Shown: positions 1 through 64,000 of the stretch, piece by piece
How positions within the stretch are numbered: position 1 is the first letter of the stretch
Layout of the letters: each line of letters starts with the position of its first letter
Source of the DNA: Escherichia phage vB_Eco_F26
DNA length: 64,000 nt
Sequence record: OP870145.1
Reading direction: 5' to 3' (one strand)
Made by a program: the position numbers and the translations under genes
Notes under the pieces: generated by a model
Told to the model about the DNA's origin: nothing
What the model saw: only the letters and a program-made list of their open reading frames with translations
Databases searched by the model: none

Positions 1-197
1 CTCCGCTGCGTGGTTCCGATCCGAAGAACTTCCAACCAGTAATGGGATTCAAAACTCGTTACGGTATCGGTATCAACCCATTTGCAGAATCCGCTGCTCA
101 GGCTCCGGCTTCTCGCATTCAGAGCGGTATGCCTTCTATTCTGAATAGCCTTGGTAAAAACGCTTACTTTAGACGTGTATATGTTAAAGGTATCTAA
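1..197 (+). CDS. 23: major capsid protein gp23, C-terminal fragment (gene starts upstream of window)
   Basis: Frame-3 translation ends ...SLGKNAYFRRVYVKGI* as in T4 gp23; followed by terminator hairpin and late promoter of gene 24. Confidence 0.85.
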   Translation, partial: PLRGSDPKNFQPVMGFKTRYGIGINPFAESAAQAPASRIQSGMPSILNSLGKNAYFRRVYVKGI

Positions 198-211
198 TCT
201 TTGACGATTTA

Positions 212-229
212 AGGGACCTTCGGGTCCCT
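212..229 (+). terminator. GC hairpin with UUCG loop plus T-run after gene 23
   Basis: agggacc-ttcg-ggtccct followed by ttagttgttttt. Confidence 0.6.
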
Positions 230-245
230 TTAGTTGTTTTTATGG

Positions 246-253
246 TATAAATA
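246..253 (+). promoter_or_regulatory. T4-type late promoter TATAAATA upstream of gene 24
   Basis: exact TATAAATA about 28 nt upstream of ATG at 281. Confidence 0.6.
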
Positions 254-280
254 AATCATATAAACCAAAAGGAAAGCGCA

Positions 281-1564
281 ATGGCTAAAATCAACGAACT
301 TCTGCGCGAATCAACCACAACGAATAGCAACTCAATCGGTCGCCCAAATCTCGTTGCTTTGACTCGCGCTACCACTAAATTAATATATTCTGACATTGTA
401 GCAACGCAGAGAACTAATCAACCTGTTGCTGCTTTTTATGGTATCAAATACCTTAACCCAGACAATGAATTTACATTTAAAACTGGTGCTACTTATGCTG
501 GCGAAGCTGGATATGTAGACCGAGAACAAATCACAGAATTAACAGAAGAGTCTAAATTAACTCTCAATAAAGGCGATTTATTCAAATATAATAATATCGT
601 TTATAAAGTATTAGAAGATACACCATTTGCTGATATTGAAGAAAGTGATTTAGAATTAGCTCTTCAGATTGCAATTGTTCTTTTAAAGGTTCGTCTATTT
701 TCTGATGCTGCAGTAACAAGCAAATTTGAAAGCTCTGATAGTGAAATTGCGGATGCTAGATTCCAGATTAATAAATGGCAAACCGCAGTTAAATCTCGCA
801 AACTTAAAACTGGTATCACAGTTGAATTAGCACAAGATTTAGAAGCAAATGGATTCGATGCTCCTAATTTCTTGGAAGATTTGCTTGCAACTGAAATGGC
901 AGATGAAATCAATAAAGATATTCTGCAATCTTTGATCACAGTGTCAAAACGCTATAAAGTTACAGGAATTACTGATAGTGGATTCATCGATTTGAGTTAT
1001 GCATCTGCACCTGAAGCTGGTCGTTCATTATACCGAATGGTATGTGAAATGGTTTCACATATCCAAAAAGAATCAACTTATACAGCAACGTTCTGTGTTG
1101 CTTCAGCTCGTGCTGCTGCGATTCTTGCTGCATCAGGTTGGTTAAAACATAAACCGGAAGATGATAAATATCTTTCACAAAATGCCTACGGGTTCTTAGC
1201 TAATGGTTTACCGCTTTATTGCGATACTAACAGCCCATTAGATTATGTAATCGTTGGTGTAGTAGAAAATATCGGTGAAAAAGAAATTGTTGGATCAATT
1301 TTCTATGCTCCGTATACAGAAGGTCTCGACTTAGATGACCCTGAACATGTAGGTGCGTTTAAAGTTGTTGTTGATCCAGAAAGCTTACAGCCGTCTATCG
1401 GTTTATTAGTTAGATATGCTTTATCAGCAAATCCTTATACCGTAGCAAAAGATGAAAAAGAAGCAAGAGTAATTGATGGTGGAGACATGGATAAAATGGC
1501 GGGTCGTTCAGATTTGTCTGTTTTATTAGGTGTTAAGCTACCAAAAATTATCATTGATGAATAA
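281..1564 (+). CDS. 24: head vertex protein gp24
   Basis: 427 aa ORF; same length as T4 gp24, capsid-like fold signature, directly downstream of gene 23. Confidence 0.9.
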   Translation: MAKINELLRESTTTNSNSIGRPNLVALTRATTKLIYSDIVATQRTNQPVAAFYGIKYLNPDNEFTFKTGATYAGEAGYVDREQITELTEESKLTLNKGDLFKYNNIVYKVLEDTPFADIEESDLELALQIAIVLLKVRLFSDAAVTSKFESSDSEIADARFQINKWQTAVKSRKLKTGITVELAQDLEANGFDAPNFLEDLLATEMADEINKDILQSLITVSKRYKVTGITDSGFIDLSYASAPEAGRSLYRMVCEMVSHIQKESTYTATFCVASARAAAILAASGWLKHKPEDDKYLSQNAYGFLANGLPLYCDTNSPLDYVIVGVVENIGEKEIVGSIFYAPYTEGLDLDDPEHVGAFKVVVDPESLQPSIGLLVRYALSANPYTVAKDEKEARVIDGGDMDKMAGRSDLSVLLGVKLPKIIIDE

Positions 1565-1569
1565 AACAA

Positions 1570-1587
1570 AGGGACCTTTCGGTCCCT
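1570..1587. terminator. hairpin between convergent genes 24 and rnlB
   Basis: agggacc-tttc-ggtccct followed by ttttatt. Confidence 0.5.
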
Positions 1588-1593
1588 TTTTAT

Positions 1594-2598
1594 TTAACTT
1601 ACCAATTCAATCCAAGCCGGACGAAGTACATCTTGTACCATTTTAACTAATTCCTTTTTAATCAAAGAAGGATTATCCGCTTGAGTTAGAGTAATACCTT
1701 CACGAGAAGTTTCTTCCAAAATATCTTGAACAGTTAGCCCCATCACCTTTCCAAAATCCTTTGGACCAATTTCGCCAATTTTAGAAATAACGTTATTTAC
1801 TCGGTTCAGTGTAACGTAACAAGCTAAAATCCCCACCAATTTGTTATCAGCTTCTGACAGTTCAACTTTAGCTTTAATAGGCTTATCAGACTTTTTCTTT
1901 TCACTAAATTTGGAATTCTTGCATTTAATCGCTACACGATTGCGATTAGGCAGCCAAGAAGGATAACAAGGTTTCAATACATATCCTTCAGCAGTAAATA
2001 CTTCGCCTTTTGCTTCGGCATTCCAGACGCATTTATTTGCATCAACTAACCCAGCATGGTCTACTGTAAAATTATAATCTTGGACGACAGAATCTAAATC
2101 ATTTGGCAATTTAATAAGATCTTCAAATTTACCACGACCCAAAAGTGGAGCGATTTTAAACCCAAATGAATTACAAAACGATTCCATCATGTAATCATCA
2201 ACATAAGTTACATCACCACTTTCTGTAGTGACAATAATGTCAAATACATAAAAATCTTTATCGCCATAATCGACATTCTTCTGAATGCCAGGTCCAGCGA
2301 ATTCGCCAAAGACTTGATAAGATACAACCGCTGAGGTTTCCATAATATCTTGTACTGCTTTAATAGAATCTTCGTAATTCTTTAGAATAATTTCATACCC
2401 AAAGAAATCTTCAGCAGGAAGAATTGGTCCAGTACGTTTAGCGCAAGTTACTTTATCACGCTCAATAATCAATGAGAAATTTGTGCCGTGAATCTTTTCA
2501 CGAGCTACCCACTCCCCACCAGTCAATCCCAAGCTATAAAGTTTTTCAATAAATTTAGAGTTGTAATGATTTTCAAGACTGCTATACTTTTTAAACAT
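1594..2598 (-). CDS. rnlB: RNA ligase 2 (Rnl2)
   Basis: 334 aa; nucleotidyltransferase lysine motif KIHGTN; T4 synteny next to gene 24. Confidence 0.9.
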
Positions 2599-2607
2599 AA
2601 TTAATCC

Positions 2608-2886
2608 TCAAAATGTAATTTCTAACCAATCACCATCACGCTGATCACTATTGACTTTAAAGCTGAATCCTTCTTTTCTCAGCCAATCACCAATTTCTTC
2701 AGTAATCAATTTATCACGAGCAATACAATAATAATTAAAATGTGTTTTACCTTGTTCAGCTGCTTTATTAGCAAGTTCCGAAAAATCTTTAATAAAACAC
2801 TCTAGCTTAAACTGTTTACTTTTTAATGCTTTTTCGCGCAATTGATTAGCAAAAGATTCATTTTCATAAAGATCATACTGTTCCAT
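2608..2886 (-). CDS. hypothetical protein (T4 24.2 position)
   Basis: 92 aa ORF, codon usage consistent with neighbours. Confidence 0.5.
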   Translation of the reverse strand: MEQYDLYENESFANQLREKALKSKQFKLECFIKDFSELANKAAEQGKTHFNYYCIARDKLITEEIGDWLRKEGFSFKVNSDQRDGDWLEITF

Positions 2887-3088
2887 TTTTCACCTTTTTA
2901 TTGATATGTCTTTTTCTATAGACAACTTTTTCTCGAGTCTCAAATTTATTCTTAGCAGTCATAGCTCGAGCCCATAATACAGCCACTTCTTTTGCCTGTA
3001 AGTTCAATTCACGAGCAATTTCAATGAATGACTTTCCAGACTCATGAAGCGTAAACACCACAACCTCAGTTCTCATAATTAATCTCAT
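2873..3088 (-). CDS. hypothetical protein (T4 24.3 position)
   Basis: 71 aa ORF. Confidence 0.45.
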   Translation of the reverse strand: MRLIMRTEVVVFTLHESGKSFIEIARELNLQAKEVAVLWARAMTAKNKFETREKVVYRKRHINKKVKNGTV

Positions 3089-3155
3089 GTTATCGAGTTG
3101 GTGCCATTATATACATCATTTTCTGATTGTGTTTTGCGTGCTTTCAAAATGAAGA

Positions 3156-3173
3156 AAGGGGCCGAAGCCCCTT
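3156..3173 (-). terminator. GC hairpin (GAAG/CUUC loop) downstream of hoc
   Basis: aaggggcc-gaag-cccctt immediately after hoc stop. Confidence 0.4.
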
Positions 3174-3177
3174 ATGA

Positions 3178-4593
3178 TTATGGATAGGTATAGATGATAC
3201 CAGTTTCTAAAGCAGTTTTATGAATGATGTATCCATTACGCGATTCTTGGACATCAACTTCTGGATAGTCTTTAATCATCTTCTGAAGAGTGTAACGATG
3301 CAGGTAGTATTTACTATCTGGGTCGTCAGTTTTCCAATCTTTACCTTCTTCGGTCATTTTTTGGATTTCATCCATAACCCACCAACCGCACCAGATATAA
3401 GCTGAAGTACGATGTGGAAGAGGATGAACATAAGGTAGTTCACCTTCTGGTTCAATTGGAGTCCGTTCAGCAATAACAACTTCAGCTGTTGAACTAATTG
3501 TCTTTGAAGTGTAATTATCTTTAGTTAATACTGCTTCAACTTTAATTGTATGAGTACCCGCTGAGGAGGTATCAATACTATAAGTATTAGTAGAATTACT
3601 TTCTGCTACGTTGTCTTTCTTCCAAGAGTACACAATATTAGTATCACCAGGAGCACCAGTAACAGATGCTGTTAAAGTTGCAGTTCCACCAACAGTAGTA
3701 TTAACTGATGGCGGAGATAAAGAAATGGTGGCACTATTAAATGTCGCATTATTAGTTACTACTGTTGCTTCTGCTGAAATTTCTTTTGTAACATAATTTG
3801 TTGCAGAAACAGATGCGGTGCATTTAAGAGTTTTACTTCCGACTTCGGTCGGAGTGAATTTATACGTAGCAGAAGTTGCATCCGGAATATTACTGTCATC
3901 CATTGACCATTGGAATGTTATAGTAGCACCTGAAGGTGCACTAGAGACATTTGCAGTTAAAGTAATAGGAACACCAAAGACTGTAGTCGGAGACTCGGGT
4001 GTAATTTTTAGCGTCGAAGAATTAGCCTTTTTATTTACAGTCAAAGAAACCGCTGATGATTCTACTGTTTTATCAACGTAATCAGTTGCAGTCACTGTGA
4101 CAGAGCAAGTTATAGACTTAGTTCCTTCAGTTGTTGGTGTATATTCAAAGGTTGATTGCTTTTGACCGTCAACATCGACCCCGTCAACTTTCCATGTATA
4201 ATCAATAGCAGCACCAATAGGTTGATTGCTTACATTAGCAGTGAATGTTGTTGCTGTTCCAATTTCTACTGCCGCAGGAGAAGCCGGAGTAACAGTGATA
4301 GTGGAATTATTTTCTTTCTTATTAACAGTGATAGTTGTTGATGCTTCAGCTATTTCCGGATCTCCTGCGGAAAGTGTATTAGTTGCAACCACTTTAATTT
4401 TTTTTGTTCCTGCTGGAGAAGCAAGAGTATAATCCATTGTAGCAGCCGTAGAGCCCTGTGTTATATCATCTACAGTCCAGACGTATGTAATAGTACCGTC
4501 TGGGGTTTCACCTGCAGGTGTAGCAGTGAATGTTTGTGAACCTCCAATAACCCCTGTAGGAGTTAGAGGAGATAACGTGACAGTGAATGCCAT
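3178..4593 (-). CDS. hoc: Hoc, highly immunogenic outer capsid protein, with four tandem Ig-like domains
   Basis: 471 aa; four ~95-aa Thr/Ser-rich repeats plus C-terminal capsid-binding domain ...ELPYVHPLPHR...WCGWWVMDEIQK...IIYTYP. Confidence 0.85.
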   Translation of the reverse strand: MAFTVTLSPLTPTGVIGGSQTFTATPAGETPDGTITYVWTVDDITQGSTAATMDYTLASPAGTKKIKVVATNTLSAGDPEIAEASTTITVNKKENNSTITVTPASPAAVEIGTATTFTANVSNQPIGAAIDYTWKVDGVDVDGQKQSTFEYTPTTEGTKSITCSVTVTATDYVDKTVESSAVSLTVNKKANSSTLKITPESPTTVFGVPITLTANVSSAPSGATITFQWSMDDSNIPDATSATYKFTPTEVGSKTLKCTASVSATNYVTKEISAEATVVTNNATFNSATISLSPPSVNTTVGGTATLTASVTGAPGDTNIVYSWKKDNVAESNSTNTYSIDTSSAGTHTIKVEAVLTKDNYTSKTISSTAEVVIAERTPIEPEGELPYVHPLPHRTSAYIWCGWWVMDEIQKMTEEGKDWKTDDPDSKYYLHRYTLQKMIKDYPEVDVQESRNGYIIHKTALETGIIYTYP

Positions 4594-4602
4594 AAGTTAT
4601 CC

Positions 4603-5283
4603 TTATTTTAATGTTATGAAAGAAGAATTACGAGTTTCGCGAATTAGAACTGATCCATCGCGATTAATATAATAAATTAAGCTAAATAATGTTTGGTGTG
4701 CTGACGCATGTTCAAAACTAGTTGGGTGAGATTTCCAATCCGGAGTTTCAGCAATCCATTGATAAATCCACCAAGGAACAGTGCAGAATCCTGGATTTTT
4801 TCCAATCAGTTGAAGATTCGGACTAAAGTTTTCCGGAAGAGTAAATACAGACGGCTTTTCAGATTCAATAATCTCAGCTACAGCTTGTTCAAACTTTTCT
4901 TCAACAAACGGAGTGTCTTCAATCAAAACTGAGGTATTTTCAGGAATTTTATCCGTTTCTACTACTTCAATTTTAATGTCAGATTTAACCGGAGAATCAA
5001 TCAAAAGTGCTGCTTCTGGATTGACTTCTTCATCGTCATATTTTAATCCCTCTGCGGCATCAGCAGCATCAATTAAGTCTTTAATAGATAACCCATCAGT
5101 CTCCGGCATAGGTTCACTAGCGAGCTTCTGGAGGGCTTCTTCAATATCAACAACGATATTATCAAAAGATTTATTCTTTTTGACTTTTATACCAAACTGT
5201 TCAGCATATTCAGCTAATTTAGCTTTAGCTTCTTTATTATCATCAAGAGCCTTCAGCTCTGCAATATAATCTTTATCTATCAT
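4603..5283 (-). CDS. inh: Inh, inhibitor of prohead protease
   Basis: 226 aa acidic protein at T4 inh position between hoc and uvsW. Confidence 0.75.
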   Translation of the reverse strand: MIDKDYIAELKALDDNKEAKAKLAEYAEQFGIKVKKNKSFDNIVVDIEEALQKLASEPMPETDGLSIKDLIDAADAAEGLKYDDEEVNPEAALLIDSPVKSDIKIEVVETDKIPENTSVLIEDTPFVEEKFEQAVAEIIESEKPSVFTLPENFSPNLQLIGKNPGFCTVPWWIYQWIAETPDWKSHPTSFEHASAHQTLFSLIYYINRDGSVLIRETRNSSFITLK

Positions 5284-5296
5284 AATATTTCCTCAG

Positions 5297-5304
5297 TATA
5301 AATA
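5297..5304 (+). promoter_or_regulatory. late promoter TATAAATA upstream of uvsW
   Basis: exact TATAAATA about 30 nt upstream of uvsW ATG. Confidence 0.5.
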
Positions 5305-5333
5305 TAGATATATTTATTACATGGTATTTAGAC

Positions 5334-6845
5334 ATGACTGACATTAAAGTACATTTTTATGATTTTAGTCACGTGAGAATTGATTGTGAAGAAAGCACAT
5401 TTCATGAACTCCGTGATTTCTTTAGCTTTGAAGCTGATGGGTATCGTTTTAACCCTCGCTTCAGATATGGCAACTGGGATGGACGAATCCGTCTTTTAGA
5501 TTATAATCGTCTTCTTCCATTCGGTTTAGTCGGGCAAATTAAAAAGTTCTGTGATAACTTTGGCTATAAAGCCTGGATTGACCCACAGATTAACGAAAAA
5601 GAAGAATTATCAAGAAAAGATTTTGATGAATGGCTTTCTAAATTAGAAATCTATTCAGGAAATAAAAGAATTGAACCACACTGGTATCAAAAAGATGCAG
5701 TGTTCGAAGGATTAGTTAATCGTCGTAGAATTCTTAATCTTCCAACATCTGCAGGTAAATCGTTAATTCAAGCTCTGCTTGCTCGGTATTATTTGGAAAA
5801 TTATGAAGGTAAAATTCTTATCATTGTTCCAACAACTGCTCTAACAACTCAGATGGCTGATGACTTCGTTGACTATCGTTTATTCAGTCATGCAATGATA
5901 AAGAAAATTGGTGGCGGAGCATCAAAAGATGATAAATATAAAAATGATGCACCAGTCGTTGTTGGTACATGGCAAACTGTAGTAAAACAACCGAAAGAAT
6001 GGTTCTCACAGTTTGGAATGATGATGAATGATGAATGCCATCTTGCTACAGGAAAAAGTATTTCATCTATCATATCAGGTTTAAATAACTGCATGTTTAA
6101 ATTTGGTCTATCAGGTTCATTACGTGACGGCAAAGCCAATATCATGCAGTATGTTGGAATGTTTGGTGAAATATTTAAGCCAGTAACGACCTCTAAATTA
6201 ATGGAAGATGGACAAGTAACTGAGTTAAAAATTAATAGTATTTTTCTTCGCTATCCCGATGAGTTCACTACTAAATTAAAGGGAAAAACTTACCAAGAAG
6301 AAATAAAAATTATTACTGGGCTCAGTAAAAGAAATAAATGGATCGCTAAATTAGCTATTAAGCTTGCACAAAAAGATGAAAACGCTTTTGTCATGTTTAA
6401 ACATGTATCGCATGGTAAAGCTATTTTCGATTTAATTAAAAATGAATACGATAAAGTTTATTACGTATCAGGGGAAGTTGATACCGAAACCCGCAACGTA
6501 ATGAAAACCTTAGCTGAAAATGGTAAAGGAATAATTATAGTAGCTAGTTATGGTGTATTTTCTACTGGTATTTCAGTTAAAAATCTGCATCATGTTGTTT
6601 TAGCGCACGGCGTTAAATCAAAAATCATTGTATTACAAACAATCGGTCGTGTATTACGTAAGCATGGTTCTAAGACAATCGCAACTGTCTGGGACCTCAT
6701 AGATGACGCGGGCGTGGTTTCTAAATCAAAAACATCTTCTAAAAAATACTCGCATTTAAACTATCTTTTAAAACATGGACTTGATCGTATTCAGCGTTAT
6801 GCTGATGAAAAGTTTAATTATGTGATGAAAGAGGTTAAACTTTGA
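5334..6845 (+). CDS. uvsW: UvsW SF2 DNA helicase
   Basis: 503 aa; Walker A LPTSAGKS, DECH box; matches T4 UvsW length. Confidence 0.9.
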   Translation: MTDIKVHFYDFSHVRIDCEESTFHELRDFFSFEADGYRFNPRFRYGNWDGRIRLLDYNRLLPFGLVGQIKKFCDNFGYKAWIDPQINEKEELSRKDFDEWLSKLEIYSGNKRIEPHWYQKDAVFEGLVNRRRILNLPTSAGKSLIQALLARYYLENYEGKILIIVPTTALTTQMADDFVDYRLFSHAMIKKIGGGASKDDKYKNDAPVVVGTWQTVVKQPKEWFSQFGMMMNDECHLATGKSISSIISGLNNCMFKFGLSGSLRDGKANIMQYVGMFGEIFKPVTTSKLMEDGQVTELKINSIFLRYPDEFTTKLKGKTYQEEIKIITGLSKRNKWIAKLAIKLAQKDENAFVMFKHVSHGKAIFDLIKNEYDKVYYVSGEVDTETRNVMKTLAENGKGIIIVASYGVFSTGISVKNLHHVVLAHGVKSKIIVLQTIGRVLRKHGSKTIATVWDLIDDAGVVSKSKTSSKKYSHLNYLLKHGLDRIQRYADEKFNYVMKEVKL

Positions 6846-7534
6846 ATTATAAATTAATATATGATAATTTAATTAATAGAGCCCAGAATCGGGCTCGCCT
6901 TAATGGATACACTGAAACACATCATATAATTCCTAGATGTATGGGTGGTACAAATGATAAGTGTAATTTAGTAGAACTAACGGCTGAAGAACATTTTATA
7001 GCCCATAAACTTTTAGCTAAAATTCATCCAAATCATTACGGTATAATTAAAGCCGTTATATGTATGGGAATGAACTCAAAGACTCATGAAAGACACGTTA
7101 ATAAATCTTACGCGTGGGAACGTCGTAAAATGGCAGAACTTCAATCCGGCGAAGGTAATCCATTTTACGGAAAACACCATACGGAAGAACATAAACAATA
7201 TATGTCAAAACTCATGAAAAGTCGTCCAATTACATGGGGAAATAAAATTAGTAAAACTAAAAGAATGAACCCAACGAAATGGACTGAAGAAGCTAAAAGA
7301 TTACATTCAATCAATCAATCGGGTAAAAATAACGGCATGTATGGAAGGAAACATTCCGCTAAATCTATTCAGAAAATTAAAGATAACATGCCAGATAATT
7401 CAGGAGCTAATAACCCAGCTGCTAAACCTATAGAAGTAAATGGTGTTAAATATAAATGTATGAAAGATGCTTCTAAAGCTACTGGATTATCAATGTACAA
7501 ACTAAGAATACTTAGAAAAACAGTTAATTTATAA
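6842..7534 (+). CDS. Mob-type HNH homing endonuclease, free-standing, TTG start overlapping uvsW stop
   Basis: HHIIPRCMGG...NLVELTAEEHFIAH HNH motif, NUMOD3-like GxxNPFYGKHHTEEHK repeats; SD AAAGAGG 8 nt upstream of TTG; paralog of ORF 34989..35699. Confidence 0.8.
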   Translation: MNYKLIYDNLINRAQNRARLNGYTETHHIIPRCMGGTNDKCNLVELTAEEHFIAHKLLAKIHPNHYGIIKAVICMGMNSKTHERHVNKSYAWERRKMAELQSGEGNPFYGKHHTEEHKQYMSKLMKSRPITWGNKISKTKRMNPTKWTEEAKRLHSINQSGKNNGMYGRKHSAKSIQKIKDNMPDNSGANNPAAKPIEVNGVKYKCMKDASKATGLSMYKLRILRKTVNL

Positions 7535-7549
7535 GGGCTTCGGCCCTTT
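7534..7549 (+). terminator. GC hairpin (UUCG loop) after HNH gene
   Basis: aagggc-ttcg-gccctt. Confidence 0.4.
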
Positions 7550-7559
7550 GGAGAAAAAG

Positions 7560-7790
7560 ATGTTACTAGGATTTAAACAATTTCTTTATGAAGCTTCTAT
7601 TGATGAATTTATGGGTAAAATTGCCTCTTGTCAAACATTAGAAGGTTTAGAAGAACTTGAAGCTTATTATAAGAAAAGAGTCAAAGAAACTGAATTAAAA
7701 GATACTGATGACATCTCTGTAAGAGATGCTTTGGCAGGAAAAAGAGCTGAATTAGAAGATTCAGACGATGAAGTAGAAGAAAGCTTTTAA
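7560..7790 (+). CDS. uvsW.1: UvsW.1
   Basis: 76 aa from ATG at 7560 (tracker ORF extends upstream to a TTG); acidic C-terminus; T4 synteny. Confidence 0.7.
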   Translation: MLLGFKQFLYEASIDEFMGKIASCQTLEGLEELEAYYKKRVKETELKDTDDISVRDALAGKRAELEDSDDEVEESF

Positions 7791-7845
7791 ATTAAAAAAG
7801 GCCCAACCAAAAAGGAAGGGCCAAAACTATAGACTAAAGGTCACA

Positions 7846-8013
7846 CTATAGCAAAAGTTGTGTTTCATTTAATTGTTCTTCCGAACTTTCTGAAACTGGT
7901 AGTTCTTTAATGTAATTATAGCAAGGCCCAGGATGTACAGGACCTTTGTCTGTTTCAACAACCAATGCAGAATCGATTGGAGTTTTACAGACAACACAAA
8001 TCTTATCTGACAT
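7846..8013 (-). CDS. uvsY.-2-like small Cys-rich protein
   Basis: Start chosen at internal ATG with strong SD AAGGAG 6 nt upstream; CVVC...C motif. Confidence 0.55.
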   Translation of the reverse strand: MSDKICVVCKTPIDSALVVETDKGPVHPGPCYNYIKELPVSESSEEQLNETQLLL

Positions 8014-8136
8014 GATTGTCTCCTTTTGAATATAGTAATATTTATAAACCCATTTTAATCCGCATTTCTTGTACACGGATTAAGCAGGCTTCCATCTCTG
8101 CTAATAGTCGAAATACTTCTTTATAATCTGTCATAT

Positions 8137-8364
8137 TTACCCCATATCTCTCATATGCATATCAATGCCCATATCTTTAGAATAAAAATATTCATCAAGA
8201 TATCCGGCAAATTTTCCTTTAATATAAAGGACATCTTCACCACATGGGTGGTCGGCCAGGATACGAATATCCTGACGCTTAAGATTATGCTTTTTCATTA
8301 AGAATTGAATTTCCGTTTCAAATTCTTCTTCATAATTAAAAGCATCATCAATGTTATATCTCAT
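8137..8364 (-). CDS. uvsY.-1-like hypothetical protein
   Basis: 75 aa ORF, start overlaps uvsY stop. Confidence 0.55.
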   Translation of the reverse strand: MRYNIDDAFNYEEEFETEIQFLMKKHNLKRQDIRILADHPCGEDVLYIKGKFAGYLDEYFYSKDMGIDMHMRDMG

Positions 8365-8777
8365 TATTTTCCAGCCTCAAATGCTCGCATGTCTTGAATA
8401 TGCTTAATAGCAAATCCACGCGATTTAATAGCATCAAGAGCTCCGCTACAGAAATCTAATAAAATTCCCCAATATTGTAATGAAGTATCAACCTTTAAAA
8501 CATCCTTATCAGCTGATAGAACTGTTTTCATTTCTGATTTCTCGTAACGATCCATACTAAATTCATCACCATCTCCTCGTCCCGAGTAGTAGTCTAATTT
8601 AGCTTTAAGAGCAACTTTTTTCTGTGCATCAATTCTAAGCATTTCCTTTTTAATACTTGAATGCTTATTGAGCCATTTACTATATAACATCACATTATTA
8701 GCTGCTTCATACTGTAATTTAGTCGAATCTATAAACACATCTTTCTTCAATTCTTCTTGAAGATCTTCTAATCTCAT
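8364..8777 (-). CDS. uvsY: UvsY recombination mediator
   Basis: 137 aa, same length as T4 UvsY. Confidence 0.85.
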   Translation of the reverse strand: MRLEDLQEELKKDVFIDSTKLQYEAANNVMLYSKWLNKHSSIKKEMLRIDAQKKVALKAKLDYYSGRGDGDEFSMDRYEKSEMKTVLSADKDVLKVDTSLQYWGILLDFCSGALDAIKSRGFAIKHIQDMRAFEAGK

Positions 8778-8811
8778 ATTGTTCTCTATTCAATTGTTAT
8801 TGGATGGACTT

Positions 8812-8848
8812 AGATTCATTATACCACGTTTTAACGTGAAGCATTATA
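8812..8848 (-). promoter_or_regulatory. candidate middle promoter (MotA box ATGCTTCA plus TATAAT) for uvsY
   Basis: minus strand reads aATGCTTCAcgttaaaacgtggTATAAT about 40 nt upstream of uvsY start. Confidence 0.45.
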
Positions 8849-9242
8849 CTCTATTACTGGAAGCCAGCTGCAGTTTTATCTGCTCAATATCATCAGGGTT
8901 ATCGATGACCGAAAAGCGTATTTCTACTATCAGAGTATAATCATCATAAACTGGTATCACATTAACTGATAATTTATCAATACGTGGCTCATAGTTTCTT
9001 ACTGCGCTTTCAATATTGCGCTCAACTGTGTCAGCAGTAAGAGGAGTCATATTTTCAAAAAGCTGGTCTGATAAATCACATCCAAATTCAGGGTCAAACG
9101 GTCTTGAACCTTTTCTTGTTGTAATAATTCCCAAAAGACTGTTTTTAATTGACCTTAATCCAAGTGATCTGGAAACATCTTTGTTCCAATCCATTTTCAT
9201 TTCCGGGTCAATATCAGAATAAAGCTTATTAATATTTGCCAT
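8844..9242 (-). CDS. 25: baseplate wedge subunit gp25
   Basis: 132 aa; lysozyme-like gp25 family. Confidence 0.9.
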   Translation of the reverse strand: MANINKLYSDIDPEMKMDWNKDVSRSLGLRSIKNSLLGIITTRKGSRPFDPEFGCDLSDQLFENMTPLTADTVERNIESAVRNYEPRIDKLSVNVIPVYDDYTLIVEIRFSVIDNPDDIEQIKLQLASSNRV

Positions 9243-9868
9243 TATAGTAACTCAAAGAACTCTTTGAGGCCTCTTATTACGTGAGCATGGGTTTTTCCAC
9301 ACTCTGGACACTTAATTGGAACAGCCAAATAAACGGTAGGTTTTAAAAGCATATCTTTTATAGCTACAATATCTGACTCTGTGATGATAGAATATAAATC
9401 TTCTAGTTCCTTTTCATTTAAGTCTTCAACTGGAATGCTTTCCCCGTTAGCATGAATCGTTTCTATACATGATACTATCATGTGGGCTATATTTTTATCA
9501 TCAAAAATTTTAGGGTAATGGAATTTAATTTTAATGTCACCCAGTGTATACCAGAGGTCTTCTGGTGCATCTATTTGTGTATGTAATAGATTTATATGGG
9601 TTGGTATTTCAGTTCCACAGGTGCACTTCCAGGAGTTTTCGTGATTAACTTCACCAAGAGAATGTGCCCATAAATGAATCAACAATAGTTCTGATTCTTG
9701 GCGGTTTAAATCTTTTGCATTTGTGCAGTCTTTGATTAGCTTTTTAACAATTACTTCTACAGAACCATTATTTTTGGCAGTAATAAGTTCTAGATATTCT
9801 TTAAGCGTGAATGCGCGACAATTGATTATTTTAGAACCAACTCTCACATCAAATTTGTATTCATACAT
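9242..9868 (-). CDS. 26: baseplate hub subunit gp26
   Basis: 208 aa; T4 synteny. Confidence 0.85.
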
Positions 9869-9889
9869 ATTTAGCTCCTTTATTTATCA

Positions 9890-9901
9890 TATTTATAAAT
9901 A
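9890..9901. promoter_or_regulatory. divergent overlapping late promoters (TATAAATA on both strands) for genes 26 and 51
   Basis: tatttataaata palindrome-like sequence between divergent starts. Confidence 0.55.
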
Positions 9902-9918
9902 GAATAAAAGGAGCATCT

Positions 9919-10668
9919 ATGGCAAACATTATTCGTTGTAAATTACCAGATGGTGTTCATCGTTTTAAACCATTTACGGTAGAAGATTATCGAGATTTTT
10001 TGTTAGTTCGAAACGATATAGAACATCGGTCACCACAAGAACAAAAAGAAATAATTACTGATTTAATTGATGATTATTTTGGAGACTATCCGAAGACTTG
10101 GCAACCATTTATATTTTTGCAGGTATTTGTAGGGTCAATAGGTAAAACAAAAGTACCAGTCACATTCGTATGTCCAAAATGTAAAAAAGAAAAGACAGTT
10201 CCATTTGAAATATATCAAAAAGAATTAAAGGAACCTGTTTTTGATGTAGCTAATGTTAAAATTAAATTAAAGTTTCCTTCTGAGTTTTATGAAAATAAAG
10301 CAAAGATGATTACTGAAAATATTCATTCTGTTCAAGTAGATGAAATATGGTATGATTGGAAGGAAATTAGCGAATCAAGTCAAATAGAACTTGTTGATGC
10401 CATCGAGATAGAAACATTAGAAAAAATTCTCGATGCAATGAATCCTATTAATTTAACTCTACATATGTCATGCTGTAATAAGTACATTAAAAAATACACT
10501 GATATAGTAGACGTGTTTAAGCTATTAGTTAACCCAGATGAAATATTTACTTTTTATCAAATTAATCACACACTCGTAAAAAGTAATTATAGCTTAAATT
10601 CAATAATGAAAATGATTCCTGCTGAGCGCGGATTCGTATTAAAACTGATTGAGAAGGATAAACAATAA
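9919..10668 (+). CDS. 51: baseplate hub assembly catalyst gp51
   Basis: 249 aa; T4 synteny. Confidence 0.85.
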
Positions 10669-11843
10669 TGAGTATGTTGCAACGCCCAGGATATCCAAAT
10701 CTCAGCGTTAAATTATTTGATAGCTACGACGCTTGGAGTAATAATAGATTTGTTGAATTAGCTGCTACTATTACAACATTAACTATGCGGGATTCTCTTT
10801 ATGGCCGAAATGAAGGAATGCTGCAGTTTTATGATTCTAAAAACATCCATACAAAAATGGATGGAAATGAAATAATTCAGATTTCTGTAGCTAATGCAAA
10901 TGATATTAATAATGTTAAAACACGAATTTATGGATGTAAGCATTTTTCCGTGTCAGTAGATTCAAAAGGTGATAACATCATTGCTATTGAATTGGGAACT
11001 ATTCATTCTATAGAAAATCTTAAATTTGGTAGACCATTTTTCCCTGATGCAGGTGAATCTATAAAAGAAATGCTTGGCGTCATTTATCAAGACCGTACAT
11101 TATTAACTCCAGCGATAAATGCTATAAATGCTTATGTTCCTGATATTCCATGGACTAGCACATTTGAAAACTATTTGTCATATGTAAGAGAAGTTGCTCT
11201 AGCTGTAGGAAGCGACAAATTTGTATTTGTGTGGCAAGACATCATGGGAGTTAACATGATGGACTATGATATGATGATAAATCAAGAACCATATCCAATG
11301 ATTGTCGGTGAGCCATCTTTAATAGGTCAATTCATCCAAGAATTAAAATATCCATTAGCATATGATTTCGTTTGGTTGACTAAATCGAATCCTCATAAAC
11401 GCGACCCAATGAAAAACGCTACTATCTATGCTCATTCATTTTTAGATTCTTCATTGCCAATGATTACTACAGGAAAGGGAGAAAACTCTATTGTAGTGTC
11501 AAGGTCAGGTGCTTATTCTGAAATGACTTATAGGAATGGATATGAAGAAGCTATTCGTCTTCAAACTATGGCACAATATGACGGCTATGCTAAATGTTCT
11601 ACTGTCGGTAATTTTAACTTGACTCCTGGTGTTAAAATTATATTTAATGATAGTAAAAACCAATTTAAAACAGAATTTTACGTTGATGAAGTTATCCATG
11701 AATTATCCAATAATAATTCAGTAACTCATCTATATATGTTCACTAATGCAACGAAACTGGAAACAATAGACCCAGTTAAGGTTAAAAATGAATTTAAATC
11801 TGATACTACCACTGAAGAAAGTAGTTCTTCCAATAAGCAATAA
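10668..11843 (+). CDS. 27: baseplate hub subunit gp27
   Basis: 391 aa; T4 synteny. Confidence 0.9.
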
Positions 11844-12321
11844 AGAAGTTTCTATTCCTAAAATGGGTCTTAAACATTATAACATTTTAAAGGATGTTAA
11901 AGGTCCTGATGAAAATTTAAAACTTCTTATTGATTCTATTTGTCCGAATTTATCACCGGCAGAAGTTGATTTCGTTTCTATTCATTTATTAGAATTTAAT
12001 GGAAAGATTAAATCTCGTAAAGAAATAGATGGCTATACTTATGACATTAATGATGTCTATGTATGCCAAAGATTAGAATTTCAATACCAAGGAAATACAT
12101 TTTATTTTAGACCTCCTGGAAAATTTGAACAATTTTTAACGGTGAGCGATATGTTATCTAAATGCTTGCTTAAGGTCAATGATGAAGTTAAAGAAATTAA
12201 TTTTCTTGAGATGCCAGCATTCGTTTTAAAATGGGCAAATGATATTTTTACAACTTTAGCAATTCCTGGCCCTAATGGTCCAATAACTGGAATTGGCAAT
12301 ATTATTGGATTATTTGAATGA
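11788..12321 (+). CDS. 28: baseplate hub distal subunit gp28
   Basis: 177 aa; overlaps 3' end of gene 27. Confidence 0.8.
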
Positions 12322-14090
12322 AAAAGCCACAAGAAATGCAAACGATGCGTAGAAAAGTTATTTCAGATAATAAACCAACACAGGAAGCGGCTAAATCCGC
12401 TTCTAATACTTTATCTGGACTTAATGATATATCTACGAAATTGGATGATGCTCAAGCTGCCTCTGAATTAATAGCTCAAACTGTCGAAGAAAAATCGAAT
12501 GAAATAATTGGAGCAATTGATAACGTAGAAAGCGCAGTGAGTGATACTACTGCCGGTTCTGAGTTAATTGCTGAAACTGTCGAAATTGGCAACAATATTA
12601 ATAAAGAAATTGGTGAATCACTCGGAAGCAAATTAGATAAATTAACGAGTTTATTAGAACAAAAAATTCAGACAGCTGGAATTCAACAGACTGGGACTAG
12701 TTTAGCCACAGTTGAAAGCGCTATTCCTGTTAAAGTCGTTGAGGATGATACTGCTGAATCTGTGGGTCCTTTATTACCAGCTCCCGAAGCAGTTAATAAT
12801 GATCCTGACGCTGATTTTTTCCCTGCCCCTCAACCAGTTGAACCCAAACAAGAATCACCAGAAGAAAAACAGAAAAAAGAAGCATTTAACTTAAAATTAT
12901 CTCAAGCTTTAGATAAATTAACAAAGACAGTTGATTTTGGATTTAAGAAATCCATTTCAATTACTGATAAAATATCAAGCATGCTATTTAAGTACACCGT
13001 CAGTGCTGCTATTGAAGCTGCTAAAATGACTGCAATGATATTGGCTGTTGTTGTTGGAATAGACCTTTTGATGGTTCACTTTAAATATTGGTCAGATAAA
13101 TTTTCGCAGGCTTGGGATTTGTTTAGTACAGACTTTACTAAATTCTCTAGCGAAACCGGAACATGGGGTCCTTTATTACAGAGCATCTTTAGTTCTATTG
13201 ATGAAATTAAAAAGTTCTGGGAAGCGGGAGATTGGGGTGGATTAACAGTAGCTATTGTTGAAGGGCTTGGAAAGGTTCTTTTTAATTTAGGTGAACTTAT
13301 TCAGCTTGGAATGGCTAAATTATCTGCTGCAATTCTTCGAGTCATTCCTGGCATGAAGGATACTGCTGATGAAGTAGAAGGAAGAGCACTAGAAAATTTC
13401 CAAAATTCTACTGGAGCATCTCTCAATAAAGAAGACCAGGAAAAAGTTGCAAATTATCAAGATAAACGAATGAATGGAGACCTTGGTCCGATAGCAAAAG
13501 GATTAGATAAAATTGCTAATTGGAAAACTCGTGCATCTAATTGGATTCGTGGGGTTGATAATAAAGAAGCACTGACTACCGACGAAGAACGTGCAGCAGA
13601 AGAAGAAAAATTAAAGCAACTTTCACCTGAAGAAAGAAAAAATGCTTTAATGAAGGCTAATGAAGCCCGTGCCGCAATGATTCGCTTTGAAAAATATGCT
13701 GATTCAGCTGATATGAGTAAAGACTCAACGGTTAAATCAGTTGAATCTGCCTATGAAGACCTTAAAAAACGGATGGATGACCCGGATTTAAACAATTCAC
13801 CGGCAGTTAAAAAAGAACTTGCTGCTCGATTTTCTAAAATTGATGCTACTTATCAAGAGCTCAAGAAAAATCAGCCTAATGCCAAACCTGAAACTTCTGC
13901 TAAATCGCCAGAAGCGAAACAGGTCCAGGTTATTGAAAAGAACAAAGCACAGCAAGCTCCCGTTCAGCAAGCATCTCCTTCAATCAATAATACTAATAAT
14001 GTTATTAAGAAAAATACTGTCGTTCATAATATGACACCCGTAACGAGCACAACTGCTCCTGGTGTATTTGATGCGACTGGAGTTAATTAA
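12318..14090 (+). CDS. 29: baseplate hub / tail length determinator gp29
   Basis: 590 aa; coiled-coil rich tape-measure-like. Confidence 0.85.
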   Translation: MKKPQEMQTMRRKVISDNKPTQEAAKSASNTLSGLNDISTKLDDAQAASELIAQTVEEKSNEIIGAIDNVESAVSDTTAGSELIAETVEIGNNINKEIGESLGSKLDKLTSLLEQKIQTAGIQQTGTSLATVESAIPVKVVEDDTAESVGPLLPAPEAVNNDPDADFFPAPQPVEPKQESPEEKQKKEAFNLKLSQALDKLTKTVDFGFKKSISITDKISSMLFKYTVSAAIEAAKMTAMILAVVVGIDLLMVHFKYWSDKFSQAWDLFSTDFTKFSSETGTWGPLLQSIFSSIDEIKKFWEAGDWGGLTVAIVEGLGKVLFNLGELIQLGMAKLSAAILRVIPGMKDTADEVEGRALENFQNSTGASLNKEDQEKVANYQDKRMNGDLGPIAKGLDKIANWKTRASNWIRGVDNKEALTTDEERAAEEEKLKQLSPEERKNALMKANEARAAMIRFEKYADSADMSKDSTVKSVESAYEDLKKRMDDPDLNNSPAVKKELAARFSKIDATYQELKKNQPNAKPETSAKSPEAKQVQVIEKNKAQQAPVQQASPSINNTNNVIKKNTVVHNMTPVTSTTAPGVFDATGVN

Positions 14091-14098
14091 GGAATAAT

Positions 14099-15193
14099 AT
14101 GGCAATTGTTAAAGAAATAACTACTGATTTAATTAAAAAGTCCGGTGAGAAAATTTCAGCCGGACAGAGCACTAAATCAGAAGTAGTAACTAAAACATAT
14201 ACTGCCCAGTTTCCAACTGGGCGTGCTAGTGGTAATGACACTACAGGGGACTTCCAGGTAACAGATCTATATAAGAATGGATTATTATTTACTGCATACA
14301 ATATGTCATCTAGGGATTCTGGAAGTCTTAGATCGATGAGATCTAACTACTCTTCTTCATCTTCGAGTATTTTACGTACAGCTAAAAACACTATTAGTAG
14401 TACAGTATCAAAACTATCAAATGGATTAATATCAAATAATAATTCAGGAACAATAAGTAAAGCTCCTGTCGCAAATATTCTTTTACCGAGATCTAAATCT
14501 GATGTTGATACATCATCACATAGATTTAATGATGTTCAAGAAAGTCTTATCAGTAGAGGTGGAGGCACTGCTACCGGTGTGCTAAGTAATGTTGCTTCAA
14601 CTGCAGTATTTGGGGCGCTGGAAAGTATAACACAAGGTATAATGGCTGATAATAATGAACAGATTTATACGACAGCCAGAAGTATGTATGGTGGTGCTGA
14701 AAATAGAACTAAAGTGTTTACATGGGATTTGACTCCGCGTTCAACAGAAGATTTAATGGCTATTATTAATATCTATCAATATTTTAACTATTTTTCTTAT
14801 GGTGAAACGGGTAAATCTCAATATGCTGCTGAAATAAAGGGGTATTTAGATGATTGGTATCGTTCTACGTTAATTGAACCTTTATCTCCGGAAGACGCAG
14901 CTAAAAATAAAACACTATTTGAGAAAATGACAGCAAGTTTAACGAACGTTCTAGTAGTTTCAAACCCGACAGTTTGGATGGTGAAAAACTTTGGCGCAAC
15001 ATCTAAGTTTGATGGAAAAACGGAAATATTTGGTCCATGCCAAATACAGAGCATTAGATTTGATAAAACACCTAATGGTAACTTTAACGGATTAGCTATT
15101 GCTCCAAACCTCCCTAGTACATTTACTCTCGAGATTACTATGAGAGAAATTATCACGTTAAACCGTGCTTCTTTATATGCGGGGACTTTTTAA
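14099..15193 (+). CDS. 48: baseplate tail tube cap gp48
   Basis: 364 aa; T4 synteny. Confidence 0.85.
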   Translation: MAIVKEITTDLIKKSGEKISAGQSTKSEVVTKTYTAQFPTGRASGNDTTGDFQVTDLYKNGLLFTAYNMSSRDSGSLRSMRSNYSSSSSSILRTAKNTISSTVSKLSNGLISNNNSGTISKAPVANILLPRSKSDVDTSSHRFNDVQESLISRGGGTATGVLSNVASTAVFGALESITQGIMADNNEQIYTTARSMYGGAENRTKVFTWDLTPRSTEDLMAIINIYQYFNYFSYGETGKSQYAAEIKGYLDDWYRSTLIEPLSPEDAAKNKTLFEKMTASLTNVLVVSNPTVWMVKNFGATSKFDGKTEIFGPCQIQSIRFDKTPNGNFNGLAIAPNLPSTFTLEITMREIITLNRASLYAGTF

Positions 15194-16116
15194 TGTATTC
15201 TTTAGAGGAATTTAATAATCAAGCAATAAACGCAGATTTCCAACGTAATAATATGTTTAGCTGCGTTTTTGCAACAACTCCATCAACTAAAAGCTCTTCG
15301 TTGATAAGTTCAATTAGCAACTTTTCTTATAATAACTTGGGCCTAAATTCAAATTGGTTAGGATTAACTCAAGGTGATATTAATCAGGGAATTACCACGC
15401 TAATTACAGCTGGCACACAAAAACTGATAAGAAAATCAGGGGTTAGTAAATATCTTATTGGTGCCATGAGTCAACGTACAGTTCAAAGTTTATTAGGCTC
15501 ATTTACAGTTGGTACATATTTAATTGACTTCTTTAACATGGCATATAACTCATCTGGATTGATGATATATTCTGTAAAAATGCCAGAGAATAGATTATCC
15601 TATGAAACTGACTGGAACTATAATTCTCCTAATATTCGTATAACTGGAAGAGAATTAGACCCTTTGGTTATTTCATTTAGAATGGATTCAGAAGCTTGTA
15701 ACTATCGTGCAATGCAAGACTGGGTTAACGCTGTTCAAGACCCAGTAACTGGACTGCGTGCTTTGCCACAAGATGTCGAGGCAGATATTCAGGTTAATCT
15801 TCATTCTCGTAATGGATTGCCTCATACTGCGGTGATGTTCACCGGATGCATTCCAATATCAGTGAGCGGTCCTGAGTTATCATATGATGGAGATAACCAA
15901 ATAACTACATTTGATGTTACTTTTGCGTATAGAGTGATGCAGGCTGGAGCGGTTGATAGACAAGCTGCGCTTGAATGGCTTGAATCTGCTGCTATAAATG
16001 GTATTCAAAGCGTTCTCGGAAATAGTGGAGGTGTTACTGGACTATCTAATTCGCTTTCACGACTCAGTAGATTAGGGGGAACCTCAGGAAGCATTTCAAA
16101 TATTAGTATACTATGA
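15193..16116 (+). CDS. 54: baseplate tail tube initiator gp54
   Basis: 307 aa; T4 synteny. Confidence 0.85.
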   Translation: MYSLEEFNNQAINADFQRNNMFSCVFATTPSTKSSSLISSISNFSYNNLGLNSNWLGLTQGDINQGITTLITAGTQKLIRKSGVSKYLIGAMSQRTVQSLLGSFTVGTYLIDFFNMAYNSSGLMIYSVKMPENRLSYETDWNYNSPNIRITGRELDPLVISFRMDSEACNYRAMQDWVNAVQDPVTGLRALPQDVEADIQVNLHSRNGLPHTAVMFTGCIPISVSGPELSYDGDNQITTFDVTFAYRVMQAGAVDRQAALEWLESAAINGIQSVLGNSGGVTGLSNSLSRLSRLGGTSGSISNISIL

Positions 16117-16164
16117 CAGGGATTGTCAATTCGCAGAGTAAAATATTAGGAGCAATATAACAAT

Positions 16165-16182
16165 GGGGACCTTTCGGTCCCC
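16165..16182 (+). terminator. GC hairpin plus T-run after gene 54
   Basis: ggggacc-tttc-ggtcccc followed by atatttttattt. Confidence 0.55.
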
Positions 16183-16188
16183 ATATTT

Positions 16189-16479
16189 TTATTTACGGAA
16201 TGAAATGAAAGCAGAAACTGAAGCAACTAAACTGTCTTCAATATAAACTTCAATTTTTACCGGAGCTTCTGACTCAAATTTACCTGTTACTACACCCTGA
16301 AAAATACTTTCAGTCTGTTCTGGCTTTGAAAAATTTTCAGAAGGAAAAATTCCAAACTTTTTATCTGTTCCGAAAATTTTGATAAATTCATCATAAACTG
16401 CTTCATTAAAAGCATTATCAGCAGGAATAACGCCTTCAACTACAAGTTCTTGACCTAAAAAGCGTAAAGAAGATTTCAT
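16189..16479 (-). CDS. hypothetical protein downstream of alt
   Basis: 96 aa ORF; start preceded by promoter/stem-loop cassette. Confidence 0.5.
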   Translation of the reverse strand: MKSSLRFLGQELVVEGVIPADNAFNEAVYDEFIKIFGTDKKFGIFPSENFSKPEQTESIFQGVVTGKFESEAPVKIEVYIEDSLVASVSAFISFRK

Positions 16480-16484
16480 TTTGT

Positions 16485-16545
16485 GTTCCTCATGTTATGT
16501 CAGTAAGAATACTATAACACAACATGAGGGACTTGTAAACTACAT
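16485..16545 (-). repeat. PeSL-like cassette copy A: early promoter (GTTTAC -35) plus stem-loop sequestering SD
   Basis: 50/53 nt identical to copy at 28957..29012; 9-bp stem cctcatgtt/aacatgagg contains GAGG SD of downstream ORF. Confidence 0.6.
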
Positions 16546-16898
16546 TTTGAACTTTTTAGTACGCGTAATAGGCATGCGTCGATTTTATACTGTTTCATTG
16601 TTTGAAGAGCAGTATCAAAAACAGCATTAATGACACCAATTGGATTTCCACCCAAGTTTTTAAGCTTAACTAATGATAGTTTCTCATTAACACCTATCAT
16701 TACGATATGCATCATTTTGTCGCCTGGTTTAACGTTTTATCTGTATCACCGCCAGAGGTGTATGTACAAAATCTAAATCCAGGAAGCACGCTTTCTTCGC
16801 CGGTTTGAATAGCAAAAATTTGTGGTATTTTATGCTTAGGATTTAAGTTAACAACCGGCGCCGAAGCGCCGTCAAATAATTATGTAATAAGTTCCATG
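16545..16898 (-). pseudogene. decayed tandem duplicate of the alt 5' end (N-terminal ~130 codons)
   Basis: about 70% nt identity to alt 18540..18997; ATGGAACTTATTACATAA gives stop at codon 6; alt segment replaced by ggcgccgaagcgcc hairpin; residual 67-aa ORF 16512..16715 aligns to Alt residues ~63-125. Confidence 0.65.
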
Positions 16899-16900
16899 AT

Positions 16901-18997
16901 TTATCCTTGAACGAACTTGTAAGGCATGTTTGCAATATCTATGCAAGACGCAATAATTCCAAGAGATGATTCTACTTTCTGTTTAACATTTGATGAAACA
17001 AATGATGCAAAGTCAACTCTGTCTTCTATTTCAATATCACCTGTCATTGCAACTACTTCGCCAGTTTCCATTAGACGGTCACCGTCATAAATTACTGATT
17101 CGGTGAGTTCTTCCGTAGTCATAACTTCAGCTTGAATGAGTTTTGTATTATTAGATGTTGTTCCGTCATTATTAGAAGCATCAGTTATTTTATTAACTTT
17201 GACCATCAATCCGCGCGGTAGAATAACTTCAGCTTCTGTTGCTATTCCGAGACTTCCTGGATATACAACATTAACTTTATGAGCTCCATCAATTGCCCAT
17301 CCTATTTGAACTTTAACGTATTCAGGATTTTCTTTATACGCTCTTATTTCGTTTGGATTAATAGTTATTCCTTCTTCATTTTTATCAACTGTTAATTCAT
17401 TGCGAGCTTCTGGTTCTAAAAGACCGATACCAGCATGTGTAATTCCAAAACGTCCAAAAATGATAGGAGTTAAAGAAGTAGATACAAAATTTCTGAAATA
17501 GAACACTTTATTTTTAACTAGTGCTTCGTATATAGGAGCAGTCATGCTTTGAGCACGATAAACTGTAATGCCTTCTGGTATACGGTCACCATTTTCAAAA
17601 GCTGAATCTAAATTATTTATCGCAGATTCAATTTCTTTTTCACTCATTACATCATATCGTTCTGGATTGTAGCGGCCTAAAAGAAGATTATTGATGTCAG
17701 TATATCCTGATCCACAATATTCTCTAATGCCGCGCTTTTGTGATGGAGTATATTTAGAACCATCACGGGCAATAGTAATATCAATCATTGGACCTGCACC
17801 AATTCCAGAAAAACTATAAATCATTCGTTTGAGGAATTTAGTTTTTGCTGCGTTCCAGGAATTTTTAGTTATTTCTTCCCAGACTTCATCTGGCTGTCCT
17901 TTACGGGTTTTATTATGTTTATCAAGCCAATTATCTTTATATTCTTCAAAGAATTTATTAACAGCTGCTGCGTATTTCTCTAAACATTTTATTGAAGTAG
18001 TTGGTTCATTTTTAATCGCATTAAGAATTACATCTTTAATTTTTTCAGAAACTTCATCAACCTCACTTTTTGAAAAGAATTTATAGTCATAGTGAAGTTC
18101 ATTTGCAGTTCCTTCAGCAATAATTTTTGCTGCCTTAGTTTTAGAAGCTAATGAATTAATTCCAAGCTTCATTTCTTCTGCTTCGGGAATTAAAGGAGCG
18201 GTAGCAGGTTTATTAAAATTAGCTGCGGTAGATTCATACTTCTGGAATAATTCACTTTCAAATCTAGAAGATTCTAATGATTGACTTTGCGCAATTGCTC
18301 TACGGGAAATTTTAACTTTAACAATAACAGCTTGGTCAGAACGTTTATCATTTTCTTGTGCAATAGATGCTGCAATTGCCTCATTTTTAGTTACTTGAGC
18401 TCCGGTATCTTTATTGATATAAACATCGCCGACCTTCGATTCAACTTTAGTAAAGAGCTCGGTACTAATTTCCGGAACTCCTGGAATGTCTTCTAGTGAT
18501 ACATTTTTGCGATGTATAAGAATATATGCATACTTTTTATCATAATCCCAGAGTTCCTTAAGAAGGACGTATCTGCCGCCTGAACGACTACGGATAAGTC
18601 TATCAGCAATAACTTGAATTTGTCGAGCTTGACCAGCAGTTTTAGACTTAAGAATACGAAGCATACAGGCATCAATTTTATACTGACGCATTGTTTGCAT
18701 TGCAACAGTAAAAACTGAATTGATGTAATTAATTGGGCTTGGACCGAGACCTTTTAATTTAGCAATTGAACCTTTAGCAGTTAGTGTAAAAGGAACAATG
18801 TGCATCATTTTATCGCCCATCTTTAAATCACGGTTAGTATCACCTCCAGATGTATAGGTACATAAACGAAAGCCTGGTTGTTCAATTGCGTCATCAACAT
18901 GAACTGAAAAAATTTGCGGTATTTTCTTCTTTGGATTTAAGTTTGTAATCGGAAGAGTAGTATCTTCGTCAAATAATTCTGTAATTAGTTCCATCAT
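16901..18997 (-). CDS. alt: Alt ADP-ribosyltransferase (packaged head protein)
   Basis: 698 aa; T4 position between gene 54 and gene 30. Confidence 0.85.
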   Translation of the reverse strand: MMELITELFDEDTTLPITNLNPKKKIPQIFSVHVDDAIEQPGFRLCTYTSGGDTNRDLKMGDKMMHIVPFTLTAKGSIAKLKGLGPSPINYINSVFTVAMQTMRQYKIDACMLRILKSKTAGQARQIQVIADRLIRSRSGGRYVLLKELWDYDKKYAYILIHRKNVSLEDIPGVPEISTELFTKVESKVGDVYINKDTGAQVTKNEAIAASIAQENDKRSDQAVIVKVKISRRAIAQSQSLESSRFESELFQKYESTAANFNKPATAPLIPEAEEMKLGINSLASKTKAAKIIAEGTANELHYDYKFFSKSEVDEVSEKIKDVILNAIKNEPTTSIKCLEKYAAAVNKFFEEYKDNWLDKHNKTRKGQPDEVWEEITKNSWNAAKTKFLKRMIYSFSGIGAGPMIDITIARDGSKYTPSQKRGIREYCGSGYTDINNLLLGRYNPERYDVMSEKEIESAINNLDSAFENGDRIPEGITVYRAQSMTAPIYEALVKNKVFYFRNFVSTSLTPIIFGRFGITHAGIGLLEPEARNELTVDKNEEGITINPNEIRAYKENPEYVKVQIGWAIDGAHKVNVVYPGSLGIATEAEVILPRGLMVKVNKITDASNNDGTTSNNTKLIQAEVMTTEELTESVIYDGDRLMETGEVVAMTGDIEIEDRVDFASFVSSNVKQKVESSLGIIASCIDIANMPYKFVQG

Positions 18998-19030
18998 ATC
19001 CTCTCTAGTGTTTATTCTATTTATAAAATT

Positions 19031-19048
19031 AAAGGCCCGAAGGCCTTT
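19031..19048 (-). terminator. GC hairpin upstream of alt
   Basis: aaaggcc-cgaa-ggccttt. Confidence 0.4.
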
Positions 19049-19235
19049 AGTAATCTAGTGGTAAGAGAGTACGATATATTTCAAACTTTGGTCCTTTTTC
19101 ATAGGCATCAAATGCTTCTGTGAATTTATTATAAGCGTATGCATCTACAAATTCGAGAATGACTTGTGATACAGAAGTAGAAACATCTCCACCTTCTTTT
19201 TGAGCAATGACAATTGTTTCTAAGTAAGCTTTCAT
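19047..19235 (-). CDS. hypothetical protein
   Basis: 62 aa ORF, start overlaps gene 30 stop. Confidence 0.4.
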   Translation of the reverse strand: MKAYLETIVIAQKEGGDVSTSVSQVILEFVDAYAYNKFTEAFDAYEKGPKFEIYRTLLPLDY

Positions 19236-20695
19236 AGACCAGTTACCTCATGAAAATCACCAAATACATCCTCGAATGTATTAGCTTTAGTTTTATCTTC
19301 GCGTAAACGAATCGCAATCGGAAGAAATAATTTAACGTAATCAGTGCGGCCATCAGATTTTAACCAACCATTGCATTCGCACTCTAGAATTTTTCCAATA
19401 TAATAATTTTGGTTTTCCATAATGCGAGTACGGTCAAGTTCATGTGATTTTACGCCGGCTTTATCTTTTAAGCCTGAACCAGCATTTACCTTAATTTTTC
19501 CACACTCTGACTCAAGAATAAATCCACCTGCTTTAGTAGGGTCTTTACGGTGAGGATAAATTCCTACAATTTTTAAATCAACATCAATTACTTCTTTAAA
19601 TTTATAGAGATTTTTTGAACGAGCATTTTCCCATAATCCATCGATATTTTTGAGAATAATACCTTCAAGACCTTGGTCAATATACTTTTTATAAATTACC
19701 TTAGCTTCATCTAGGTTATTTACTACCTGGTTTTCAATTAAAATTACTTTATCATAGCCTGATGTCATTTGTTCTAGTTTAGAAAAACGTACATCATATT
19801 TCAAACGAAATGCAGGAAGACCGTATATTTCTACCAACGGGACATAATCCCAAACCTGAAACTTCATGCATTGAGCTTCTTTTTCAGAAATGGTTCCCTT
19901 TAAAGATTTATTAGCGATTCCATTAGAAGTAGTACGTGATTCAGCTACTTCTGTGAAGTCTTTAACTTTACTGTTTTCAGGATGAGCATCAAAAAGAAAA
20001 TCTAGGCCTTCTGACTCCTTTTTAACTTGCTCATGGTATACCAATTCGCCATCAATTAACACGCCTTCTGGATGAATCTGGCGGGCTTCAGCGGTCATTT
20101 TGATTAATTCTTCCTTAAGAAGATCTAATCCTAGATATTCATTACCGGCTCGTGATAAAAGACGAACATCATCTAATTCATCACCTCTGACTTCGGCAAA
20201 GCACCGAGCCCCATCAGCTTTTAACTGGGCAAAGGCTGGAAATTTGATATTCTTATTAATGCCTTTTTCATCATAAGAACTTGCAAGCATTTGAGGTTGT
20301 TCAGGAATTAAACCTGGCCAAACTTTGTTTGCAATAGATACTGAAGCACCACATTCAAGGTCTCGCATCATCACTCGACGCAAAACTTCAACATCATCTT
20401 TTTTACCATCGGTGATATATCCAGTTAATTCCTCAATTGCTGCATTTCCAGTCAATTTCCGAGTAGCTAATGTGAATTCAATGAAGTCAAGCATATCGGT
20501 AAGAGTCAACATTCCAAAACTCTGGGTAGCAATACCAGGTTTAGGCCATTTCTTGATATAATACTGCAACCCACGAGAATAAGTCAGACGATATACTCGT
20601 TTAAGCAATTCATTATCTTTATTCTTTTCAAGAATTGCTTGCTTCTGCTTAGTTGAACCAATAGATGCTATTTCGTTCAGAATTTTAAGAATCAT
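19232..20695 (-). CDS. 30: ATP-dependent DNA ligase gp30
   Basis: 487 aa; adenylation motif KADGAR. Confidence 0.9.
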   Translation of the reverse strand: MILKILNEIASIGSTKQKQAILEKNKDNELLKRVYRLTYSRGLQYYIKKWPKPGIATQSFGMLTLTDMLDFIEFTLATRKLTGNAAIEELTGYITDGKKDDVEVLRRVMMRDLECGASVSIANKVWPGLIPEQPQMLASSYDEKGINKNIKFPAFAQLKADGARCFAEVRGDELDDVRLLSRAGNEYLGLDLLKEELIKMTAEARQIHPEGVLIDGELVYHEQVKKESEGLDFLFDAHPENSKVKDFTEVAESRTTSNGIANKSLKGTISEKEAQCMKFQVWDYVPLVEIYGLPAFRLKYDVRFSKLEQMTSGYDKVILIENQVVNNLDEAKVIYKKYIDQGLEGIILKNIDGLWENARSKNLYKFKEVIDVDLKIVGIYPHRKDPTKAGGFILESECGKIKVNAGSGLKDKAGVKSHELDRTRIMENQNYYIGKILECECNGWLKSDGRTDYVKLFLPIAIRLREDKTKANTFEDVFGDFHEVTGL

Positions 20696-20961
20696 TGTTC
20701 ATCCTTTAGAGTTTGGTTTACAGCTCTATTATAAATCAATTCATCATTAAGCTCAGTCAAAGACCTGTGGTACGTGGTTCTAACTTTATTTCCTTGCATC
20801 CAGTGCTTGATATAAATGAAACCTTGCTCTACGCATTTTTTAAAAATTCGTTCGTCTTTTTGAGCTCGGAATTCTGGATTGCATCTAAAAAATTGATTTA
20901 CGTGACCGTAATCACGTGTAGTATTACCTTCATTTTCATAAATAGTATGAACAACAAACAT
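20692..20961 (-). CDS. hypothetical protein (30.1 position)
   Basis: 89 aa ORF. Confidence 0.45.
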   Translation of the reverse strand: MFVVHTIYENEGNTTRDYGHVNQFFRCNPEFRAQKDERIFKKCVEQGFIYIKHWMQGNKVRTTYHRSLTELNDELIYNRAVNQTLKDEQ

Positions 20962-21800
20962 TAGAACGCTCCTTGAAAAATATTATCACCACTAGCAGGT
21001 CTATTATACAAATACTCTATGCCACCAGGTTTAATATAGTTCCATGTCTGAAACGGATGCGTCTGATATGGATGATATAGATGATTATAAGGATTAAATC
21101 CAGGAGTTCTCCAGGTAGTGTTCCAACGAAAAGAATCGTTTTTAATCATCTTTTCAATTACATCTTTTATAGCTTTTTCACTATCAAAACTTTCTTTATT
21201 TTCCTTTGGTGAAAAAAGCTTATTCTCTACATCGTTCCATGTATAAACTCGCTGAGCAGTTTTTGGAATATTGTCACGCTCCCCTCGAGCCATCCAATAA
21301 ACAGGAACATTTAATATTTCACTCGCGTGATCGCAGTGGTGAGCGAGATCGTCAATATAACAAATTACGTTATATTTCTCTTTTGCCTTTTTGAACAACT
21401 CTTCTTTTGAAGAATCATGACCACACATCAATACTTCTGAGAAGGCACCAGGAAAAAGAGCATTCAAATTAAATTGACGATTCAGCAGAGCGTCAATAGA
21501 ATCACCCAATGCTGTAACAGCTACAAAATTATAATCTTCTTTTAATTTGTTAATTACACACAGGGCATCTTTATATGGAGACAAGTAACGAATAAAATCT
21601 GAACGATTGTATTTTTCAATTAACTTGACGCCAAGTTCTTCATCACAATTAAAGAGTTTACCAGGAGAAATAAATTTCTCATCTTGGATCATTTTTAAAA
21701 TATGTTCTAACGGAAGATTATATTTCTGAGCAAAATAAGGAAGGCCTGATTGCCAGCTTAAACATACTCCATCAATATCAGTCAAAATAGTAGGCTTCAT
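20961..21800 (-). CDS. hypothetical protein, possible HAD-like phosphatase (30.2 position)
   Basis: 279 aa; N-terminal DIDGV motif resembles HAD motif I. Confidence 0.5.
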   Translation of the reverse strand: MKPTILTDIDGVCLSWQSGLPYFAQKYNLPLEHILKMIQDEKFISPGKLFNCDEELGVKLIEKYNRSDFIRYLSPYKDALCVINKLKEDYNFVAVTALGDSIDALLNRQFNLNALFPGAFSEVLMCGHDSSKEELFKKAKEKYNVICYIDDLAHHCDHASEILNVPVYWMARGERDNIPKTAQRVYTWNDVENKLFSPKENKESFDSEKAIKDVIEKMIKNDSFRWNTTWRTPGFNPYNHLYHPYQTHPFQTWNYIKPGGIEYLYNRPASGDNIFQGAF

Positions 21801-22261
21801 AGAGAGTCTCTTAATAGGTTTAACACATCAATAAATTCAGCTTCGGTTAGTATTGTATCATCTTTTGTTAGACCACTAGCCATGCTGTGCTTCAAAACTT
21901 TTCCTTTCGAGGCTTGTAATGCATCACGAAAGCCCTTGTTTTGGATCGCTGCTTCAAAATATGCATTTGTGTATAATTCTTTCCACGCCGGGGAGTATCT
22001 TGAAAACGGAACTCCAAGCCAGAAGAGGGTCCCACGGTCCTGAGCTCTAGCATAAGACCTTCCAGCTTGTTGAGCGGAAAGCCCGGATAACCCAAATATA
22101 CGACGTTGTTGTTCAACGTTTTTCACCTTGCATCCTTGGAGGAATCCTTCAAGACCTCCAAATTGAATACCATCCATAACGAAAGGCCATTGGGCGAAAT
22201 TACTTAATGCACATGATGGCCACCTAAAATTACTTCTAATCTCTAACTCAGACATTTTCAA
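21797..22261 (-). CDS. NADAR/YbiA-like (DUF1768) protein
   Basis: 154 aa; LSNFAQWPFVMDGIQF...EGFLQGCK resembles YbiA FSNFAAWPIKVDG...EHYFQAQK. Confidence 0.6.
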   Translation of the reverse strand: MKMSELEIRSNFRWPSCALSNFAQWPFVMDGIQFGGLEGFLQGCKVKNVEQQRRIFGLSGLSAQQAGRSYARAQDRGTLFWLGVPFSRYSPAWKELYTNAYFEAAIQNKGFRDALQASKGKVLKHSMASGLTKDDTILTEAEFIDVLNLLRDSL

Positions 22262-22454
22262 TGCTTATAATTTCAACATCAGCCCAATGACCATAGTTTG
22301 GTAGACGAAATTCAACTGGCCAGTTAGGGTCCTTTTCTAATATAATAGACTCAACTCGTGGTTCTTCATGTTCATCAGTATATGGATTTTTATCTGTTAC
22401 TTTATATGTGACCTTAATGTACTGAATTCCAAAAATCTTATTAATTATATTCAT
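22248..22454 (-). CDS. hypothetical protein
   Basis: 68 aa ORF. Confidence 0.4.
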   Translation of the reverse strand: MNIINKIFGIQYIKVTYKVTDKNPYTDEHEEPRVESIILEKDPNWPVEFRLPNYGHWADVEIISIENV

Positions 22455-22648
22455 ACTAATTCCTTTAATCCGTAAATAGGAGATAATTCATCACCCATAC
22501 GAAGGTCTTCATTTCCATCTACCCAGGAAACAATATAAGCCTCTTTTATTTGAACACCACTCCATTTAAATGGAGGTAGAACCTTAGAAATTAATCCAGG
22601 TATACCAACTCCCTTTAATTCAACAGTTTGACCTAAAAAGAATTTCAT
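22451..22648 (-). CDS. hypothetical protein
   Basis: 65 aa ORF. Confidence 0.4.
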   Translation of the reverse strand: MKFFLGQTVELKGVGIPGLISKVLPPFKWSGVQIKEAYIVSWVDGNEDLRMGDELSPIYGLKELV

Positions 22649-22935
22649 TAGAACCTCATCTGAAAACCGTGCGATTTAACATTACCGCCGCCAATATCAG
22701 AAATGTTAATTTCACGCGCAATTGAAGGGTCAATGTCAATTTCACGATTGAGTTTAGTGATAGCTAAAGTATCGCACCCATTTACAATACGGAACTCTAA
22801 AGGACAAACCACATCAACGTAGTTTTTAATCGATTCGCTCGTAGGTTGCAAATGTGCAGGAAGGTCTTTAGGTGCCTTTGAGAAAACAACTTCACAGAAA
22901 TTTTTGCGGGTATCAAAATAAGTAGTCATAAACAT
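22648..22935 (-). CDS. hypothetical protein
   Basis: Start moved to internal ATG (MFMTTYF...) because an early promoter lies inside the tracker ORF; SD GAGGA 8 nt upstream. Confidence 0.45.
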   Translation of the reverse strand: MFMTTYFDTRKNFCEVVFSKAPKDLPAHLQPTSESIKNYVDVVCPLEFRIVNGCDTLAITKLNREIDIDPSIAREINISDIGGGNVKSHGFQMRF

Positions 22936-22984
22936 AACATTTTCCTCAATAGGGGCCAAAGCCCTTTTCTTTTGTTTGTATAAA

Positions 22985-23017
22985 ATAATACTATCACAAA
23001 GGAACCGTACTGTAAAC
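22985..23017 (-). promoter_or_regulatory. early promoter (GTTTAC -35, TAGTAT -10)
   Basis: minus strand GTTTACagtacggttcctttgtgaTAGTAT. Confidence 0.45.
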
Positions 23018-23047
23018 AACTTTATGCAATCTTTGGAAAATAAAAAA

Positions 23048-23065
23048 GGACTCCCGAAGGAGTCC
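23048..23065 (-). terminator. GC hairpin
   Basis: ggactcc-cgaa-ggagtcc. Confidence 0.45.
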
Positions 23066-23070
23066 TCAAC

Positions 23071-23247
23071 TTATGCTTTCTGCTTACCAAAACGAGAAGC
23101 ATCATCTCGAAGAACCGCCCGTGCTCGGCGCATGATCTTCTCAACAGTTTGATTGATACGAGAGTTCGACCCACGCTTGTAACCAGCGCGTTTAGAATCA
23201 CCAACTTTCTTTTCAACTGCTTTCTTTGCTTTAGCTTGTTTTGCCAT
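23071..23247 (-). CDS. small basic protein, hypothetical
   Basis: Start at ATG MAKQAKAKK...; Lys/Arg-rich 58 aa. Confidence 0.45.
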   Translation of the reverse strand: MAKQAKAKKAVEKKVGDSKRAGYKRGSNSRINQTVEKIMRRARAVLRDDASRFGKQKA

Positions 23248-23492
23248 TATAAATTCTCTTTTAAATGAAAATGCAGGACTTATTGGCATTGCCTGCGCAA
23301 GCCCTCAAGGGGAACATAGGTTTTTGGATATTTAACGACCAGGATAACCATAAACCCGTCATCATTCACATTCAAGAGGTACACCATAAAACTGCCGGGG
23401 TCTTAAAACTATAATGATTCGCAAATCATTAATCAGACAGTTCGATGGCTCCTCGATTTTAGCTCACACTAAGGCAGTGAATCTCCAATAAA

Positions 23493-23741
23493 TTACTTCA
23501 GTGTTACCACAAAGTGACGAACTGCTTTTCGTGCAGCAGAAGCCAAAGGCTTAGCATATTTAAGTTCATCTTTTTCCTGAAGCTCAGCAGCTAATGCAGT
23601 TTGAGCAGGATTCAGATGTTTGAAATAACGCAGGATTTCAAGAGCTTCGGCTTCAACATCAATAGATGCGCCATAGTTTTCGTGACCATTATTCCATGCG
23701 TTTCGTTGCAGTTCAAGAGCGTGTTGTAATTGTTTAATCAT
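23493..23741 (-). CDS. rIII: rIII lysis inhibition accessory protein
   Basis: 82 aa immediately downstream of gene 31, as in T4. Confidence 0.75.
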   Translation of the reverse strand: MIKQLQHALELQRNAWNNGHENYGASIDVEAEALEILRYFKHLNPAQTALAAELQEKDELKYAKPLASAARKAVRHFVVTLK

Positions 23742-23888
23742 TTAAAAATTCTCGTTAGAGATTAAAACTCGGTAGTCACGTTCTTCTGAATTTCATCTTC
23801 TTTCGACAGATCTCTCAGTTGTAGACTACCACATAGAATTGTTCGGTTAACTTATTATTCCGACACCCAATTCATATTATTATTTATA

Positions 23889-24224
23889 TCACTTATAAAG
23901 ACACGGAATAGCTTTATAATGACAGGTAACAAATTTTTGTTTAATTTCTTTTGGCTGCTTAAGACCCAGAGCTACAAAAGGATGCGGAACATTTCGAATT
24001 TGACCAACTGGAAGAGAAGTCAAATCACCAACTTCGCAGAAACCTTTAGGAACATCAGGACCAACAGAGTGAACTACACACAATTCAGGAACTTCACCTT
24101 GAACACGTTTACCGATAATAAGTCCTGATTCTGTAACTTCTTCATCACCGGCTTGTGCAGGTTCAGAAACTAAAATAACATATTCACCGACAGCACGAAT
24201 TGGTAGCTGTTGTACTTCAGACAT
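23889..24224 (-). CDS. 31: gp31 GroES-like co-chaperonin
   Basis: 111 aa; T4 gp31 length and position. Confidence 0.85.
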
Positions 24225-24280
24225 CGTTTTTCCTTTTTGCTAACAGATGAATTAATAATAACAAATAATTCTTAAAGCAT

Positions 24281-24589
24281 TTATTTACCAATAAATTGAA
24301 GCAAATGCTCAACTTTCATACCATTAACAGAAATCAATTTGTCAATAGAAAAACCTCGCCAAGCGCCAAGTTCAACATCAAATACTGGAATCATGTCAGT
24401 AGATTCTTTCCGAGTAGATTCAGTCAATTTACCAGTTTGCATGGTTGGCATAAAGTCTGCATCACGAGTACCTTTCATAGTACGAATAGTACCATCAGAC
24501 TTTTCAAAAACTATGTTTGAAACACCCATGGACAATTTAGTTTTCAAAATTTCACGAATTGCTACTTTCTGCTCAGTTGTCAGTTTCAT
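24281..24589 (-). CDS. hypothetical protein (31.1 position)
   Basis: 102 aa ORF. Confidence 0.45.
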   Translation of the reverse strand: MKLTTEQKVAIREILKTKLSMGVSNIVFEKSDGTIRTMKGTRDADFMPTMQTGKLTESTRKESTDMIPVFDVELGAWRGFSIDKLISVNGMKVEHLLQFIGK

Positions 24590-24826
24590 TTATTTACCTA
24601 TTACAGTTTTAATATGAGTTGTTCCACGTTCTTTAAGGGTGGAAAGTAATTTTTGGCATTTTTCTAAATCAGATTTCCAACTATATGGTCTATCATTACA
24701 AACCCAATTTGTCTTATAATACTGTTTCCATTTAGAGAAAAAATATTTCTTATACTCTACAGCAAATGAGATGTTCTCGTTAGAATAAGAACTAATTGCT
24801 GTGAGTTGTACCAAACGAAATTTCAT
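24590..24826 (-). CDS. hypothetical protein (31.2 position)
   Basis: 78 aa ORF. Confidence 0.45.
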   Translation of the reverse strand: MKFRLVQLTAISSYSNENISFAVEYKKYFFSKWKQYYKTNWVCNDRPYSWKSDLEKCQKLLSTLKERGTTHIKTVIGK

Positions 24827-25407
24827 TATTCACCACAGAATTCGTTGATATTTTCCCAGTTTAACTTATTCAAGTTTTTCTTAGGAACATTAAACACTTC
24901 AATACCTGCATTTCGCAGAATATCATCCCAGCCAGGTTTATTTTTATCGTATGTTTCGCAATAAACCAGTTTTTTAATTCCAGATTGAGCTATCGCTTTT
25001 GCACAATCTGGACAAGGAGAAAGTGTTACATACATAGTAGCACCTTCAATAGAAGAACCATTTCGTGCAGCAAACAAAATTGCGTTTAGTTCAGCATGAA
25101 TTTCATTTTTAGATGACCATTCCGAGTGAGCACTACGATGTTCTTTCGCCAAGACAAAACGATCAGTTGAACCAAATGATACGCATTCAGGCTTATGGCC
25201 TTGAATGATAGTATGTTTAGGCTTATTCAACAACCATCCTTGCTCAGCAGCATAATCACAACAGTTCACACCACCTGCAGGTGAACCATTATATCCGGTA
25301 GAAATAATACGTCCATTCTTTTCAATTACTGCTCCTACCTTCCAGGAGCAACATTTTGATTCTTGTGATACTAAATATGCAATTTGAAGTACTGTACTCG
25401 CTTTCAT
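24826..25407 (-). CDS. cd: dCMP deaminase
   Basis: 193 aa; zinc-binding HAELNAI...PCPDC motif. Confidence 0.9.
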   Translation of the reverse strand: MKASTVLQIAYLVSQESKCCSWKVGAVIEKNGRIISTGYNGSPAGGVNCCDYAAEQGWLLNKPKHTIIQGHKPECVSFGSTDRFVLAKEHRSAHSEWSSKNEIHAELNAILFAARNGSSIEGATMYVTLSPCPDCAKAIAQSGIKKLVYCETYDKNKPGWDDILRNAGIEVFNVPKKNLNKLNWENINEFCGE

Positions 25408-25742
25408 TTCATAATCACCAGATAAGCAGATTTAGCAGTTTCAACACGATAAATTTCATGACGAAGTTTAGTTATACTTTTAATAACAGAACTAATTATA
25501 TTCTGCCCATCTTTAAAGCGGTTTTTCTTATCAATAAAAACTGCGCCAGTCATCTTTTTATGAAGCTCAACTGGATACTTCGTCACAATAATAGCATCAT
25601 ACACAGAAGGATGAATACTATTCACCAGAGTATCATTCATTAAAGTTATTCTAATGAACTTTGCTGTTTCAGAGTCAAGCGCTCTATGATCGCCAGTATC
25701 ATTTTCAAGACAATTATCAATTATATCAGTTAAATTCATCAT
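25404..25742 (-). CDS. hypothetical protein
   Basis: 112 aa ORF. Confidence 0.4.
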   Translation of the reverse strand: MMNLTDIIDNCLENDTGDHRALDSETAKFIRITLMNDTLVNSIHPSVYDAIIVTKYPVELHKKMTGAVFIDKKNRFKDGQNIISSVIKSITKLRHEIYRVETAKSAYLVIMK

Positions 25743-25978
25743 AGTACGCCATACACCCTTTGTGCTTCAACTAATCCATCAAAATCCAGTTTAAGATGCG
25801 ATATTTGATCGCCATCACCTGGATTCACAATTACTAATACTGAACGAGGAGTTTCGGTAATAACACGAACCGATGTTTCAGGAAATCGTTCAGAAACCTT
25901 ATTTACCAATTCCTGCGCAAATAGTTTAACTTTTTCTTGGAATTCTTTAGCAGTAATTGGTTTTTCACTTAGCAGCAT
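25739..25978 (-). CDS. hypothetical protein
   Basis: 79 aa ORF. Confidence 0.4.
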   Translation of the reverse strand: MLLSEKPITAKEFQEKVKLFAQELVNKVSERFPETSVRVITETPRSVLVIVNPGDGDQISHLKLDFDGLVEAQRVYGVL

Positions 25979-26039
25979 TTTGTTTTCCTCATTTGTTTGG
26001 TAGAGCTATAATATCACAACTCTACCGTAAAGTAAACTA

Positions 26040-26345
26040 TTAAATTGCTTTGAATTCTGCTGTCTGCGATTCAAAACGAATATCGCCTTTGATGACTAGC
26101 TCAGCATCAAGACCGAATACAACAATGATATGCGCGGAATCTGGATACAGCGTAATGGCAACAGAATCCACCTGGTCTGGAAGCAAAGTGTTCAATACAT
26201 GAGTCACTTGAGCATGGATTCGAAGCTCAGCTGCATTATCAAGTTTTTCAAACATATTATTAGCGATAATTTGGCTAAACACTACTTCTACGATTTTAGA
26301 GTAAGTCGGAAACATATTTACCTCACATAATTTTCTTCGAGCCAA
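26040..26345 (-). CDS. hypothetical protein
   Basis: 101 aa ORF. Confidence 0.4.
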   Translation of the reverse strand: MARRKLCEVNMFPTYSKIVEVVFSQIIANNMFEKLDNAAELRIHAQVTHVLNTLLPDQVDSVAITLYPDSAHIIVVFGLDAELVIKGDIRFESQTAEFKAI

Positions 26346-26379
26346 TTAATAATAGTCCAAGTTTCATGGTGCCAAGCCA

Positions 26380-27580
<1,201 letters not shown>

Positions 27581-27584
<4 letters not shown>

Positions 27585-27811
27585 TTATTTTTCTCAACTA
27601 ATGATTGAATATAATCATGTAGGTCTTTAGATGCTTTGCCCCACTTATTTTGATATTCATTTTTGAGATTAGCACGTGATTGAGCTAATAAAACATCATT
27701 AGTTGGAGGTAAAGATTCTAACCGCTGAATCTGGCGTCCATAAATCATTGCAGCCATCTCGGATTCATAAATCAATCCTTTGAGATGTTCAAATTGATGC
27801 CATGAAATCAT
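27581..27811 (-). CDS. hypothetical protein
   Basis: 76 aa ORF. Confidence 0.4.
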
Positions 27812-28107
27812 TTACATTTATCCTCTTTTAGCTCTTGACGATAATAACATATCATAGTTTTCTGGTCATGTACATATCGTTTTACATCATTAAGCCAAAT
27901 ACGAAATTCCTGGGAATCTTCAAATGGCATACCGACCCAAGCTTTACCATCGATAACTTTAACTTGCCAAGATAGTTTAGCTTCATCATATGACTTTATT
28001 TGTACAGGCCAATTAGGATGAACTGTTTCTTTCTTTACTTCTAGAGGCTTTGTCGAACAACCAACTAGAAGACCAATAGATAATATTACTGCTGATAGTT
28101 TAATCAT
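27808..28107 (-). CDS. predicted lipoprotein
   Basis: N-terminal signal with lipobox LVGC. Confidence 0.45.
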   Translation of the reverse strand: MIKLSAVILSIGLLVGCSTKPLEVKKETVHPNWPVQIKSYDEAKLSWQVKVIDGKAWVGMPFEDSQEFRIWLNDVKRYVHDQKTMICYYRQELKEDKCK

Positions 28108-28457
28108 TTAGAAAGGTCCTGGATGTCTTCTGCGAACTTGTTGAAGGAGTTGTTGATTTGTTTTTCAACCAATCCTGGCTTATGAGCCACCACATCCGCC
28201 TTCTTTGCGTCTTTGCGCAGTTTTTCATTTTCACGCTCAATAGCAGCAATTGCCTCACGATTTTTATTATTCATCGCATCAATATAATTATACTGAATTC
28301 GCAAATTATTTAATGCTAAGGCGTTTTCATTGGCCGTTTTTGTAATTTCAGTAACTGATGTTTCTAATCTTTCTACCTTATTTTTTAAAATAATAGATGT
28401 TCCGCCAAATGCTATTACAAGTAATAGCAATCCAGCTGTAAAATTACTTACATGCAT
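28104..28457 (-). CDS. hypothetical membrane-anchored coiled-coil protein
   Basis: N-terminal hydrophobic helix then charged coiled-coil. Confidence 0.4.
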   Translation of the reverse strand: MHVSNFTAGLLLLVIAFGGTSIILKNKVERLETSVTEITKTANENALALNNLRIQYNYIDAMNNKNREAIAAIERENEKLRKDAKKADVVAHKPGLVEKQINNSFNKFAEDIQDLSK

Positions 28458-28954
28458 AAAGTTTTAATAACCTCTATAATATCGTCTTGAGAAAGACCGT
28501 TAATTAAAATATGATGTTCAGCTGGAGATTTAGAAATTTTAAAGCATGCCTCAACATCTTCTGCCATATCCGATGCACTACGGTTTGGATTACTAATACC
28601 AAGGCGGTGTTTTCCCGTCAAAGGATTAACGATGATATAGCATTTGCAGTTATTGATATGAACATTAGGTTGAGTCTGATTAATGAACACTTCACAATCA
28701 TACTTAGCGAGTTGATTTTCTAAAAAGACTTTCATCTCTTCAACCGCATCAGGAAGCATATCACGGGCTTGCTCAAGACGACGATTTCGATATTCTTTAA
28801 TGGTCGTTTTCCGCTTGACTTGCTTAGCTAAATCTTTCTTAAGATCAGTGATATATCCAACTCGACGATTTCCTTTGAATACAGAAATCCCATCTGTAGT
28901 ATCACCGTATGCTTCAACGACCATTTCAGTAGTAATAAGTTGTAAATCCATCAT
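28448..28954 (-). CDS. alc: Alc, inhibitor of host transcription on cytosine DNA
   Basis: 168 aa at T4 alc position downstream of rnlA. Confidence 0.7.
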   Translation of the reverse strand: MMDLQLITTEMVVEAYGDTTDGISVFKGNRRVGYITDLKKDLAKQVKRKTTIKEYRNRRLEQARDMLPDAVEEMKVFLENQLAKYDCEVFINQTQPNVHINNCKCYIIVNPLTGKHRLGISNPNRSASDMAEDVEACFKISKSPAEHHILINGLSQDDIIEVIKTLCM

Positions 28955-28956
28955 AA

Positions 28957-29012
28957 AGTCCTCATGTTATGTCAGTAAGACTACTGTAACACAACACGAG
29001 GGACTTGTAAAC
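28957..29012 (-). repeat. PeSL-like cassette copy B between rnlA stop and alc start
   Basis: 50/53 nt identical to copy A; GTTTAC -35 three nt after rnlA stop; stem contains SD GAGGA of alc. Confidence 0.6.
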
Positions 29013-29015
29013 AGC

Positions 29016-30603
<1,588 letters not shown>

Positions 30604-30630
30604 AATAAAATGGGCCTTGCGGCCCACTCC

Positions 30631-31133
30631 TTAAAAGTATTTTTTAAAACTCATCATAACTTTATCATCAACATCATTATCAATCTGTGCAACAAGGTAA
30701 GATGACAGTTCTACTTCTTGTGGCGCGGATTGAACATTATCAGAATTAAGATATTCACGAATCCAAGGATATGGGTGTTTAACCGGAGCATCGGTAATTG
30801 GGCATGGAAGACCACACTGTTTCATACGAGATACAGTTAAGTAATCAATAAAGCTCCACATGCTATTTGTATTTAATCCAGGAACATCGCCATCTTTAAA
30901 TAAATGAACTGCCCAATCTTTTTCTTGGCGGTTAACTTCCATGAAAATATCAACTGCTTCTTGTTCACACTCTTGAGCAATTTTAACCCATTCATCACCA
31001 TCAGTACCGGATTGAAGCTGACGAATAATATATTGAGTGCCTTTAAGGTGAAGCTGCTCATCACGTGCAATGAACTTCATAATCTTGGCATTACCTTCCA
31101 TGATTTCCATGTTCTTATGGAAGTTAAAGGTAC
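30631..31133 (-). CDS. nrdB: ribonucleotide reductase small subunit NrdB, exon 2
   Basis: Encodes ...TFNFHKNMEIMEGNAKIM... to C-terminus; joins exon 1 across a group I intron. Confidence 0.75.
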
Positions 31134-31725
31134 CGTTATGTTCGATTGAGCTCGCTAATTCTCAACCCGTTCTCTTATGAACTGCTACATATTACTATGC
31201 AGACCAGACTATATCACAATCCCAGAGGGATTCTCCCCATTTCGAGTCGCTTGACCCTACGTCCGAAGACTAGTCGTTGAACCTTGCTTTGCAATTGTCG
31301 CCGTGCCATCGTTTATATGTTGATGGTGATAAATCTTTCTTATCACAATATGGACAATTCAATTGAATTCTATTTGGATTTAATTTACATCTGTCATTAT
31401 GTTTTAGATAAAATCCAGGACCTTTACCAATGTGACCACAGAAATCACATGTGATTTCTTTTTGTGCAGGATGGGTCCCGTTCTTAACCATTTCTAATGT
31501 TTTTGCTGATGTTCTTTTCTTATGGTCTTCCATCAGAATCTTTAGGTAGGTCCGTTAGCATCTATCCAAATTTTTCTATAGTTCAATTGTGCATCCTCTT
31601 AAAAGTATAATCATATTATACTAATTAAAGGTGCAAGCAAAACCTTGGCTGCTAGTTTTCCTATAAAGGACTTTCTAGCAATTAAAGGAGTTTTCGATAA
31701 ACGTTACCGTTTAAAGGCGCATTTT
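31134..31725 (-). mobile_element. group I self-splicing intron in nrdB (boundaries +/- a few nt)
   Basis: Exon 1 ends GCGU with U.G pair to intron GCGC (P1); intron ends in G; predicted junction restores conserved FYVSFA-C-TFNF. Confidence 0.65.
31270..31533 (-). pseudogene. truncated I-TevIII-like intron ORF remnant
   Basis: 87 aa with Cys-rich zinc-finger-like motifs but no HNH catalytic region. Confidence 0.55.
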
Positions 31726-32401
31726 ACGCAAAAGATACATAAAAACGAATAGCTTCTAAGGCATTAATAACGTGCAAACAGAGGTAAAGAGATTTCATTA
31801 AAGCACGTTTAGCTTCGGCTTCTTGTTTAATAGCTCGGTTTAAACGAAAGTCGGCATCAGGAGATTCTTTAGCTAGTTCTACAAATTCTTTAGCATTTTC
31901 CCATTCACGGGTTTTAGTCAGAACATCATCATAATAACGACCGATAGATTCAGCACGTTTCATAATAGCTTCATCTAATACAATCTCATCAAATACCTTT
32001 GACGGATCAGTATAAAGATTTCGCATGATATGAGTATATGACCGACTGTGAATAGTTTCACTAAAAGTCCATGTAGCAACCCATGTATCAAGGCTTGGGT
32101 CTGAAAGCAATGGCATAAGTACAGCAGACGGCGCACGACCTTGAATACTATCAAGTAATGATTGATACTTCAGATTATTAGTAAAAATATTTTGTTGATA
32201 CTGAGGAAGCTTATTAAACTGTGCAGCATCCATCATTAAGTTAACTTCTTCGGGACGCCAGAAAAACGAGAGCGAACGTTCAATAAGTTCTTCAAATACT
32301 CGATGTCGTTGAATATCATAACGCGCAATTCCAAGACCAGACCCAAAAAACATAGGTTCTTTTAAAACATCGACCTGTTTAGTATTAAAAACTGTACTCA
32401 T
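31726..32401 (-). CDS. nrdB: ribonucleotide reductase small subunit NrdB, exon 1
   Basis: Ferritin-like diiron residues; ends ...NALEAIRFYVSFA immediately before intron. Confidence 0.8.
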
Positions 32402-33993
32402 TATTTTGTCCTGTAAACTAAATTTCCACAGTCCCAGATTCTTCTAAGACCATTTGCATAACAATTTTCTACTTCAGTTATTGTATCATCATAATTTTTA
32501 AGCTTGTTTTTAAGCTTATGTTTCATATAGCTTGAGCGGTGAAATACCTCTCCTTTATCGACGTACCAATAACATGGCTCAGAGATATGACTAAATTCCA
32601 TGACAGAGTCATAAACATTTGATAATGTACTGCACCATCTTCGATTGCCATAAGATAGACAATTAATTCCTTTTAATAATTTTGAGGCTCCTCCTACAAC
32701 ACAAATCCCTAATTTTGAACACATCCTTAAAAGTTCATCACCTGAGCTATATCTAGATTTACCGATAGAAATAATTTGAACTAACTCATTATTGTAATAA
32801 AGTCCTTTATACGTATGAGCTCCTGAGCAAAATCCTTGAAGATGATTCTTATTAATAAATTCTTTTGCCTCATCCTTATTAACAAAACGCGCTTTGCATT
32901 TTCGGGCTGGTATTCTTTCTGATAATCCTAATTTATGCTTTATAATGGATTTCCAGATCTCTCTTTTTGTATCATCAATCCATTCATTTTCGAAGATGTG
33001 AAGTAATTGAATTCCTTGTGCTTCACACATCTCTGTCTTCATCAAATGATAAGTTTCTTTAATTTTATCTGTTTCCTTTGACCCGCTAGAATGCCAATAA
33101 ATTCCATCGTATTCTATAGCCAATTTTTTCTCAGGAATGTAAATATCTAATTCATACGGAGGAATAATTTTTCTAGTTTCTACGCAATCAAATCCTAGAT
33201 CTAAAATGAATTGCTCTATAGAACTTTGAGTATAATGAACGTCAATTAGTCCTTTGGATGAAAGAGCTCTATAAGCCGTCATCCGAGAACAATTTGCTAA
33301 TTGTTGTAGTTCTTCTATAGAAATTTTGTAATTGATTTTATCTAGTATATCATGATTAATATGACCGTTATTTTTAATAGATTTTCCTATAGATGAATAT
33401 AACGATGCCTTATATTCTTCAGTCCAATTTAATTTAGTCTTCTTAGATTTTTCGCGAGATTTTCGAGAATTCAGAATATCAACTGATTTACCGTTTTCTA
33501 TAACTTTTCTCGCTTCTTTCACACTTTCTAATTGTGAATTATGCGTTACCCCATATCGTTTAATTAAAGTTTTTCTATTTTTATTTCTTGAAATTTTTTG
33601 ATGAGTTGTTCCATATTTTTCTAAAGAATTTTTGCGTTGAAGTTCAGACAAATATTTTTTATATTTTTCTTTTCCGCCAAAATTTGTATCACGGCTTTGA
33701 ATTCTCTTATCCGCGAAAAATATCCCTGAGCAGGATTTACTACATGTTGCTGGAAATACACGTTTCTTTGCTGTTTTCAGAGAAATGAAATTTCCACAAA
33801 CTGCACATTTTAGATCGTTAATGTCAATGCCTTCCATAATTTGGAACACATTGAGCTTAAAATCTATTCCATCAGTTAGAAGAGCTTTATCTTCTTCTGT
33901 TAGTCTAGATTTAAGTTTTTCTTCTCCAAATGGAAGAAACTTTCCGTTTTTGTATATATTATCAAACATAGCGTTATTCTTAGTTAACCACAT
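32401..33993 (-). CDS. composite nuclease-like protein: Zn-ribbon-like, KYGxTH repeats, HTH, Vsr-like (PD-(D/E)xK) nuclease domain and C-terminal Cys-rich domain
   Basis: 530 aa; YELDIYIPEKKLAIEYDGIYWHS...QGIQLLHIFENEW matches DUF559/Vsr-like core; stop overlaps nrdB start (TAATG). Confidence 0.65.
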   Translation of the reverse strand: MWLTKNNAMFDNIYKNGKFLPFGEEKLKSRLTEEDKALLTDGIDFKLNVFQIMEGIDINDLKCAVCGNFISLKTAKKRVFPATCSKSCSGIFFADKRIQSRDTNFGGKEKYKKYLSELQRKNSLEKYGTTHQKISRNKNRKTLIKRYGVTHNSQLESVKEARKVIENGKSVDILNSRKSREKSKKTKLNWTEEYKASLYSSIGKSIKNNGHINHDILDKINYKISIEELQQLANCSRMTAYRALSSKGLIDVHYTQSSIEQFILDLGFDCVETRKIIPPYELDIYIPEKKLAIEYDGIYWHSSGSKETDKIKETYHLMKTEMCEAQGIQLLHIFENEWIDDTKREIWKSIIKHKLGLSERIPARKCKARFVNKDEAKEFINKNHLQGFCSGAHTYKGLYYNNELVQIISIGKSRYSSGDELLRMCSKLGICVVGGASKLLKGINCLSYGNRRWCSTLSNVYDSVMEFSHISEPCYWYVDKGEVFHRSSYMKHKLKNKLKNYDDTITEVENCYANGLRRIWDCGNLVYRTK

Positions 33994-34009
33994 CCTTGTG
34001 GTAATTATA

Positions 34010-34999
34010 TCATAATTTACAGGATGAACAATCTTCAGCTTTTGGAGTTTCTATTTCATAATCATCAGTGCCAGAACCATCGCGGGTATTATGATAATAG
34101 AAATTTTTTCCGCCAAAATACCAAAAATACAAAAGGTCATCAATCATTATTGACATTGGAACCTTTCCTTTTGGAAAAATCTGCGGGTCATAGTATGTAT
34201 TCGCTGAAGCTGATTGACATACCCATTTCAGCATAATAGCTACCTGCGTAAGATAAGGTTTATTACCTTTCTTAGCTAATTTCCATGTATAATCATAGAG
34301 GTCTATGTTATGCTCAATATTGGGCACGACTTGATTAAAGGAGCCCTCTTTTGATTCTTTAACAGAGACTGGTCCACGTGGAGGCTCGATACCGTTTGTA
34401 CTGTTAGAAACTTGGGAAGATGACTCACATGGCATAAGTGCTGATAATGTGCTATTACGGATGCCAAAGAGCTTAAGGTCTTCCCGCAGCGCCGACCAGT
34501 CACAAACGTATTTTGGAGCTGCGATTTGGTCAATCTTTTTATTGTACCAGTCGATAGGTAATTCGCCTCGAGACCAACGAGTGTCTGAATAATATTCGCA
34601 AGGTCCTTTTTCTTTGGCGAGCTTAATGGATGCTTTAATGAGTCCATACTGTAATCTCTCAAATAGTTCATGTGTTAAATCGTTAGCATCTTCATAAGAA
34701 GCAAAGTTGCTTGCCAGCCAAGCTGCATAGTTAGTAACACCTACACCGAGGTTACGACGCTTTTTAGCTTTTTCTGCTTCAGGAACTGGATATCCTTGAT
34801 AATCCAAAAGATTATCAAGAGCGCGAACTTGAACTTCTGCCAATTCATTAATTTTATCTTGGTCTTGCCAATCGAAGTTATCCAGTACGAAGGCAGAGAG
34901 AGTACAAAGCCCCACTTCTCCCTTGTTTTCAATAACTTTTATTGTAGTATACTCATCATCTTCGTAAAATTCATCTACAAATTCATAATCAATATTCAT
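34010..34999 (-). CDS. nrdA: ribonucleotide reductase large subunit, C-terminal fragment (NrdA-b)
   Basis: 329 aa; acidic 23-aa head then ENKGEVGLCTLSAF... NSTLSALMPCESSSQ ... YYHNTRDG. Confidence 0.85.
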   Translation of the reverse strand: MNIDYEFVDEFYEDDEYTTIKVIENKGEVGLCTLSAFVLDNFDWQDQDKINELAEVQVRALDNLLDYQGYPVPEAEKAKKRRNLGVGVTNYAAWLASNFASYEDANDLTHELFERLQYGLIKASIKLAKEKGPCEYYSDTRWSRGELPIDWYNKKIDQIAAPKYVCDWSALREDLKLFGIRNSTLSALMPCESSSQVSNSTNGIEPPRGPVSVKESKEGSFNQVVPNIEHNIDLYDYTWKLAKKGNKPYLTQVAIMLKWVCQSASANTYYDPQIFPKGKVPMSIMIDDLLYFWYFGGKNFYYHNTRDGSGTDDYEIETPKAEDCSSCKL

Positions 35000-35831
35000 T
35001 TAATTCTTCTACCTTTTTTCTAGTAATTCCTAAAGCTTTAGATGCTCGATGTATTGATTGATATTCTATACCGTTTATTTTTACAGCAATTAAGTTATGG
35101 GGTTTTAATCCCTTTGGATGAGGTTTACTGACGAAAACTAAATTATCAAGCTCTGAAATCTTATCCAATTTCTTACACTTAAATCCTTTGTGATGCGCCC
35201 GTTTACCTTTACAAACGGCTGACATTGCAGATGAATTTAAATTATGCTCTTTACAAAATTCGTTAAGACCTCGATGAATTTCCTCATGACCATCCGGAAA
35301 TGTAAACACCCAAGATGTTTGAAGTCGAGATTTAACTTCTGGAGACATAGGAATACCTTTGTTCCAAGCTGGTTTGCCTTTATTATTTTCAGATACAGAA
35401 ATAGCCAATTTTCTTCTAAGCCACCCATGGCGTTTATTGGTGTTCTTTCGTTCAATATTATCTTCAGAATAAACACACATCATATTAGCGGCAAATATCA
35501 ATTTATGATTATCTGGATATATCTTTACTAATAATTGATGAGCTATGTAATGCTCTTCTGGCGTCAAATCTACCAGGTTTTCCTTTGTATCAGAACCACC
35601 AATACACAGAGGTATAATATGGTGTGATTCGGTATAGCAATCTAATTTTCTGTTCTTAGCTTTAGAAATAAGGTTATTGTAAATTTTAGAATAATCCATA
35701 ACTTTTCCTCTTGTTATGGATTATTTATTAACGGTCTGTGTACTTTATTTGCTTTGAATTATACCGCCAGGATTAGCTTCATAAAACTTAGCTACATCCG
35801 ACTTCTTAATTTTGATTAAACGGGTTTGTTG
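34930..35831 (-). mobile_element. about 0.9 kb insertion splitting nrdA (HNH gene plus new stop/start tails)
   Basis: NrdA homology ends at ...IPTNDVNS (N-part) and resumes at ENKGEVGLC (C-part); intervening DNA holds HEG. Confidence 0.55.
34989..35699 (-). CDS. Mob-type HNH homing endonuclease inserted within nrdA
   Basis: 236 aa; HHIIPLCIGGSDTKENLVDLTPEEHYIAH; paralog of ORF 6842..7534; stop overlaps NrdA-b start by 11 nt. Confidence 0.8.
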   Translation of the reverse strand: MDYSKIYNNLISKAKNRKLDCYTESHHIIPLCIGGSDTKENLVDLTPEEHYIAHQLLVKIYPDNHKLIFAANMMCVYSEDNIERKNTNKRHGWLRRKLAISVSENNKGKPAWNKGIPMSPEVKSRLQTSWVFTFPDGHEEIHRGLNEFCKEHNLNSSAMSAVCKGKRAHHKGFKCKKLDKISELDNLVFVSKPHPKGLKPHNLIAVKINGIEYQSIHRASKALGITRKKVEELNEY

Positions 35832-37178
35832 GCTATTCACATCATTTGTTGGAATAGCAATTTCACAGCACAAGTTACTCTGACGAATAGGTGCCTTTTC
35901 ACGAATAAACGGAGTATAGTTATTCGTATTATCAATGAACTGCACATAAATCCTTGCTGTTCCTGATCGTTCAGTCATGAGCAATTCAAACAGTTCACGG
36001 GCTTTAATACGCTTTTTACGAATATTAGGGTCTTTTTCTGCGGCTTCGTATAATTCACGGAAACGGTCTTGGTCTTTAAAATAAGAATAATAAAGTTCGC
36101 CACCCATTTCATGCGGACTGAACAAAGTAATGTAATCGTTCTTTCCGAATCGTTCCATCATCAAATCATTCAGCTGAACACCATAATCCATGTGACGAAT
36201 GCGGTTTTCTTCTACGCCTTTGTTATTTTTCAAAACGAGAAGATTTTCAACTTCCAAATGCCAAATAGGATAATAAGCAGTAGCAGCGCCGCCACGAATT
36301 CCACCCTGTGAACATGATTTAACAGCAGTCTGAAAATGTTTCCAAAAAGGAATAACACCAGTATGGCGTACTTCACCCATGCCAATCTTAGAACCTTCGG
36401 CACGAATCATACCAACGTTAATACCAATTCCAGCGCGTTTAGAGATATATTCAACAATTGAAGCGGAAGCCTTATTGATAGACTTTAATGAATCACCTGC
36501 CTCAATAACAACACATGAACTAAACTGTCGAGTCGGAGTACGACAACCAGCCATAATAGGAGTTGGCAATGAAATCTGTCGAGTAGATACTGCTTCATAA
36601 AAACGAATAACATGTTTTAGTCTATCAACAGGTTCATCTTGATGCAATGCCATTCCAATAGTCATAAATGCAAACTGTGGGGTTTCATAAATTTGACCGG
36701 TGGTTTTATCTTTAACTAGATATTTTTCTTTTAATTGCATCGCCCCGGAATAAGTAAATTCCATATCCCGTTCGTGCTTAATTTTTGATTCTAAAAATGT
36801 AATTTCTTCTGCTGAATATTTTGACAATAATTCAGGGTCATATTTACCTTCATTTACACAGTAAGAAATATGGTCAATAAATGAACGCGGTTCATACTGC
36901 CCATAAACATGCTTACGAAGAGCGAACATTAAACAGCGTGCAGCTACATATTGATAATCAGGTTCTTCAACCGAAATAGAATTCGCAGCAGCCTTAATGA
37001 CAATAGTCTGAATATCATCAGTTGTCATTCCATCACGGAGATAAGATTTAATATTTTCATATAATTCATAAGGATCTACTGATGTTCCCTCAGCTGCCCA
37101 AGATAAAACTTTAATAATTTTTTGTGGGTCAAAGCTCTGAGAAACACCACTACTTTTGATAACATTAATTAATTGCAT
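35745..37178 (-). CDS. nrdA: ribonucleotide reductase large subunit, N-terminal fragment (NrdA-a)
   Basis: 477 aa; ATP-cone, CRTPTRQFSSC, ...RQSNLCCEIAIPTNDVNS then basic 28-aa tail. Confidence 0.85.
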   Translation of the reverse strand: MQLINVIKSSGVSQSFDPQKIIKVLSWAAEGTSVDPYELYENIKSYLRDGMTTDDIQTIVIKAAANSISVEEPDYQYVAARCLMFALRKHVYGQYEPRSFIDHISYCVNEGKYDPELLSKYSAEEITFLESKIKHERDMEFTYSGAMQLKEKYLVKDKTTGQIYETPQFAFMTIGMALHQDEPVDRLKHVIRFYEAVSTRQISLPTPIMAGCRTPTRQFSSCVVIEAGDSLKSINKASASIVEYISKRAGIGINVGMIRAEGSKIGMGEVRHTGVIPFWKHFQTAVKSCSQGGIRGGAATAYYPIWHLEVENLLVLKNNKGVEENRIRHMDYGVQLNDLMMERFGKNDYITLFSPHEMGGELYYSYFKDQDRFRELYEAAEKDPNIRKKRIKARELFELLMTERSGTARIYVQFIDNTNNYTPFIREKAPIRQSNLCCEIAIPTNDVNSQQTRLIKIKKSDVAKFYEANPGGIIQSK

Positions 37179-37495
37179 AAGTCCTCAACTTGAAAATCGT
37201 CTTTAAACAATCGGTTAACTATATGAGCTATTATATCACCATGACACGGCTTTGGTTTACATGTGCATCCTAGCCTCATTCCACGTAAAGGCTCTAAATG
37301 TGCTTTAGTTATTTCTCCAGATTTAATTCGACGTATAAAATCTTTTTTGAATAATTCAATGGCAGCCTCCCGGCTGCCAGCATCTTTACCGACGTAATTT
37401 CCCCAAAATGTACCGCGGTGAATATTAACATCAAAGTCGGATTTATATTTATTCACTACCCGGCATAGACGGCCCACGCTGGAATAATTCTTCAT
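37169..37495 (-). CDS. DUF4326-like small protein
   Basis: 108 aa; motif [15 protein letters not shown]. Confidence 0.45.
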
Positions 37496-37712
37496 ATTGT
37501 TTTTCCGTTAAAACAGTAATATCGTAGTAACAGTCAGAAGAAGTTTTAACTGTGGAAATTTTATTATCAAAATACTCACGAGTCATTTTATGAGTATAGT
37601 ATTTTTTACCATAAATGGTAATAGGCTGTTCTGGTCCTGGAACTTCTAACTCACTTGGGTTAGGAAGTGTAAAAAGAACAACGCCAGAAGTATCTTTAAA
37701 TCGTAAAATCAT
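37449..37712 (-). CDS. hypothetical protein
   Basis: 87 aa ORF. Confidence 0.4.
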
Positions 37713-38020
37713 ATTGCCATTTTCCCTTTAATTGCTGGATGCGATTCATAATTTTCAAGGATAAAATCTTTCGGTTTCATGTATTCAGTTAACCAGTAAA
37801 GCTGTGTTTCGGTGTCACAATTTCCAAACTCTATAGGCCAATCAATTTTAAGTTCACACAGTTCTTTAGGCTCACGACGTAAAATTTCTTTACATTGCTC
37901 AGTATGATTCATATAGATGTGAGTATTACCACCAGAAAATATCAAATCTCCTGGGATAAGATTACACATCTTAGCTACAATATGAACTAGTGCAGCATAT
38001 GATGCAATATTAAACGGTAG
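37709..38020 (-). CDS. td: thymidylate synthase, exon 2
   Basis: Begins [14 protein letters not shown]...; joins exon 1 to give conserved [14 protein letters not shown]. Confidence 0.85.
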
Positions 38021-39036
38021 CATTATGTTCAGATAAGGTCGTTAATCTTACCCCGGAATTATATCCAGCTACATGTCACCATGCAGAGCAGACTATATCT
38101 CCAACTTGTTAAAGCAAGTTGTCTATCGTTTCGAGTCACTTGACCCTACTCCCCAAAGGGATAGTCGTTAGGCATTTATGTAGAACCAATTCCATTTATC
38201 AGATTTTACACGATAAGTAACTAATCCAGACGAAATTTTAAAATGTCTAGCTGCATCTGCTGCACAATCAAAAATAACCCCATCACATGAAATCTTTTTA
38301 ATATTACTAGGCTTTTTACCTTTCATCTTTTCTGATATTTTAGATTTAGTTATGTCTGAATGCTTATGATTAAAGAATGAATTATTTTCACCTGAACGAT
38401 TTCTGCATTTACTGCAAGTATAAGCAGAAGTTTGTATGCGAACACCGCACTTACAAAACTTATGGGTTTCTGGATTCCAACGCCCGTTTTTACTTCCGGG
38501 TTTACTGTAAAGAGCTTTCCGACCATCAGGTCCAAGTTTAAGCATCTTAGCTTTAACAGTTTCAGAACGTTTCTTAATAATTTCTTCTTTTAATGGATGC
38601 GTAGAACATGTATCACCAAACGTTGCATCAGCAATATTGTATCCATTAATTTTAGAATTAAGCTCTTTAATCCAAAAATTTTCTCGTTCAATAATCAAAT
38701 CTTTCTCATATGGAATTTCTTCCAAAATAGAACATTCAAACACATTACCATGTTTGTTAAAAGACCTCTGAAGTTTTATAGAAGAATGGCATCCTTTTTC
38801 TAAATCTTTAAAATGCCTCTTCCATCTCTTTTCAAAATCTTTAGCACTTCCTACATATACTTTATTGTTTAAAGTATTTTTAATCTGATAAATTCCGCTT
38901 TTCATAAATACCTCTTTAAATATAGAAGTATTTATTAAAGGGCAGTCCTACAATTTAGCACGGGATTGTCTACTAGAGAGGTTCCCCGTTTAGATAGATT
39001 ACAAGTATAAGTCACCTTATACTCAGGCCTCAATTA
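38021..39036 (-). mobile_element. td group I self-splicing intron (1016 nt)
   Basis: 5' end UAAUUGAGGCCUGAGUAUAAGGUGACUUAUACUUG... after exon CUUGGGU; 3' end ...AACAUAAUG; contains I-TevI ORF. Confidence 0.85.
38168..38905 (-). CDS. I-TevI GIY-YIG homing endonuclease
   Basis: 245 aa; MKSGIYQIKN...KVYVGSAKDFEKRWKRH GIY-YIG motif; C-terminal zinc finger and HTH. Confidence 0.9.
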   Translation of the reverse strand: MKSGIYQIKNTLNNKVYVGSAKDFEKRWKRHFKDLEKGCHSSIKLQRSFNKHGNVFECSILEEIPYEKDLIIERENFWIKELNSKINGYNIADATFGDTCSTHPLKEEIIKKRSETVKAKMLKLGPDGRKALYSKPGSKNGRWNPETHKFCKCGVRIQTSAYTCSKCRNRSGENNSFFNHKHSDITKSKISEKMKGKKPSNIKKISCDGVIFDCAADAARHFKISSGLVTYRVKSDKWNWFYINA

Positions 39037-39585
39037 ACCCAAGAAAACATCTACTGATCGTTGATACCACTGAAGGTCAAGGTATCCATTACGAACATTA
39101 AATTGATAAAACATATGACAAGGCGGTAATGCCATCTGCTTGAGTTCAGCTGGATTCCATGCTGAAACGATTTGACGTCGATCAGTTGGTAATTTTTTAA
39201 TACGATCAATAGTTTCAACTAATTGATCCACACCACCGAAATCACGCCATTGTTTACCGTATATAGGACCAAGTTCACCACTATGGTATCCTAAATCTTT
39301 TGCTTGATTTTCGTAATTTTCATCCCAGACTGTTTTGCCTTGGATTAACGAATCATGCTGAATTAATCGTAAATCATTGACATTTGTGCTTCCTGATAAA
39401 AACCATATTAACTCAGAAATGCAAGCTTTCCAGGCGAGCTTTTTAGTTGTTACTGCAGGAAAACCTTTGGTTAAATCCCAACGCAATTTAGTACCGAACA
39501 AAGCAATTGTTCCTGTGCCTGTTCGGTCATCAGTTTCATAGCCATTTTCAAAAATGTCTTTAATTAAATCTTGGTATTGTTTCAT
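39037..39585 (-). CDS. td: thymidylate synthase, exon 1
   Basis: 183 codons ending ...QWYQRSVDVFLG; stop codon lies in intron. Confidence 0.85.
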
Positions 39586-39626
39586 TTAGTACCTTATATA
39601 AATTATAATACATTTTATGAAGCTAA

Positions 39627-39974
39627 TTAATATGGTTTAGCATCAAATTTTCTCTCAATTTCAGGCGTGAAATATAATTCTTTACCGCGTTTGGAAAAAC
39701 GACCAATAATATGATAATTATTCTCATCAAACGTGATATTACCAATATCCATAGCTTTCAACCAAATATCGATATTTCTATCCAGCTTTATGTCAAAATT
39801 CCAATACGGAGAACTATTACCGAAAATACTGCAAGCGGATTCAGTGAAACAACTGCTATAAATCTTATCTTTGGGAACTACTAATTGATAGACGCCTTTA
39901 ATAAACTGAGGACCCTGCCATTTTGGTTGTTTCGCGTCTTTTTCTAATAGAATAGGGTAATAATTAAAATTCAT
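39627..39974 (-). CDS. hypothetical protein between frd and td
   Basis: 115 aa ORF. Confidence 0.45.
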   Translation of the reverse strand: MNFNYYPILLEKDAKQPKWQGPQFIKGVYQLVVPKDKIYSSCFTESACSIFGNSSPYWNFDIKLDRNIDIWLKAMDIGNITFDENNYHIIGRFSKRGKELYFTPEIERKFDAKPY

Positions 39975-39993
39975 ATTTCCGCCACGCGTTATT

Positions 39994-40820
<827 letters not shown>

Positions 40821-40830
40821 ATTATTTTCC

Positions 40831-41073
40831 TTAAACAGACTTTTTCACAATTTTCCAATCAGCTTTAAACTGTTCAACGTCAGAATGGTAAATCCAGAAT
40901 CCTGCGCTTTCTCCGTCTTCATAAAGAGGGCATCCATCGCATTCATCTTCCCATCCCATATCACGTAAAAGATGTTCAGCTTTTTCAACAAGTTCAGAAT
41001 CTTTACCGATGATATTAAAATACCATTTACCTCTAACTTCTGAATCTTTGATGCTTTGGCGTTGTAATCTCAT
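40831..41073 (-). CDS. hypothetical protein
   Basis: 80 aa ORF preceded by early promoter and SD AAGGAG. Confidence 0.45.
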   Translation of the reverse strand: MRLQRQSIKDSEVRGKWYFNIIGKDSELVEKAEHLLRDMGWEDECDGCPLYEDGESAGFWIYHSDVEQFKADWKIVKKSV

Positions 41074-41097
41074 TTTATTCTCCTTAGTTGATAGGGT

Positions 41098-41128
41098 AAT
41101 AGTATCACACTACTACCCTGATGTAAAC
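41098..41128 (-). promoter_or_regulatory. early promoter (GTTTAC -35)
   Basis: minus strand GTTTACatcagggtagtagtgtgATACTATTAC. Confidence 0.45.
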
Positions 41129-41130
41129 AA

Positions 41131-41391
41131 TTATTTTTGAATTTTATCGAGCCACTTACCAAGCTTAATCATTTCTTTAGTAGCCTTTTCCATACTTCTG
41201 AACTTAACCAATAGAGGATAGGTATCAACACCCATAACTAAACTGGTTACAAGACTGTGTTCACCCACAAGCCATAACGAATACGTTTGAATATCGAGCC
41301 CGTAATTTCTGTCTTTATGGACCCGTACACCCATCACTTCAAATTTCTCACTAGCTTTTTCTACCGCATCCAGGAAATCATCTTTAGTCAT
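41131..41391 (-). CDS. hypothetical protein
   Basis: Start placed at internal ATG one nt after upstream stop. Confidence 0.4.
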   Translation of the reverse strand: MTKDDFLDAVEKASEKFEVMGVRVHKDRNYGLDIQTYSLWLVGEHSLVTSLVMGVDTYPLLVKFRSMEKATKEMIKLGKWLDKIQK

Positions 41392-41392
41392 A

Positions 41393-41779
41393 TTAGGCCT
41401 TAAAAGTTTTTCGCAAAAGTTCAATGATTTCATCTACATTGTTTTCGTCAACAATGCAGTGAATTTTTGTTACGCCAGAAACTATACCTTCATTAGCGGA
41501 TTGAGGCTTTTCTAAAGTTACCTCAGTAAAGTATTTGAATTCTTCAGAGTAAATCTCAAAATACGTCTCAAGTGGGCCACCCGCCATGTATTCAGTGCCA
41601 TCTTCCATAGTTACACGTACCACGCATTCACCAGCACAATCATCACTTTCCATTTCATCTACAACAAAACTAGGTCCGTGCTTCTCTATTAAATTTAGCA
41701 TCATTACATTGCAACGACACTCGTTAGCAAAGTCATTTTTAAATAAAGGGTTAATGATATAAGTTTTTCCAACTTCCAT
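41393..41779 (-). CDS. hypothetical protein
   Basis: 128 aa ORF. Confidence 0.4.
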   Translation of the reverse strand: MEVGKTYIINPLFKNDFANECRCNVMMLNLIEKHGPSFVVDEMESDDCAGECVVRVTMEDGTEYMAGGPLETYFEIYSEEFKYFTEVTLEKPQSANEGIVSGVTKIHCIVDENNVDEIIELLRKTFKA

Positions 41780-41825
41780 TTTGATTTCCTCATTTTAACG
41801 GGGCTATCAAATAGCCCCTTGATAA

Positions 41826-42053
41826 TTATTGTTCAATCAGTCCCATGTAAAATTCTGCGTCTTCAGAATCCATGCCATCACAATATTCATTAGCCATAAA
41901 ACGGGTGAGGTCTTCAAGAGGACCTTCAATAACGATTTGAATACTCCAAAACTTAGAATCTTGCACGCTTGTGATACTAAGTTCAGGATAACGATTACGA
42001 ATAATTTCTTCAATATATTCAAAATCAACGATGTCAATATCAACTTTAGCCAT
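41826..42053 (-). CDS. hypothetical protein
   Basis: Start at MAKVDIDIV with SD AAAGAGGAA; downstream of early promoter. Confidence 0.45.
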
Positions 42054-42092
42054 ATTATTTTCCTCTTTAACTATCAGCAGTATTGCCGATAG

Positions 42093-42125
42093 TTGTATAG
42101 TACCATGGAAGGACAAGGATGTAAA
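42093..42125 (-). promoter_or_regulatory. early promoter with A-rich UP-like element
   Basis: minus strand aaaaattttttcacaaaacgGTTTACatccttgtccttccatgGTACTATAC. Confidence 0.45.
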
Positions 42126-42156
42126 CCGTTTTGTGAAAAAATTTTTGAAATAAAAA

Positions 42157-42175
42157 AGGGGACCTCTAGGGTCCC
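42157..42175 (-). terminator. terminator hairpin downstream of gene 32
   Basis: ggggaccctagaggtcccc followed by tttttt on minus strand. Confidence 0.55.
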
Positions 42176-42198
42176 CAATTAATTAGTAATATAATCTA

Positions 42199-43107
42199 TT
42201 AAAGGTCATTCAAAAGGTCATCCAGGTCCGTGTCATCAGCACTAGATGAACTGCCAGAGCTTGAGCTCATAAAATCATCTTCAGTTTTTGTATTGAAGTC
42301 ATCAACATTGAATGCATCCAAATCATCAGCAACTTTATCAGCTTTCTTAGCAGCAGTCGCTGCGGCACCACCCATAGCAGCAGTTCCCATAACTTGACTG
42401 AACTTAGTGCTCAGTTCTTCAAACGATTTGAATTTATCTTTAGAAGTCATTTCAGAAAGGTCAACCATTTGTTCGAACAGTTCTTTCTGGAAAGATTCAT
42501 CATCAATGTTTGGAATCGCAGATTGATTCAGGAATTTAGATTCATCGTAGTTACTAAATCCAGAAACTTGTTTAACTTTCAGTACAAAGTTAGCACCTTC
42601 CCACGGACAAGTTACATCAACCGGAGTTTCACCCATTTCAACATCAACCGCAATCATTGCATTGATTTTATCCCAGATTTTCTTACCGAAACGGTATTTA
42701 AATACTTTACCTTCGTTTTCTGGAGCAGCCGGGTCTTTTACTACAAGAATGTTAGCCCAGTAAGAAGTTTTACGTTTAACAAGACTGTACTCTTTATTGT
42801 CAGTGTTGTACAGATCATTTTTACTGATGTATTGACATACTGGGCAAGAATCGTAATCACCGTGGGTAGATGAACATGTTTCAATATACCATTTACCATT
42901 TTTCTTGAAACCGTGATTTACAAGAATTGCGAATGGTGCTTGTTCATCATTTTTAGACGGAAGAAAACGAATTACTGCTTGACCGTTACCCGCATTGTCG
43001 AGTTTCAGTTTCCACTCGCCTTTATCTTCAGAAGAAAAACCACCTTTATTTCCAGCCAGTTTAGCCATTTGTGCAGCGAGTTCAGCAGTAGATTTACGTT
43101 TAAACAT
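42199..43107 (-). CDS. 32: single-stranded DNA-binding protein gp32
   Basis: 302 aa; zinc site ...[14 protein letters not shown]; acidic Ser/Asp-rich C-terminus. Confidence 0.9.
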
Positions 43108-43206
43108 TTTTATTTCCTTTTTAATTTAATTAACAGTTGGTGCTATGACGATGTATGACCTCATAGCTGGTCAGTGAGATAATTATAATCTATTTATAAT
43201 AAGCAA

Positions 43207-43860
43207 TTAATACTTGCAGGATTTCACAGTTTCAATGAAAACATTTTTAGCTTTCTGTGAATCAATATTTAAAATTTTTCTATAAGCCTTTAACTTTATA
43301 GAATAATTATTCCAGACTAAATTATCAGTCTGTTCATCATGTTTATCAATTATATTTAAAAATGAATCAAGCAAGATAAACGTTTCAAACGAAATTATGT
43401 TCGATTGCAGAAGTTTAAAAATATAACTTGACTGAACTTTTGGATTATACTCAAAAATTTCTTTAAAAGCAGAAACTTCAACTTTTTTACTAAAATAATA
43501 AATGTTGCGAATATCTTCTTCAAACTTAAATTTAATTTGCTTTAAGCGTCCGATATATTCACGATAAAACACAAGTGCATCAGCGTCAGAGATGTCACCA
43601 ATCCAAGCATCTTGGTTAGCAACCAAATTGCTTATAAAGATTAAAGCAAGTTCCTTTAATTTATATTTTTCTGATAACTTCTGGAAAAAATACTTATCCC
43701 TTCGCTTTTGATAAGCGGCATCAGACACCCGCATGCACCAATTATACTTAATTACATCATACTTTCCATTCATATGTTGTTTTATCATTAAGTATAATTT
43801 ATAAACTGACTTACCATCAATGTATCTTTCACCACCAGCAGGCATGCGGAGTTTAATCAT
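43207..43860 (-). CDS. 59: helicase loader gp59
   Basis: 217 aa; T4 synteny. Confidence 0.9.
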   Translation of the reverse strand: MIKLRMPAGGERYIDGKSVYKLYLMIKQHMNGKYDVIKYNWCMRVSDAAYQKRRDKYFFQKLSEKYKLKELALIFISNLVANQDAWIGDISDADALVFYREYIGRLKQIKFKFEEDIRNIYYFSKKVEVSAFKEIFEYNPKVQSSYIFKLLQSNIISFETFILLDSFLNIIDKHDEQTDNLVWNNYSIKLKAYRKILNIDSQKAKNVFIETVKSCKY

Positions 43861-44204
43861 AGTAGAAAATCTAATGTATTAGTTTTTTCACAACGAACAA
43901 CAGAAGGACGCAAAAGATTTTCGTCAATAGCTTCTGATTGAATTTTTTCAATTATACCCGAAGGAATAAATTTAGCAAATTGAGTTTCAGGAATAGAATT
44001 TTCTTCTAAGAACGCTGTTGTAGCTTCAAGATAACTCATTCCAAACTCTTCTACCATTTTTTCAATGATAAATCCATTTTCTTGTCGATCAAGAAGCTTT
44101 GCTATTTCATCCTTTTCTTTCTTAATTGAAAGTTCTTTTTCTGAAAGACCGGTCTCATCGACCGGACGAATATCATTTAGAGAAAACTGTGTCATAAAGT
44201 TCAA
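43857..44204 (-). CDS. 33: late transcription accessory protein gp33
   Basis: 115 aa acidic protein between dsbA and 59. Confidence 0.8.
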   Translation of the reverse strand: MNFMTQFSLNDIRPVDETGLSEKELSIKKEKDEIAKLLDRQENGFIIEKMVEEFGMSYLEATTAFLEENSIPETQFAKFIPSGIIEKIQSEAIDENLLRPSVVRCEKTNTLDFLL

Positions 44205-44442
44205 CTACCTCTTCAGTTTCAGCTTCAAACACATCACGATTATCTTTATGATACAAAGCTAATAGACGATTAAACATCTTACCATCAACACCAAGTTCAT
44301 CTTTGGCACGAATTCGAATATCTTTAATCAGTTCATTATAACCGGAAATTTTCAGTTTATGATCAGATGCTTCTTTAATAAATTTAGCCAAGTCTTCGCC
44401 ATGGATAGCTTCATCAAATTCAACCATTTCTTTTTTAGCCAT
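44173..44442 (-). CDS. dsbA: double-stranded DNA-binding protein DsbA
   Basis: 89 aa; T4 synteny. Confidence 0.8.
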   Translation of the reverse strand: MAKKEMVEFDEAIHGEDLAKFIKEASDHKLKISGYNELIKDIRIRAKDELGVDGKMFNRLLALYHKDNRDVFEAETEEVVELYDTVFSK

Positions 44443-44450
44443 TATTCACC

Positions 44451-45368
44451 TCAAAATTCATTAATGCTATTAGTTAATTTAGAAAGACCCGCTTTTACAA
44501 AATATGAATAAATTTTGCCACGCGGTGGTAATTTATATGAATTATAGTAATTCACAATGTTTGAAGCAATATTATCAGGAATATAATCAAAATCAATTAG
44601 AACTAAATTTTCTTTATAACGATTATATTCATATTCTGTGAGAAGCACCTTAGCTTGCTCACGGTCATTAGCAATAGCTTCAACGATTGAAGTTTTCATT
44701 GAAGGAGTTCGTTCACCTTCAACTCTGGTAAACCAAAAGTCAGATCGTACTTTAACTGAAGCAACGTTATCCTTTTTGTCACCTTTAAGGATTTTAGTCA
44801 TACAGTCAATTTCAGCAGAACCGCTTTTAATTTTAACCCATTTCTTGTGCATCGGTGACCATTGCTTAACATTTGGATATTTGTGAAGCTGTGTAAAGTC
44901 ACCATCCGATGAAATGATTAAAATCTTGTGTCCTTCTAAAGAGAACTTTTTAACAAGAACAGCAATGTGGTCATCTGCTTCATACTTATCAATATCCATA
45001 ACAATGTATGGCATATAAGCTTTCAATTCATCTATAACTTTATGGCTAGATTCAAAATAACCTTCCCAGTCCCAAGTAGATTCTTCTCGTGCTTTTCCAC
45101 GGTTTTTCTTATAATAATAAGCGAAATCACGACGCCAGTATCCAGATTTCGCGTTATCAATACACAGTACAATTTTAGTGTATCCAAGCGTTTTTGCTTT
45201 TTTGACATTAAACTTAATTGAGTTCAATATCAAATGACGAACCATTGATAAATTAATTTTTTCTTTATCTGGGAAGTTTACTAAAGCAGTTGAAAGCGCG
45301 ATTTGACTAAAGTCAATAAAGCAAATTCCTTCTTTGTAATCTTCATCCAGCATCATTTCTAAATCCAT
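44451..45368 (-). CDS. rnh: RNase H (5'-3' exonuclease, FEN-like)
   Basis: 305 aa from ATG MDLEMM (tracker has 5 extra codons); acidic catalytic residues. Confidence 0.85.
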   Translation of the reverse strand: MDLEMMLDEDYKEGICFIDFSQIALSTALVNFPDKEKINLSMVRHLILNSIKFNVKKAKTLGYTKIVLCIDNAKSGYWRRDFAYYYKKNRGKAREESTWDWEGYFESSHKVIDELKAYMPYIVMDIDKYEADDHIAVLVKKFSLEGHKILIISSDGDFTQLHKYPNVKQWSPMHKKWVKIKSGSAEIDCMTKILKGDKKDNVASVKVRSDFWFTRVEGERTPSMKTSIVEAIANDREQAKVLLTEYEYNRYKENLVLIDFDYIPDNIASNIVNYYNSYKLPPRGKIYSYFVKAGLSKLTNSINEF

Positions 45369-45430
45369 ATGAACCTCGTTCAATTAGTGAGATTTCTATT
45401 ATATACCATCCGAATCTTAAAGTAAACAAG

Positions 45431-45438
45431 TATAAATA
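45431..45438 (+). promoter_or_regulatory. late promoter TATAAATA upstream of gene 34
   Basis: exact TATAAATA 35 nt upstream of ATG. Confidence 0.55.
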
Positions 45439-45472
45439 CTTATTATTGAAAACACAATAGGAGCCCGGGAGA

Positions 45473-48400
45473 ATGGCCGAGATTAAAAGAAAGTTCAGAG
45501 CAGAAGATGGTCTGGACGCAGGTGGTGATAAAATAATCAACGTAGCTTTAGCTGATCGTACCGTAGGAACTGACGGTGTTAACGTTGATTACTTAATTCA
45601 AGAAAACACAGTTCAACAATATGATCCAACTCGTGGATATTTAAAAGATTTTGTAATCATTTATGATAACCGCTTTTGGGCTGCTATAAATGATATTCCA
45701 AAACCAGCAGGAGCTTTTAATAGCGGACGCTGGAGAGCATTACGTACCGATGCTAACTGGATTACAGTCTCATCTGGTTCATATCAATTAAAATCTGGTG
45801 AAGCTATTTCGGTTAACACTGCAGCTGGTAATGATATTACATTTACTTTACCATCTACCCCAATTGATGGTGATACTATCGTTCTCCAAGACATTGGAGG
45901 AAAACCTGGAGTTAACCAAGTTTTAATTGTAGCTCCAGTGCAAAGTATTGTAAACTTCAGAGGTGAACAAGTACGTTCAGTACTAATGACTCATCCAAAG
46001 TCACAGCTAGTTTTAATTTTTAGTAATCGTCTGTGGCAAATGTATGTTGCTGATTATAGTAGAGAAGCTATAGTTGTAACGCCTGCGAGTCTCTATCAGG
46101 CGCAATCAAACGATTTTATCGTACGTAGATTTACTTCTGCTGCACCAATTAATGTCAAACTTCCAAGATTTGCTAATCATGGCGATATTATTAATTTCGT
46201 CGATTTAGATAAACTAAATCCACTTTATCATACAATTGTTACTACATACGATGAAACGACTTCAATACAAGAAGTTGGAACTCATTCTATTGAAGGCCGT
46301 ACATCAATCGACGGTTTCTTGATGTTTGATGATAATGAGAAATTGTGGAGATTGTTTGACGGGGATAGTAAAGCGCGTTTACGTATTATAACAACTAATT
46401 CTAATATTCGTCCAAATGAAGAAGTTATGGTATTTGGTGCGAATAACGGAACAGCTCAGACAATTGAGCTTCAGCTTCCGACTGATATTTCTGTTGGTGA
46501 TACTGTTAAAATTTCCATGAATTACATGAGAAAAGGACAAACAGTTAAAATCAAAGCTGCCGGTGAAGATAAAATTGCTTCTTCAGTTCAATTACTGCAA
46601 TTCCCAAAACGCTCAGAATATCCGCCTGAAACTAAATGGGTAACTGTCCAAGAATTAGTTTTTAATGGTGAAACTAATTATGTTCCAGTTTTGGAGCTTG
46701 CTTATATAGAAGATTCTGATGGAAAATACTGGGTTGTACAACAAAACGTTCCAACTGTAGAAAGAGTAGATTCTTTAAATGATTCTACTAGAGCAAGATT
46801 AGGCGTAATTGCTTTAGCTACACAAGCTCAAGCTAACGTCGATTTAGAAAATTCTCCACAAAAAGAATTAGCAATTACTCCAGAAACATTAGCTAACCGT
46901 ACTGCTACTGAAACTCGTAGAGGTATTGCAAGAATAGCAACTACTGCTCAAGTGAACCAGGATACTACATTCTCTTTTGCTGATGATATTATCATCACTC
47001 CTAAAAAGCTGAATGAAAGAACTGCTACAGAAACTCGTAGAGGTGTCGCAGAAATTGCTACGCAGCAAGAAACAAACGCAGGTACTGATGATACTACAAT
47101 CATCACTCCTAAAAAGCTTCAAGCTCGTCAAGGTTCTGAATCATTATCTGGTATTGTAACTTTTGTATCTACTGCAGGTGCTACTCCGGCTTCTAGCCGT
47201 GAATTAAATGGTACGAATGTTTATAATAAAAACACTAATAATTTAGTTGTTTCACCTAAAGCTTTGGATCAGTATAAAGCTACGCCTACTCAACAGGGTG
47301 CAGTAATTTTAGCAGTTGAAAGTGAAGTAATTGCTGGACAAAGTCAGCAAGGATGGGCAAATGCTGTTGTAACGCCAGAAACGTTACATAAAAAGACATC
47401 AACTGATGGAAGAATTGGTTTAATTGAAATTGCTACGCAAAGTGAAGTTAATACAGGAACTGATTATACTCGTGCAGTCACTCCTAAAACTTTAAATGAC
47501 CGTAAAGCAACTGAAAGTTTAAGTGGTATAGCTGAAATTGCTACACAAGTTGAATTCGACGCAGGCGTCGACGATACTCGTATCTCTACACCATTAAAAA
47601 TTAAAACCAGATTTAATAGTACTGATCGTACTTCTGTTGTTGCTCTATCTGGATTAGTTGAATCAGGAACTCTCTGGGACCATTATACCCTTAATATTCT
47701 TGAAGCAAATGAGACACAGCGTGGTACACTTCGTGTAGCTACACAAGTTGAAGCTGCTGCAGGAACATTAGATAATGTTTTAATAACTCCTAAAAAGCTT
47801 TTAGGTACTAAATCTACCGAATCGCAGGAAGGTGTTATTAAAGTTGCAACTCAGTCTGAAACTGTAACTGGAACGTCAGCAAATACTGCTGTATCTCCAA
47901 AAAATTTAAAATGGATTGTGCAGAGTGAACCTACTTGGGCAGCTACTACTGCGATAAGAGGTTTTGTTAAAACTTCATCCGGTTCAATTACATTCGTTGG
48001 TAATGATACAGTTGGTTCTACACAGAGCTTAGAGCTATACGAGAAAAATAGCTATGCAGTATCACCGTACGAATTAAACCGTGTATTAGCAAATTATTTG
48101 CCGTTAAAAGCAAAAGCCGCTGACGCGAATTTATTAGATGGTCTAGATTCATCCCAGTTCATTCGTAGGGATATTGCACAGACGGTTAATGGTTCACTAA
48201 CCTTAACCCAACAAACGAATCTAAGTGCCCCTCTTGTATCATCTAGTACTGCTACGTTTGGTGGATCAGTTTCGGCAAATAGTACATTAACTATTTCTAA
48301 TACTGGAACGGCAACTCGTCTGATTTTTGAGAAAGGACCTCAAACTGGAACTAACCCAGTACAGACGATGACTATCAGAGTTTGGGGAAATCAGTTTGGT

Positions 48401-49342
48401 GGCGGTTCAGATACAACACGTTCTACTGTATTTGAAGTTGGTGATGAAACGTCTAATCACTTTTATTCTCAACGTAATAAAGCTGGGAATATAACGTTTA
48501 GTATCAATGGTACTGTAATGCCGATAAATGTTAACGCTTCAGGTTCTTTGAATGCGAATGGCGTTGCAACATTCGGTCGTTCAGTTACTGCTAATGGTGA
48601 ATTCATCAGCAAGTCTGCAAATGCTTTTAGAGCAATAAGTGGTAATTATGGATTCTTTATTCGCAATGATGCTGCTAACACCTATTTTATGCTCACTGCA
48701 TCGGGTGATCAGACTGGCGGATTTAATGGATTACGTCCTTTAGCTATTAATAATGCATCTGGTCAAGTAACGATTGGTGAAAGCTTAATCATTGCCAAAG
48801 GTGCTACTATAAATTCAGGTGGTTTAACTGTTAACTCGAGAATTCGTTCTCAGGGCACTAAAACATCTGACTTATATACCCGTGCGCCAACATCTGATAC
48901 CGTAGGATTCTGGTCAATTGACATTAATGATTCAGCTACTTATAATCAGTTCCCAGGTTATTTTAAAATGGTTGAAAAAACTAATGAAGTGACTGGACTT
49001 CCATACTTAGAACGTGGTGAAGAAGTTAAATCTCCTGGTACATTGACTCAGTTTGGTAACACACTTGATTCGCTTTACCAAGATTGGATTACTTATCCAA
49101 CGACTCCAGAAGCGCGTACCACTCGCTGGACACGCACATGGCAGAAAACCAAAAACTCCTGGTCAAGTTTTGTTCAGGTATTTGATGGAGGTAACCCTCC
49201 TCAACCGTCTGATATCGGTGCTTTACCATCTGATAATGCTACAATGGGGAATCTTACTATTCGTGATTTCTTACGAATTGGTAATGTTCGCATTATTCCT
49301 GACCCAGTGAATAAAACGGTTAAATTTGAATGGGTTGAATAA
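45473..49342 (+). CDS. 34: long tail fibre proximal subunit gp34
   Basis: 1289 aa, same length as T4 gp34. Confidence 0.9.
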   Translation: MAEIKRKFRAEDGLDAGGDKIINVALADRTVGTDGVNVDYLIQENTVQQYDPTRGYLKDFVIIYDNRFWAAINDIPKPAGAFNSGRWRALRTDANWITVSSGSYQLKSGEAISVNTAAGNDITFTLPSTPIDGDTIVLQDIGGKPGVNQVLIVAPVQSIVNFRGEQVRSVLMTHPKSQLVLIFSNRLWQMYVADYSREAIVVTPASLYQAQSNDFIVRRFTSAAPINVKLPRFANHGDIINFVDLDKLNPLYHTIVTTYDETTSIQEVGTHSIEGRTSIDGFLMFDDNEKLWRLFDGDSKARLRIITTNSNIRPNEEVMVFGANNGTAQTIELQLPTDISVGDTVKISMNYMRKGQTVKIKAAGEDKIASSVQLLQFPKRSEYPPETKWVTVQELVFNGETNYVPVLELAYIEDSDGKYWVVQQNVPTVERVDSLNDSTRARLGVIALATQAQANVDLENSPQKELAITPETLANRTATETRRGIARIATTAQVNQDTTFSFADDIIITPKKLNERTATETRRGVAEIATQQETNAGTDDTTIITPKKLQARQGSESLSGIVTFVSTAGATPASSRELNGTNVYNKNTNNLVVSPKALDQYKATPTQQGAVILAVESEVIAGQSQQGWANAVVTPETLHKKTSTDGRIGLIEIATQSEVNTGTDYTRAVTPKTLNDRKATESLSGIAEIATQVEFDAGVDDTRISTPLKIKTRFNSTDRTSVVALSGLVESGTLWDHYTLNILEANETQRGTLRVATQVEAAAGTLDNVLITPKKLLGTKSTESQEGVIKVATQSETVTGTSANTAVSPKNLKWIVQSEPTWAATTAIRGFVKTSSGSITFVGNDTVGSTQSLELYEKNSYAVSPYELNRVLANYLPLKAKAADANLLDGLDSSQFIRRDIAQTVNGSLTLTQQTNLSAPLVSSSTATFGGSVSANSTLTISNTGTATRLIFEKGPQTGTNPVQTMTIRVWGNQFGGGSDTTRSTVFEVGDETSNHFYSQRNKAGNITFSINGTVMPINVNASGSLNANGVATFGRSVTANGEFISKSANAFRAISGNYGFFIRNDAANTYFMLTASGDQTGGFNGLRPLAINNASGQVTIGESLIIAKGATINSGGLTVNSRIRSQGTKTSDLYTRAPTSDTVGFWSIDINDSATYNQFPGYFKMVEKTNEVTGLPYLERGEEVKSPGTLTQFGNTLDSLYQDWITYPTTPEARTTRWTRTWQKTKNSWSSFVQVFDGGNPPQPSDIGALPSDNATMGNLTIRDFLRIGNVRIIPDPVNKTVKFEWVE

Positions 49343-49350
49343 GAGGTATT

Positions 49351-50466
49351 ATGGAAAAATTTATGGCAGAGTTTGGACAAGGATACGTCCAAACGCCATT
49401 TTTATCGGAAAGTAATTCAGTAAGATATAAAATAAGTATAGCGGGTTCTTGCCCGCTTTCTACTGCAGGACCATACGTTAAATTTCAGGATAATCCTGTC
49501 GGAAATCAAACATTTAACGCAGGTCTTCATTTAAGAGTTTTTGACCCTTCCACAGGAGCATTAGTTGATAGTAAGTCATATGCTTTTTCGACTTCAAATG
49601 ATACTACATCAGCTGCTTTTGTTAGTTTCATGAATTCTTTGGCGAATAATAGACTTGTTGCTATATTAACTAACGGAAAGGTTAATTTTCCTCCTGAAGT
49701 AGTATCTTGGCTAAGAACCGCCGGAACGTCTGCCTTTCCATCTGATTCTGTATTGTCAAGATTCGACGTATCATATGCTGCTTTTTATACTTCTTCTAAA
49801 AGAGCTATTGCATTAGAGCATGTTAAACTAAGTAATAGAAAAAGCACAGATGATTATCAAACTATTTTAGATGTTGTATTTGACAGTTTAGAAGATATTG
49901 GAGCTACCGGGTTTCCAAGAAGAACGTATGAAAGCGTTGAGCAATTTATGTCAGCGGTTGGTGGAACTAATAACGAAATTGCGCGTCTACCAACTTCAGC
50001 TGCTATAAGTAAATTATCTGATTATAATTTAATTCCTGGTGATGTTCTTTATCTTAAAGCTCAGTTATATGCTGATGCCGATTTACTTGCTCTTGGAACT
50101 ACGAATATATCCATTCGATTTTATAATGCATCAAATGGATATATTTCCTCGACACAAGCTGAATTTACTGGGCAAGCTGGGTCATGGGAATTAAAGGAAG
50201 ATTATGTAGTTGTTCCAGAAAACGCAGTAGGATTTACGATATATGCACAGAGAACTGCACAAGCTGGCCAAGGTGGCATGAGAAATTTAAGCTTTTCTGA
50301 AGTATCAAGAAACGGCGGTATTTCAAAACCTGCTGAATTTGGCGTCAACGGTATTCGTGTTAATTATATCTGTGAATCTGCTTCACCTCCGGATATAATG
50401 GTACTTCCTACGCAAGCATCGTCTAAAACTGGTAAAGTGTTTGGGCAAGAATTTAGAGAAGTATAA
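49351..50466 (+). CDS. 35: long tail fibre hinge connector gp35
   Basis: 371 aa; T4 synteny. Confidence 0.85.
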   Translation: MEKFMAEFGQGYVQTPFLSESNSVRYKISIAGSCPLSTAGPYVKFQDNPVGNQTFNAGLHLRVFDPSTGALVDSKSYAFSTSNDTTSAAFVSFMNSLANNRLVAILTNGKVNFPPEVVSWLRTAGTSAFPSDSVLSRFDVSYAAFYTSSKRAIALEHVKLSNRKSTDDYQTILDVVFDSLEDIGATGFPRRTYESVEQFMSAVGGTNNEIARLPTSAAISKLSDYNLIPGDVLYLKAQLYADADLLALGTTNISIRFYNASNGYISSTQAEFTGQAGSWELKEDYVVVPENAVGFTIYAQRTAQAGQGGMRNLSFSEVSRNGGISKPAEFGVNGIRVNYICESASPPDIMVLPTQASSKTGKVFGQEFREV

Positions 50467-50471
50467 ATTGA

Positions 50472-50490
50472 GGGAGCCTTCGGGTTTCCC
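50472..50490 (+). terminator. hairpin after gene 35
   Basis: gggagcc-ttcg-ggtttccc then ttttt. Confidence 0.45.
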
Positions 50491-50498
50491 TTTTTCTT

Positions 50499-50506
50499 TA
50501 TAAATA
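50499..50506 (+). promoter_or_regulatory. late promoter TATAAATA upstream of gene 36
   Basis: exact TATAAATA about 24 nt upstream of ATG. Confidence 0.55.
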
Positions 50507-50529
50507 CTATTAAAATAAAGGGGCATACA

Positions 50530-51219
50530 ATGGCTGATTTAAAAGTAGGTTCAACAACTGGAGGCTCTGTCATTTGGCATCAAGGAAATTTTCCATTGAA
50601 TCCGGCAGGTGACGATGTACTCTATAAATCATATAAAATATATTCAGAATATAATAAACCGCAGGCAGCTGATAACGATTTCGTTTCTAAAGCAAACGGT
50701 GGCACAGATTCTCGAGGTTTCCAAAAAGAAGTAGAATTTAAAGAAGGCGTTAAGATTTCTGCAACGTTTCCTCGCGGTTCAAACCTGAATGGGTTATATT
50801 CTGGCAATGGAGATGGAGCTTCAAGAGAAAAAGCTAACATGGATTTACGTTCATGGTACGGCATTGGTATTTGGAACTCATGCACAGGTAGTGGGATCCA
50901 GGGACGCACAATCTGGTTTAATGCCAGGCGTGGTACAGTTGAAACAGTTGGCGATATTGTTTCAGGCAAACAAGTTATTTCTAATGCTTCAGGACCGACC
51001 GGCCCAGCACACTTAACTCGCAAAGATTATGTTGATGGAGCAATAAATACTGTTACGGCAAATGCAAACTCTAGGGTGCTACGGTCTGGTGACACCATGA
51101 CAGGTAATTTAACAGCGCCAAACTTTTTCTCGCAGAATCCTGCATCTCAACCTTCACATGTTCCACGATTTGACCAAATCGTAATTAAGGATTCTGTTCA
51201 AGATTTCGGCTATTATTAA
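50530..51219 (+). CDS. 36: long tail fibre distal connector gp36
   Basis: 229 aa; T4 synteny. Confidence 0.85.
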
Positions 51220-51227
51220 GAGGACTT

Positions 51228-54200
51228 ATGGCTACTTTAAAACAAATACAATTTAAAAGAAGCAAAACTGCAGGTCAACGTCCTGCTGCTTCAGTATTAG
51301 CCGAAGGTGAATTGGCTATAAACTTAAAAGATAGAACAATTTTTACTAAAGATGATACAGGAAATATCATTGATCTAGGTATTGCTAAAGGCGGTCAAAT
51401 TGATGGAAATGTAACTATTGATGGAACTTTACGCGTCAATGGACCAATAAACAACTTTGGAAATTTTTCTACAAGTGGTACTATTACGGCAAGTAATATT
51501 GTTTCTGCTACAGTATTCAGATCAACATCCGGTTCATTTTATACAAGAGCAATAAATGATACTGCAAATGCCCATCTTTGGTTTGAAAATACAAATGGCT
51601 CAGAACGTGGCGTTTTATATTCAAAACCGCAGTCTGAAAATGAAGGCGTAATTACAATGCGTGTTCGTCAAGGAACCGCAGCGGGGGCTCAAAATTCAGA
51701 ATTTCATTTCATTTCTACTGATGGCGGTATCTTCCAGGCACGCAAATTAACTGCTTTAACTTCTATTAGTACACCAACTATTAGTGTTAATTTAATTAAT
51801 CATGATTCTAAAGCCTTTGGACAATACGATTCACAATCATTAGTTCAGTATGTTTATCCTGGAACTGGTGAAACTAACGGAGTAAACTATCTTCGTAAAG
51901 TGCGTGCTAAATCAGGTGGAACTATTTACCATGAAATTTGTACAGCTCAGACTGGGCTAGCTGATGAAGTTTCTTGGTGGACTGGTAATACACCGTTATT
52001 TAAACTATACGGTATTCGTAACGACGGTAGAATGATTATCCGCAATAGCTTGGCCATTGGTACTGTGACTGAAGGATACCCGTCAAGCGATTATGGAAAT
52101 ACCAGGGTAATGGGAGATAGGTATTTAGCTCTTGGCGATAATGCTTCTGGACTTAAATGGGTTCGTACTGGCGTTATTGATTTAATGGCTAACGGTATTT
52201 CTGCGGCGACTATTATTAATAATGGTATTAATAGTACTAAAAAATTGATGGTTGGTTATAGCCGTGATTCCGGTTCTACTTGGGATTTCCCAAATAACAA
52301 CCAAGCAATGTTTACTGCACGCACCGATATTGATGGTAATAATAACGGCGATGGTCAGACTCATATCGGTTATAGCAGTAATTCTAAAATGTATCACTAT
52401 TTCCGCGGCACGGGTCGTATGTCTGTTAGCATGGGCGATGGACTTCTTGTTGAGCCAGGTATTTTAGATCTTAAAACTGGTTCAAATTCATTAAATTTAC
52501 GTGCTGACGGTACTGTTGCTTCTGTTCAAACGTTAAAGCTTAATAATGGATTATATTTTAATGGTGATGGAACTAATGCTTCTCTAGTTTTTAAAGCAGC
52601 TTCAGGTATTGATGGCACTAAGCAAATCATGTGGGAAGGCGGTACTCGACCAGGTCAGAATAAGAGTTATGTAAATGTTAAAGCATGGGGTAATTCATTT
52701 AATGCCACTGGCGATAAATCTCGTGAAACTATATTTGAAGTTGCCGATGGCCTAGGTTATTATTTTTATGCGCAGCGTGCCGCGCCTACAAATGATGAAA
52801 CTGTTGGCCCTGTATTAATGCAAGTTTCAGGTTCTTTAAATGCAAAAGGAACATTGACCGCCACTGGCAACCTTTATGTGGGAGGATTGAGTACACATGA
52901 AGGTGCTGTGACCATGAATAATGGGCTTAATTTAACTGGTGGTTCTTCTATTACAGGCCAAGTAAAAATTGGTGGAACAGCAAATGCATTGAGAATTTGG
53001 AACGCCGAATACGGTGCTATTTTCCGCCGTTCGGAAAGTAATCTTTATATTATTCCAACCAATCAAAATGAAGGCAAAAGTGGAGACATTCACAGCTCTT
53101 TGAGACCTGTGAGAATAGGATTAAACGATGGTATGGTTGGATTAGGAAGAGATTCTTTTATAGTAGATCAAAATAATGCTTTAACTACGATAAACAGTAA
53201 CTCTCGCATTAATGCCAATTTTAGAATGAAATTGGGGCAGTCGACATATATTGAGGCCGAATGTACTAATACGGTACGCCCAGCAGGGTGTGGTTCATTT
53301 GCATCTCAGAACGACGCAAACGTAAGAGCTCCGATTTATATGAATATAGAGCGTACTGCTCCTTCTGAATATGTTCCTATTGTTAAACAACGATATGTAA
53401 ATGGCGATAGTACTTATTCTATTGGCACCTTAATTGCTCAAGGAGACTTCCGCGTTCATTATCACCAGGGCAATAGTACTACCGGAACTGATTTAAGTTG
53501 GGAATTCCGCCGCACCGGTGACTTCCGCTTACCTGGTAAAATTATTGTAGGCAACACAACTTTAGGAACTGATGGTAATATCACCGGTGGCTCTGGTAAC
53601 TTTGCTAACTTAAACAGTACGATTGAATCACTTAAAACTGATATTGTTTCAAGTTATCCTATTGGAGCTCCAATTCCATGGCCAACGGATACTCCTCCTA
53701 ATGGTTACGCTATTATGGAAGGTCAGACTTTTGATAAGTCTGCATATCCAAAGTTAGCTGTTGCATATCCTAGTGGTGTTATTCCAGATATGCGTGGACA
53801 AACTATCAAGGGTAAACCTAGTGGACGAGCCGTGTTAAGTGCAGAAGCTGATGGTATTAAGTCTCATAGCCATAGTGCATCTGCTTCAAGTACTGACTTA
53901 GGCACTAAAACCACATCAAGCTTTGACTATGGTACGAAGAACACTAATAGCACTGGTGCTCACGCACACACTGGTAGTGGTTCTACTAGCACAAATGGTG
54001 AGCACAGCCACTACATGGAGGCATGGAGTGGTACTGGTAAAGGTGGTAATCTGATGTCATCATATGCCGTATCACACAGAGCGGGTGGGACTAACACTAA
54101 TGCGGCAGGGAACCACAGTCATACCTTCTCTGTCTCAACTGATAGTACTGGTGCACACGCTCACTCTGTAGGTATAGGTGCTCATACCCACACGGTAGCG

Positions 54201-54299
54201 ATTGGTTCGCATGGTCATACTATCACTGTAAATAGTACAGGTAATACAGAAAACACGGTTAAAAACATTGCTTTTAACTATATCGTTCGTTTAGCATAA
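51228..54299 (+). CDS. 37: long tail fibre distal subunit (receptor-binding) gp37
   Basis: 1023 aa; C-terminal His-rich HxH repeats (HSHSAS..., GAHAHTG, GEHSHY, GNHSHTF, GAHTHTV). Confidence 0.9.
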
Positions 54300-54303
54300 G
54301 GAG

Positions 54304-54319
54304 AGGGGCTTCGGCCCCT
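54304..54319 (+). promoter_or_regulatory. stem-loop between SD and start codon of gene 38
   Basis: SD AAGGAG at 54298..54303, hairpin aggggc-ttcg-gcccct, ATG at 54327. Confidence 0.45.
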
Positions 54320-54326
54320 TCTAAAT

Positions 54327-54878
54327 ATGAAAATCTATCATTATTATTTTGACACAAAAGAATTTTACAAAGAAGAAAATTACAAACCGATTAAAGGTCT
54401 TGGTCTTCCTGCTCATTCAACAATTAAAAAACCTTTAGAACCTAAAGAAGGATACGCGGTTGTATTTGATGAACGTATTCAGGATTGGATTTATGAAGAA
54501 GACCATCGCGGCAAACGAGCATGGACTTTTAATAAAGAAGAAATTTTTATAAATGACATTGGAAGCCCAGTTGGTATAACTTTTGATGAACCCGGCGAAT
54601 TTGACATATGGACTGATGATGGTTGGAAAGAAGATGAAACATATAAACGGGTTTTAATTCGTAATAGAAAAATTGAAGAATTATATAAAGAATTCCAAGT
54701 ATTGAGTAATATGATCGAAGCTTCAGCTGCAAATAAAAAGGAAAAATTCTATCATCAAAACCTTAAACAGTTCTTTGCTCTTTTAGAAAAGCATGAGCAT
54801 TTAGGTGGTGAATTCCCTGCATGGCCTGAAAAAGAACGGAAGCCTTGGTATAAGCGTTTATTCAAGCATTACGTATAA
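54327..54878 (+). CDS. 38: tail fibre assembly chaperone gp38
   Basis: 183 aa, T4-type gp38 after gene 37. Confidence 0.85.
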   Translation: MKIYHYYFDTKEFYKEENYKPIKGLGLPAHSTIKKPLEPKEGYAVVFDERIQDWIYEEDHRGKRAWTFNKEEIFINDIGSPVGITFDEPGEFDIWTDDGWKEDETYKRVLIRNRKIEELYKEFQVLSNMIEASAANKKEKFYHQNLKQFFALLEKHEHLGGEFPAWPEKERKPWYKRLFKHYV

Positions 54879-54881
54879 ATA
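54874..54881 (+). promoter_or_regulatory. late promoter TATAAATA upstream of t
   Basis: exact TATAAATA overlapping gene 38 stop; SD AAGGAGGG follows. Confidence 0.55.
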
Positions 54882-54899
54882 TCCTTAAAAGGAGGGTCT

Positions 54900-55556
54900 A
54901 TGACAGCACCTAGAATATCATTTTCGCCCTCTGATATTCTGTTGGGTGTTCTAGATCGCTTGTTCAAAGATAACGCTACCGGGAAAGTTCTTGCTTCCCG
55001 GGTAGCTGTCGTAATTCTTTTGTTTATAATGGCGATTGTTTGGTATAGGGGAGATAGTTTCTTTGAGTACTATAAGCAATCAAAGTATGAAACATACAGT
55101 GAAATTATTGAAAAGGAAAGAAATGCACGCTTTGAATCTGTCGCCCTGGAACAACTCCAGATAGTTCACATATCATCTGAGGCAGACTTTAGTGCGGTGT
55201 ATTCTTTCCGCCCTAAAAATTTAAACTATTTTGTTGATATTATAGCATATGAAGGAAAATTACCTTCAACAATAAGTGAAAAATCACTTGGAGGATATCC
55301 TGTTGATAAAACTATGGATGAATATACAGTTCATTTAAATGGACGTCATTATTATTCCAACTCAAAATTTGCTTTTTTGCCAACTAAAAAGCCTACTCCC
55401 GAAATAAACTACATGTACAGTTGTCCATATTTTAATTTGGATAATATCTATGCTGGAACGATAACCATGTACTGGTATAGAAATGATCATATAAGTAATG
55501 ACCGCCTTGAATCAATATGTGCTCAGGCGGCCAGAATATTAGGAAGGGCTAAATAA
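54900..55556 (+). CDS. t: holin T
   Basis: 218 aa; single N-terminal transmembrane segment, large periplasmic domain. Confidence 0.9.
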   Translation: MTAPRISFSPSDILLGVLDRLFKDNATGKVLASRVAVVILLFIMAIVWYRGDSFFEYYKQSKYETYSEIIEKERNARFESVALEQLQIVHISSEADFSAVYSFRPKNLNYFVDIIAYEGKLPSTISEKSLGGYPVDKTMDEYTVHLNGRHYYSNSKFAFLPTKKPTPEINYMYSCPYFNLDNIYAGTITMYWYRNDHISNDRLESICAQAARILGRAK

Positions 55557-55829
55557 TTATTTGTTCGTATACATCTCTAGATATCGATATACACCCTCAA
55601 AACCCTCGTTGAATTCGTCGATGAGGGTTTTCTTATCTTCTTGAGTTAATTCAGAAACAATTTTACGGAATGAATTTTGATTTAACTTTCTACCTTCATG
55701 CGTTACTCCAATCTCATTCAGAAATGCAATAAAATTAGCACGATTCTCAACAATATCTTCTCTGGAAAATTTAATCAAAATAGATGCAACAGTAATAATT
55801 TCACGAACTGTATCAATGTTTTTATTCAT
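55557..55829 (-). CDS. asiA: anti-sigma70 factor AsiA
   Basis: 90 aa MNKNIDTVREIITVASILIKFSRE... Confidence 0.9.
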   Translation of the reverse strand: MNKNIDTVREIITVASILIKFSREDIVENRANFIAFLNEIGVTHEGRKLNQNSFRKIVSELTQEDKKTLIDEFNEGFEGVYRYLEMYTNK

Positions 55830-55841
55830 TAACTATACCAC

Positions 55842-55994
55842 TCAATTAGTTGACTTTGTTATAATATCATCAGACGCTTGATTTGTAAACTGGTCTGTGT
55901 TATTTTCTTCAAAAATTTTTTCTACGAATTCCTTGAACGACTCACGTTCCTGAGCTACATTATGCTCGATTACCTTTTCAAGATTATGACTCAT
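55842..55994 (-). CDS. hypothetical small acidic protein (not in ORF track, 50 aa)
   Basis: ATG overlaps arn stop (ATGA); MSHNLEKVIEHNVAQ... Confidence 0.35.
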   Translation of the reverse strand: MSHNLEKVIEHNVAQERESFKEFVEKIFEENNTDQFTNQASDDIITKSTN

Positions 55995-56269
55995 TCGAAA
56001 TAATCTTCAATTTCATAATCATGGACATAAATCATTATAGTTTTTAATATATCATCAATACTTTTTCCTGGAGCTGGAATTACGTAAAAATATCCTGCTT
56101 TTGAGAGGTCTTTATAAGTTCCAATCAAGAAATCATTATTCTCAAGATGCAGTTCTTCAACTAATTCATTGACAATTGAGTGGTATAAATTTGGTAGAAA
56201 CTTATATAGCTTTTCTAGAATATCAATTTTGATTGTATATTGAACCACAGACTGAGAATCAATAATCAT
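55991..56269 (-). CDS. arn: Arn anti-restriction nuclease inhibitor
   Basis: 92 aa acidic protein at T4 arn position. Confidence 0.8.
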   Translation of the reverse strand: MIIDSQSVVQYTIKIDILEKLYKFLPNLYHSIVNELVEELHLENNDFLIGTYKDLSKAGYFYVIPAPGKSIDDILKTIMIYVHDYEIEDYFE

Positions 56270-56352
56270 AGACCTTCCCCTTATGTTTCTGTTTGCGATT
56301 AGATTCTTTAAACGCTTTCTTCTTATCCTTATGAACAGAAGCTTTATTAAAA

Positions 56353-56571
56353 TTATGTTTTGCGACTAAATTGTTCATAGTGCTGAATTACCTCTCTCAA
56401 ACATTTGCATGTGAATGAAAACTTTTTAGCTACACCACATTCAAATATATGTTCTCTTAAATCGCGTGTATCAGTATATCCCATCTCAACGATAAAATGC
56501 CGTATTAGATTTTTATCTTTATCATTGAGAGAATTAAAATAGTCAGATTTTGAATTAATTTCCCTGGCCAA
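56353..56571 (-). CDS. hypothetical protein
   Basis: 72 aa ORF. Confidence 0.4.
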   Translation of the reverse strand: MAREINSKSDYFNSLNDKDKNLIRHFIVEMGYTDTRDLREHIFECGVAKKFSFTCKCLREVIQHYEQFSRKT

Positions 56572-56851
56572 ATTGAATCACCTTCAGTTGACGTTTTAAC
56601 TCTTTTATCATTTCTTCGTTCATCGCAATATAAAGATCGCGTAAAGCAGGTTTTAGCATTCCATTTACTGGAGAACTAAATGGACATACATAATCTTTTC
56701 CTACAAGCTTTTTGGCGAATTCCATATCGCAGAACTTAAATCCCGGCTCATTGGTATAAATTCCCCAATTAGTTGACATCATTTTATTGGCATATTCCAG
56801 TGCCTGGATTTGATTCATAATTCCATCAATTTGAAACTGTTTAATATTCAT
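56555..56851 (-). CDS. hypothetical protein
   Basis: 98 aa ORF. Confidence 0.4.
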   Translation of the reverse strand: MNIKQFQIDGIMNQIQALEYANKMMSTNWGIYTNEPGFKFCDMEFAKKLVGKDYVCPFSSPVNGMLKPALRDLYIAMNEEMIKELKRQLKVIQFGQGN

Positions 56852-57312
56852 TAGTAAAGGTCCTCAGAATAAAGTTCTTTTTCACTACCACCACGTTCAA
56901 TACGTACTTGTCCAGCGTAAGTTGCAATAATCATTGCTTCTTCACGTGTCCAATAATTACTATATTGGTCAATAAACCCTTGGTCATCATCACAAACTTG
57001 TTGAGTAACTAATTGAGATTTAACTACATCTAAAACTTCTGCCATATCTTTAGAATAATGACGAGCACCTGGAATAATAAGAGTTCGTCCATCTTTTAAT
57101 TTAAAACGATTAGCTGCGCAGACAATTCGTCGTTGATACTTTTGATTTTCATCCCAATACGCAGTCTGCCAACAAATTTCAGGAACTTCTTTCAGAATAT
57201 CTTCTTCTGTGCATTTATAACCATGTGCTTTAAATTTTTGAACAAGACTCTCCGGAGTCTCACGAGATAAAGGAACATTTAGCATTTTTAAACGATTGAT
57301 AAATGGGTTCAT
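56851..57312 (-). CDS. hypothetical protein
   Basis: 153 aa ORF. Confidence 0.4.
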
Positions 57313-57638
57313 TTAAACCATCCTTTAATACGTTGCCACAAAGTTTTCTGTTGAGCTTTGTTAACGCCAATTGAGCGAATAACCGGTTGAGATTCCTGGA
57401 ATTCTTTATAATCGGCAAGGTAAATTTCGTAAGCTGCATCTGTAAAGGAACTTATCGCTGCCATAAAATTATTGCGAATACCTACTGGAGCATCTTTACT
57501 TTCACGAATAATCATGTATTTACCAGTCTTAATCTTTACGATAGTTCCAAGATAAGCTCCGTGGTACCAAATATCCCAACCCTCTTGAGTAGGTTCTGCG
57601 CAACGACGAAGTTCATTAACGATTTCTAACTTGTTCAT
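57309..57638 (-). CDS. hypothetical protein
   Basis: 109 aa ORF. Confidence 0.4.
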
Positions 57639-57648
57639 TATTTATTCC

Positions 57649-58284
57649 TCACAGTTCAGATGCTACAGTGATTACAGCTTCAATGTTTTCTGCCGAGCGT
57701 TTAATGTCAAGATACACATTACCGTTTTTAGCGATTTTACATGACATTCCGATGTCAGTAAATTTCTGAATATGATGTTCCATCATTTTATATCCAAAAA
57801 TTCGCATATTTCCATTGTTGTTAATTTCAAAATTACGAATTCCGTGAGTGCGTTTTTCTAAAATAGCGAGATAGTTACTGCGATAAGTTTCAACCTTTTT
57901 AAGAACAAATCCATTTTCATCTAAAAGTTTTAACATGAGGTCTTTATCTTCTTTCATATCGGAAGTAATCTCACGAGCTTTACGAGTTGCTCGTTTTTTC
58001 AGCAGTTCCGGAGCATTTTCCTGTGCGTATAAAGTTGCTGCATTTGAAATAATATCCTGAGCTTCACCTGTAATGATTAATCCATCACCAGATTTCTCCA
58101 CCAGGCCTTTTTTAATCAATACCCCAATATTACTATTAACTACTGCGTTACCTAAATCTGGATGCACCTCACGAACTTCTGCAGCTGTAATGAAATCTTT
58201 CTTAGCAATGGTAATTAAAATCGCAGCAGTTTTTTCATTCAGAACATCGTTAGAAGCTTTGATAATGTAAGTTACTTTAGACAT
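57649..58284 (-). CDS. motA: MotA middle transcription activator
   Basis: 211 aa; T4 MotA length and position. Confidence 0.9.
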   Translation of the reverse strand: MSKVTYIIKASNDVLNEKTAAILITIAKKDFITAAEVREVHPDLGNAVVNSNIGVLIKKGLVEKSGDGLIITGEAQDIISNAATLYAQENAPELLKKRATRKAREITSDMKEDKDLMLKLLDENGFVLKKVETYRSNYLAILEKRTHGIRNFEINNNGNMRIFGYKMMEHHIQKFTDIGMSCKIAKNGNVYLDIKRSAENIEAVITVASEL

Positions 58285-58322
58285 TTTCTAATCTCCGTAA
58301 TTCTGTATCAGTAGTTGATAGT

Positions 58323-58355
58323 TGTATAGTACCACAGTATGCTTTGGTTGTAAAC
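58323..58355 (-). promoter_or_regulatory. early promoter upstream of motA
   Basis: minus strand GTTTACaaccaaagcatactgtgGTACTATAC. Confidence 0.45.
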
Positions 58356-58387
58356 CGTTTTGTGAAAAAAAAATTTTAAATAAAAAA

Positions 58388-58407
58388 GGGAGAGCCGAGG
58401 CTCTCCC
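58388..58407 (-). terminator. GC hairpin
   Basis: gggagagcc-gagg-ctctccc. Confidence 0.5.
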
Positions 58408-58412
58408 TAAAA

Positions 58413-58562
58413 TTACTGCATGACTGTGATAACTGTCATGATAACACGTTGAATTCCGAACGCAAGAAGACCTCCTGCTACGGCTGGAACAACGCCTAAA
58501 CCCGCCAGTAAAATGCTACCAGATACTAATGCAGCGCTTGTAATACCTATAAATGGACTCAT
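58413..58562 (-). CDS. small hydrophobic membrane protein (49 aa, not in ORF track)
   Basis: ATG overlaps gene 52 stop (ATGA); SD GAGGAA; MSPFIGITSAALVSGSILLAGLGVVPAVAGG... Confidence 0.45.
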   Translation of the reverse strand: MSPFIGITSAALVSGSILLAGLGVVPAVAGGLLAFGIQRVIMTVITVMQ

Positions 58563-59887
58563 TTGATTTCCTCTAAATCTTTGGTGTATTCTGTAACTAC
58601 ATCAGTAGTTTTCCAATATTCGTTTTCTTCTTTCTTAGCTTTAGCTTCTTCAGCAAGTTTCTTCGCTTCATCGGAAGTCATATGAAAAATATTCATTCCA
58701 ACTAGTTTATCAACATAAGAAGAATACATATCGATTTTCGAAAGTTCTTCGGTCAGTTCTTTACGAGTTTTACCTTGTACAACAATTTCACCTGAAATTA
58801 CTTTCTTAATGAAATGTGCCTTGGCAAAGGCTAAACGAAAAGCTGACTCAGTTTCTTTAATTTTGTTATCAATTCGTTTTTGGACATAAGTTTTACGAAC
58901 TTCAACAAAGTCTTTAATTAAATCAACTACGTTATCGTAAACTTGTAGTTTTCCTTTCTCATTAATAACCGTAATATTCTGAGAACGACGCTCAATCAAC
59001 CCGAAGTCTTTCATAATTTTTGCATGACGTTCTTCTTCATTATCGCTCAAAGAATATTCTTTGCGGAATTTAACTTTGAATCCAAAACCATGCTCACCAC
59101 AAGCATCATCCCATGTAATGAAGCCTTTATCTTCAAGTGGGTCTAAGATTTTACTCACATAAGTTTCACGATCATACTTATACGGAATCTCAGTGATATG
59201 CATTTGAGTTCGTGAAGTAAACTTATATGTTCCACGAATTTCATATTGCCCATCAATTTCAACGACTTCACCACGAAATTCTGGGAATTCTACCTTCGGT
59301 TTAGTTACTTTCTTTCCTTGGAGAGCTTGCAATACAGCTTTCTTGACAGAAGAAACACTATGAGGAAGAATGTAAGTTGCATAACCAGTTGCAATACCGG
59401 AAACGCCATTAAGAAGAACAGTAGGAATAACAGGCAAATAGAAAGCAGGCGGAATGTGTTCTTTATCTTGATGTACCGGAGCATATTCAGTATCTTTATA
59501 TACGTTATAGAAATTTTTACTTACACGAGCAAAAATATAACGACTTGCCGCTGCCTTTTGGACAGTACGAGAACCAAAGTTTCCTTGACCATCTAATAGA
59601 GGAAAGTTATTATTCCAAGTATTAGCCATCAAAGCACCTGCGTCTTGCGCAGAGTTTTCACCATGATGATATCCAAGGTCCGCTACACCACCTGCAATAG
59701 AAGCGAGTTTGTGAAACTTATCTTTATTTCCTCGTGCCAAATCAAGAGCTCGAGCAATAACAAATCGTTGAACTGGCTTAAATCCATCAATCATATTTGG
59801 AATGGCACGATTTTCAACCGTGTACATAGCATAAGCCAATGCTTCATTATCAATGATACTTTTTAAATCGCGATTATTCAGTTGCAT
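58559..59887 (-). CDS. 52: topoisomerase II medium subunit gp52
   Basis: 442 aa; GyrA-like catalytic Tyr region. Confidence 0.9.
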   Translation of the reverse strand: MQLNNRDLKSIIDNEALAYAMYTVENRAIPNMIDGFKPVQRFVIARALDLARGNKDKFHKLASIAGGVADLGYHHGENSAQDAGALMANTWNNNFPLLDGQGNFGSRTVQKAAASRYIFARVSKNFYNVYKDTEYAPVHQDKEHIPPAFYLPVIPTVLLNGVSGIATGYATYILPHSVSSVKKAVLQALQGKKVTKPKVEFPEFRGEVVEIDGQYEIRGTYKFTSRTQMHITEIPYKYDRETYVSKILDPLEDKGFITWDDACGEHGFGFKVKFRKEYSLSDNEEERHAKIMKDFGLIERRSQNITVINEKGKLQVYDNVVDLIKDFVEVRKTYVQKRIDNKIKETESAFRLAFAKAHFIKKVISGEIVVQGKTRKELTEELSKIDMYSSYVDKLVGMNIFHMTSDEAKKLAEEAKAKKEENEYWKTTDVVTEYTKDLEEIK

Positions 59888-59891
59888 AAAT

Positions 59892-60032
59892 TTACCATAC
59901 TAGTGAATGTAGTGCCATAATAACATCAGAAATGAAAAGCACGACTTGAATTAATCCGAACATTATTCCGTAATATAATGCTATCAATAAAATAGCAAGG
60001 GCTAATGAATAGCCCAAGATTTTCTTAATCAT
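59892..60032 (-). CDS. small membrane protein (46 aa, not in ORF track)
   Basis: hydrophobic MIKKILGYSLALAILLIALYYGIMFGLIQVVLFI... Confidence 0.4.
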   Translation of the reverse strand: MIKKILGYSLALAILLIALYYGIMFGLIQVVLFISDVIMALHSLVW

Positions 60033-60183
60033 TAGTAGATAACAACACAAATGTTAAATATGCACACATACCCTGAGCTAAAGCTTGCGAAAACACACTG
60101 CTGGCATCAATACAGATAGTTAAAACACATGCTACTATCCAACAAATAAATGAAATAACTCCTAATAATTTTGCAATATTCAT
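60025..60183 (-). CDS. ac: Ac-like small membrane protein
   Basis: 52 aa from ATG with SD GAGGAG; MNIAKLLGVISFICWIVACVLTIC... Confidence 0.5.
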   Translation of the reverse strand: MNIAKLLGVISFICWIVACVLTICIDASSVFSQALAQGMCAYLTFVLLSTND

Positions 60184-60193
60184 AATATTCTCC

Positions 60194-60349
60194 TCAACTA
60201 TTTTTAGAACCAATGTACGCGAATAATGATAAAATCGCTAATACGCCCTGAGCTGATGCTTGCAAAAATACTGAAGTTTCTCCAGTTATTACTGTTCCGA
60301 TGCATAAAAAGAACCAACAGAAAAAGGCTATACCGTGAACAAATTTCAT
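60194..60349 (-). CDS. Ac-like small membrane protein, tandem paralog
   Basis: 51 aa; shares SVF-QA-AQG motif and hydrophobic pattern with 60025..60183. Confidence 0.45.
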   Translation of the reverse strand: MKFVHGIAFFCWFFLCIGTVITGETSVFLQASAQGVLAILSLFAYIGSKNS

Positions 60350-60356
60350 ATTTTCC

Positions 60357-60437
60357 TCACTGGCGTCCGAAGACGCCTTTGGTTTTAAGATTGTTACGAT
60401 AGAACTGCATCACGTGTTCGTTATGGAAATTACTCAT
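60357..60437 (-). CDS. stp: Stp peptide (26 aa)
   Basis: [26 protein letters not shown]; start overlaps ndd stop (TAATG). Confidence 0.7.
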
Positions 60438-60895
60438 TAATATGCCTGCAAAACAAATTTAAAGTTATCAGCCAACATACGGTTCATTTCTTCAAGCGTT
60501 TGATACTCAGAATGATGGTTACGAGTAAACGCCAAAGCTAACTGACCTTTTCCAAATCCTGTCGTCAGAGGTTTCATCTTAGAAGCAGGCAGATAAAACA
60601 CTGTGTATGGAACATTGTTATTTGCAATAGTACGCGCAAGCTGAGACCGACGCTGACGAATATGACTTAAAACCGCACTGAATCCTTGCTTAGAACGCTG
60701 ATTACCTACATAAAATCGTGCAGACACGCATGGATTACTAAATGGACGACCATCTAATTTACTCACTAAAAAGTAAAATCCAGGTTTAGATAAAATATCT
60801 TTATGCGGAGTTCCCAAAAACCACTCACCACCCTTGATTGTACCAATAACAGTAGCGCCTGCGTTGTTCAGATCAGTAACAGTCATGTATTTCAT
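60437..60895 (-). CDS. ndd: Ndd nucleoid disruption protein
   Basis: Start at [11 protein letters not shown] with SD GAGGAA; T4 synteny. Confidence 0.75.
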
Positions 60896-60953
60896 ATTAA
60901 TTTCCTCTAAATTATTTTCTACTCCATGGCCGCATGAATACGCGGCCATTAAA

Positions 60954-61169
60954 TTAATCGTCGCAGTCGACGCTCAATTCCCAGAATTCTTCTACGGTAT
61001 AAGTTTCAGTATCATTTTCAATACAGAAACGTTCATTACTGTTATTTGCTAAAGTAGCATTAACTGTCGGTTTCTCGCTAGTGCTCTTAAGAGGTGAAAT
61101 GCGAATTAACTGATCACCGTTATCTAAACAGAAAATTTCACCAACTTTTACATCTTTAAAACTTTTCAT
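60954..61169 (-). CDS. hypothetical protein
   Basis: 71 aa ORF. Confidence 0.4.
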
Positions 61170-61284
61170 AATTCACCTCAAGGAGTATAAAATCCGAATG
61201 CAGTTGTTGACCATCCCATCCAATATGGAAAATTTGCACCAATGTAAAACATAAGAATATAAAACCAAATGTTTAGTAAATTCA

Positions 61285-61503
61285 TTATTTTACACCATTC
61301 CAAATTGTTTCAACTACAGATTTTAAGCCATTTTGATGAATATCCATTCCGACTACCGCCATCAAATAGATTCCAACTACAACTGAACCTAAGGCAAAAA
61401 TCAGCATAAAAATGAATAAAGCCGGAAAAATATTATCGAAAAACCATTCAATAAATGTAAAAGCACTACGCTTACGTTTCATATTTTCCTCACATAAATC
61501 CAA
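61285..61503 (-). CDS. hypothetical membrane protein
   Basis: 72 aa with hydrophobic segment. Confidence 0.4.
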   Translation of the reverse strand: MDLCEENMKRKRSAFTFIEWFFDNIFPALFIFMLIFALGSVVVGIYLMAVVGMDIHQNGLKSVVETIWNGVK

Positions 61504-61603
61504 AATAAGCGTTTAACATATCAATCATTAAAACGATTGGGAATATACTCAAAACTATTAGTATTATAACTACATTCCATATAGCTTTAACAATCTTTTT
61601 CAT
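61490..61603 (-). CDS. small membrane protein
   Basis: Start at internal ATG MKKIVKAIW just after promoter and SD GGAGGAACA. Confidence 0.4.
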   Translation of the reverse strand: MKKIVKAIWNVVIILIVLSIFPIVLMIDMLNAYFGFM

Positions 61604-61627
61604 TTTCTGTTCCTCCGTAGTTGATAG

Positions 61628-61661
61628 GGTAATAATACCACGGAAGAACAGTCCTGTAAAC
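61628..61661 (-). promoter_or_regulatory. early promoter with conserved leader
   Basis: minus strand GTTTACaggactgttcttccgtgGTATTATTAccctatcaactacggaggaaca. Confidence 0.45.
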
Positions 61662-61845
61662 AACTTTTTAAAAATATTCGTAATAAATGTGAATACCAAC
61701 TACTACCGCTGAAACCTGTGCAACCCACCACGCACAAGCAATAAGTACAGAATTCATAATTTTCATAATAACCTCATTACAAAAGTAAATGTTAAACAAA
61801 TTACTGGAATACTAATTAACCAAACAAAACACCACCACAGTGAAC

Positions 61846-62109
61846 TCATAGCTCAATCTCAATGATTTCAAGATTATTTTCTTTAATAGCTTTCTTTAAA
61901 TCATCGTAAATAAGAACTTCCCAAGAATTGTTTAAATCACCATTCAACAAACGCTCTTGTTGCAATTTATCAGTAAGATATGGTTGATCTGATTCATATT
62001 TAGACAATCCCAATGAAATAAATGATGTTGCATCATCAATTTCAGAATATTGTACATAAACAAATTCACCTGTGATTTTATGTTTAACATAAAAGAATTT
62101 AAATTTCAT
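61846..62109 (-). CDS. hypothetical protein
   Basis: 87 aa; preceded by near-identical promoter-leader. Confidence 0.45.
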   Translation of the reverse strand: MKFKFFYVKHKITGEFVYVQYSEIDDATSFISLGLSKYESDQPYLTDKLQQERLLNGDLNNSWEVLIYDDLKKAIKENNLEIIEIEL

Positions 62110-62131
62110 TTTTGTTCCTCCGTAGTTGATA

Positions 62132-62166
62132 GGGTAATAGTACCACGGTCCTTGTGGTATGTAAAC
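62132..62166 (-). promoter_or_regulatory. early promoter with conserved leader
   Basis: minus strand GTTTACataccacaaggaccgtgGTACTATTAccctatcaactacggaggaaca. Confidence 0.45.
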
Positions 62167-62182
62167 TAGTTTATGAAAATTT

Positions 62183-62740
62183 TTAGATGGAAAGATACCA
62201 TCCGTTGTAGTTGCTTTTTCGCACTACCTTACGAAGGTCTTCTCTATCCCCAATGAACTTCGGAGTGTACTGGATGACACCTGGATGAATTTCTTTAGTG
62301 TTGAATATAATTATACAGTCCGCGACTTGATGATTTAGAATGGGCCCTAGATTTATTCCAGAACCGTATGGATACTCTCCGCTGCATCCTGTTGTTACCG
62401 AAATCCAACGTGAGTCAGTTTGATGTGTCTTAACTTCTACACGAAGCCCACAGTATTTTGGATGTGCTAAAACATCCCATGCATATGTGTACGGATCATC
62501 GACATCTTCTTGGCCTTTATTGACATATCCGCTTAGCCAATCTGCCACAAAAAACTCTGCGTACACAGCGATACGGCATCTTTCAATAACTTCTGCTTTA
62601 TCCTGGTTCGGGTTTTGTTTTAAAGAGTATCTTGCTGTATCAGCAATTTTGACCTTCATTTCACTAGTCAAGTTACTGTTCGATAGTGTAAATGTCGGAA
62701 TCTGAAATAGTCTCTGCAAACCCGGATTCGTTTTCTGCAT
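62183..62740 (-). CDS. denB: endonuclease IV
   Basis: 185 aa; T4 synteny next to rIIB. Confidence 0.75.
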   Translation of the reverse strand: MQKTNPGLQRLFQIPTFTLSNSNLTSEMKVKIADTARYSLKQNPNQDKAEVIERCRIAVYAEFFVADWLSGYVNKGQEDVDDPYTYAWDVLAHPKYCGLRVEVKTHQTDSRWISVTTGCSGEYPYGSGINLGPILNHQVADCIIIFNTKEIHPGVIQYTPKFIGDREDLRKVVRKSNYNGWYLSI

Positions 62741-62823
62741 TTAAACTTTCCTTTTATGTCTGAATCACTGGTATTCATATAAATCATAATTTCTCTTAAA
62801 ACAAAAGGGCCGAAGCCCTTATT

Positions 62824-63018
62824 TTATTTGAATTGTGCAATTCTTTTCTCTAGACATTCAGCATAAGATTTCATTGAGATGAACTGTGAAAGTAGTAGTT
62901 CTTGCTCAACTTCACTAACTGTTAGAAACTTTGCGCTTTCTAAAAATTTACTCAGTGCATTAATTTTGAGCATTAATTGATCGTATTCTTCTTTTACTCG
63001 TGCTTGATAACCTAACAT
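62824..63018 (-). CDS. hypothetical protein
   Basis: 64 aa ORF flanked by GC hairpins. Confidence 0.4.
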   Translation of the reverse strand: MLGYQARVKEEYDQLMLKINALSKFLESAKFLTVSEVEQELLLSQFISMKSYAECLEKRIAQFK

Positions 63019-63050
63019 AATTTTCCTTGATGTGATAAGGGCCGAAGCCC

Positions 63051-63989
63051 TTATTTAAATTGTTCAGTAACGTCTTCAACTACTTCGTATTGGCAGGTAC
63101 GCATTTTAGCATCGTTGTAATCAATCGGAATTGATACTACATCACGCGGATGTACTTTAACTTTTACAACTCGGCTGGTTGAACTGCCAAAGTGACGAAT
63201 ATAAGATTTAGAACACACATGCAGACCACGAGAACAAGTCTGTGTATCATCGTCATTCACACGAGTACGCGGCATTTTAACTACTTTACCCGGACTGTTA
63301 TCAAAGGTGTTTGAGTGACAGTCAAAGTAATTGCTGCGAACTACTTTCCAAGCATAGAAGTAACCATCTTCTGTAATTTCAATATCGTTTGCTACCAAGA
63401 AATCAAAGAGTCGAGATACCGCTTTTTGGCTTGGGTTTTCCAGCAGATTTTCCAAGAACGGGAAATAAAATTCAAAGTTTTCGCCTTTTTCCATCGAGTC
63501 AAGAATACGATCAATTAAACCAGACCGCAATTCAATATTTTGATAGAACAAGCTTCCACCTTCAATTCGAACATCACCGGAAATATATTTTTCAACAGCG
63601 CGACGAACGTTAATTTTTTGTGCCGCTTCTTCCAACTTATCCGCTACAAGCAGATTAAGAATTTCCTGGAAGTTTGAATGAGTATTAGGAGTTGCGTTAT
63701 AAGTTACGCCATCAACAGTAATTGAAATGAATTTTTTAGATGCATTCCAAATAATGTCAGATTTAGCAACTGGAGCAATAACTGCATCGCTATTAACTTT
63801 AACTGTAATATCACCGCTAATAGTAACTTTAGGGCGTTTAGCTTCTTCAGCATTTTTCAAAACACGACGGATTGTGTCAACCGATACACCTTGCCAATCA
63901 GCCAATTCCTGTTGGGTGTAATTACCACTTGAATACAGTTTAACAATTTCAGCTTGTTCGTTTTTGGTCAGGCATTTAATATTGTACAT
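63051..63989 (-). CDS. rIIB: rIIB
   Basis: 312 aa, same length as T4 rIIB; window ends 11 nt upstream of start. Confidence 0.85.
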   Translation of the reverse strand: MYNIKCLTKNEQAEIVKLYSSGNYTQQELADWQGVSVDTIRRVLKNAEEAKRPKVTISGDITVKVNSDAVIAPVAKSDIIWNASKKFISITVDGVTYNATPNTHSNFQEILNLLVADKLEEAAQKINVRRAVEKYISGDVRIEGGSLFYQNIELRSGLIDRILDSMEKGENFEFYFPFLENLLENPSQKAVSRLFDFLVANDIEITEDGYFYAWKVVRSNYFDCHSNTFDNSPGKVVKMPRTRVNDDDTQTCSRGLHVCSKSYIRHFGSSTSRVVKVKVHPRDVVSIPIDYNDAKMRTCQYEVVEDVTEQFK

Positions 63990-64000
63990 AATTTTCCTTA

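Follow-up and report, generated by a model that had tools for sequence, protein, structure and literature searches.

Masking of a ribosome-binding site by RNA structure is a classical means of coupling the translation of adjacent genes, the MS2 coat-replicase pair being an example. A different type of example is provided by the T4 genes e, soc, 49 and I-TevI, where hairpins that sequester the ribosome-binding site are combined with an internal promoter (PMC3014915). Also pertinent, for T4-like phages, are the promoter-early stem-loop (PeSL) cassettes (Arbiol et al. 2010, PMC2839356; Comeau et al. 2014, PMC4122927), with the text of both papers, figures aside, having no mention of alc, alt or rnlA.

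The case considered here is in the DNA of Escherichia phage vB_Eco_F26 (OP870145.1), the 64,000 nt analysed being referred to as the window. The window is from a Tequatrovirus, with 98.3% identity to phage BCH953P2 and 97% to T4 over rnlA-alc, and 97-98% identity of the region to annotated T4-like phages. A 54-nt cassette is present twice on its minus strand, just upstream of alc (copy B) and, elsewhere, before the unrelated gene alt.-3 (copy A), as a first-pass annotation had described, and 51 of the 54 bases are shared, which bears out the view that one module serves two unrelated genes. Minus-strand positions 29012..28957 read GTTTACAAGTCCCTCGTGTTGTGTTACAGTAGTCTTACTGACATAACATGAGGACT, and copy B itself (29012..28959) is GTTTACAAGTCCCTCGTGTTGTGTTACAGTAGTCTTACTGACATAACATGAGGA. 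It starts 3 nt (GCT) past the rnlA stop codon, and its end is followed by CTTT and then by the alc ATGATG at 28954, giving a gap of about 4-5 nt from GAGGA to ATG. Pfam assigns ALC to alc (7.8e-92), T4 RNA ligase 1 domains to rnlA and DUF5498 to alt.-3. The sequence itself is not new, comparison of the rnlA-alc junction in T4 and relatives, as advocated in that annotation, having shown the cassette to be present in T4 itself. The features at this junction are as follows.

29016..30140, minus strand: rnlA (RNA ligase 1), 374 aa, with its stop TAA at 29018..29016
28959..29012, minus strand: cassette copy B, the repeated 54-nt unit, bounded by the G of GTTTACA and the A of GAGGA; in T4 too
29006..29011, minus strand: -35 hexamer TTTACA, with a G at 29012 in front (GTTTACA); invariant in 12 aligned cassettes from 10 genera
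28983..28991, minus strand: extended -10, TGT plus TACAGT (TATAGT in T4), with a 17-nt spacer, from sequence
28982..29006, minus strand: hairpin 5' arm in the predicted fold, AAGUCC-C-UCGUGUUGUGU-UA-CAGUA, comprising spacer and -10, with UCC(C)UC as anti-SD
28976, minus strand: predicted transcription start, an A, 7 nt past the -10 and the second base of the 3' arm, placed by promoter geometry
28956..28977, minus strand: hairpin 3' arm in the predicted fold, UACUG-ACAUAACAUGA-GGACUU, comprising most of the 22-nt leader
28959..28963, minus strand: alc SD GAGGA, predicted to be paired in read-through RNA and free in own-promoter RNA
28448..28954, minus strand: alc, 168 aa counted from the first ATG (T4 annotation uses the second ATG)

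Copy B has the form of a T4-type early (sigma-70) promoter, with GTTTACA, a 17-nt spacer, a TGn extended -10 and TACAGT, the last being TATAGT in both T4 and copy A. Promoter activity is suggested by the consensus, by conservation and by published timing, and T4 GenBank records have no promoter features annotated at the cassette sites. Ahead of the -35, copy A has A-tracts within 20 nt, and copy B has 18 nt of mixed rnlA coding sequence followed by a 30-nt tract that is 93% A+T.

In RNA that reads through from upstream, copy B is predicted to form a hairpin of about 22 bp, longer than the stem first described for it, with 6 bp, a C bulge, 11 bp, a UA bulge and 5 bp capped by a GUCU loop (AAGUCC/GGACUU, the bulged C, UCGUGUUGUGU/ACAUAACAUGA, the UA bulge and CAGUA/UACUG). 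The loop sits between the -10 and the predicted +1. The predicted stability of the read-through RNA is -28.6 kcal/mol for copy B (z -5.4, with none of 200 shuffles folding as well) and -24.1 kcal/mol for copy A (z -4.9). For RNA begun a few bases upstream of the predicted start the values are only -4.1 (copy B, z -0.65) and -2.6 kcal/mol (copy A), with z about -0.7. Since the whole 5' arm precedes the predicted start site, it could not be part of RNA made from the cassette's own promoter. The calculated cost of opening the SD is correspondingly different, 11.1 kcal/mol in read-through RNA versus 1.5 in own-promoter RNA for alc, and 12.3 versus 2.9 for alt.-3. With a ~22-nt leader almost any helix between spacer and leader would overlap the SD, making coverage of the SD by itself weak evidence; with shuffled spacers, opening costs about 4 +/- 1.8-1.9 kcal/mol, and none of 300 shuffles reaches the observed 11-13. 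The first-pass annotation had the stem masking both the SD and the start codon of alc. The former holds, the SD being inside the helix with 11-13 kcal/mol needed to open it, but the start codon is touched solely by an outer helix of 5 bp that is weak (three of its pairs are G.U), is not conserved and does not form in the T4 fold. In the folding models, then, SD masking is the robust feature and start-codon masking marginal. Rfam has no match to the cassette at E <= 1.

The reading that we favor, and consider probable, is that the cassette is bifunctional, a promoter as well as a translational gate, with the choice of promoter deciding whether there is translation. At the DNA level it would act as a T4-type early (sigma-70) promoter. 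In read-through RNA the spacer and -10 would pair with the leader and SD, and the resulting ~22-bp hairpin would hide the ribosome-binding site of alc, whereas RNA from its own promoter would begin at the first bases of the 3' arm and have an open 22-nt leader permitting good translation. Alc would come from its own immediate-early RNA, within the first minute; the long delayed-early or middle RNAs reading through via nrd-denA-rnlA would not yield it. Copy A would do likewise for alt.-3, which follows the late gene alt within a single transcription unit. Both alc and alt.-3 are most likely translated solely from their own immediate-early transcripts, an effect on translation that we infer from anatomy, folds, covariation and the absence of a terminator. 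The proposal in the first-pass annotation of a link between alc translation and a specific early transcript gains support from the folding, from covariation across genera and from the early class (RNA and protein) of alc and alt.-3 in T4 omics.

Phylogenetic comparison is informative in this regard. Alc homologues are present in 1136 phage records, and for 16 further genera or groups the rnlA-alc gap of representatives was read. In 11 of 13 genera examined, i.e. Tequatrovirus plus Gelderland-, Karam-, Jiaoda-, Moon-, Roskilde-, Braga-, Dhaka-, Gualtar-, Kanagawa- and Winklervirus, the rnlA-alc junction has the same design but arm sequences that differ. In the ten besides Tequatrovirus the gap has GTTTAC(A/T), a 16-17-nt spacer, a TAnnnT -10 and, upstream of the start site, a stretch complementary to the SD that is the first 9-13 spacer bases in nine genera and is just past the -10 in Gualtarvirus (examples of arm pairs being TCTCCGTTTAGTT/AACTAAACGGAGA, TCTCCATTTGGTT/AACCAAATGGAGA, TCCTCATCAG/CTGATGAGGA, ACCTCTCATTTT/AAAATGAGAGGT and TCCTCATTTCGTT/AACGAAATGAGGA). 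Opening the SD in the ten is calculated to cost 8.4-13.7 kcal/mol in read-through RNA versus 0.5-2.2 in own RNA. From IMG/VR, 33 distinct alc cassettes were retrieved, and about 26, as read from their listing, have an extra SD-opening cost of at least 5 kcal/mol in read-through RNA. Copy B had been considered to be inserted after rnlA. That is not borne out, as the 11 genera have the same architecture in a ~60-nt gap with arm sequences of their own, and the occurrence of the same promoter/anti-SD design in them points to the alc copy being ancestral rather than inserted.

For covariation, a gapless MAFFT alignment of 10 equal-length cassettes, made blind to structure, was used together with an alignment-free swap test, given that an all-genera MAFFT alignment had 3' arms 1-3 columns out of register; a covariance-model alignment with reverse-strand matches mixed in was left out of the counts. 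In the gapless alignment 96.9% of cells are paired and 8 of 13 pairs change on both sides, the corresponding values with slid controls being 35-53% and at most one pair. None of 500 shuffles matches either the paired percentage or the covariation score, and in the swap test, with means of -17.9 kcal/mol for own arms and -10.4 for foreign ones, not one of 100,000 permutations is as good, though with the cassette sequences being phylogenetically related the shuffle statistics overstate independence. Individual compensatory steps are discernible: NP4 and L129 differ by an A-U to G-C change, for which STML-198 has an A.C intermediate, Winklervirus and L092 by C-G to U-A, and the two Bragavirus-like phages by another A-U to G-C. 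A covariance model built from these alc cassettes recovers both window copies, at 23.7 and 27 bits. The covariation is strong and, as far as comparison of sequences goes, argues for selection on structure.

The exceptions are also of interest. In Mosigvirus the hairpin at the alc junction is wholly within the spacer and leaves the SD uncovered, and in Tegunavirus and L113 the spacer pairs with +1..+11 and the SD is free; SD opening in Mosigvirus and Tegunavirus costs 1.9 and 2.4 kcal/mol, respectively. These hairpins lacking SD cover indicate that the hairpin as such may have another role. Gaprivervirus has an extra small ORF between rnlA and alc and a different, GGGG/CCCC, hairpin. That ORF (L004 290..600, L008 287..600) encodes 78-88 aa, is annotated by the depositors as 'inhibitor of host transcription' and is preceded by the hairpin GGGG-TGTACAA-CCCC, with alc there having no promoter of its own. 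No comparable architecture was found in the rnlA-alc gap of Ac42 and phiAS4.

The lengths of the helices bear on the notion of an RNase III site that separates the rnlA and alc RNAs, with cleavage inactivating the alc ribosome-binding site. Minimum substrate length for RNase III is close to ~22 bp, which the T4-type hairpin approaches, but the helices of other genera, at just 9-14 bp, are too short, making this the least credible of the alternatives and, as a conserved function, one that was rejected. A role confined to DNA, in which the inverted repeat tunes the promoter or, as a PeSL linker, is a substrate for recombination, the fold of the RNA being of no consequence, would be in keeping with the exchange of cassettes or half-cassettes between alc and alt.-3 in two lineages and with the indels that abut both loci. 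It is also in keeping with the lack of any overall sense/antisense asymmetry across genera (-18.4 versus -17.8 kcal/mol), though for the Tequatrovirus alc copies the sense RNA is 8-9 kcal/mol more stable than the antisense. There, however, the helix relies on 2-3 G.U pairs, which are mismatches in DNA and on the other strand, the compensatory changes maintain pairing of the arms, notably with the SD, and recombination requires identity of repeats and not self-complementarity. It is very improbable that DNA alone is involved.

For copy A and the DNA around it the features are as follows.

16487..16540, minus strand: cassette copy A, identical to copy B at 51/54 positions
16534..16539, minus strand: copy A -35, from sequence
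16511..16516, minus strand: copy A -10, TATAGT, from sequence
16504, minus strand: copy A predicted +1
16487..16491, minus strand: copy A SD, as GAGGA-N7-ATG for alt.-3
16189..16479, minus strand: alt.-3 (DUF5498 by Pfam, 96 aa), the gene served by copy A
16512..16715, minus strand: alt.-2-like ORF, an alt-duplication remnant that runs into copy A and has its stop TAG inside the -10 of the latter
19018..19025, minus strand: late-promoter motif TATAAATA just upstream of alt, from a motif scan

No other early-promoter cassette was found by a scan of the same strand from ~29 kb to 41 kb, and a terminator scan between rnlA and alc yielded no terminator-like site. With no early promoter nearby upstream, RNA reading through into alc would come from far upstream and, from the distance, minutes later. 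A terminator-like site is present upstream of alt (19030..19049), but after the late-promoter motif there is no minus-strand terminator before 16163..16184, which is past alt.-3, and late RNA of alt should accordingly extend across copy A and carry alt.-3. The late-promoter motif TATAAATA is absent at both cassettes. In T4 omics data alc and alt.-3 are classed as early for both RNA and protein, alt as late, alt.-1 and alt.-2 as middle, and rnlA as early RNA but late protein (PMC9697503). Alc has been described as an immediate-early burst product (PMC2988021).

The negative scan also counts against the hairpin being a transcript-boundary element, one that would attenuate or terminate transcription coming from upstream or else shield the 3' end of the rnlA mRNA, with SD masking a by-product of the arms having to fit where bases are left free in a packed 60-nt gap. 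Such a function is unlikely, even with PeSL stem-loops having acted as terminators in reporter tests (PMC2839356), with the hairpins of Mosigvirus and Tegunavirus leaving the SD unmasked, and with the alt.-3 cassettes of other genera having hairpins within the spacer. What follows the hairpin is UUUAUGAUGG in T4-type phages and A-rich sequence in other genera, not a U-tract, and the helix usually ends exactly on the SD. An intrinsic terminator, more specifically, was considered and rejected on the scan and the missing U-tract.

Proximity of the hairpin to the end of the preceding ORF raises the issue of translational coupling, where the hairpin would keep ribosomes from entering polycistronic RNA freely, a ribosome finishing that ORF would melt the base of the helix, made up of the anti-SD:SD pairs, and alc would be translated in proportion to rnlA. 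The rnlA stop codon is just 9-10 nt before the 5' arm, in five genera a stop TAG overlaps the -35 such that the anti-SD begins 7 nt past the stop, and the alt.-2-like ORF upstream of copy A reads through the whole 5' arm and stops in the -10. Nevertheless, the distance from stop to anti-SD varies (the 5' arm is ~20 nt past the stop in Roskildevirus and downstream of the -10 in Gualtarvirus), and it is relative to promoter and start site that the geometry is conserved. In T4, moreover, a ribosome at the stop codon would get no further than the first outer pairs, short of the SD pairs, and the alt.-2 protein was not detected by T4 proteomics (PMC9697503). Coupling is considered quite unlikely, a shade more so than a boundary function, and gating by promoter choice continues to be the reading adopted below.

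Within Tequatrovirus the cassette is fixed and not polymorphic. A 61-nt query matched 997 places in 499 phage records (T4 and 498 others), at two per complete genome plus one partial record, and all 499 are Tequatrovirus-like phages. In IMG/VR, searched with a 15-mer seed, cassettes are solely before alc or alt.-3 and the remaining matches are by chance. Ongoing mobility, or a third locus, was entertained as a candidate and rejected with there being exactly two per genome in the 499 records. Simple ancestral conservation, which the first-pass annotation had set against structure-dependent regulation, is in part correct, in that the genus retains the element at both loci, but selection on structure is what the covariation speaks for. 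Variants within the genus retain the helix: at a G/A site G.U becomes A-U, at a C/T site in the -10 C-G becomes U.G, and one site is in the loop. Phage UTI-E4, with its 5' arm altered at several positions and its 3' arm unchanged, still has a continuous 15-bp helix and a 4-bp apical stem.

As to how two genes came to have the same cassette, the flanks of the two 54-nt copies are unrelated on both sides, with sharp edges at the G of GTTTACA and the A of GAGGA, and none of 100 shuffled sequences contained a match to the pattern. In Dhaka-, Kanagawa-, Karam-, Gelderland-, Mosig-, Gapriver- and Marfavirus, alt.-3 is directly after alt with an early promoter in a ~60-nt gap. The cassettes there mostly have a hairpin inside the spacer, with loops such as AAGGAA or UGGA (that of Kanagawavirus is weak), and masking of the alt.-3 SD is weak (1.6-7.0 kcal/mol). 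Given that other genera have a different and weakly masking alt.-3 cassette, the SD-masking one is specific to Tequatrovirus. Copy A retains AAGTCC, which pairs with the GGACTT of alc and not with the GGAACA of alt.-3, and ancestral alt.-3 leaders already ended in ACATGAGGA. These features and the alt.-3 cassettes of other genera together point to the alc copy as donor and the alt.-3 copy as recipient. On this comparison copy B is the ancestral resident at rnlA-alc and copy A a transplant, and the modular movement of a promoter-plus-RBS unit deduced in the first-pass annotation is upheld except that the copy that moved is the one at alt.-3 and not the one at alc. The alc cassette would have evolved in place, with recombination in an ancestor of Tequatrovirus overwriting the alt.-3 cassette in an exchange that could have been bounded by the shared GTTTACA and AACATGAGGA motifs. 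The movement is old, since both copies are in every Tequatrovirus record. The two copies in T4 differ at one base. More generally paralogous copies differ at 1-3 of 54 positions, as do orthologues, which gene conversion and constraint would predict alike. In most relatives homology upstream of copy A breaks 19 nt before the -35. Separately, at least 80% of the minus-strand stretch 16512..16900 is shared by just 90 of 502 related records.

Other cassettes and repeats deserve mention. A third early-promoter cassette, of unrelated sequence, is on the minus strand at 61603..61666 of the window (GTTTACA GGACTGTTCTTCCGTGG TATTAT ... ACGGAGGAACAG), with its spacer complementary to the SD of an ORF for a 37-aa hydrophobic product and calculated SD-opening costs of 13.1 kcal/mol in read-through RNA versus 0.4 in its own RNA. 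Masking of the SD in this manner is a feature of 3 of the 9 early-promoter cassettes found in the window. A distinct class (L007, L018, L020-L024) has a short hairpin internal to the spacer, with purine loops such as AAGGAA, AUGGAA or UGGA in which GGA is conserved; it occurs before alt.-3 in most other genera examined, before alc in Mosigvirus and at 62109..62165 (minus strand) of the window. In a Dhaka-like IMG/VR genome of 170,473 bp (L134, L136), alc and alt.-3 have an identical 29-nt leader, CCTTACACAAACATGAGGAGAACATTATG, but different spacers, that of alc being an anti-SD and that of alt.-3 having an internal hairpin. The same leader, with its own spacer, also precedes a third gene (protein start MINTFRKYGEM) in related phages (L135, L138). 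The leader shared in the Dhaka-like genome would seem to reflect a second, independent exchange, with half-cassettes seemingly exchanged too.

Of the repeats of other types, the GC-rich hairpin sequence GGGACCTTTCGGTCCC is at 1571..1586 and at 16166..16181, in the latter instance within the terminator-like hairpin 16163..16184 that scores on both strands and is between gene 54 and alt.-3. GC-rich repeats of the AAGGGCCGAAGCCCTT type occur three times in the window (62805..62830, 63037..63062 and 22951..22976). Several diverged direct-repeat families, of 33-68 nt, are inside a coding region on the plus strand at 46874..47800 and probably encode a repeated protein motif in a gene of the tail-fibre region.

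Tentatively, we regard it as quite possible, if not quite probable, that a spacer functioning as anti-SD is an old, selected and exchangeable 'immediate-early-only' switch in Tevenvirinae, with whole or half cassettes recombining between early genes. The instances may comprise the alc to alt.-3 transfer in Tequatrovirus, the shared leader in the Dhaka-like phage and the unrelated third case at 61603..61666. If correct, it would explain how the host-shutoff factor Alc and other immediate-early proteins are confined to the first minutes of infection, their genes being located at the end of long transcription units whose reading continues at later times, and a single stretch of DNA would double as promoter spacer and RNA silencer. 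It would also provide a concrete and datable case of cassette copying between genes, with clear donor and recipient, in support of the modular-shuffling idea for PeSLs. What is new, the possibility of earlier description notwithstanding, is the conserved spacer/anti-SD design with its covariation across genera, and the identification of donor and recipient.

Comparison with the systems introduced at the outset brings out both parallels and departures. Like MS2-type coupling, the alc arrangement pairs a downstream ribosome-binding site with sequence near the end of the preceding ORF, but it is with respect to the promoter, and not the upstream stop codon, that the geometry is conserved. The parallel with e, soc, 49 and I-TevI is closer, the SD being (here by prediction) in a helix on long transcripts and RNA from the internal promoter lacking, by geometry, the 5' arm. 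However, their internal promoters are late (TATAAATA) and confine translation to late times, so that alc, with a promoter of early type, is the mirror image; in addition, the 5' arm at alc is the promoter spacer itself, and the alc case is known from sequence and predicted folds. With PeSLs the cassette shares the combination of a sigma-70-type early promoter with a stem-loop, the 3' end being occupied by SD and start codon, which supports its initial designation as a PeSL-type promoter-plus-RBS cassette. Shared also are a match to the PST/T4 consensus TTTACW-N17-TAYWAT at all but one (-10) position, repetition in the genome, with two copies, and indels or module exchange at copy A and at the Gaprivervirus rnlA-alc junction. 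The differences are that published stems are compact and at, in or next to the promoter, whereas the arms at alc are the spacer and the leader plus SD; that the alc hairpin contains the -10 and the start site, a span outside the five published stem positions; that published stems were proposed as terminators, and by sequence criteria the alc cassette has no terminator signature; and that the alc locus is syntenic across many genera and not hyperplastic. By composition, and by its link to module exchange, the cassette nonetheless qualifies as a PeSL.

Follow-up and report, generated by a model that had tools for sequence, protein, structure and literature searches.

The open reading frame (ORF) lying between nrdA and nrdB in the window (the whole 64,000-nucleotide stretch of Escherichia phage vB_Eco_F26 analyzed here; OP870145.1) is very probably hef, an already known gene for a free-standing homing endonuclease, and the C-terminal domain of its product is predicted to be a GNAT domain resembling Mu Mom. 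The gene itself is not new, having been described in 2005, with its nuclease fold classified in 2011. What is added here is that a very large family of phage homing endonucleases appears to carry a Mom-like domain that shows the same strict conservation as the nuclease, with the key residues of Mom mostly kept; literature searches returned no publication linking such a domain to Hef.

Identity and Mobility of the hef Gene

The preliminary description placed a 530-residue ORF between a C-terminal fragment of nrdA and nrdB, with its stop codon overlapping the nrdB start. The ORF was recovered on the minus strand at exactly these coordinates (32401-33993) with all quoted motifs present in its translation, and both the gene order and the overlap hold (nrdA piece, 34010..34999; nrdB exon 1, 31724..32401). 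The length of 530 aa stands for the maximal ORF, while that of the protein is more likely 522 aa, counted from M9:

32401..33993, minus strand: maximal hef ORF, ATG start, 530 aa plus stop; its TAA shares one base with the nrdB ATG (TAATG)
32401..33969, minus strand: probable true hef coding sequence, M9 start, 522 aa, matching the annotation of phage SG1

M9 is the likely translation start because three orthologs (73, 65, and 50% identity) all begin with MF(D/E)NI, corresponding to M9 of the window ORF, because the SG1 annotation begins there, and because residues 1-7 have a pLDDT below 50 in the AF2 model. The full-length AF2 model has a pLDDT of 93.3.

Hef of phage U5 was reportedly described by Sandegren, Nord, and Sjoberg in 2005. 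The window ORF shares 99.4% DNA identity with U5 hef over all 1,593 nt (AY262133; annotated hef / Hef / homing endonuclease) and is effectively the same gene, with the same nrdA-nrdB position and an identical overlap onto nrdB; it differs in that the U5 annotation starts at an in-frame ATG lying 42 nt further upstream, which reads AAG in the window. PHROG 3339 ("homing endonuclease") matches the ORF with an E-value of 6e-152, more than 2,700 homologs (clusters) were found, and the ORF is intact at no less than 99.1% DNA identity in 16 phage records. The preliminary description did not recognize it as a described T4 gene, which is correct insofar as it is absent from T4, where mobE occupies the hef locus, although the gene had been described from U5.

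A comparison of the nrdA-nrdB region across relatives, as proposed in the preliminary description, bore out a mobile gene: hef is present in only 16 of the 678 phage records sharing the nrdA and nrdB flanks, and the hef-less records have either a gap of approximately 50 nt or a mobE or NUMOD3-type endonuclease gene in the slot. At this homing-endonuclease hotspot, hef is polymorphic for presence and absence. T4 MobE is likewise a free-standing homing endonuclease in the same nrdA-nrdB slot and is reported to cut nrdB; unlike Hef, it is an HNH nuclease, from an unrelated family, has only 141 aa, and lacks a GNAT domain. The insertion boundaries of hef are clean when compared with RB14 and T4, and a short patch within nrdB accompanies the gene:

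33994..34009, minus strand: left insertion junction (RB14 and T4 comparison), TATAATT common to hef-less phages, followed by hef-specific ACCACAAGG
32372..32383, minus strand: hef-linked nrdB patch, nt 19-30, in which ACTAAACAGGTC (T K Q V) replaces the ACAAATCCAGTT (T N P V) of hef-less phages

This patch is a candidate target-site variant or co-conversion scar. When nt 1-70 of nrdB were searched, the 15 best matches all came from hef-bearing records, and the best hef-less record reached 90.0%. Promoter and terminator scans around hef gave chance-level hits only. In the window phage, as opposed to U5, an HNH endonuclease gene also interrupts nrdA. Searching 29500..38500 against Rfam at the gathering cutoffs returned nothing and missed the known nrdB intron as well, making it uninformative on an intron in the nrdA split.

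Nuclease Domain and Presumed N-Terminal Targeting Region

Profile searches, homolog alignments, and the AF2 model divide the protein into five segments, listed here from the N-terminus:

33718..33822, minus strand: four-cysteine zinc ribbon, residues 58-92 (C63, C66, C84, C88), from cysteine conservation and DUF4379 matches in relatives
33358..33717, minus strand: helical repeat region, residues 93-212, with the KYGTTHQ and RYGVTHNSQ repeats, from DUF7487 and AF2 helices
33244..33357, minus strand: HTH-like segment, residues 213-250, from a sub-threshold HTH_11 match and an AF2 helix pair
32929..33243, minus strand: Vsr-like/EDxHD nuclease domain, residues 251-355, from the 3R3P profile match, Pfam, and PADLOC
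32404..32928, minus strand: predicted Mom-like GNAT domain, residues 356-530, with H384, R423, S437, R452, and Y461 invariant or nearly so

The Vsr/DUF559-type core named in the preliminary description was confirmed by comparing the nuclease-family profile with the PDB, where the sole significant match, covering the whole domain, was I-Bth0305I (3R3P; E 6e-7). Weaker matches came from Pfam (MTES_1575, 1.7e-5; DUF559, 0.0019; Vsr, 0.14) and from the PADLOC "HEase" model (5.6e-5). D283, H301, H316, K319, and H332 are invariant across 121 sequences, and the first two of these, present in 121 of 121, align with the catalytic D196 and H213 of I-Bth0305I. Three of the four named EDxHD residues are present in the window Hef: D309 is retained there and in 72 of the 121 sequences, and the first Glu, found in 107 of 121 relatives, is replaced by Gln256. 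Hef has been placed in the Vsr-like EDxHD family, of which I-Bth0305I, an enzyme that cuts only as a dimer, is the prototype (Taylor et al., 2011). Both proteins have a homologous catalytic domain, including the catalytic Asp and His, preceded by an N-terminal region that binds DNA in I-Bth0305I and presumably does so in Hef. I-Bth0305I is, however, intron-encoded, 266 aa long, and ends with its nuclease domain, whereas the free-standing Hef shows no recognizable NUMOD motifs (a Pfam scan of Hef gave no NUMOD match) but a zinc ribbon and YG repeats instead, carries Gln for the first Glu in the window copy, and extends into an additional 175-aa domain that resembles Mom. The initial proposal of a mobile, free-standing nuclease that has a Vsr-like core and an extra domain is upheld on each point.

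The Cys-containing N-terminal region noted at the outset is likewise real: C63, C66, C84, and C88 are each conserved in 112-117 of 121 homologs and fit a zinc ribbon, and relatives match Pfam DUF4379, a treble-clef zinc finger. The repeats that follow, mostly helical in the AF2 model and averaging 14.5% identity over 120 homologs, match Pfam DUF7487 above the cutoff in relatives and weakly in the query (E 0.036); they presumably constitute a DNA-binding, target-specifying region. Residues 213-250 are putatively helix-turn-helix-like, judging from a sub-threshold HTH_11 match (E 0.05) and from modeled helices at residues 226-233 and 237-246 that form an HTH-like pair.

Mean identity over the 120 homologs is 55% for the nuclease, 50% for the Mom-like domain, and 15-25% for the N-terminal modules; both core segments were detected in 120 of 120 homologs and the N-terminal modules in only 11-19. 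On this sequence comparison, the nuclease and Mom-like domains appear to form a constant core, with the zinc ribbon, repeats, and HTH varying with the locus occupied, and the Mom-like domain would accordingly belong to the conserved catalytic core and not act as a target reader. The three orthologs with a similar N-terminus occupy the same nrdA-nrdB locus, and one relative whose N-terminus differs is located between gp24 and gp23.

A Predicted Mom-Like Domain at the C-Terminus

Direct profile searches of Pfam, NCBIfam, and the PDB, with the whole ORF and with the C-terminal domain, returned nothing for this domain, and its likeness to Mom surfaced only via relatives, profile-profile comparison, and structure prediction. 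A fold search with the predicted structure gave Mom (PDB 8BV8) as the top match; in the search with the full-length model, GNAT matches dominate, and that search carries no information on the nuclease or N-terminal folds. Pfam Mom (PF25680) was not matched by the query domain at E-values up to 10 but was matched by 20 of 37 Hef family members (best E 1.6e-9), and HHalign of the Hef C-terminal family against the Mom-family profile gave a probability of 93.3%, a result that required the family profile, as the single Mu Mom sequence yielded only 4.6%. The domain is therefore best described as a putative diverged relative of Mom that falls outside the Mom family by the curated cutoff.

Mom forms dimers, has an insertion that binds DNA, and acts on a flipped-out adenine in double-stranded DNA; its chemistry was solved in 2026 as a glycyl-tRNA-dependent adenine modification (PMC13219725), so that assays for the same activity in Hef exist. 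Its essential residues are R111, S124, D149, and R151, plus H58, Y59, and Y159 (PMC7261163; PMC13219725). Four of these have equivalents in Hef that are conserved in at least 98% of the 121 sequences (R111 as R423, R151 as R452, Y159 as Y461, and H58 as H384). Mom S124 pairs with the variable I430 in HHalign, and the invariant S437, in the cofactor loop, could plausibly be its structural counterpart. At the position of D149, Hef has N450 (Asn in 94 and Asp in 27 of the 121, with Asn in the window Hef); Y59 is replaced by Leu (L385), and the dimer residue W48 is unconserved in the Hef family. A nearly invariant GGxS loop looks typical of a cofactor-binding site and is more canonical than its counterpart in Mu Mom, and an insertion with invariant R486, K491, H492, and K493 lies at the fold position of the DNA-binding insertion of Mom. 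Overall, the Hef domain shares with Mu Mom the GNAT fold and the insertion between the last strands at approximately 16-19% identity, and differs in being fused to a nuclease, whereas Mom stands alone. The Asn/Asp choice at the D149 position was examined for co-variation with further residues of the pocket and rejected as a functional signal, as it tracks W453 and a subfamily signature, hence phylogeny, and is uninformative on function.

The preliminary description had characterized this extra domain as Cys-rich and faintly reminiscent of GIY-YIG. The domain is genuine, but it contains only three well-conserved cysteines (C366, C425, and C522), and the GIY-YIG resemblance did not survive: no Pfam GIY-YIG match was obtained in the C-terminal 175 aa at E-values up to 10, the modeled fold is GNAT, and the model places the GLYY...GKSR stretch in beta-strands of that fold. 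That the ORF is a fusion artefact or a decaying pseudogene, or that its C-terminus is a second, GIY-YIG nuclease, is accordingly hardly credible. The sole point in favor of the last is the faint motif GLYY...ISIGKSR, while an intact reading frame is kept in 16 records and in orthologs with as little as 50% identity, and the full-length protein is modeled at high pLDDT; a fusion artefact in particular is ruled out by the retention of the same architecture in those orthologs.

Proposed Mechanism and Candidate Roles of the Mom-Like Domain

During co-infection with a hef-less relative, Hef would cut the relative's genome in or near nrdB, and repair by recombination from the hef-bearing genome would copy hef and flanking sequence into the break. 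Cleavage by Hef, the location of this cleavage near the gene, and co-conversion as a general mechanism are published, the activity and target of Hef being taken here from secondary accounts and the GenBank annotation: a review states that Hef cleaves nrdB, and a second paper summarizes Hef as cutting at sites near the locus where it resides. Given its 99% identity to U5 hef, the window copy probably homes like the published Hef. In addition, the Mom-like domain may engage an adenine in the DNA where Hef cuts or close by, as most residues required by Mom are kept together with the GGxS loop.

What such engagement would accomplish can be read in two main ways. The domain may be an active DNA adenine acyl- or aminoacyl-transferase, making Hef a fused restriction-modification enzyme that marks its own target and cuts hef-less genomes; this is a tentative proposal, somewhat short of probable. 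It is favored by the near invariance across 121 sequences of the GGxS loop and of the equivalents of R111, R151, Y159, and H58, by conservation as tight as that of the nuclease, by the same logic having been predicted for jumbo-phage Mom-REase fusions (Iyer et al., 2021; PMC7824862), and by the finding that Mom uses Gly-tRNA on double-stranded DNA (PMC13219725). These jumbo-phage proteins resemble Hef in joining a Mom-family GNAT domain to a nuclease of the restriction-endonuclease fold in a predicted modification-plus-restriction pair, whereas Hef is a homing endonuclease from a T4-like phage of ordinary size; the report on them mentions neither Hef, Vsr, nor homing endonucleases (PMC7824862). 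Weighing against catalysis, 78% of the family have Asn at the D149 position and Leu replaces Y59, nuclease and modifier would vie for a shared site within one cell, and the hef-linked nrdB patch offers a simpler, sequence-based route to immunity. T-even DNA is not known to carry any modified adenine besides Dam methylation, which also counts against it. Sandegren et al. reportedly found in 2005 that Hef cuts the DNA of its own phage in vitro as well, which would argue against sequence-based immunity yet be compatible with protection by modification. Were the domain an active modifier, it would account for a free-standing endonuclease leaving its own genome uncut, would reveal a homing endonuclease built as a single-chain restriction-modification enzyme, and would imply that T4-like phages bear a local, site-local "momylation" or related acyl mark that has so far been overlooked.

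Alternatively, the domain may be catalytically dead and serve as a DNA-binding, base-flipping/clamping, or dimerization module that places a single-site nuclease for a double-strand break, a reading that is quite possible, if still on the lesser side of even. The Asn and Leu substitutions at D149 and Y59 fit this role, as does the failure of the query to reach the Pfam Mom threshold; moreover, Mom is dimeric and has an insertion that binds DNA, I-Bth0305I requires dimerization to cut, and the invariant basic residues R486, K491, H492, and K493 lie where Mom has that insertion. A purely structural role nevertheless leaves the invariance of Ser437, the GG motif, and the Mom-specific arginines unexplained, and the dimer residue W48 of Mom is not conserved. 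It is improbable, by comparison with homing, that Hef is instead a phage weapon or anti-restriction system in which a genome-wide Mom-type protector is fused to a nuclease directed at host or competitor DNA, as the published prediction for the jumbo-phage fusions might suggest (PMC7824862). Such a role sits poorly with the reported cleavage close to Hef's own locus, with the rarity of hef among close relatives (16 of 678) and its presence/absence polymorphism at an endonuclease hotspot that can hold mobE or another endonuclease gene instead, with N-terminal regions that vary with locus, and with the occurrence of several paralogues per genome, beside conserved genes.

The hef gene at the nrdA-nrdB junction

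The open reading frame between the nrdA C-terminal piece and nrdB is hef, a gene already known, whose biology is that of an ordinary homing endonuclease; this supports how the preliminary description had interpreted it. In a megablast search of phage genomes, hef is present in 16 records at no less than 99.1% identity, among them that of phage U5 (AY262133), which labels the gene "hef: Hef, homing endonuclease", and PHROG 3339 ("homing endonuclease") matches the frame at E 6e-152. The gene was reportedly described by Sandegren, Nord and Sjoberg in Nucleic Acids Res in 2005 (33:6203). Secondary accounts report that Hef cleaves nrdB and that its cleavage sites are close to its own locus. "Hef-like" is also in accepted use as an annotation class, and phage LIMEstone1 has four such genes (PMC3296691). 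The locus comprises:

32401..33993, minus strand, maximal hef open reading frame (530 aa)
32401..33969, minus strand, likely hef coding sequence (522 aa, start at M9)
34010..34999, minus strand, nrdA C-terminal piece (329 aa), flanking hef
31724..32401, minus strand, nrdB exon 1, flanking hef

The frame lies exactly where it had been placed and contains all of the motifs quoted from it; its TAA stop overlaps the nrdB ATG by one base (TAATG). The length of 530 aa first ascribed to it holds for the maximal frame and not for the likely product: MF(D/E)NI, which corresponds to Hef M9, is the N-terminus of orthologs at 73, 65 and 50% identity; residues 1-7 are the sole low-confidence stretch of the structure model; hef of phage SG1 is annotated from the Met equivalent to M9; and the start used in the U5 record, an in-frame ATG 42 nt upstream, reads AAG in the window (34033..34035, minus strand) owing to a GAT-to-GAA (Asp-to-Glu) change in an nrdA codon, which shows that hef can do without the upstream start given in that record. 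The coding sequence is therefore likely 32401..33969.

Only 16 of the 678 phage records matching a query of hef plus both flanks carry the gene; most, RB14 for example, have an nrdA-nrdB gap of about 50 nt, T4 and T6 hold mobE in this slot (T4 additionally nrdB.1), and other records hold a NUMOD3-type endonuclease gene. The junctions are clean: ...TGTAAATTATGATATAATT is common to all genomes compared, and is followed in RB14 by a 44-nt spacer and in the window by ACCACAAGG and then hef, which runs straight into the nrdB ATG. This combination of presence, absence and clean junctions is what one would expect where a free-standing homing endonuclease gene occupies a hotspot, and the proposal of a mobile nuclease at nrdA-nrdB is supported by the comparison across relatives. 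At the empty nrdA-nrdB site (RB14, locus L004, 1092..1142), the 44-nt spacer of hef-less phages includes a short inverted repeat, GACTC-ATGGAC-GAGTC. Genomes with hef have lost this repeat, and in them nrdB translation is joined to the hef stop instead.

Homing in general proceeds by cleavage, recombinational repair and co-conversion of the flanks (review, PMC2988022). In the phage collection, one patch within nrdB is linked exclusively to the presence of hef:

32372..32383, nrdB nt 19-30, ACTAAACAGGTC (T-K-Q-V) in hef+ genomes versus ACAAATCCAGTT (T-N-P-V) in hef-less RB14 and T4

All hef+ genomes examined carry ACTAAACAGGTC. It differs from ACAAATCCAGTT at five positions within 10 nt, in otherwise near-identical sequence, and two of these substitutions alter amino acids (N8K, P9Q). 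With nrdB nt 1-70 as query against the phage collection, hef+ records take all of the top 15 places, and the best hef-less record reaches only 90.0%; Gln replaces Pro at codon 9 in diverged hef+ lineages too. The patch could be a cleavage-resistant target variant (target-site immunity), or it may be a co-conversion scar.

Nuclease domain and family architecture

Matches of the single Hef sequence to nucleases are weak but consistent (Pfam MTES_1575 at 1.7e-5, DUF559 at 0.0019 and Vsr at 0.14; PADLOC "HEase" at 5.6e-5; 3R3P at E 0.03). A profile (A5) built from 37 nuclease domains of the family aligns over the whole domain with 3R3P at E 6e-7, with no other significant match in the PDB. This structure is the catalytic domain of I-Bth0305I, whose catalytic D196 and H213 align with Hef D283 and H301; both residues, as well as H316, K319 and H332, are invariant in 121 sequences. 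The last D of the EDxHD motif is present as D309, and its first E is Gln256 in this Hef and Glu in 107/121 relatives. The Vsr-like assignment is already published, "bacteriophage Hef type homing endonucleases" having been added to the Vsr-like "EDxHD" family (Taylor et al., 2011; PMC3239194), and this placement, together with the A5 match, bears out the Vsr/DUF559-type nuclease recognized initially.

Homologs of Hef number more than 2,700. Both the nuclease and the Mom-like segment can be detected in 120/120 top matches, the N-terminal modules in only 11-19. Identity to Hef averages 55% in the nuclease and 50% in the Mom-like domain, against 15-25% in the leader, zinc ribbon, repeats and HTH. 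The relatives with a retained N-terminus, from a metagenomic contig, Yersinia phage phiR1-RT and Acinetobacter phage Acj9, are also found at the nrdA-nrdB locus; one of 43% identity whose N-terminus differs sits between gp24 and gp23. This distribution suggests that the N-terminal region picks the target, with the nuclease and Mom-like domain as a constant working core. The full-length model (pLDDT 93.3) is confident also across the nuclease-GNAT link, and its pTM of 0.64 makes the relative placement of the modules uncertain.

The Mom-like C-terminal domain

What is new is only the nature of the "extra domain", which does exist: it is a well-conserved Mom-like GNAT domain. Searches with residues 356-530 gave no direct family match (Pfam, NCBIfam, PDB profile search); it was relatives, profile comparison and modelling that led to Mom. 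Pfam PF25680 ("Mom") scores above cutoff in Hef relatives and is hit by 20/37 family C-terminal domains (best E 1.6e-9), and the C-terminal profile matches a profile of 45 true Mom proteins over 130 columns (probability 93.3%, E 2.7e-7). The closest solved structure to the AlphaFold2 model of the domain (pLDDT 93.5) is, by two methods, the phage Mu Mom crystal structure 8BV8 (Foldseek E 5e-7; next GNAT 3.5e-4), again the top structural match of the full-length model. The faint GIY-YIG likeness seen in GLYY...ISIGKSR is therefore rejected; the GLYY...GKSR stretch forms two GNAT beta-strands.

Three cysteines of the domain, C366, C425 and C522 (window ~32428..32898), are conserved in 100-110/121 relatives; in the nuclease domain, the figure for C323 is 118/121. 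These cysteines form no recognisable metal-binding motif. Mom was reported to bind iron in an earlier study.

A 2026 study gives H58, Y59, R111, S124, D149, R151 and Y159 as the Mom active-site set, with R111, S124 and R151 essential and an insertion at residues 175-209 needed for activity (PMC13219725); its numbering agrees with the 241-aa Mu ORF.

Mom active-site residues and Hef counterparts (profile alignment; conservation in 121 sequences)
H58: H384, conserved 119/121
R111: R423, conserved 120/121
R151: R452, conserved 121/121
Y159: Y461, conserved 119/121
Y59: L385, changed, Leu in 115/121
D149: N450, Asn in 94 and Asp in 27 of 121
S124: I430, variable position, ambiguous

Ser437 is invariant and belongs to a GG-x-S loop, likewise invariant, that opens the next helix. 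Since GNATs bind cofactor phosphate at the loop starting that helix, Ser437 is a plausible equivalent of Mom S124. Between its last strands Hef also has an insertion of ~30 residues, positioned like the DNA-binding insertion of Mom; in it, R486 and K491 are invariant and H492 and K493 nearly so. At position 450, the alternation of Asn and Asp tracks a subfamily signature and is uninformative on domain activity.

Two roles are about equally likely. The domain may actively modify adenine and so protect the element itself in the manner of a restriction-modification system; the same logic was predicted for jumbo-phage Mom-REase fusions in a paper without mention of Hef, Vsr or homing (Iyer et al., 2021; PMC7824862). 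Alternatively, it may flip bases, clamp DNA or mediate dimerisation for a nuclease with a single active site. That the Mom-specific arginines and the cofactor loop are so strictly conserved argues against a mere scaffold, and the D149-to-Asn and Y59-to-Leu changes argue against chemistry identical to that of Mom. A literature search found no paper joining Hef or EDxHD with Mom or GNAT; the activity of the domain is now directly testable.

Other endonuclease-type genes in the nrd region

In the window, nrdA is split in two (34010..37178, minus strand), and nrdB is interrupted between exon 1, which ends at 31724, and exon 2:

35745..37178, minus strand, nrdA N-terminal piece (477 aa)
34989..35699, minus strand, HNH / I-HmuI-NUMOD endonuclease ORF separating the nrdA pieces
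31270..31533, minus strand, 87-aa ORF in the nrdB gap (31111..31723)
30631..31110, minus strand, nrdB exon 2
30193..30627, minus strand, 144-aa GIY-YIG ORF immediately downstream of nrdB

Both nrdA pieces have an extra tail at the split, reminiscent of Aeromonas phage Aeh1, in which nrdA is split too. The split arrangement occurs in 34 phage records (12 at 99% identity or above); nrdA is intact in hef+ phage SG1. Rfam at gathering threshold reported nothing in 29500..38500, the nrdB intron included. The 87-aa ORF is a truncated I-TevIII-like remnant, as in T4, because it matches only the C-terminal part (positions 184-269 of 269) of PHROG 12324, "intron-like DNA endonuclease". The 144-aa ORF (Pfam GIY-YIG 4.8e-6; PHROG 1111 "endonuclease" 2.3e-65) adjoins nrdB also in the diverged hef+ loci L006 and L007. 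The nrd region holds four endonuclease-type genes in ~6 kb.

Follow-up and report, generated by a model that had tools for sequence, protein, structure and literature searches.

The nrdA locus of Escherichia phage vB_Eco_F26 (record OP870145.1) was analysed in a window of 64,000 nt, the whole stretch of DNA under study. In this T4-like phage nrdA is present as two minus-strand ORFs, the N-part nrdA-a (35745..37178, 477 aa) and the C-part nrdA-b (34010..34999, 329 aa), and a mobE-type HNH homing endonuclease gene (34989..35699, minus strand, 236 aa) lies between them in the same orientation; ORF calling returned all three genes where an earlier note on this DNA had placed them. The stop codon of the N-part is separated from the HNH ATG by 45 nt (35700..35744), and the ATG of the C-part overlaps the HNH stop by 11 nt. 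The note had given about 190 nt of non-ORF sequence, a figure that holds if the stretches coding for the new protein termini are counted; only the 45 nt are truly non-ORF. The locus has the same place as in T4, with the order td-nrdA-nrdB. The nrdA-nrdB intergenic slot of the window, where T4 has mobE, contains a 530-aa Hef-like ORF. The identical arrangement was found in 34 deposited phage genomes (Tequatrovirus/Mosigvirus), and the split is therefore not an artefact.

NrdA-a was aligned to residues 6–455 of E. coli NrdA (E 1e-159), and the alignment of NrdA-b begins at residue 454 (E 3e-92). The NrdA-homologous part of nrdA-a (residues 1–449; 35832..37178, minus strand) comprises the ATP-cone, the all-alpha domain and the first barrel half, the remaining homologous part in nrdA-b (34010..34882, minus strand) the second barrel half; the Pfam barrel domain is matched at profile positions 1–221 of 523 in the N-part and 219–523 of 523 in the C-part. 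The break is at E. coli residues ~453/454 and parts Cys439/Glu441 from Cys462, so that the active site is divided as the earlier note had described it, with Asn/Cys/Glu in the N-part and the second Cys in the C-part. The inserted cassette lies in the loop between two NrdA barrel strands, the Cys439/Glu441 strand and the Cys462 strand. Catalytic residues of NrdA-a: Cys222 (E. coli C225) and Asn435/Cys437/Glu439 (N437/C439/E441); of NrdA-b: Cys32 (C462), Tyr301/Tyr302 (Y730/Y731) and the C-terminal CSSC redox pair. Compared with the unsplit nrdA of vB_EcoM_G8 (98% identical), ~920 nt (~35832 down to ~34909) stand in place of ~21 nt; the homologous part of nrdA-a is 97.5% and that of nrdA-b 98.7% identical to G8 at the nucleotide level.

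In the product of the HNH gene the nuclease domain (HNH) is N-terminal and is followed by a C-terminal DNA-binding region that is I-HmuI NUMOD-like; Pfam matches: PF22083 (E 9e-10) and HNH (E 0.0026, below the curated cut-off). In the nuclease domain it shares 45% identity with T4 MobE (E 1e-31), and over the full length (233 aa aligned) it is 44% identical to MobE of Aeh1; of the full-length homologues beyond the Tequatrovirus/Mosigvirus group, Aeh1 MobE came closest in a search of the phage collection. Against all homologues pN of mobE was well below pS. The gene is assigned as a free-standing MobE-family homing endonuclease of predicted activity. T4 MobE, which targets nrdB (PMC2988022), differs from it in having 141 aa, in lacking the C-terminal half and in its intergenic location between nrdA and nrdB.

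New termini, recoded junction and hairpin

NrdA-a ends in the basic C-terminal tail QQTRLIKIKKSDVAKFYEANPGGIIQSK (28 aa, net +4; 35745..35831 including the stop codon, minus strand), and NrdA-b starts with the acidic N-terminal head MNIDYEFVDEFYEDDEYTTIKVI (23 aa, net −7; 34931..34999, minus strand), the ATG of which is that overlapping the mobE stop; the opposite charges noted earlier were reproduced by direct count. Both extensions are missing from the unsplit NrdA of G8 and T4, and their description as non-homologous stands in so far as they are unrelated to NrdA; it fails with respect to Aeh1. The tail has homologues in the NrdA-a tail of Aeh1 and in those of eight metagenomic lineages (core L[IVF]K[IV][KR]K.[DE][VI]..F), the head in the NrdA-b head of Aeh1 and in those of eight other lineages (core ED[DE]EYTT[ILV]); window and Aeh1 have LIKIKKSDVxxF in the tail and YEDDEYTTI in the head in common. 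The net charge was +3 to +7 for the tail and −7 to −14 for the head in 10/10 lineages. In several comparisons no element was more conserved than the head (pN 0.06–0.15). A protein search with the N-terminal 75 aa of NrdA-b returned a single candidate and was uninformative. The extensions are conserved and cassette-borne, not made at this locus. That the opposite charges serve reassembly, as the earlier note had suggested, is an idea put forward and tested before in Aeh1 (Crona et al. 2011, PMC3045599).

Next to the head a cassette-derived junction replacement, ENKGEVGLCTLSAFVL (34883..34930, minus strand), includes Cys32. The protein is as native from GLC on, nearly all codons being recoded; nucleotide identity to G8 is only 69–70% in this stretch and 99–100% just downstream of it. 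The recoding would guard the split gene against self-cleavage.

The mobE start is covered by an RNA hairpin (35690..35725, minus strand) with a 13-bp perfect stem and a 10-nt loop; the loop holds the Shine-Dalgarno GAGG, the 3' arm the mobE AUG and the first three codons. Folding gave −13.8 kcal/mol (z −5.2; 0 of 200 shuffles folded as well). Across six lineages 96% of cells were paired, with three compensatory double changes and zero one-sided changes. The late-promoter-like box AATAAATA (35722..35729, minus strand; one mismatch to the T4 late promoter) overlaps the 5' arm. The exact T4 late promoter TATAAATA was not found within the cassette of the window, only this one-mismatch form; ATAAATA was invariant in the six lineages and TATAAATA exact in three of them. 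A scan for sigma-70 promoters and terminators gave counts at chance level. The AATAAATA box may act as a promoter, by analogy with I-TevI and Aeh1 mobE (review PMC2988022). In a transcript beginning at ~35716 the structure was gone on folding. The hairpin would hold mobE translation off on read-through transcripts, and mobE would be freed on late transcripts starting within the 5' arm. In Aeh1 an RNA structure inhibits MobE expression (PMC3045599; PMC2988022); its stem covers the Shine-Dalgarno sequence, whereas that of the window covers the AUG, and the strength of repression may differ because the Shine-Dalgarno sequence is in the loop here and in the stem in Aeh1.

The cassette and its relatives

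The cassette has the order tail CDS, stop, 45-nt spacer (box and hairpin), mobE, head CDS, recoded nrdA stretch. It was found at the same nrdA site in ten lineages, and in each of them the tail is basic and the head acidic. Eight of the lineages are T4-like contigs from metagenomes, one is Aeh1, and the 34 Tequatrovirus/Mosigvirus genomes together make up the tenth. The metagenomic MobE homologues (49–67% identity) have an NrdA-a on one side and an NrdA-b on the other in 8/8 cases. Between the window and the Mosigvirus phages JM17 and AV111 nucleotide identity is 78% in the nrdA cores, whereas tail, spacer and head are 97–100% (the tail by itself 98–100%) and mobE 89–99% identical; a near-identical cassette in phages with so distant an nrdA shows, at the level of sequence comparison, that the cassette moved horizontally as one unit. 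In the same comparisons its left boundary is sharp and its right boundary varies. The end point of cassette-type sequence differs among FL12, F2, JM17, AV111 and HY01, as would be expected of co-conversion tracts. Among cultured phages, the nrdA of L016 and L013 come closest to those of Klebsiella Marfavirus (95% aa identity) and Krischvirus (85% aa identity); these are unsplit, and the match to them ends at the junction. The lineages with an invaded nrdA are Tequatrovirus, Mosigvirus, Cinqassovirus, Marfavirus-like and Krischvirus-like.

The geometry of the window (477 aa, 45-nt gap, 236 aa, 11-nt overlap, 329 aa) is close to that of Aeh1 (473 aa, 46-nt gap, 237 aa, 14-nt overlap, 323 aa). 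The split site is the same (C439/E441 versus C462), and the fragments align at the same column; gene order, orientation and the mobE/nrdA-b overlap agree, MobE is orthologous, basic tail and acidic head are homologous, and a hairpin stands at the mobE translation start in both. The differences, besides the hairpin stem, are the phage, here a Tequatrovirus of E. coli, the nrd operon, which is elsewhere in Aeh1, and the enzyme, tested experimentally in Aeh1, while the window locus is known from its sequence. The locus very probably belongs to the Aeh1-type 'MobE_split' cassette family, and it is a further example of the Aeh1 cassette, not a new phenomenon. To our knowledge, Aeh1 has the only genes-in-pieces RNR studied by experiment, and experiments on its nrdA-a/mobE/nrdA-b were reportedly made by Friedrich et al. 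in 2007 (PNAS). For the coliphage nrdA split, the only literature description found was a one-sentence 'unpublished' mention in a 2022 preprint (10.1101/2022.08.31.505936).

In the T4 mobA / gene 39-gene 60 cassette, too, the gene of an essential enzyme is interrupted by an HNH mob gene (preprint 10.1101/2022.08.31.505936), which brings with it one C-terminal and one N-terminal extension as well as a recoded stretch of homologous sequence, the whole behaving as one mobile element. The two cassettes differ in the target, there a topoisomerase, in tails unrelated in sequence, and in a 50-nt translational bypass element that is missing from the nrdA locus. The T4 cassette is said to have been treated by Bonocora et al. 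in 2011. The fractured genes with split inteins, which often involve nrdA (Dassa et al. 2009, PMC2677866), have the same succession of gene-N with extension, homing endonuclease gene, and extension with gene-C. At the nrdA locus, however, intein blocks, splicing residues and detectable sequence similarity are missing, and the fragments, judged from Aeh1, would stay separate, whereas those of split inteins are ligated.

Other explanations of the split

The extensions may be relics of a split intein (NrdA-IntN / HEG / IntC-NrdA), the splicing being lost and the association of the fragments kept; this origin, compatible with membership in the MobE_split family, was raised by Crona et al. (PMC3045599) and is considered unlikely. 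The architecture exists with real split inteins in related phage nrdA: in L018 a Mob-like HNH gene, and in L019 a GIY-YIG gene, lies between IntN and IntC; also, the heads look by eye like the start of IntC (KIEY...Y..IEVE.N). The sequence similarity, however, was not above that of composition-preserving shuffles (head versus IntC z −2.4, tail versus IntN z −0.7), hhalign gave a probability of 0.4%, the tails are without Cys1 and the terminal HN, and the inteins sit at Cys439, 14–15 residues upstream of the mobE site.

Insertion of the endonuclease might also have inactivated nrdA, in which case the phage would depend on the RNR of the host and on an anaerobic NrdD of its own. In hosts that are nrd-proficient the phage gene is auxiliary, as is generally known for T4, and some deposited records treat the nrdA pieces as non-genes, both being unannotated in HY01. 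A dead gene is nevertheless very unlikely. Both ORFs are intact in the 34 genomes and in nine other lineages, and all catalytic residues were invariant in an 8-sequence alignment. In the NrdA cores, in MobE and in the tails and heads, pN was 0.06–0.5 against a saturated pS of 0.44–0.87, far below it in both halves and in the tails; this comparison of coding sequences shows every part of the cassette to be under purifying selection. A phage can do without its nrdA in hosts that have an RNR themselves, and what is selected might in principle be a property other than RNR activity. The Aeh1 enzyme of the same architecture is fully active (PMC3045599).

Restoration of a continuous NrdA by RNA splicing, protein splicing, ribosomal bypass or frameshifting is extremely unlikely, although td and nrdB of the same operon have group I introns and nrdA of related contigs has inteins at the upstream position given above. 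A covariance-model search of the kind proposed in the earlier note gave no Rfam match of any kind at E ≤ 10 in 34930..35831; the same search (33000..38500, E ≤ 10) returned the td intron at 38069..38299, and at gathering thresholds Rfam gave no match in the whole window. A group I intron with an intron-encoded endonuclease was rejected, no P3–P9 core being found and the non-coding stretch being just 45 nt. An intein or split intein was likewise rejected: Pfam gave no match to a Hint/intein domain at the locus, no Hint blocks were seen, there are two TAA stops in frame ahead of the HNH ATG, and the reading frame of the C-part is a different one. Bypassing is known from T4 gene 60, but we know of no precedent for a bypass of ~900 nt. 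The Aeh1 polypeptides are separate (PMC3045599). The genes-in-pieces nrdA of the earlier note, split by a free-standing HNH gene and with neither an intron nor an intein signal, was thus upheld.

An independent, convergent insertion unrelated to the Aeh1 cassette, with tails arising locally from fused sequence, is suggested by a MobE only 44% identical to that of Aeh1 and by the preprint 10.1101/2022.08.31.505936, which terms such insertions "independent but similar", but is scarcely credible, since tail and head motifs, gene order, overlap, hairpin position and exact site are common to ten lineages, MobE identities are graded from 99% down to 44%, and tails and heads are similar beyond chance (LIKIKKSDV..F and EDDEYTT near-invariant). 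Where the earlier note had left an independent or a transferred event, site, geometry, orthologous MobE and tails agree with a transferred one, homologous to Aeh1. Judged by these sequences, the different nrdA lineages were invaded separately by one cassette family, which was not invented anew each time.

Proposed spread of the cassette and its meaning

For a MobE_split cassette the following course is proposed. In a mixed infection MobE would nick or cut an unsplit nrdA near the Cys462 codons, and repair would copy the whole cassette across together with a short, variable co-conversion tract. NrdA-a and NrdA-b would associate, the tails being needed, as judged from Aeh1, for the (a/b)2 dimer and for the active holoenzyme with NrdB. 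Aeh1 NrdA consists of separate polypeptides that give an active holoenzyme and for which the tails are essential (Crona et al. 2011, PMC3045599); by analogy, the two polypeptides of the window would reassemble into an active enzyme.

The comparison turns a single case into a family, in which tails, hairpin and recoded junction travel with mobE, and the same cassette is now present in T4-like coliphages, the most tractable phage genetic system. In annotation pipelines, the halves of a split nrdA should not be labelled pseudogenes, as was apparently done for HY01. If the split-intein relic origin were true, an ancestor like the fractured gene of contig L018 would have lost splicing and retained just the high-affinity, charge-driven association of its halves, and a portable, non-covalent 'protein glue' would be carried along by the endonuclease from one nrdA gene to another in five or more phage genera. 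The conserved pair of short peptides is a candidate for a general protein-complementation module, and the family gives support to the view that a selfish endonuclease carries its own remedy for the damage done.

Split nrdA genes and the nature of the insert

The large ribonucleotide reductase (RNR) subunit is encoded on the minus strand by two ORFs, nrdA-a (35745..37178, 477 aa) and nrdA-b (34010..34999, 329 aa), with the HNH gene mobE (34989..35699, 236 aa) between them. Alignment with E. coli NrdA covered residues 6–455 for the nrdA-a product (E 1e-159) and residue 454 to the C-terminus for the nrdA-b product (E 3e-92); by Pfam, NrdA-a contains the ATP-cone, the all-alpha domain and barrel positions 1–221 of 523, and NrdA-b barrel positions 219–523 of 523. 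The break so placed leaves Cys222, Asn435, Cys437 and Glu439 (E. coli C225, N437, C439, E441) on NrdA-a, whereas Cys32 (E. coli C462) is on NrdA-b together with the Tyr-Tyr pair and the C-terminal cysteines; in an alignment with seven relatives, every one of these residues was present and invariant. NrdA-a ends in a basic tail (28 aa, net +4), and NrdA-b begins with an acidic head (23 aa, net −7). The earlier note had described two nrdA ORFs around an HNH gene, which the ORFs, the E. coli NrdA alignments and Pfam bear out, and had given the same values for tail and head; its observation is real and its interpretation correct.

The insert is neither an intron, an intein nor a bypassed segment. 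Non-coding sequence at the split amounts to 45 nt only. mobE shares the frame of nrdA-a, but two in-frame TAA codons lie upstream of its ATG; nrdA-b lies in a frame different from both. Rfam at E ≤ 10 gave no match in the insert, though the td group I intron was detected (38069..38299), and no Hint domain was detected by Pfam, in agreement with the absence of intron core and intein motifs first noted.

Compared with the unsplit nrdA of phage vB_EcoM_G8 (flanks 97.5–98.7% identical), ~920 nt of the window replace ~21 nt of nrdA. The left edge is sharp, directly after the NDVN(S) codons. The first 30–50 nt past the head encode native NrdA sequence (GLCTLSAFVL) with codons changed at almost every position; this recoded stretch is 69–70% identical to native nrdA, and the sequence further on ~99–100%.

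The mobE gene and its start region

In the product of the middle ORF, Pfam recognised an HNH motif together with an I-HmuI NUMOD-like domain; its identity to the nuclease domain of T4 MobE is 45%. Two mobE alleles, of the window and the HY01/AV111 type, occur among the coliphages; they are near-identical outside a ~250-nt patch (35100..35349, codons 118–189; ~28% divergence) that spans the NUMOD-like DNA-binding region and resembles a tract exchanged by recombination.

A hairpin with a 13-bp perfect stem (35725..35690, minus strand; −13.8 kcal/mol, z −5.2) lies at the start of mobE; the loop contains the Shine-Dalgarno sequence, and the AUG falls within the 3' arm. A hairpin folds over the start region in 8 of 10 lineages (34 coliphage genomes counted as one, Aeromonas phage Aeh1 and eight metagenomic T4-like contigs); in the six alignable lineages 96% of cells were paired, three pairs with compensatory double changes and none with one-sided ones. 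The sequence ATAAATA, invariant in six lineages, overlaps the 5' arm; the surrounding box reads exactly TATAAATA in three lineages and AATAAATA in the window. A transcript that began ~6 nt downstream of the box would be missing the 5' arm, and folding such a transcript gave no structure. Translation of I-TevI and of Aeh1 mobE is blocked on early and permitted on late transcripts (review PMC2988022; Crona et al. 2011, figure 5 legend, PMC3045599); the window layout fits this early-off, late-on scheme, and the candidate box may act as a promoter.

The cassette family, Aeh1 and horizontal movement

Full-length MobE homologues were found in a large protein collection at 67, 65, 62, 58, 55, 54, 53 and 49% identity, then Aeh1 MobE at 44%. 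The contigs of eight homologues were inspected for gene neighbours, and all eight placed MobE between NrdA-a (474–485 aa; 614 aa in one, with an additional intein) and NrdA-b (324–329 aa). The tail is basic in 10/10 lineages (+3 to +7; core L[IVF]K[IV][KR]K.[DE][VI]..F), and the head acidic in 10/10 (−7 to −14; core ED[DE]EYTT[ILV]). Non-synonymous divergence of NrdA cores, MobE, tails and heads lies far under the saturated synonymous divergence, the head often being the most conserved element. Compared across phages, the cassette in its entirety (tail, spacer, mobE, head and recoded nrdA) proves to be a conserved mobile unit. The 614-aa NrdA-a (contig L010, 1107..2951) has a mini-intein at the catalytic cysteine (...ILVHN/CLEIAIPT) and the mobE cassette 14 residues past it: two different mobile elements within ~45 nt of coding sequence.

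The Aeh1 locus has nearly identical gene geometry: nrdA-A (473 aa) is followed after 46 nt by mobE (237 aa), which overlaps nrdA-B (323 aa) by 14 nt. The MobE identity of 44% is full-length, and Aeh1 MobE was the best match in the phage collection past 34 near-identical coliphage records. Tails (RLIKIKKSDVAKF with MLFKVKKSEVDKF, window and Aeh1) and heads (EFYEDDEYTTIKV with EVYEDEEYTTVEI) are alignable. By geometry, MobE identity, match rank and the aligning tails and heads, the event is homologous to that in Aeh1, not convergent with it; of the earlier note's independent or transferred event, independence is abandoned. The Aeh1 nrdA-a/mobE/nrdA-b/nrdB operon adjoins nrdD/nrdG at ~41–45 kb (L003/L004); in T4 the nrd locus lies between td and denA, where Aeh1 retains only nrdA.1.

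The tail was found in 34 deposited genomes, including Tequatrovirus (FL12, F2, HY01) and Mosigvirus (JM17, AV111). Between window and Mosigvirus phages, nrdA cores are 78% nucleotide-identical, tail, spacer and head 97–100%, and mobE 89–99%. At the protein level, nrdA of contig L016 is 95% identical to its unsplit counterpart in Klebsiella Marfavirus phages and that of contig L013 85% identical to Krischvirus, both matches ending at the junction. On these comparisons, the cassette has entered several nrdA lineages, each separately. Its right end varies between phages, as co-conversion tracts would. In the HY01 record (KF925357; L008, locus 1500..4680) both nrdA halves are unannotated and locus tags 0218 and 0220 absent; annotators apparently treated them as a broken gene.

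Neighbouring elements, split inteins and proposed reassembly

A group I intron (38069..38299, minus strand; Rfam 37 bits, E 5.5e-7, under the gathering score) with a 245-aa I-TevI-type ORF (38168..38905, minus strand) interrupts td, as in T4. nrdB is also interrupted (30631..32401, minus strand; exon 1 31724..32401, exon 2 ~30631..31110), with a group I intron match at 31185..31425 and an 87-aa ORF (31270..31533), resembling the nrdB intron of T4, which carries a defective I-TevIII. Between nrdA-b and nrdB lies a 530-aa ORF (32401..33993, minus strand), in the slot occupied in T4 by mobE; its Salmonella phage SG1 counterpart is annotated "Hef-like homing endonuclease", and the sole Pfam match of the window ORF is a weak REase_MTES_1575. 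With the nrdA cassette, the td-nrdA-nrdB stretch therefore contains four mobile elements.

A split-intein origin of the tails was raised by Crona et al. (PMC3045599). Many split NrdA C-fragments (NrdA-b search, cluster representatives) start with a split-intein C half ending HN/C at Cys439, 14–15 residues upstream of the mobE site; in "fractured gene" contigs a Mob-like HNH (L018) or GIY-YIG gene (L019) lies between the intein halves, and to the eye the head resembles IntC. Neither shuffled controls nor hhalign showed similarity of head or tail to intein halves beyond composition, and derivation of the tails from a split intein is unsupported and of low probability. T4-like contig L018 (1..4538) has nrdA broken twice, into three pieces. 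An intein-like start and a DUF7487 gene mark the first break, after ...AVKSC; at the second, Cys439 carries a split intein whose halves enclose a 311-aa Mob-like HNH gene. L019 (1213..4568) has the classic fractured-gene layout, split at Cys439.

The split and the role of its tails are already published for Aeh1 (PMC3045599): each fragment is translated as a polypeptide of its own, the two assemble into an active (a/b)2-beta2 enzyme, and deletion of the basic and acidic tails abolishes activity through impaired dimerisation and holoenzyme assembly. In GenBank the coliphage pieces are entered as two RNR alpha genes and a homing endonuclease; literature searches found no paper analysing the coliphage split nrdA, and a 2022 preprint (10.1101/2022.08.31.505936) mentions such insertions as unpublished. 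With homology to Aeh1 in all its features, the window locus is best explained by the Aeh1 mechanism: the halves would be translated separately and form a tail-dependent active (a/b)2-beta2 enzyme. The locus is a well-supported further case of Aeh1-type split nrdA.

Follow-up and report, generated by a model that had tools for sequence, protein, structure and literature searches.

The closest described relative of the nrdA locus reported here is the nrdA-a/mobE/nrdA-b 'genes-in-pieces' RNR of phage Aeh1, outlined by Friedrich et al. 2007 and described by Crona et al. 2010 (PMC3045599). The active Aeh1 enzyme contains two separate polypeptides with a basic and an acidic tail, and deletion of the tails reduces RNR activity about 2000-fold (PMC3045599). 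The DNA encoding the tails is AT-rich and foreign-looking, and two sources were proposed for it in 2010, random foreign DNA or intein remnants (Crona et al. 2010, PMC3045599).

Three further systems are pertinent. Phage T4 has a free-standing HNH nicking endonuclease, MobE, whose gene lies in the nrdA-nrdB interval (Wilson and Edgell 2009, PMC2790892). The mobA insertion of T4 divides topoisomerase gene 39/60 and comes with tail-like extensions (bioRxiv 10.1101/2022.08.31.505936; Crona et al. 2010). 'Fractured' nrdA genes that encode split inteins have also been described (Dassa et al. 2009, PMC2677866).

The DNA analysed here, called the window, is a stretch of 64,000 nucleotides from Escherichia phage vB_Eco_F26 (OP870145.1). 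Judged jointly as a whole, the explanation that we regard as highly probable is that the window derives from a Tequatrovirus (T4-like coliphage) with two independently acquired, free-standing Mob (HNH) homing-endonuclease cassettes, one in nrdA and one at the end of uvsW. The split nrdA of the window is the Aeh1 'genes-in-pieces' arrangement, already annotated in about 34 Tequatrovirus records. It has the same insertion point as Aeh1, between the Cys439 and Cys462 equivalents, the same gene order, an orthologous endonuclease, homologous basic and acidic tails and a hairpin over the endonuclease translation start. The spacing is also alike: the gap is 45 nt in the window and 46 nt in Aeh1, and the endonuclease gene overlaps nrdA-b by 11 and 14 nt, respectively. 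The two loci differ in the host gene, which in the window is a T4-type nrdA in a Tequatrovirus (95-98% DNA identity to T4) and in Aeh1 an Aeromonas-phage nrdA at another genome position. They also differ in the hairpin, which hides the AUG in the window and the Shine-Dalgarno sequence in Aeh1 and has a different sequence. The RNR biochemistry comes from the Aeh1 version, whereas the window version is known here from its sequence.

Two Mob-type genes with a common frame and different middles

The earlier note had reported two paralogous Mob-type HNH genes, and both ORFs are present:

34989..35699, minus strand: HNH homing endonuclease in nrdA, 236 aa, ATG start, Aeh1 MobE orthologue
6842..7534, plus strand: Mob-family HNH homing endonuclease, 230 aa, TTG start; HNH block, NUMOD3 repeats, I-TevI-type helix-turn-helix tail

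A tblastn search with all T4 Mob proteins found exactly these two Mob-type genes in the window. The two products are homologous (BLASTP, 33% identity over 240 columns, E = 4e-35). In the pairwise alignment about 100 residues of the N-terminal HNH block, including HHIIP.C.GG....NLV.LT.EEH.IAH, are strongly alike. The similarity is not confined to the generic HNH motif, since the C-terminal helix-turn-helix tail is significantly similar too (last ~30 residues, local score 58 versus 20.2 +/- 4.0 for shuffled sequences, reached by 0 of 20000). The middles, about 85 residues long, have diverged as the earlier note had suggested, and their score is that expected by chance (25 versus 26.2 +/- 4.8 shuffled). 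Both genes belong to the Mob family: the N-terminal domains are 45-57% identical to T4 MobB, MobD and MobE (75-130 residues, E 1e-25 to 1e-31), the block MNY..IY.. / E.HHIIP...GG / NLV.LT..EH..AH common to T4 MobB-E is present in both, and both match phrog_655 at about 1e-58.

The middle of the nrdA gene contains an I-HmuI-type helix-turn-helix (PF22083, 9e-10), that of the uvsW gene NUMOD3 repeats (7e-14). From the N-terminus, the nrdA endonuclease consists of the HNH block, a NUMOD3-like motif, the I-HmuI-type helix-turn-helix and an I-TevI-type helix-turn-helix tail. It matches PDB 1u3e (E 0.003), the uvsW-locus endonuclease has an I-TevI-like DNA-binding stretch (PDB 1i3j, E 0.006), and the tails of both match PF20987 (I-TevI_DNA-bd); all these PDB and tail matches are weak or lie under curated cut-offs. 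A single-sequence AlphaFold2 model of the nrdA endonuclease had a mean pLDDT of 39.5, too low for a fold search. The nrdA endonuclease thus resembles I-HmuI (PDB 1U3E) in its helix-turn-helix, and the uvsW endonuclease resembles the DNA-binding domain of I-TevI (PDB 1I3J) in the I-TevI-like stretch and the NUMOD3 repeats, but I-HmuI and I-TevI are both intron-encoded, and the catalytic domain of I-TevI is GIY-YIG. By these matches the two putative nucleases combine one catalytic module and a terminal helix-turn-helix around different middle DNA-binding modules, as is typical of the modular shuffling in this family. Several Mob genes with shuffled DNA-binding modules are known from T-even phages, and two related Mob genes in one T-even-like phage are a routine finding.

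Two other statements of the earlier note are not supported. It called nrdA and uvsW essential genes, and by established genetics both are non-essential auxiliary genes in T4. It also took them to be the targets of the two enzymes, for which location was the only ground; T4 MobE nicks the neighbouring nrdB, not its own insertion site (PMC2790892).

The split nrdA gene

For the nrdA-locus gene the assignment as Mob-type was correct; its position inside the nrdA reading frame, which splits nrdA, had been overlooked, and it is what chiefly characterises the locus. The locus has the following features in addition to the endonuclease gene:

35745..37178, minus strand: nrdA-N (= nrdA-a), 477 aa: ATP-cone, all-alpha domain, first half of RNR barrel
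34907..35830, minus strand: MobE-split cassette in nrdA, 924 bp; replaces about 20 nt of T4 nrdA (five codons, PDAEI)
35748..35831, minus strand: C-terminal tail of NrdA-N, QQTRLIKIKKSDVAKFYEANPGGIIQSK, 28 aa, net charge +4, pI 10.0
35690..35725, minus strand: RNA hairpin, 13 bp; Shine-Dalgarno (GAGG) in the loop, endonuclease AUG in the 3' arm
34913..34999, minus strand: N-terminal head of NrdA-C, MNIDYEFVDEFYEDDEYTTIKVIENKGEV, 29 aa, net charge -8, pI 4.1
34010..34999, minus strand: nrdA-C (= nrdA-b), 329 aa: second half of RNR barrel

The insert lies between flanks that are 98.1% (1367 nt) and 94.5% (911 nt) identical to T4 nrdA (blastn). The break separates two ORFs: a stop codon closes the upstream half, and the downstream half opens with an ATG of its own, so placed that nrdA-C and the 3' end of the endonuclease gene share 11 nt. 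NrdA-N covers positions 1-221 of the 523 positions of the Pfam profile Ribonuc_red_lgC and contains the thiyl-radical cysteine in NLCCEI; NrdA-C covers positions 219-523, and it has the equivalent of E. coli Cys462 (Cys32, in GLC32TLSA) and a C-terminal CxxC. The break site, occupied by PDAEI in T4, thus falls between the E. coli Cys439 and Cys462 equivalents. Without its tail NrdA-N is 100% identical in protein sequence to loop-less T4-type NrdA. The tail itself is not in T4 NrdA and is homologous to the tails of Aeh1 and of the metagenomic contigs L012 and L014 (reached by none of 5000-20000 shuffles). The NrdA-C head is also found on the split NrdA-b proteins P0002, P0004, P0007 and P0012.

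The hairpin (-13.8 kcal/mol, z -5.15, 0 of 200 shuffles) probably occludes the endonuclease translation start. In L014 this hairpin recurs with compensatory changes in two pairs; at the corresponding place Aeh1 and L012 form hairpins that differ from it. The sequence AATAAATA, a 7/8 match to the T4 late-promoter box, extends into the 5' arm of the hairpin. A scan for sigma-70 promoters and terminators around the nrdA cassette stayed at chance level, and there was no exact copy of TATAAATA near either endonuclease gene.

The nrdA endonuclease is closest to Aeh1 MobE among the three comparisons made by score (44.5% identity over 227 aa, E 7e-56, 166 bits, compared with 112 bits to the uvsW-locus paralogue and 100 bits to T4 MobE). 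Over the full length its identity is 65% to the L014 protein, 53% to L012, 44% to Aeh1 and 33% to the paralogue in the window. Like T4 MobE it is free-standing, lies in the nrd region and has the same type of N-terminal HNH domain (45-51% identity over about 105-130 aa), but T4 MobE is a 141-aa protein that has neither the middle nor the C-terminal DNA-binding modules, its gene is intergenic, and its target is nrdB. In the window the nrdA-nrdB intergenic slot contains a 530-aa Hef-like gene in place of T4 mobE. With T4 mobA the locus has in common a Mob-family endonuclease inside an enzyme gene and two polypeptides with added C- and N-terminal extensions that would reassemble; it differs from it in the host gene, in extensions that have no sequence similarity to those of T4, and in having no translational bypass element.

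Comparison of the tails with those of Aeh1 gave a score of 84 versus 27.6 +/- 5.2 for shuffled sequences; separately, the N-tail scored 43 (19.7 +/- 4.0) and the C-head 65 (26.1 +/- 5.1), and none of 5000 shuffles reached the score in any of the three cases. In the comparison of the window with L014, pN and pS are 0.16 and 0.75 for the tails and 0.16 and 0.70 for the NrdA-C body: the tails are under purifying selection equal to that of the NrdA-C body (pN/pS about 0.2).

The cassette is sporadic. The nrdA region was matched in 826 phage records, only 32 of which have the insert, and the tails were found at 95% identity or more in 34 records. Its hosts (about 34 records) are T4-like phages of E. 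coli, Shigella, Yersinia and Salmonella; the metagenomic T4-like contigs L012-L016 contain this cassette as well, and heads of the NrdA-C type are present at 7 or more loci in IMG/VR. Other queries had a low yield. The fused Aeh1 tails found only Aeh1 itself by tblastn, a 96-aa head-plus-flank query returned a single candidate in a homologue search that seems to favour query-like lengths, and a 44-aa head query of protein representatives gave two matches, a fragment and a spurious repetitive protein. The locus shows that the 'genes-in-pieces' RNR of Aeh1 is not a one-off, and that it exists as a mobile cassette in T4-like phages, which are genetically far easier than Aeh1. Synonymous changes are clustered within 65 nt downstream of the cassette, a co-conversion signature, and in the first ~40 nt past it the window and FL12 have different mosaics of such changes. 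Sporadic cassettes among near-identical genomes, together with divergent flanks, may be taken as indirect signs of homing.

Three other interpretations of the two loci were considered. An intron or intein at the nrdA break might be expected, as the window has group I introns in td and nrdB and other T4-like phages have split-intein NrdA fragments (e.g. P0005 of Yersinia phage TG1). An Rfam scan of 30000-40000 detected Intron_gpI only at 38069-38299 (td) and 31185-31425 (nrdB) and gave no match at E <= 1 in 34900-35850 around the nrdA endonuclease. The two halves have their own stop and start codons, neither they nor the tails contain an intein or Hint domain (Pfam), and the orthologous Aeh1 enzyme is active as two polypeptides (PMC3045599). 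Split-intein nrdA genes are similar in that nrdA is divided close to the active site into two ORFs that flank an endonuclease gene, and electrostatic complementarity of the halves was proposed there too, but intein N- and C-fragments (PF14890) are attached to those halves, and the break (...HN|C) directly precedes the catalytic Cys. The break in the window is about 40 residues further on and has no intein motifs. In the absence of an Rfam intron or Pfam intein match, this interpretation was rejected, and we give it next to no weight. Phage nrd genes are dispensable in the laboratory by established T4 genetics, and the insertion could have inactivated nrdA and left decaying pseudogenes, tolerated since the host RNR suffices. 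This too was rejected, as most unlikely, on the grounds of intact ORFs and purifying selection. Both halves are open in about 34 phage records and several metagenomic lineages, constraint is equally strong on tails and body, the NrdA body matches intact T4-type NrdA at 100% identity, and the Aeh1 orthologue is fully active (PMC3045599). Recent duplication of one endonuclease gene and its retargeting inside this genome, the 'within-genome diversification' of the earlier note, would agree with each gene being the other's best match in the window and with the common protein ends. We consider it very improbable, because the two proteins are only 33% identical, whereas full-length orthologues at the same locus in other phages are much closer (44-65% for the nrdA gene, 68-99% for the uvsW gene). 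In addition, the N-terminal domains are no nearer to each other than to T4 MobB, MobD or MobE, and the pairwise scores already speak against the two genes as sister taxa. Each gene is on a discrete cassette absent from T4, and the two cassettes are present or absent independently among near-identical Tequatrovirus genomes.

For the nrdA locus we propose an Aeh1-type MobE-split element placed between the codons of two active-site cysteines. It supplies, in this order, a 28-residue basic tail with a stop codon, a putatively AUG-hiding hairpin, the endonuclease gene, an overlapping start codon and a 29-residue acidic head. NrdA-N and NrdA-C would be translated separately and would then reassemble non-covalently into an active RNR large subunit; for vB_Eco_F26 this is extrapolated from Aeh1, whose tails share only about 45-55% identity with those of the window. 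In co-infected cells, nrdA alleles that lack the insert would be nicked or cut by the endonuclease, and through recombinational repair the recipient would then acquire the entire cassette together with its tails.

Origin of the tails

The two tails appear to be colinear with an uninterrupted insertion of 64-67 residues in the NrdA of Acinetobacter T4-like phages, an observation that may be new. The contiguous loop is present in 65 Acinetobacter phage records (23 protein clusters). The fused L012 tails align without gaps over 63 residues with the NrdA loop of phage Lazarus (score 90 versus 26.7 +/- 5.3, 0 of 20000 shuffles) and score 78-80 with the loops of P0152 and P0140 (0 of 5000 shuffles). 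The window tails are connected to the loop through L012 as an intermediate (score 138 with the L012 tails versus 28.0 +/- 5.4 shuffled), since their direct similarity to the contiguous loop is weak (reached by 307 of 20000 shuffles); the C-head alone is not significantly similar to it (2292 of 20000). No Pfam family was found for the loop or the tails.

The insertion is predicted to be a confident small alpha/beta domain. In the AlphaFold2 model of P0123, a contiguous-loop homologue (pTM 0.87; TM 0.95 to E. coli NrdA, normalised by target length), loop residues 444-508 have pLDDT 86-93 and form, in order, a strand (449-457), a helix (458-468), a coil and two strands (483-485 and 495-503). Mapped onto the model, the split falls in the coil, at residues 476/477.

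The bodies of the split genes have other affinities. The window NrdA body is 100% identical to its loop-less relative and 63-66% identical to loop-bearing proteins; the respective values are 94-97% and 60-68% for L014 and 73-77% and 64-65% for L012. As the nearest relatives of the split nrdA genes are loop-less, it seems that new genes receive both halves of the domain with the cassette. We lean towards an origin in which the 'antidote' tails are not random foreign DNA or remnants of inteins but the two halves of a pre-existing, structured alpha/beta domain of ~64 residues, which belongs natively to NrdA in a different phage lineage (Acinetobacter T4-like phages and relatives) and is cut at a surface coil. 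The halves would move with the endonuclease as a unit, which would have invaded no fewer than three or four loop-less nrdA lineages and grafted a split clasp onto each.

The opposite polarity, in which the Acinetobacter-phage insertion is the scar of an ancient endonuclease loss that fused the tails in frame, and the tails came from unrelated foreign DNA as proposed in 2010, appears unlikely to us, although it has arguments on its side. The homology is symmetric, so comparison of tails and loop gives no direction; the Aeh1 tail DNA looks foreign, being AT-rich; and one short loop pattern, scanned in 185,579 bacterial and archaeal species genomes (one per species), found no relative. Against it, the contiguous loop is found throughout a whole phage subfamily, and its identity to the Lazarus loop falls from 100% to about 61% along with the identity of the NrdA body, as in vertical descent. 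The loop is predicted to be a well-packed domain, and similarly long insertions occupy the same site in Vibrio phage VmeM-32 and Stenotrophomonas phage CM1; these are weakly similar (36% identity; tblastn E 4e-5 and 4e-4, flanks included). All split genes are in loop-less backgrounds, which fits import better than local origin.

Under the preferred origin from a native NrdA domain, the tails could work as a clasp, since together they would make up a small alpha/beta insertion domain that is broken at a surface coil. The endonuclease would then split the enzyme at its active site and remain phenotypically neutral by breaking an autonomous surface mini-domain, by which the halves would find each other again. 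If this is true, free-standing endonucleases would have a general way of settling inside conserved genes that requires neither an intron nor an intein, and the question of 2010 about the source of the essential tails would be answered.

The uvsW cassette

The second endonuclease gene lies between uvsW and uvsW.1, a separate ORF in T4-like phages (PMC1524935):

5334..6845, plus strand: uvsW, 503 aa; Pfam UvsW_N, ResIII, Helicase_C
7535..7546, plus strand: stem-loop GGGCTTCGGCCC, between the endonuclease stop and the uvsW.1 ribosome-binding site; in T4 too
7560..7790, plus strand: uvsW.1, 76 aa counted from ATG; Pfam UvsW-1, 1.7e-30

The endonuclease gene is flanked by two complete ORFs, and no intein domains were found by Pfam. 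Relative to T4 the insert spans about 6839..7516 and is present in 48 of 748 records, T6 among them. The uvsW-locus endonuclease is 99% identical to the T6 gene product and 68% identical to that of Klebsiella phage Roth77. The endonuclease between uvsW and uvsW.1 in phage T6 and Yersinia phage PST (annotated 'mobD' or 'MobE') is the same gene at the same locus, 97-99% identical; our literature search found no experimental characterisation of the T6/PST enzyme.

The C-terminus of UvsW is recoded, ending in KEVKL* in the window versus KTVNL* in T4, and the last five codons and stop of the endonuclease gene (KTVNL*) are the original uvsW 3' end. The TTG start of the endonuclease overlaps the uvsW stop codon by 4 nt (TTGA). 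The cassette occupies the last uvsW codons. By recoding the UvsW C-terminus it creates a Shine-Dalgarno sequence for the endonuclease gene and a weak TTG initiation codon that is coupled to the stop of uvsW; the old uvsW end is reused as the C-terminus of the endonuclease, and both uvsW and uvsW.1 remain intact. Over its last 200 nt uvsW differs from T4 by about 20%, a co-conversion signature; along the gene the mismatches to T4 per 100 nt are 23, 5, 3, 1, 4, 3, 0, 6, 3, 1, 1, 2, 2, 21 and 19.

The two Mob-family endonucleases

The window comes from a T4-like coliphage (Tequatrovirus). Across the nrdA and uvsW regions, hundreds of records of T-even phages of Escherichia, Shigella and Yersinia are 95–98% identical to it. 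A tblastn search with all T4 Mob proteins found only two Mob-type genes in the window:

34989..35699, minus strand: endonuclease ORF at the nrdA locus, 236 aa
6842..7534, plus strand: endonuclease ORF at the uvsW locus, 230 aa, with a TTG start overlapping the uvsW stop codon

In pairwise BLASTP the two proteins are 33% identical (E 4e-35), and the alignment spans their full length. Similarity is strong over the N-terminal ~100 residues and extends to the C-terminal ~30 residues (score 58 vs 20.2 ± 4.0; 0 of 20000 shuffles as high), whereas the middle parts score 25, which is chance level (26.2 ± 4.8 for shuffles). In a comparison with T4 MobA-E, taken from NC_000866, the N-terminal HNH block of both is 45–57% identical to that of MobB, MobD and MobE (E 1e-25 to 1e-31), and both proteins match phrog_655 'homing endonuclease' at ~1e-58. 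The middle module of the nrdA endonuclease is an I-HmuI-type helix-turn-helix (PF22083, 9e-10; PDB 1u3e, E 0.003). In the uvsW endonuclease the middle module combines NUMOD3 repeats (7e-14) with a DNA-binding stretch similar to that of I-TevI (PDB 1i3j, E 0.006). Weak matches to the I-TevI DNA-binding domain are present in both C-terminal tails (E 0.002–0.004, under Pfam's cut-off). BLASTP, the shuffle scores and the T4 Mob comparison thus bear out the observation of the earlier note, two Mob-type HNH genes with a common architecture and a divergent middle; its interpretation was half right, and the headline feature of the locus, the split nrdA, escaped it.

Full-length comparison of the nrdA endonuclease with the same-position enzymes gives identities of 65% for L014, 53% for L012 (both metagenomic T4-like contigs with split nrdA) and 44% for Aeromonas phage Aeh1; T4 MobB, MobD and MobE resemble the nrdA endonuclease in the N-terminus only. 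The uvsW endonuclease shares 99% identity with the same-locus gene of phage T6 and 68% with that of Klebsiella phage Roth77. The nrdA insert is present in 32 of the 826 records matching the nrdA region, the uvsW insert in 48 of 748, and at least three phages (RPN226, BYEP01, UFV-AREG1) carry both; among near-identical genomes the presence of either cassette is patchy. Diversification within one genome, as first proposed, does not agree with this sporadic occurrence, nor with same-locus orthologues that are closer (44–65% and 68–99%) than the window partner. The two cassettes were acquired independently and belong to one large family, which has matches in >1000 phage records.

Position and flank divergence suggest nrdA and uvsW as the targets. 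By standard T4 genetics both are dispensable, contrary to their description as essential genes. T4 MobE is a nicking HNH enzyme with its target in a neighbouring gene (PMC2790892). By analogy, both enzymes probably nick or cut insert-free alleles near their own insertion point in mixed infection, and repair would then copy the endonuclease cassette in.

The split nrdA cassette

The nrdA endonuclease gene sits between two nrdA halves:

35745..37178: first half of nrdA, 477 aa, RNR-barrel profile positions 1-221 (Pfam)
34010..34999: second half of nrdA, 329 aa, RNR-barrel profile positions 219-523 (Pfam)

Alignment with T4 nrdA revealed that a 924-bp insert (34907..35830) takes the place of ~20 nt, the codons of PDAEI, between NLCCEI (Cys439 equivalent) and GLCTLSA (Cys462 equivalent). 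The insert is composed of a 28-residue basic tail (pI 10.0) with its stop codon, ending the first half, a 45-nt spacer after this stop, the endonuclease gene, an 11-nt overlap of this gene with the next start codon, and a 29-residue acidic head (pI 4.1) on the second half. An intron or intein was ruled out: the insert had no Rfam match at E ≤ 1, with the td and nrdB introns of the same window detected, and Pfam found no intein blocks. In database NrdA fragments that do have a split intein, PF14890 is present and the break lies elsewhere. Such fragments occur in T4-like and marine phages, among others Yersinia phage vB_YenM_TG1 (P0005) and the sources of P0006, P0013, P0022 and P0061; in the C-fragments the intein C-piece, ending ...VHN, is directly followed by the catalytic Cys (C[AL]EI...). 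Among relatives, nrdA is thus split near the active site in at least two unrelated ways.

Phage Aeh1 has the same gene order, nrdA-A / mobE / nrdA-B, with products of 473, 237 and 323 aa (477, 236 and 329 aa in the window), a 46-nt gap (45-nt spacer) and a 14-nt overlap (11 nt). By sequence comparison the fused tails of the two phages are homologous (score 84 vs 27.6 ± 5.2; 0 of 5000 shuffles), with L[IF]K[IV]KKS[DE]V.KF and E.YED[DE]EYTT as common motifs. The Aeh1 polypeptides, whose tails are likewise one basic and one acidic, form an active (NrdA-a/NrdA-b)2-NrdB2 enzyme, and tail removal lowers activity ~2000-fold; database searches with the tails gave no match in 2010, and the authors left undecided whether they came from foreign DNA or a degenerate intein (Crona et al., PMC3045599). 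A 2022 preprint mentions in passing, from unpublished work, 'Aeh1 and several others' with MobE inside nrdA and conserved extensions (bioRxiv 10.1101/2022.08.31.505936), and ~34 Tequatrovirus records have a homing endonuclease flanked by two annotated nrdA pieces. The split-nrdA arrangement is therefore already known, and the locus as filed is ordinary: a known family and a known kind of element, annotated in public genomes. The window locus adds a member to it, in a far more tractable phage group.

The tails are under the same constraint as the NrdA-C body (window vs L014: pN 0.16, pS 0.75 and 0.16, 0.70, respectively). Tails aside, the protein sequence of both window NrdA halves is that of uninterrupted T4-type NrdA (100% identity), and each split NrdA found has a loop-less relative far closer than any other kind (94–97% for L014, 73–77% for L012), which argues that the cassette entered several nrdA lineages and brought the tails along. 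On the 5′ side, >100 nt of flank match T4 without a difference; synonymous changes cluster within ~65 nt downstream of the cassette. Over the first ~40 nt the mosaics of these changes differ between the window and phage FL12, as would be expected for variable co-conversion end-points. At the start of the endonuclease gene lies a potential control element:

35690..35725: 13-bp hairpin, Shine-Dalgarno in the loop, endonuclease AUG in the stem, z −5.15

This hairpin recurs in L014, where two base pairs carry compensatory changes; in Aeh1 and L012 its position is taken by different hairpins. The published role of the Aeh1 hairpin is to hold mobE translation off until late. A late-promoter-like box (7/8 match, xATAAATA) at the hairpin 5′ arm in the window, L014, Aeh1 and L012 may be part of this translation control. 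The nrdA cassette thus bears apparent signs of being functional and mobile.

A contiguous NrdA loop and the proposed origin of the tails

When the window tails, fused and with short flanks added, served as tblastn query, 63 further records covered the query from end to end without interruption; Acinetobacter T4-like phages account for 59 records of the search. Their NrdA (~803 aa) carries a 64-67-residue insertion exactly at the T4 PDAEI position. The insertion is present in 65 Acinetobacter phage records, with ~61% to 100% identity to the loop of phage Lazarus, and in 23 protein clusters. Compared directly, window tails and contiguous loop are weakly similar (the observed score was reached by 307 of 20000 shuffles). 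The L012 tails align with the loop ungapped over 63 residues (score 90 vs 26.7 ± 5.3; 0 of 20000 shuffles; N-tail alone, 68 vs 20.3 ± 4.0) and score 78–80 with two other loop variants (0 of 5000 shuffles); they are plainly homologous to the window tails (138 vs 28.0 ± 5.4). Vibrio phage VmeM-32 and Stenotrophomonas phage CM1 have similarly long same-site insertions, with weak matches (36% tblastn identity, E 4e-5 and 4e-4, flanks included). In bacterial genomes, a pattern scan of limited scope gave no contiguous loop.

The AlphaFold2 model of P0123, a contiguous-loop NrdA (46-sequence alignment, pTM 0.87), superimposes on E. coli NrdA with TM 0.95. The insertion (pLDDT 86–93) is predicted to comprise strand 449-457, helix 458-468, a coil and strands 483-485 and 495-503, and to run straight into the barrel strand with Cys510. 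The position of the split maps to residues 476/477, within the coil. The most economical reading starts from the loop: an endonuclease would have invaded the coil of the mini-domain in a loop-bearing nrdA, the mini-domain halves would still find each other, and the half-domain–endonuclease–half-domain unit would then spread to loop-less nrdA genes via recombination in the conserved flanks. The opposite order, in which the contiguous loop is the scar of endonuclease loss, seems to us less likely. In the literature searched we found no paper linking the tails to the contiguous loop. Evidence that the cassette carries both halves of a pre-existing NrdA mini-domain is what the analysis adds, of moderate interest and with a clear experimental path.

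Neighbouring elements and the uvsW cassette

Five mobile elements lie within ~9 kb (30631..39585, minus strand), the MobE-split cassette and the following:

32401..33993, minus strand: putative Hef-like ORF, 530 aa, phrog_3339 'homing endonuclease' (6e-152), weak REase_MTES_1575 fold match
38069-38299: td intron (Rfam Intron_gpI, below gathering score), with intact I-TevI at 38168..38905
31185-31425: nrdB intron (Rfam), with T4-like truncated I-TevIII at 31273..31548, 98% identical to T4

The 530-aa ORF, probably a Hef-like endonuclease (cf. Sandegren et al. 2005), occupies the nrdA-nrdB intergenic slot, mobE's place in T4; the adjoining nrdA 3′ end diverges strongly from T4. Between nrdB and rnlA, L014 (6200..7224) and L016 (4121..5145), a further split-nrdA contig, have another endonuclease cluster of the nrd region, a GIY-YIG gene and a further HNH/NUMOD3 gene. 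In a more distant split NrdA-b (P0016; contig L018, 3..1605) the acidic head differs and is longer (MITELYEVVEDGELKDDDYVYFEDYIEDDELNEI). The preceding endonuclease (203 aa called, ending at the contig edge) resembles the window enzyme only in the DNA-binding part (37% over 133 aa), and L018 may hold the same cassette, its catalytic module replaced by another.

Compared with T4, uvsW has an insert of ~678 nt (6839..7516) in its last codons. The UvsW C-terminus reads KEVKL* instead of KTVNL*, and the recoded codons (AAA GAG GTT AAA CTT TGA) provide a GAGG Shine-Dalgarno and the TTG start. The original KTVNL* codons now form the endonuclease end; next come the GGGCTTCGGCCC stem-loop and the ribosome-binding site of uvsW.1. 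Both uvsW (503 aa) and uvsW.1 (76 aa) are intact. The final 200 nt of uvsW diverge from T4 by ~20% (1–3% mid-gene), which marks the flank as foreign or co-converted and may also reflect immunity of the target site.

In T4-like phages uvsW and uvsW.1 are separate genes (PMC1524935). The T4 RefSeq (NC_000866) annotates them as one fused 587-aa ORF, whereas the window and the literature have a stop codon, the GGGCTTCGGCCC stem-loop and a separate uvsW.1 at that site; the T4 reference thus differs by small indels exactly there (2669..2700 of L006, the T4 stretch compared). The segE gene that T4 and PST have between inh and uvsW is missing from the window (5284..5440). At its start uvsW is divergent, with 23 differences from T4 in the first 100 nt vs 1–5 per 100 nt further in, which fits the known SegE target region.

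Follow-up and report, generated by a model that had tools for sequence, protein, structure and literature searches.

A T4-type td group I intron and its intact I-TevI gene in the thymidylate synthase gene of Escherichia phage vB_Eco_F26

The thymidylate synthase gene td of Escherichia phage vB_Eco_F26 is divided, within the 64,000-nucleotide stretch of record OP870145.1 analyzed here (the window), by a 1016-nt insert that carries an open reading frame (ORF) of its own. The question raised by this arrangement is whether the insert is a functional copy of the group I intron of T4 td, a copy of that intron in decay, or a free-standing endonuclease cassette that has left td in pieces, and, if it is the intron, by what route it reached this allele. 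As a whole, the window belongs to a Tequatrovirus genome; its identity to phages such as FL23 is ~97%, and no record matches it exactly. Judged from its sequence, the insert is almost certainly a working copy of the T4 td intron, complete with its endonuclease gene I-TevI, in this T4-like phage.

The whole td feature lies on the minus strand, which the earlier note on this DNA had left unstated, and comprises three parts.

37709..38020, minus strand: td exon 2 (103 codons plus stop, starting LPFNIASYA), matched by Pfam PF00303
38021..39036, minus strand: td group I intron, 1016 nt, from U1 to terminal G1016, defined by the T4 match and the helices
39037..39585, minus strand: td exon 1 (thymidylate synthase, 183 codons, ending DVFLG), defined by its ORF and Pfam PF00303

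Exon 1 ends in GAUGUUUUCUUGGGU (DVFLG) at 39037, the insert starts with UAAUUGAGGCCUGAGUAUAAGGUGACUUAUACUUG at 39036 and ends with AACAUAAUG at 38021, and exon 2 opens with CUACCGUUUAAUAUU (LPFNIASYA) at 38020 and reaches its stop at 37709. The division of td between DVFLG and LPFNIASYA by a 1016-nt element, as the earlier note had it, is exact to the base when read on the minus strand. The exons measure 549 nt (exon 1) and 312 nt (exon 2), and, because 549 nt is exactly 183 codons, the insert lies between codons. The PF00303 profile is divided between the two exons at positions 1-175 (exon 1, E 1.6e-63) and 176-266 (exon 2, E 4.6e-25); the profile is continuous across the junction, and removal of the insert therefore yields a seamless 286-aa enzyme, which aligns end to end with T4 Td. 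The insertion point, Gly183|Leu184, is the identical codon boundary of td in T4, and T4 also shares both exon lengths and the sequence of the junction. The intron boundaries cannot slide, because neither the first nor the last base of the intron matches the adjoining exon base, as seen against the intronless td allele of phage UoN_LDJ77_1 (LDJ77; L004).

The resemblance of the insert to the T4 intron extends over its full length. A megablast search of T4 records aligns all 1016 nt, with E = 0 and a score of 1866 bits. M12742 and HM137666, among other T4 records, are 99.8% identical over 1016/1016 nt, NC_000866.4 is 99.7% identical, and the introns of T4, T6, RB3, LZ2, and many other T-even phages are 99.7-99.8% identical over the full length; an intron of at least 99% identity is present in 172 records of the phage collection. 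Most T4 records differ by two substitutions in 1016 nt, to which NC_000866.4 adds a single 1-nt indel, an extra T that is missing from other T4 records, listed at 1016 nt. The claim that the 5′ and 3′ ends resemble those of the T4 td intron, with a final G, holds at this level of identity, with G1016 at 38021, and the alignment to T4 that had been proposed as a check gives a full-length match. The two substitutions are the following.

38414, minus strand: substitution in the alignment to T4, C here and U in T4, at the third base of the Cys164 codon of I-TevI, silent
38071, minus strand: substitution in the alignment to T4, U966 here and C in T4, turning G953-C of the P9 stem into G953.U with pairing kept

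Both substitutions are harmless, and the two occur together in no record of the phage collection. This evidence supports the identification of the element as the td group I intron of T4, harboring an intact I-TevI gene.

The RNA of the insert can be drawn as a complete group I ribozyme. The helices were written out partly after the published td structure, and each was then checked on the window sequence. Standard pairs alone make up P1, P2, P3, P4, P5, P6, P6a, P7, P7.1, P7.2, P8, P9, P9.1, and P9.2, which are distributed over three regions.

39022..39043, minus strand: P1, 7/7 standard pairs
38945..39021, minus strand: 5′ half of the core (P2, the 5′ strand of P3, P4, P5, and the 5′ strands of P6 and P6a; intron nt 16-92), with standard pairs
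38032..38186, minus strand: 3′ half of the core (the 3′ strands of P6a and P6, P7, P7.1, P7.2, the 3′ strand of P3, P8, the 3′ strand of P7, P9, P9.1, and P9.2), with standard pairs

P1 is formed by exon positions -7..-1, CUUGGGU (39043..39037), and the internal guide sequence G9-G15, GCCUGAG (39028..39022), with a U(-1).G9 wobble at the 5′ splice site. At the opposite end, the intron closes with AACAUAAUG, which supplies the terminal G1016 as omega-G. The helices P3 (6 bp), P4 (5 bp), P6a (8 bp), P7 (6 bp), P8 (7 bp), and P9 (7 bp) are accompanied by the short P5 (3 bp) and P6 (2 bp), the assignment of which leans partly on the published td structure. P3 and P7, the elements whose absence the earlier note had named as evidence against a group I intron, are both fully complementary over their 6 bp. 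Between P7 and the 3′ strand of P3 lie two further helices, CCC/GGG (877-879/884-886) and GAGU/ACUC (886-889/901-904), named P7.1 and P7.2 after the published structure; G886 is used by both as listed, such that one pair at their junction is uncertain. This P7.1/P7.2 extension places the intron in subgroup IA2. The I-TevI ORF is held in the loop of P6a, and its last 20 nt constitute the 3′ strands of P6a and P6, an arrangement that has been reported for T4 (PMC3073962).

The unconstrained minimum-energy fold of the ORF-deleted RNA (-82 kcal/mol, z = -2.6) recovers P2, P3, P4, P5, P6, P6a, P8, P9, and P9.1 and predicts two hairpins at the place of P7.1/P7.2. P1, P7, and P9.2 are absent from this unconstrained fold, in which P7 cannot appear because it forms a pseudoknot with P3. 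All homologues found are >99% identical in the core, so there are no compensatory changes from which covariation could be read. Guanosine-dependent self-splicing has been established for the T4 td intron (PMC2988022), and the 99.8% identity between the two elements leads us to infer that the intron of the window would self-splice as well.

A covariance-model search had also been suggested for this element, and its outcome depends on the copy that is searched. At curated gathering thresholds, Rfam gives no match in the whole window. In a permissive search of the window, the group I intron family RF00028 is the sole RNA family matched with a significant E-value, at 38069..38299 (37.3 bits vs the cut-off of 50, E 1.2e-7); the alignment is correct for the 3′ strand of P3, P8, the J8/7-P7′ motif GAUAUAGUC, and P9, with the 5′ half of the model forced into ORF sequence. 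The score falls below the cut-off because the ~740-nt ORF separates the two halves of the ribozyme. The 445-nt intron of phage FL18, with a 571-nt ORF deletion, scores 39.8 bits, still below 50. The 319-nt ORF-less intron of phage 235Ecol030PP is matched over the whole model at 73.8 bits (E 6e-19), and this copy differs from the window intron (nt 1-103 + 841-1016) by 4 mismatches in 279 core positions and by 7 over all aligned blocks. The model thus recognizes the natural ORF-deleted copy and leaves the window copy under the cut-off, and we take covariance-model support for the window intron to be given by proxy, through the 319-nt natural copy.

The ORF within the insert has the domain organization of a GIY-YIG homing endonuclease.

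38168..38905, minus strand: I-TevI gene (245 codons plus stop), encoding a GIY-YIG nuclease domain, a zinc-finger linker, and a DNA-binding domain, identified by ORF, Pfam, and PDB matches

Its translation is 100% identical to T4 NP_049849.3, in agreement with the earlier reading of the internal 245-aa ORF as an intact I-TevI. Three Pfam domains are matched above their cut-offs: PF01541 (residues 3-90, E 3e-32), PF22635 (149-179, E 1e-20), and PF20987 (192-242, E 2e-18). Among structures in the PDB, 1mk0 and 1ln0 correspond to residues 1-97 and 1i3j to residues 130-245. The sole mismatches to 1ln0 and 1mk0 are the engineered substitutions R27A and E75A; the protein of the window has the wild-type R27 and E75. 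From its identity to the T4 protein, the encoded enzyme is expected to be an active endonuclease.

Upstream of the I-TevI start codon, the intron holds two overlapping elements that are reminiscent of the regulatory region of the T4 intron.

38905..38934, minus strand: ribosome-binding-site hairpin upstream of I-TevI, from the fold, with its role taken from PMC2988022 and PMC3073962
38931..38953, minus strand: I-TevI operator-like site (intron nt 84-106), 14/20 vs the homing site, with its role taken from PMC2988022

The hairpin is formed by intron nt 103-113 and 122-132, and its pairing sequesters both the AGAGG ribosome-binding site and the opening base of the AUG; the fold of 38950..38895 has an energy of -16 kcal/mol (z = -3.5), with 1/200 shuffles equally stable. 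Situated mostly inside the 5′ arm of this hairpin is the late-promoter-like sequence AATAAATA (38936..38929, nt 101-108), which lies one base off TATAAATA, the T4 late-promoter consensus, and which is overlapped by the operator-like site. The operator-like site shares 14 of 20 positions with the reconstructed homing site; nowhere else in the intron, on either strand, is a match of 13/20 reached. In T4, translation of I-TevI is blocked in early and middle transcripts, and the late transcript begins within the hairpin (PMC2988022, PMC3073962); I-TevI represses its own expression via the operator over the late promoter, and cleavage of this operator is minimal, as there is no CNNNG at the required spacing (PMC2988022). 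The layout of the window is the arrangement reported for T4, and these elements are predicted to function in the same way.

The near-identity of the insert to the experimentally studied T4 element allows its mechanism to be proposed. The 1016-nt RNA would fold as a group I ribozyme and, through two guanosine-initiated transesterifications, excise itself from the td pre-mRNA, and splicing would join GGU|CUA to give the 286-aa enzyme. In early and middle transcripts, the hairpin that buries the ribosome-binding site would block translation of I-TevI, and a late promoter within the 5′ arm of the hairpin would yield a shorter, translatable transcript; binding of I-TevI to the operator overlapping this promoter would lead to self-repression. 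Where an intronless phage infects the same cell, I-TevI would bind the exon junction and make a staggered cut 23/25 nt upstream, at CAACG, and repair from the intron-bearing copy would install the intron (homing).

The cleavage motif in this scheme is found in exon 1.

39059..39063, minus strand: CAACG, an I-TevI cleavage motif (5′-CNNNG-3′) at exon positions -27..-23, from the sequence

I-TevI recognizes CNNNG and cuts 23/25 nt upstream of the insertion site (PMC2988022). The present allele is no target for I-TevI, as 1016 nt now separate CAACG from the remaining half of the recognition site. The same CAACG is found at -27..-23 in the intronless LDJ77 allele.

Compared with the intron, the exons are strongly diverged from T4. 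Exon 1 is 90.3% identical to T4 and 95.3% identical to the intronless LDJ77 allele at the nucleotide level, and exon 2 is ~73% identical to T4; relative to LDJ77, the exons are 95-97% identical. No record matches the spliced exons at 99% or more, the best being the intronless LDJ77 allele at 96.2%. At the 117 sites that differ between T4 and LDJ77, the window sides with LDJ77 at 110; it sides with T4 at three far-upstream sites and at the four nearest the intron (-6, -4, +3, and +6). The positions that delimit the T4-like exon sequence on either side of the intron are -22 and +18. A near-invariant intron in diverged exons indicates that the intron, with a few flanking bases, and the exons differ in their histories; a mismatch of this kind is known to mark the lateral transfer of an intron together with co-converted exon sequence (PMC2988022). 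The A at -22, a position that falls between the I-TevI cut and insertion sites, was considered as the upstream end of a T4-derived co-conversion tract and rejected, since 235Ecol030PP, L006, and L007 also have A; its presence in other intron-bearing phages means that T4 is not of the donor type at -22, and not necessarily of the donor type overall.

The exon bases just upstream of the intron also build P1. The LDJ77-type exon end, CCUCGGU, can form only 5/7 of the P1 pairs. Bases -6 and -4 are needed for P1, and selection for splicing, besides co-conversion, could therefore keep them linked to the intron. The exon end TTCTTGGGT is present in 6/6 intron-bearing alleles vs 3/57 intronless alleles (IMG/VR), a comparison that is small, anecdotal, and not phylogenetically independent; the IMG/VR scan for intron-bearing junctions yielded 2 loci, too few for exon-linkage statistics.

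Against the reading of the insert as a working intron, the copy could be in decay, impaired in splicing or dead in homing, as is the T4 nrdB intron with its defunct I-TevIII. Decayed td introns do exist in relatives, with ORF deletions leaving 445 nt in FL18 and 319 nt in 235Ecol030PP, and the combination of the two substitutions is, within the phage collection, peculiar to the window. The ORF in the window is nonetheless of full length and encodes a protein identical to the active T4 I-TevI; of the two substitutions, one is silent and the other exchanges G-C for G.U within the 7-bp P9, and the late-promoter-like sequence is intact here, whereas it has lost one base in FL18 and is cut by the deletion in 235Ecol030PP. 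Decay is thus very improbable. Less probable still, to the point of being scarcely credible, is a td gene in pieces, in which a free-standing endonuclease cassette rather than an intron separates two halves that are translated separately. The nrdA gene, 2 kb downstream, appears to be split in this manner, the final three bases of the intron form an ATG from which a 104-aa ORF runs over exon 2, and two separate thymidylate synthase genes are annotated in several database records. Yet the ~130 nt upstream and 150 nt downstream of the I-TevI ORF make up a complete group I core with a matching guide, this core hits RF00028, below the cut-off in the window and above it in the 319-nt copy, and splicing of the T4 intron has been demonstrated (PMC2988022). 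The split td annotations are gene-caller artefacts. Rejected likewise were an intein, a group II intron, and a free-standing cassette: the insert is out of frame with td, RF00028 is the one RNA family matched at a significant E-value, and the flanks of the ORF form a ribozyme.

A further alternative accepts the same element as the working T4-type intron and concerns its history only: the intron may have arrived by ordinary homologous recombination among T-even phages infecting the same cell, or been inherited vertically while the exons were replaced piecemeal, in either case without homing triggered by I-TevI. The very short T4-like tract (-22 to +18) is in keeping with such a history, as are the need for T4-like bases at -6 and -4 in P1, which selection could retain without co-conversion, and the mosaic nature of T-even genomes, exemplified by the far-upstream T4-like patch of 3 sites. 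On the other side, the endonuclease is intact, homing with exon co-conversion has been documented for the td intron (PMC2988022), and the ends of the exon tracts differ between phages (between +3 and +6 in FL18; before +3 in 235Ecol030PP), which fits repeated independent transfers. We regard a history without homing as unlikely, although sequence alone cannot separate the homing, recombination, and vertical routes. Another scenario, likewise doubtful, is that homing occurred recently into a diverged, non-T4 td allele, with a converted tract that, relative to T4, is exceptionally short (≤21 nt upstream and ≤17 nt downstream), and that the sole bases always linked to the intron are those that build P1 (a Leu codon TTG, not CTC, CTA, or TTA). 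With n=6 intron-bearing alleles, this short-tract scenario is offered as a lead only. If it is true, selection for P1 pairing, and not the length of repair synthesis, would set the minimal exon footprint of the intron in natural populations.

The closest known system to the intron described here is the T4 td intron itself (NC_000866.4 143547..144563; M12742), with which it shares the gene, the site, the 1016-nt length, and the I-TevI protein, as well as the P1 guide pairing, the operator/late-promoter arrangement, and the ribosome-binding-site hairpin. The differences from T4 are the two point substitutions, the exons (90% and ~73% identical), and an extra 115-aa ORF between frd and td. The introns of FL18 (L003 2050..2494, 445 nt) and 235Ecol030PP (L005 1050..1368, 319 nt) occupy the same site and have a near-identical core; both have lost most of the I-TevI gene and carry a damaged late-promoter-like sequence, whereas the window copy is complete. 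These two introns form a natural decay series of the td intron. More distant are the T4 nrdB (I-TevIII) and nrdD/sunY (I-TevII) introns, which are of the same IA2 class, have a looped-out endonuclease ORF, and contain middle and late promoters and a ribosome-binding-site hairpin upstream of the ORF (PMC2988022). They differ in host gene, in endonuclease, and in an unrelated loop; I-TevIII is an HNH enzyme and defunct in T4. The thyA intron of Bacillus mojavensis with I-BmoI also combines a group I intron and a GIY-YIG endonuclease in a thymidylate synthase gene, with the same conserved active-site region as the target; its insertion position is a different one, its protein is distantly related, and its host is a bacterium.

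The genes around td contain other interruptions. The description of this genome as intron/HEG-rich, made in the earlier note, applies locally, where nrdB probably has an intron of its own and a free-standing endonuclease-like gene divides nrdA. The nrdA gene is present in two pieces.

34010..37178, minus strand: nrdA, in two pieces
30631..32401, minus strand: nrdB, interrupted

The first nrdA ORF (37178..35745) corresponds to T4 NrdA residues 1-454 (448/454 identical) followed by a unique tail of 23 aa, and the second (34999..34010) has a unique leader of 27 aa and then residues 453-754. Between the pieces, which break at T4 NrdA 453/454, lies a 236-aa endonuclease-like ORF (35699..34989) that contains an I-HmuI NUMOD-like domain. 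The nrdA split gives no group I match, and the pieces leave no room for a ribozyme. By analogy, nrdA looks like a "gene in pieces" produced via a free-standing homing endonuclease, as with mobE of Aeromonas phage Aeh1; phage FL23 is annotated with the same nrdA layout. In nrdB, the exon ORFs 32401..31724 and 31110..30631 both match Ribonuc_red_sm, and the insert between them has a sub-threshold RF00028 match (31185..31425, 34 bits) and an 87-aa ORF (31533..31270). This insert probably represents the group I intron of nrdB, in which I-TevIII is defunct; in relatives, the annotation reads "defective intron-associated endonuclease".

Two further ORFs are seen in the neighborhood. A 530-aa ORF (32401..33993, minus strand) lies between the C-terminal piece of nrdA and nrdB, replacing mobE and nrdB.1 of T4, and its sole match is a weak one to REase_MTES_1575, below the cut-off (E 2e-4). 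The 115-aa ORF (39627..39974, minus strand) separates frd from td, which overlap directly in T4; it has no Pfam match and is also found in FL23 and UoN_LDJ77_1, where it is annotated as hypothetical. Within td itself, the 3′ end of exon 2 (37709..37850, minus strand), comprising the last ~140 nt (residues ~240-265), is strongly diverged from T4 (VISGLPYKFRYLSTKEQLKYVLK in T4). This diverged end is common to FL18, LDJ77, and FL23 and represents the boundary of a mosaic block inside the gene.

The td intron with I-TevI is already thoroughly known, and the present copy is nothing new in kind; its individual traits are two neutral substitutions and a diverged exon context. The value of the finding is chiefly practical, in annotation, and it advances no open question. 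The proper annotation is a single spliced minus-strand td gene, join(39585..39037, 38020..37709), whose intron contains I-TevI, instead of the two "thymidylate synthase" fragments and stray endonuclease given in many database records. With an intron that is near-invariant across 172 records (at least 99% identity) and host exons that differ by 4-27%, the locus is a clean example of the lateral spread of the td intron among T-even phages, of the kind that belongs in textbooks.
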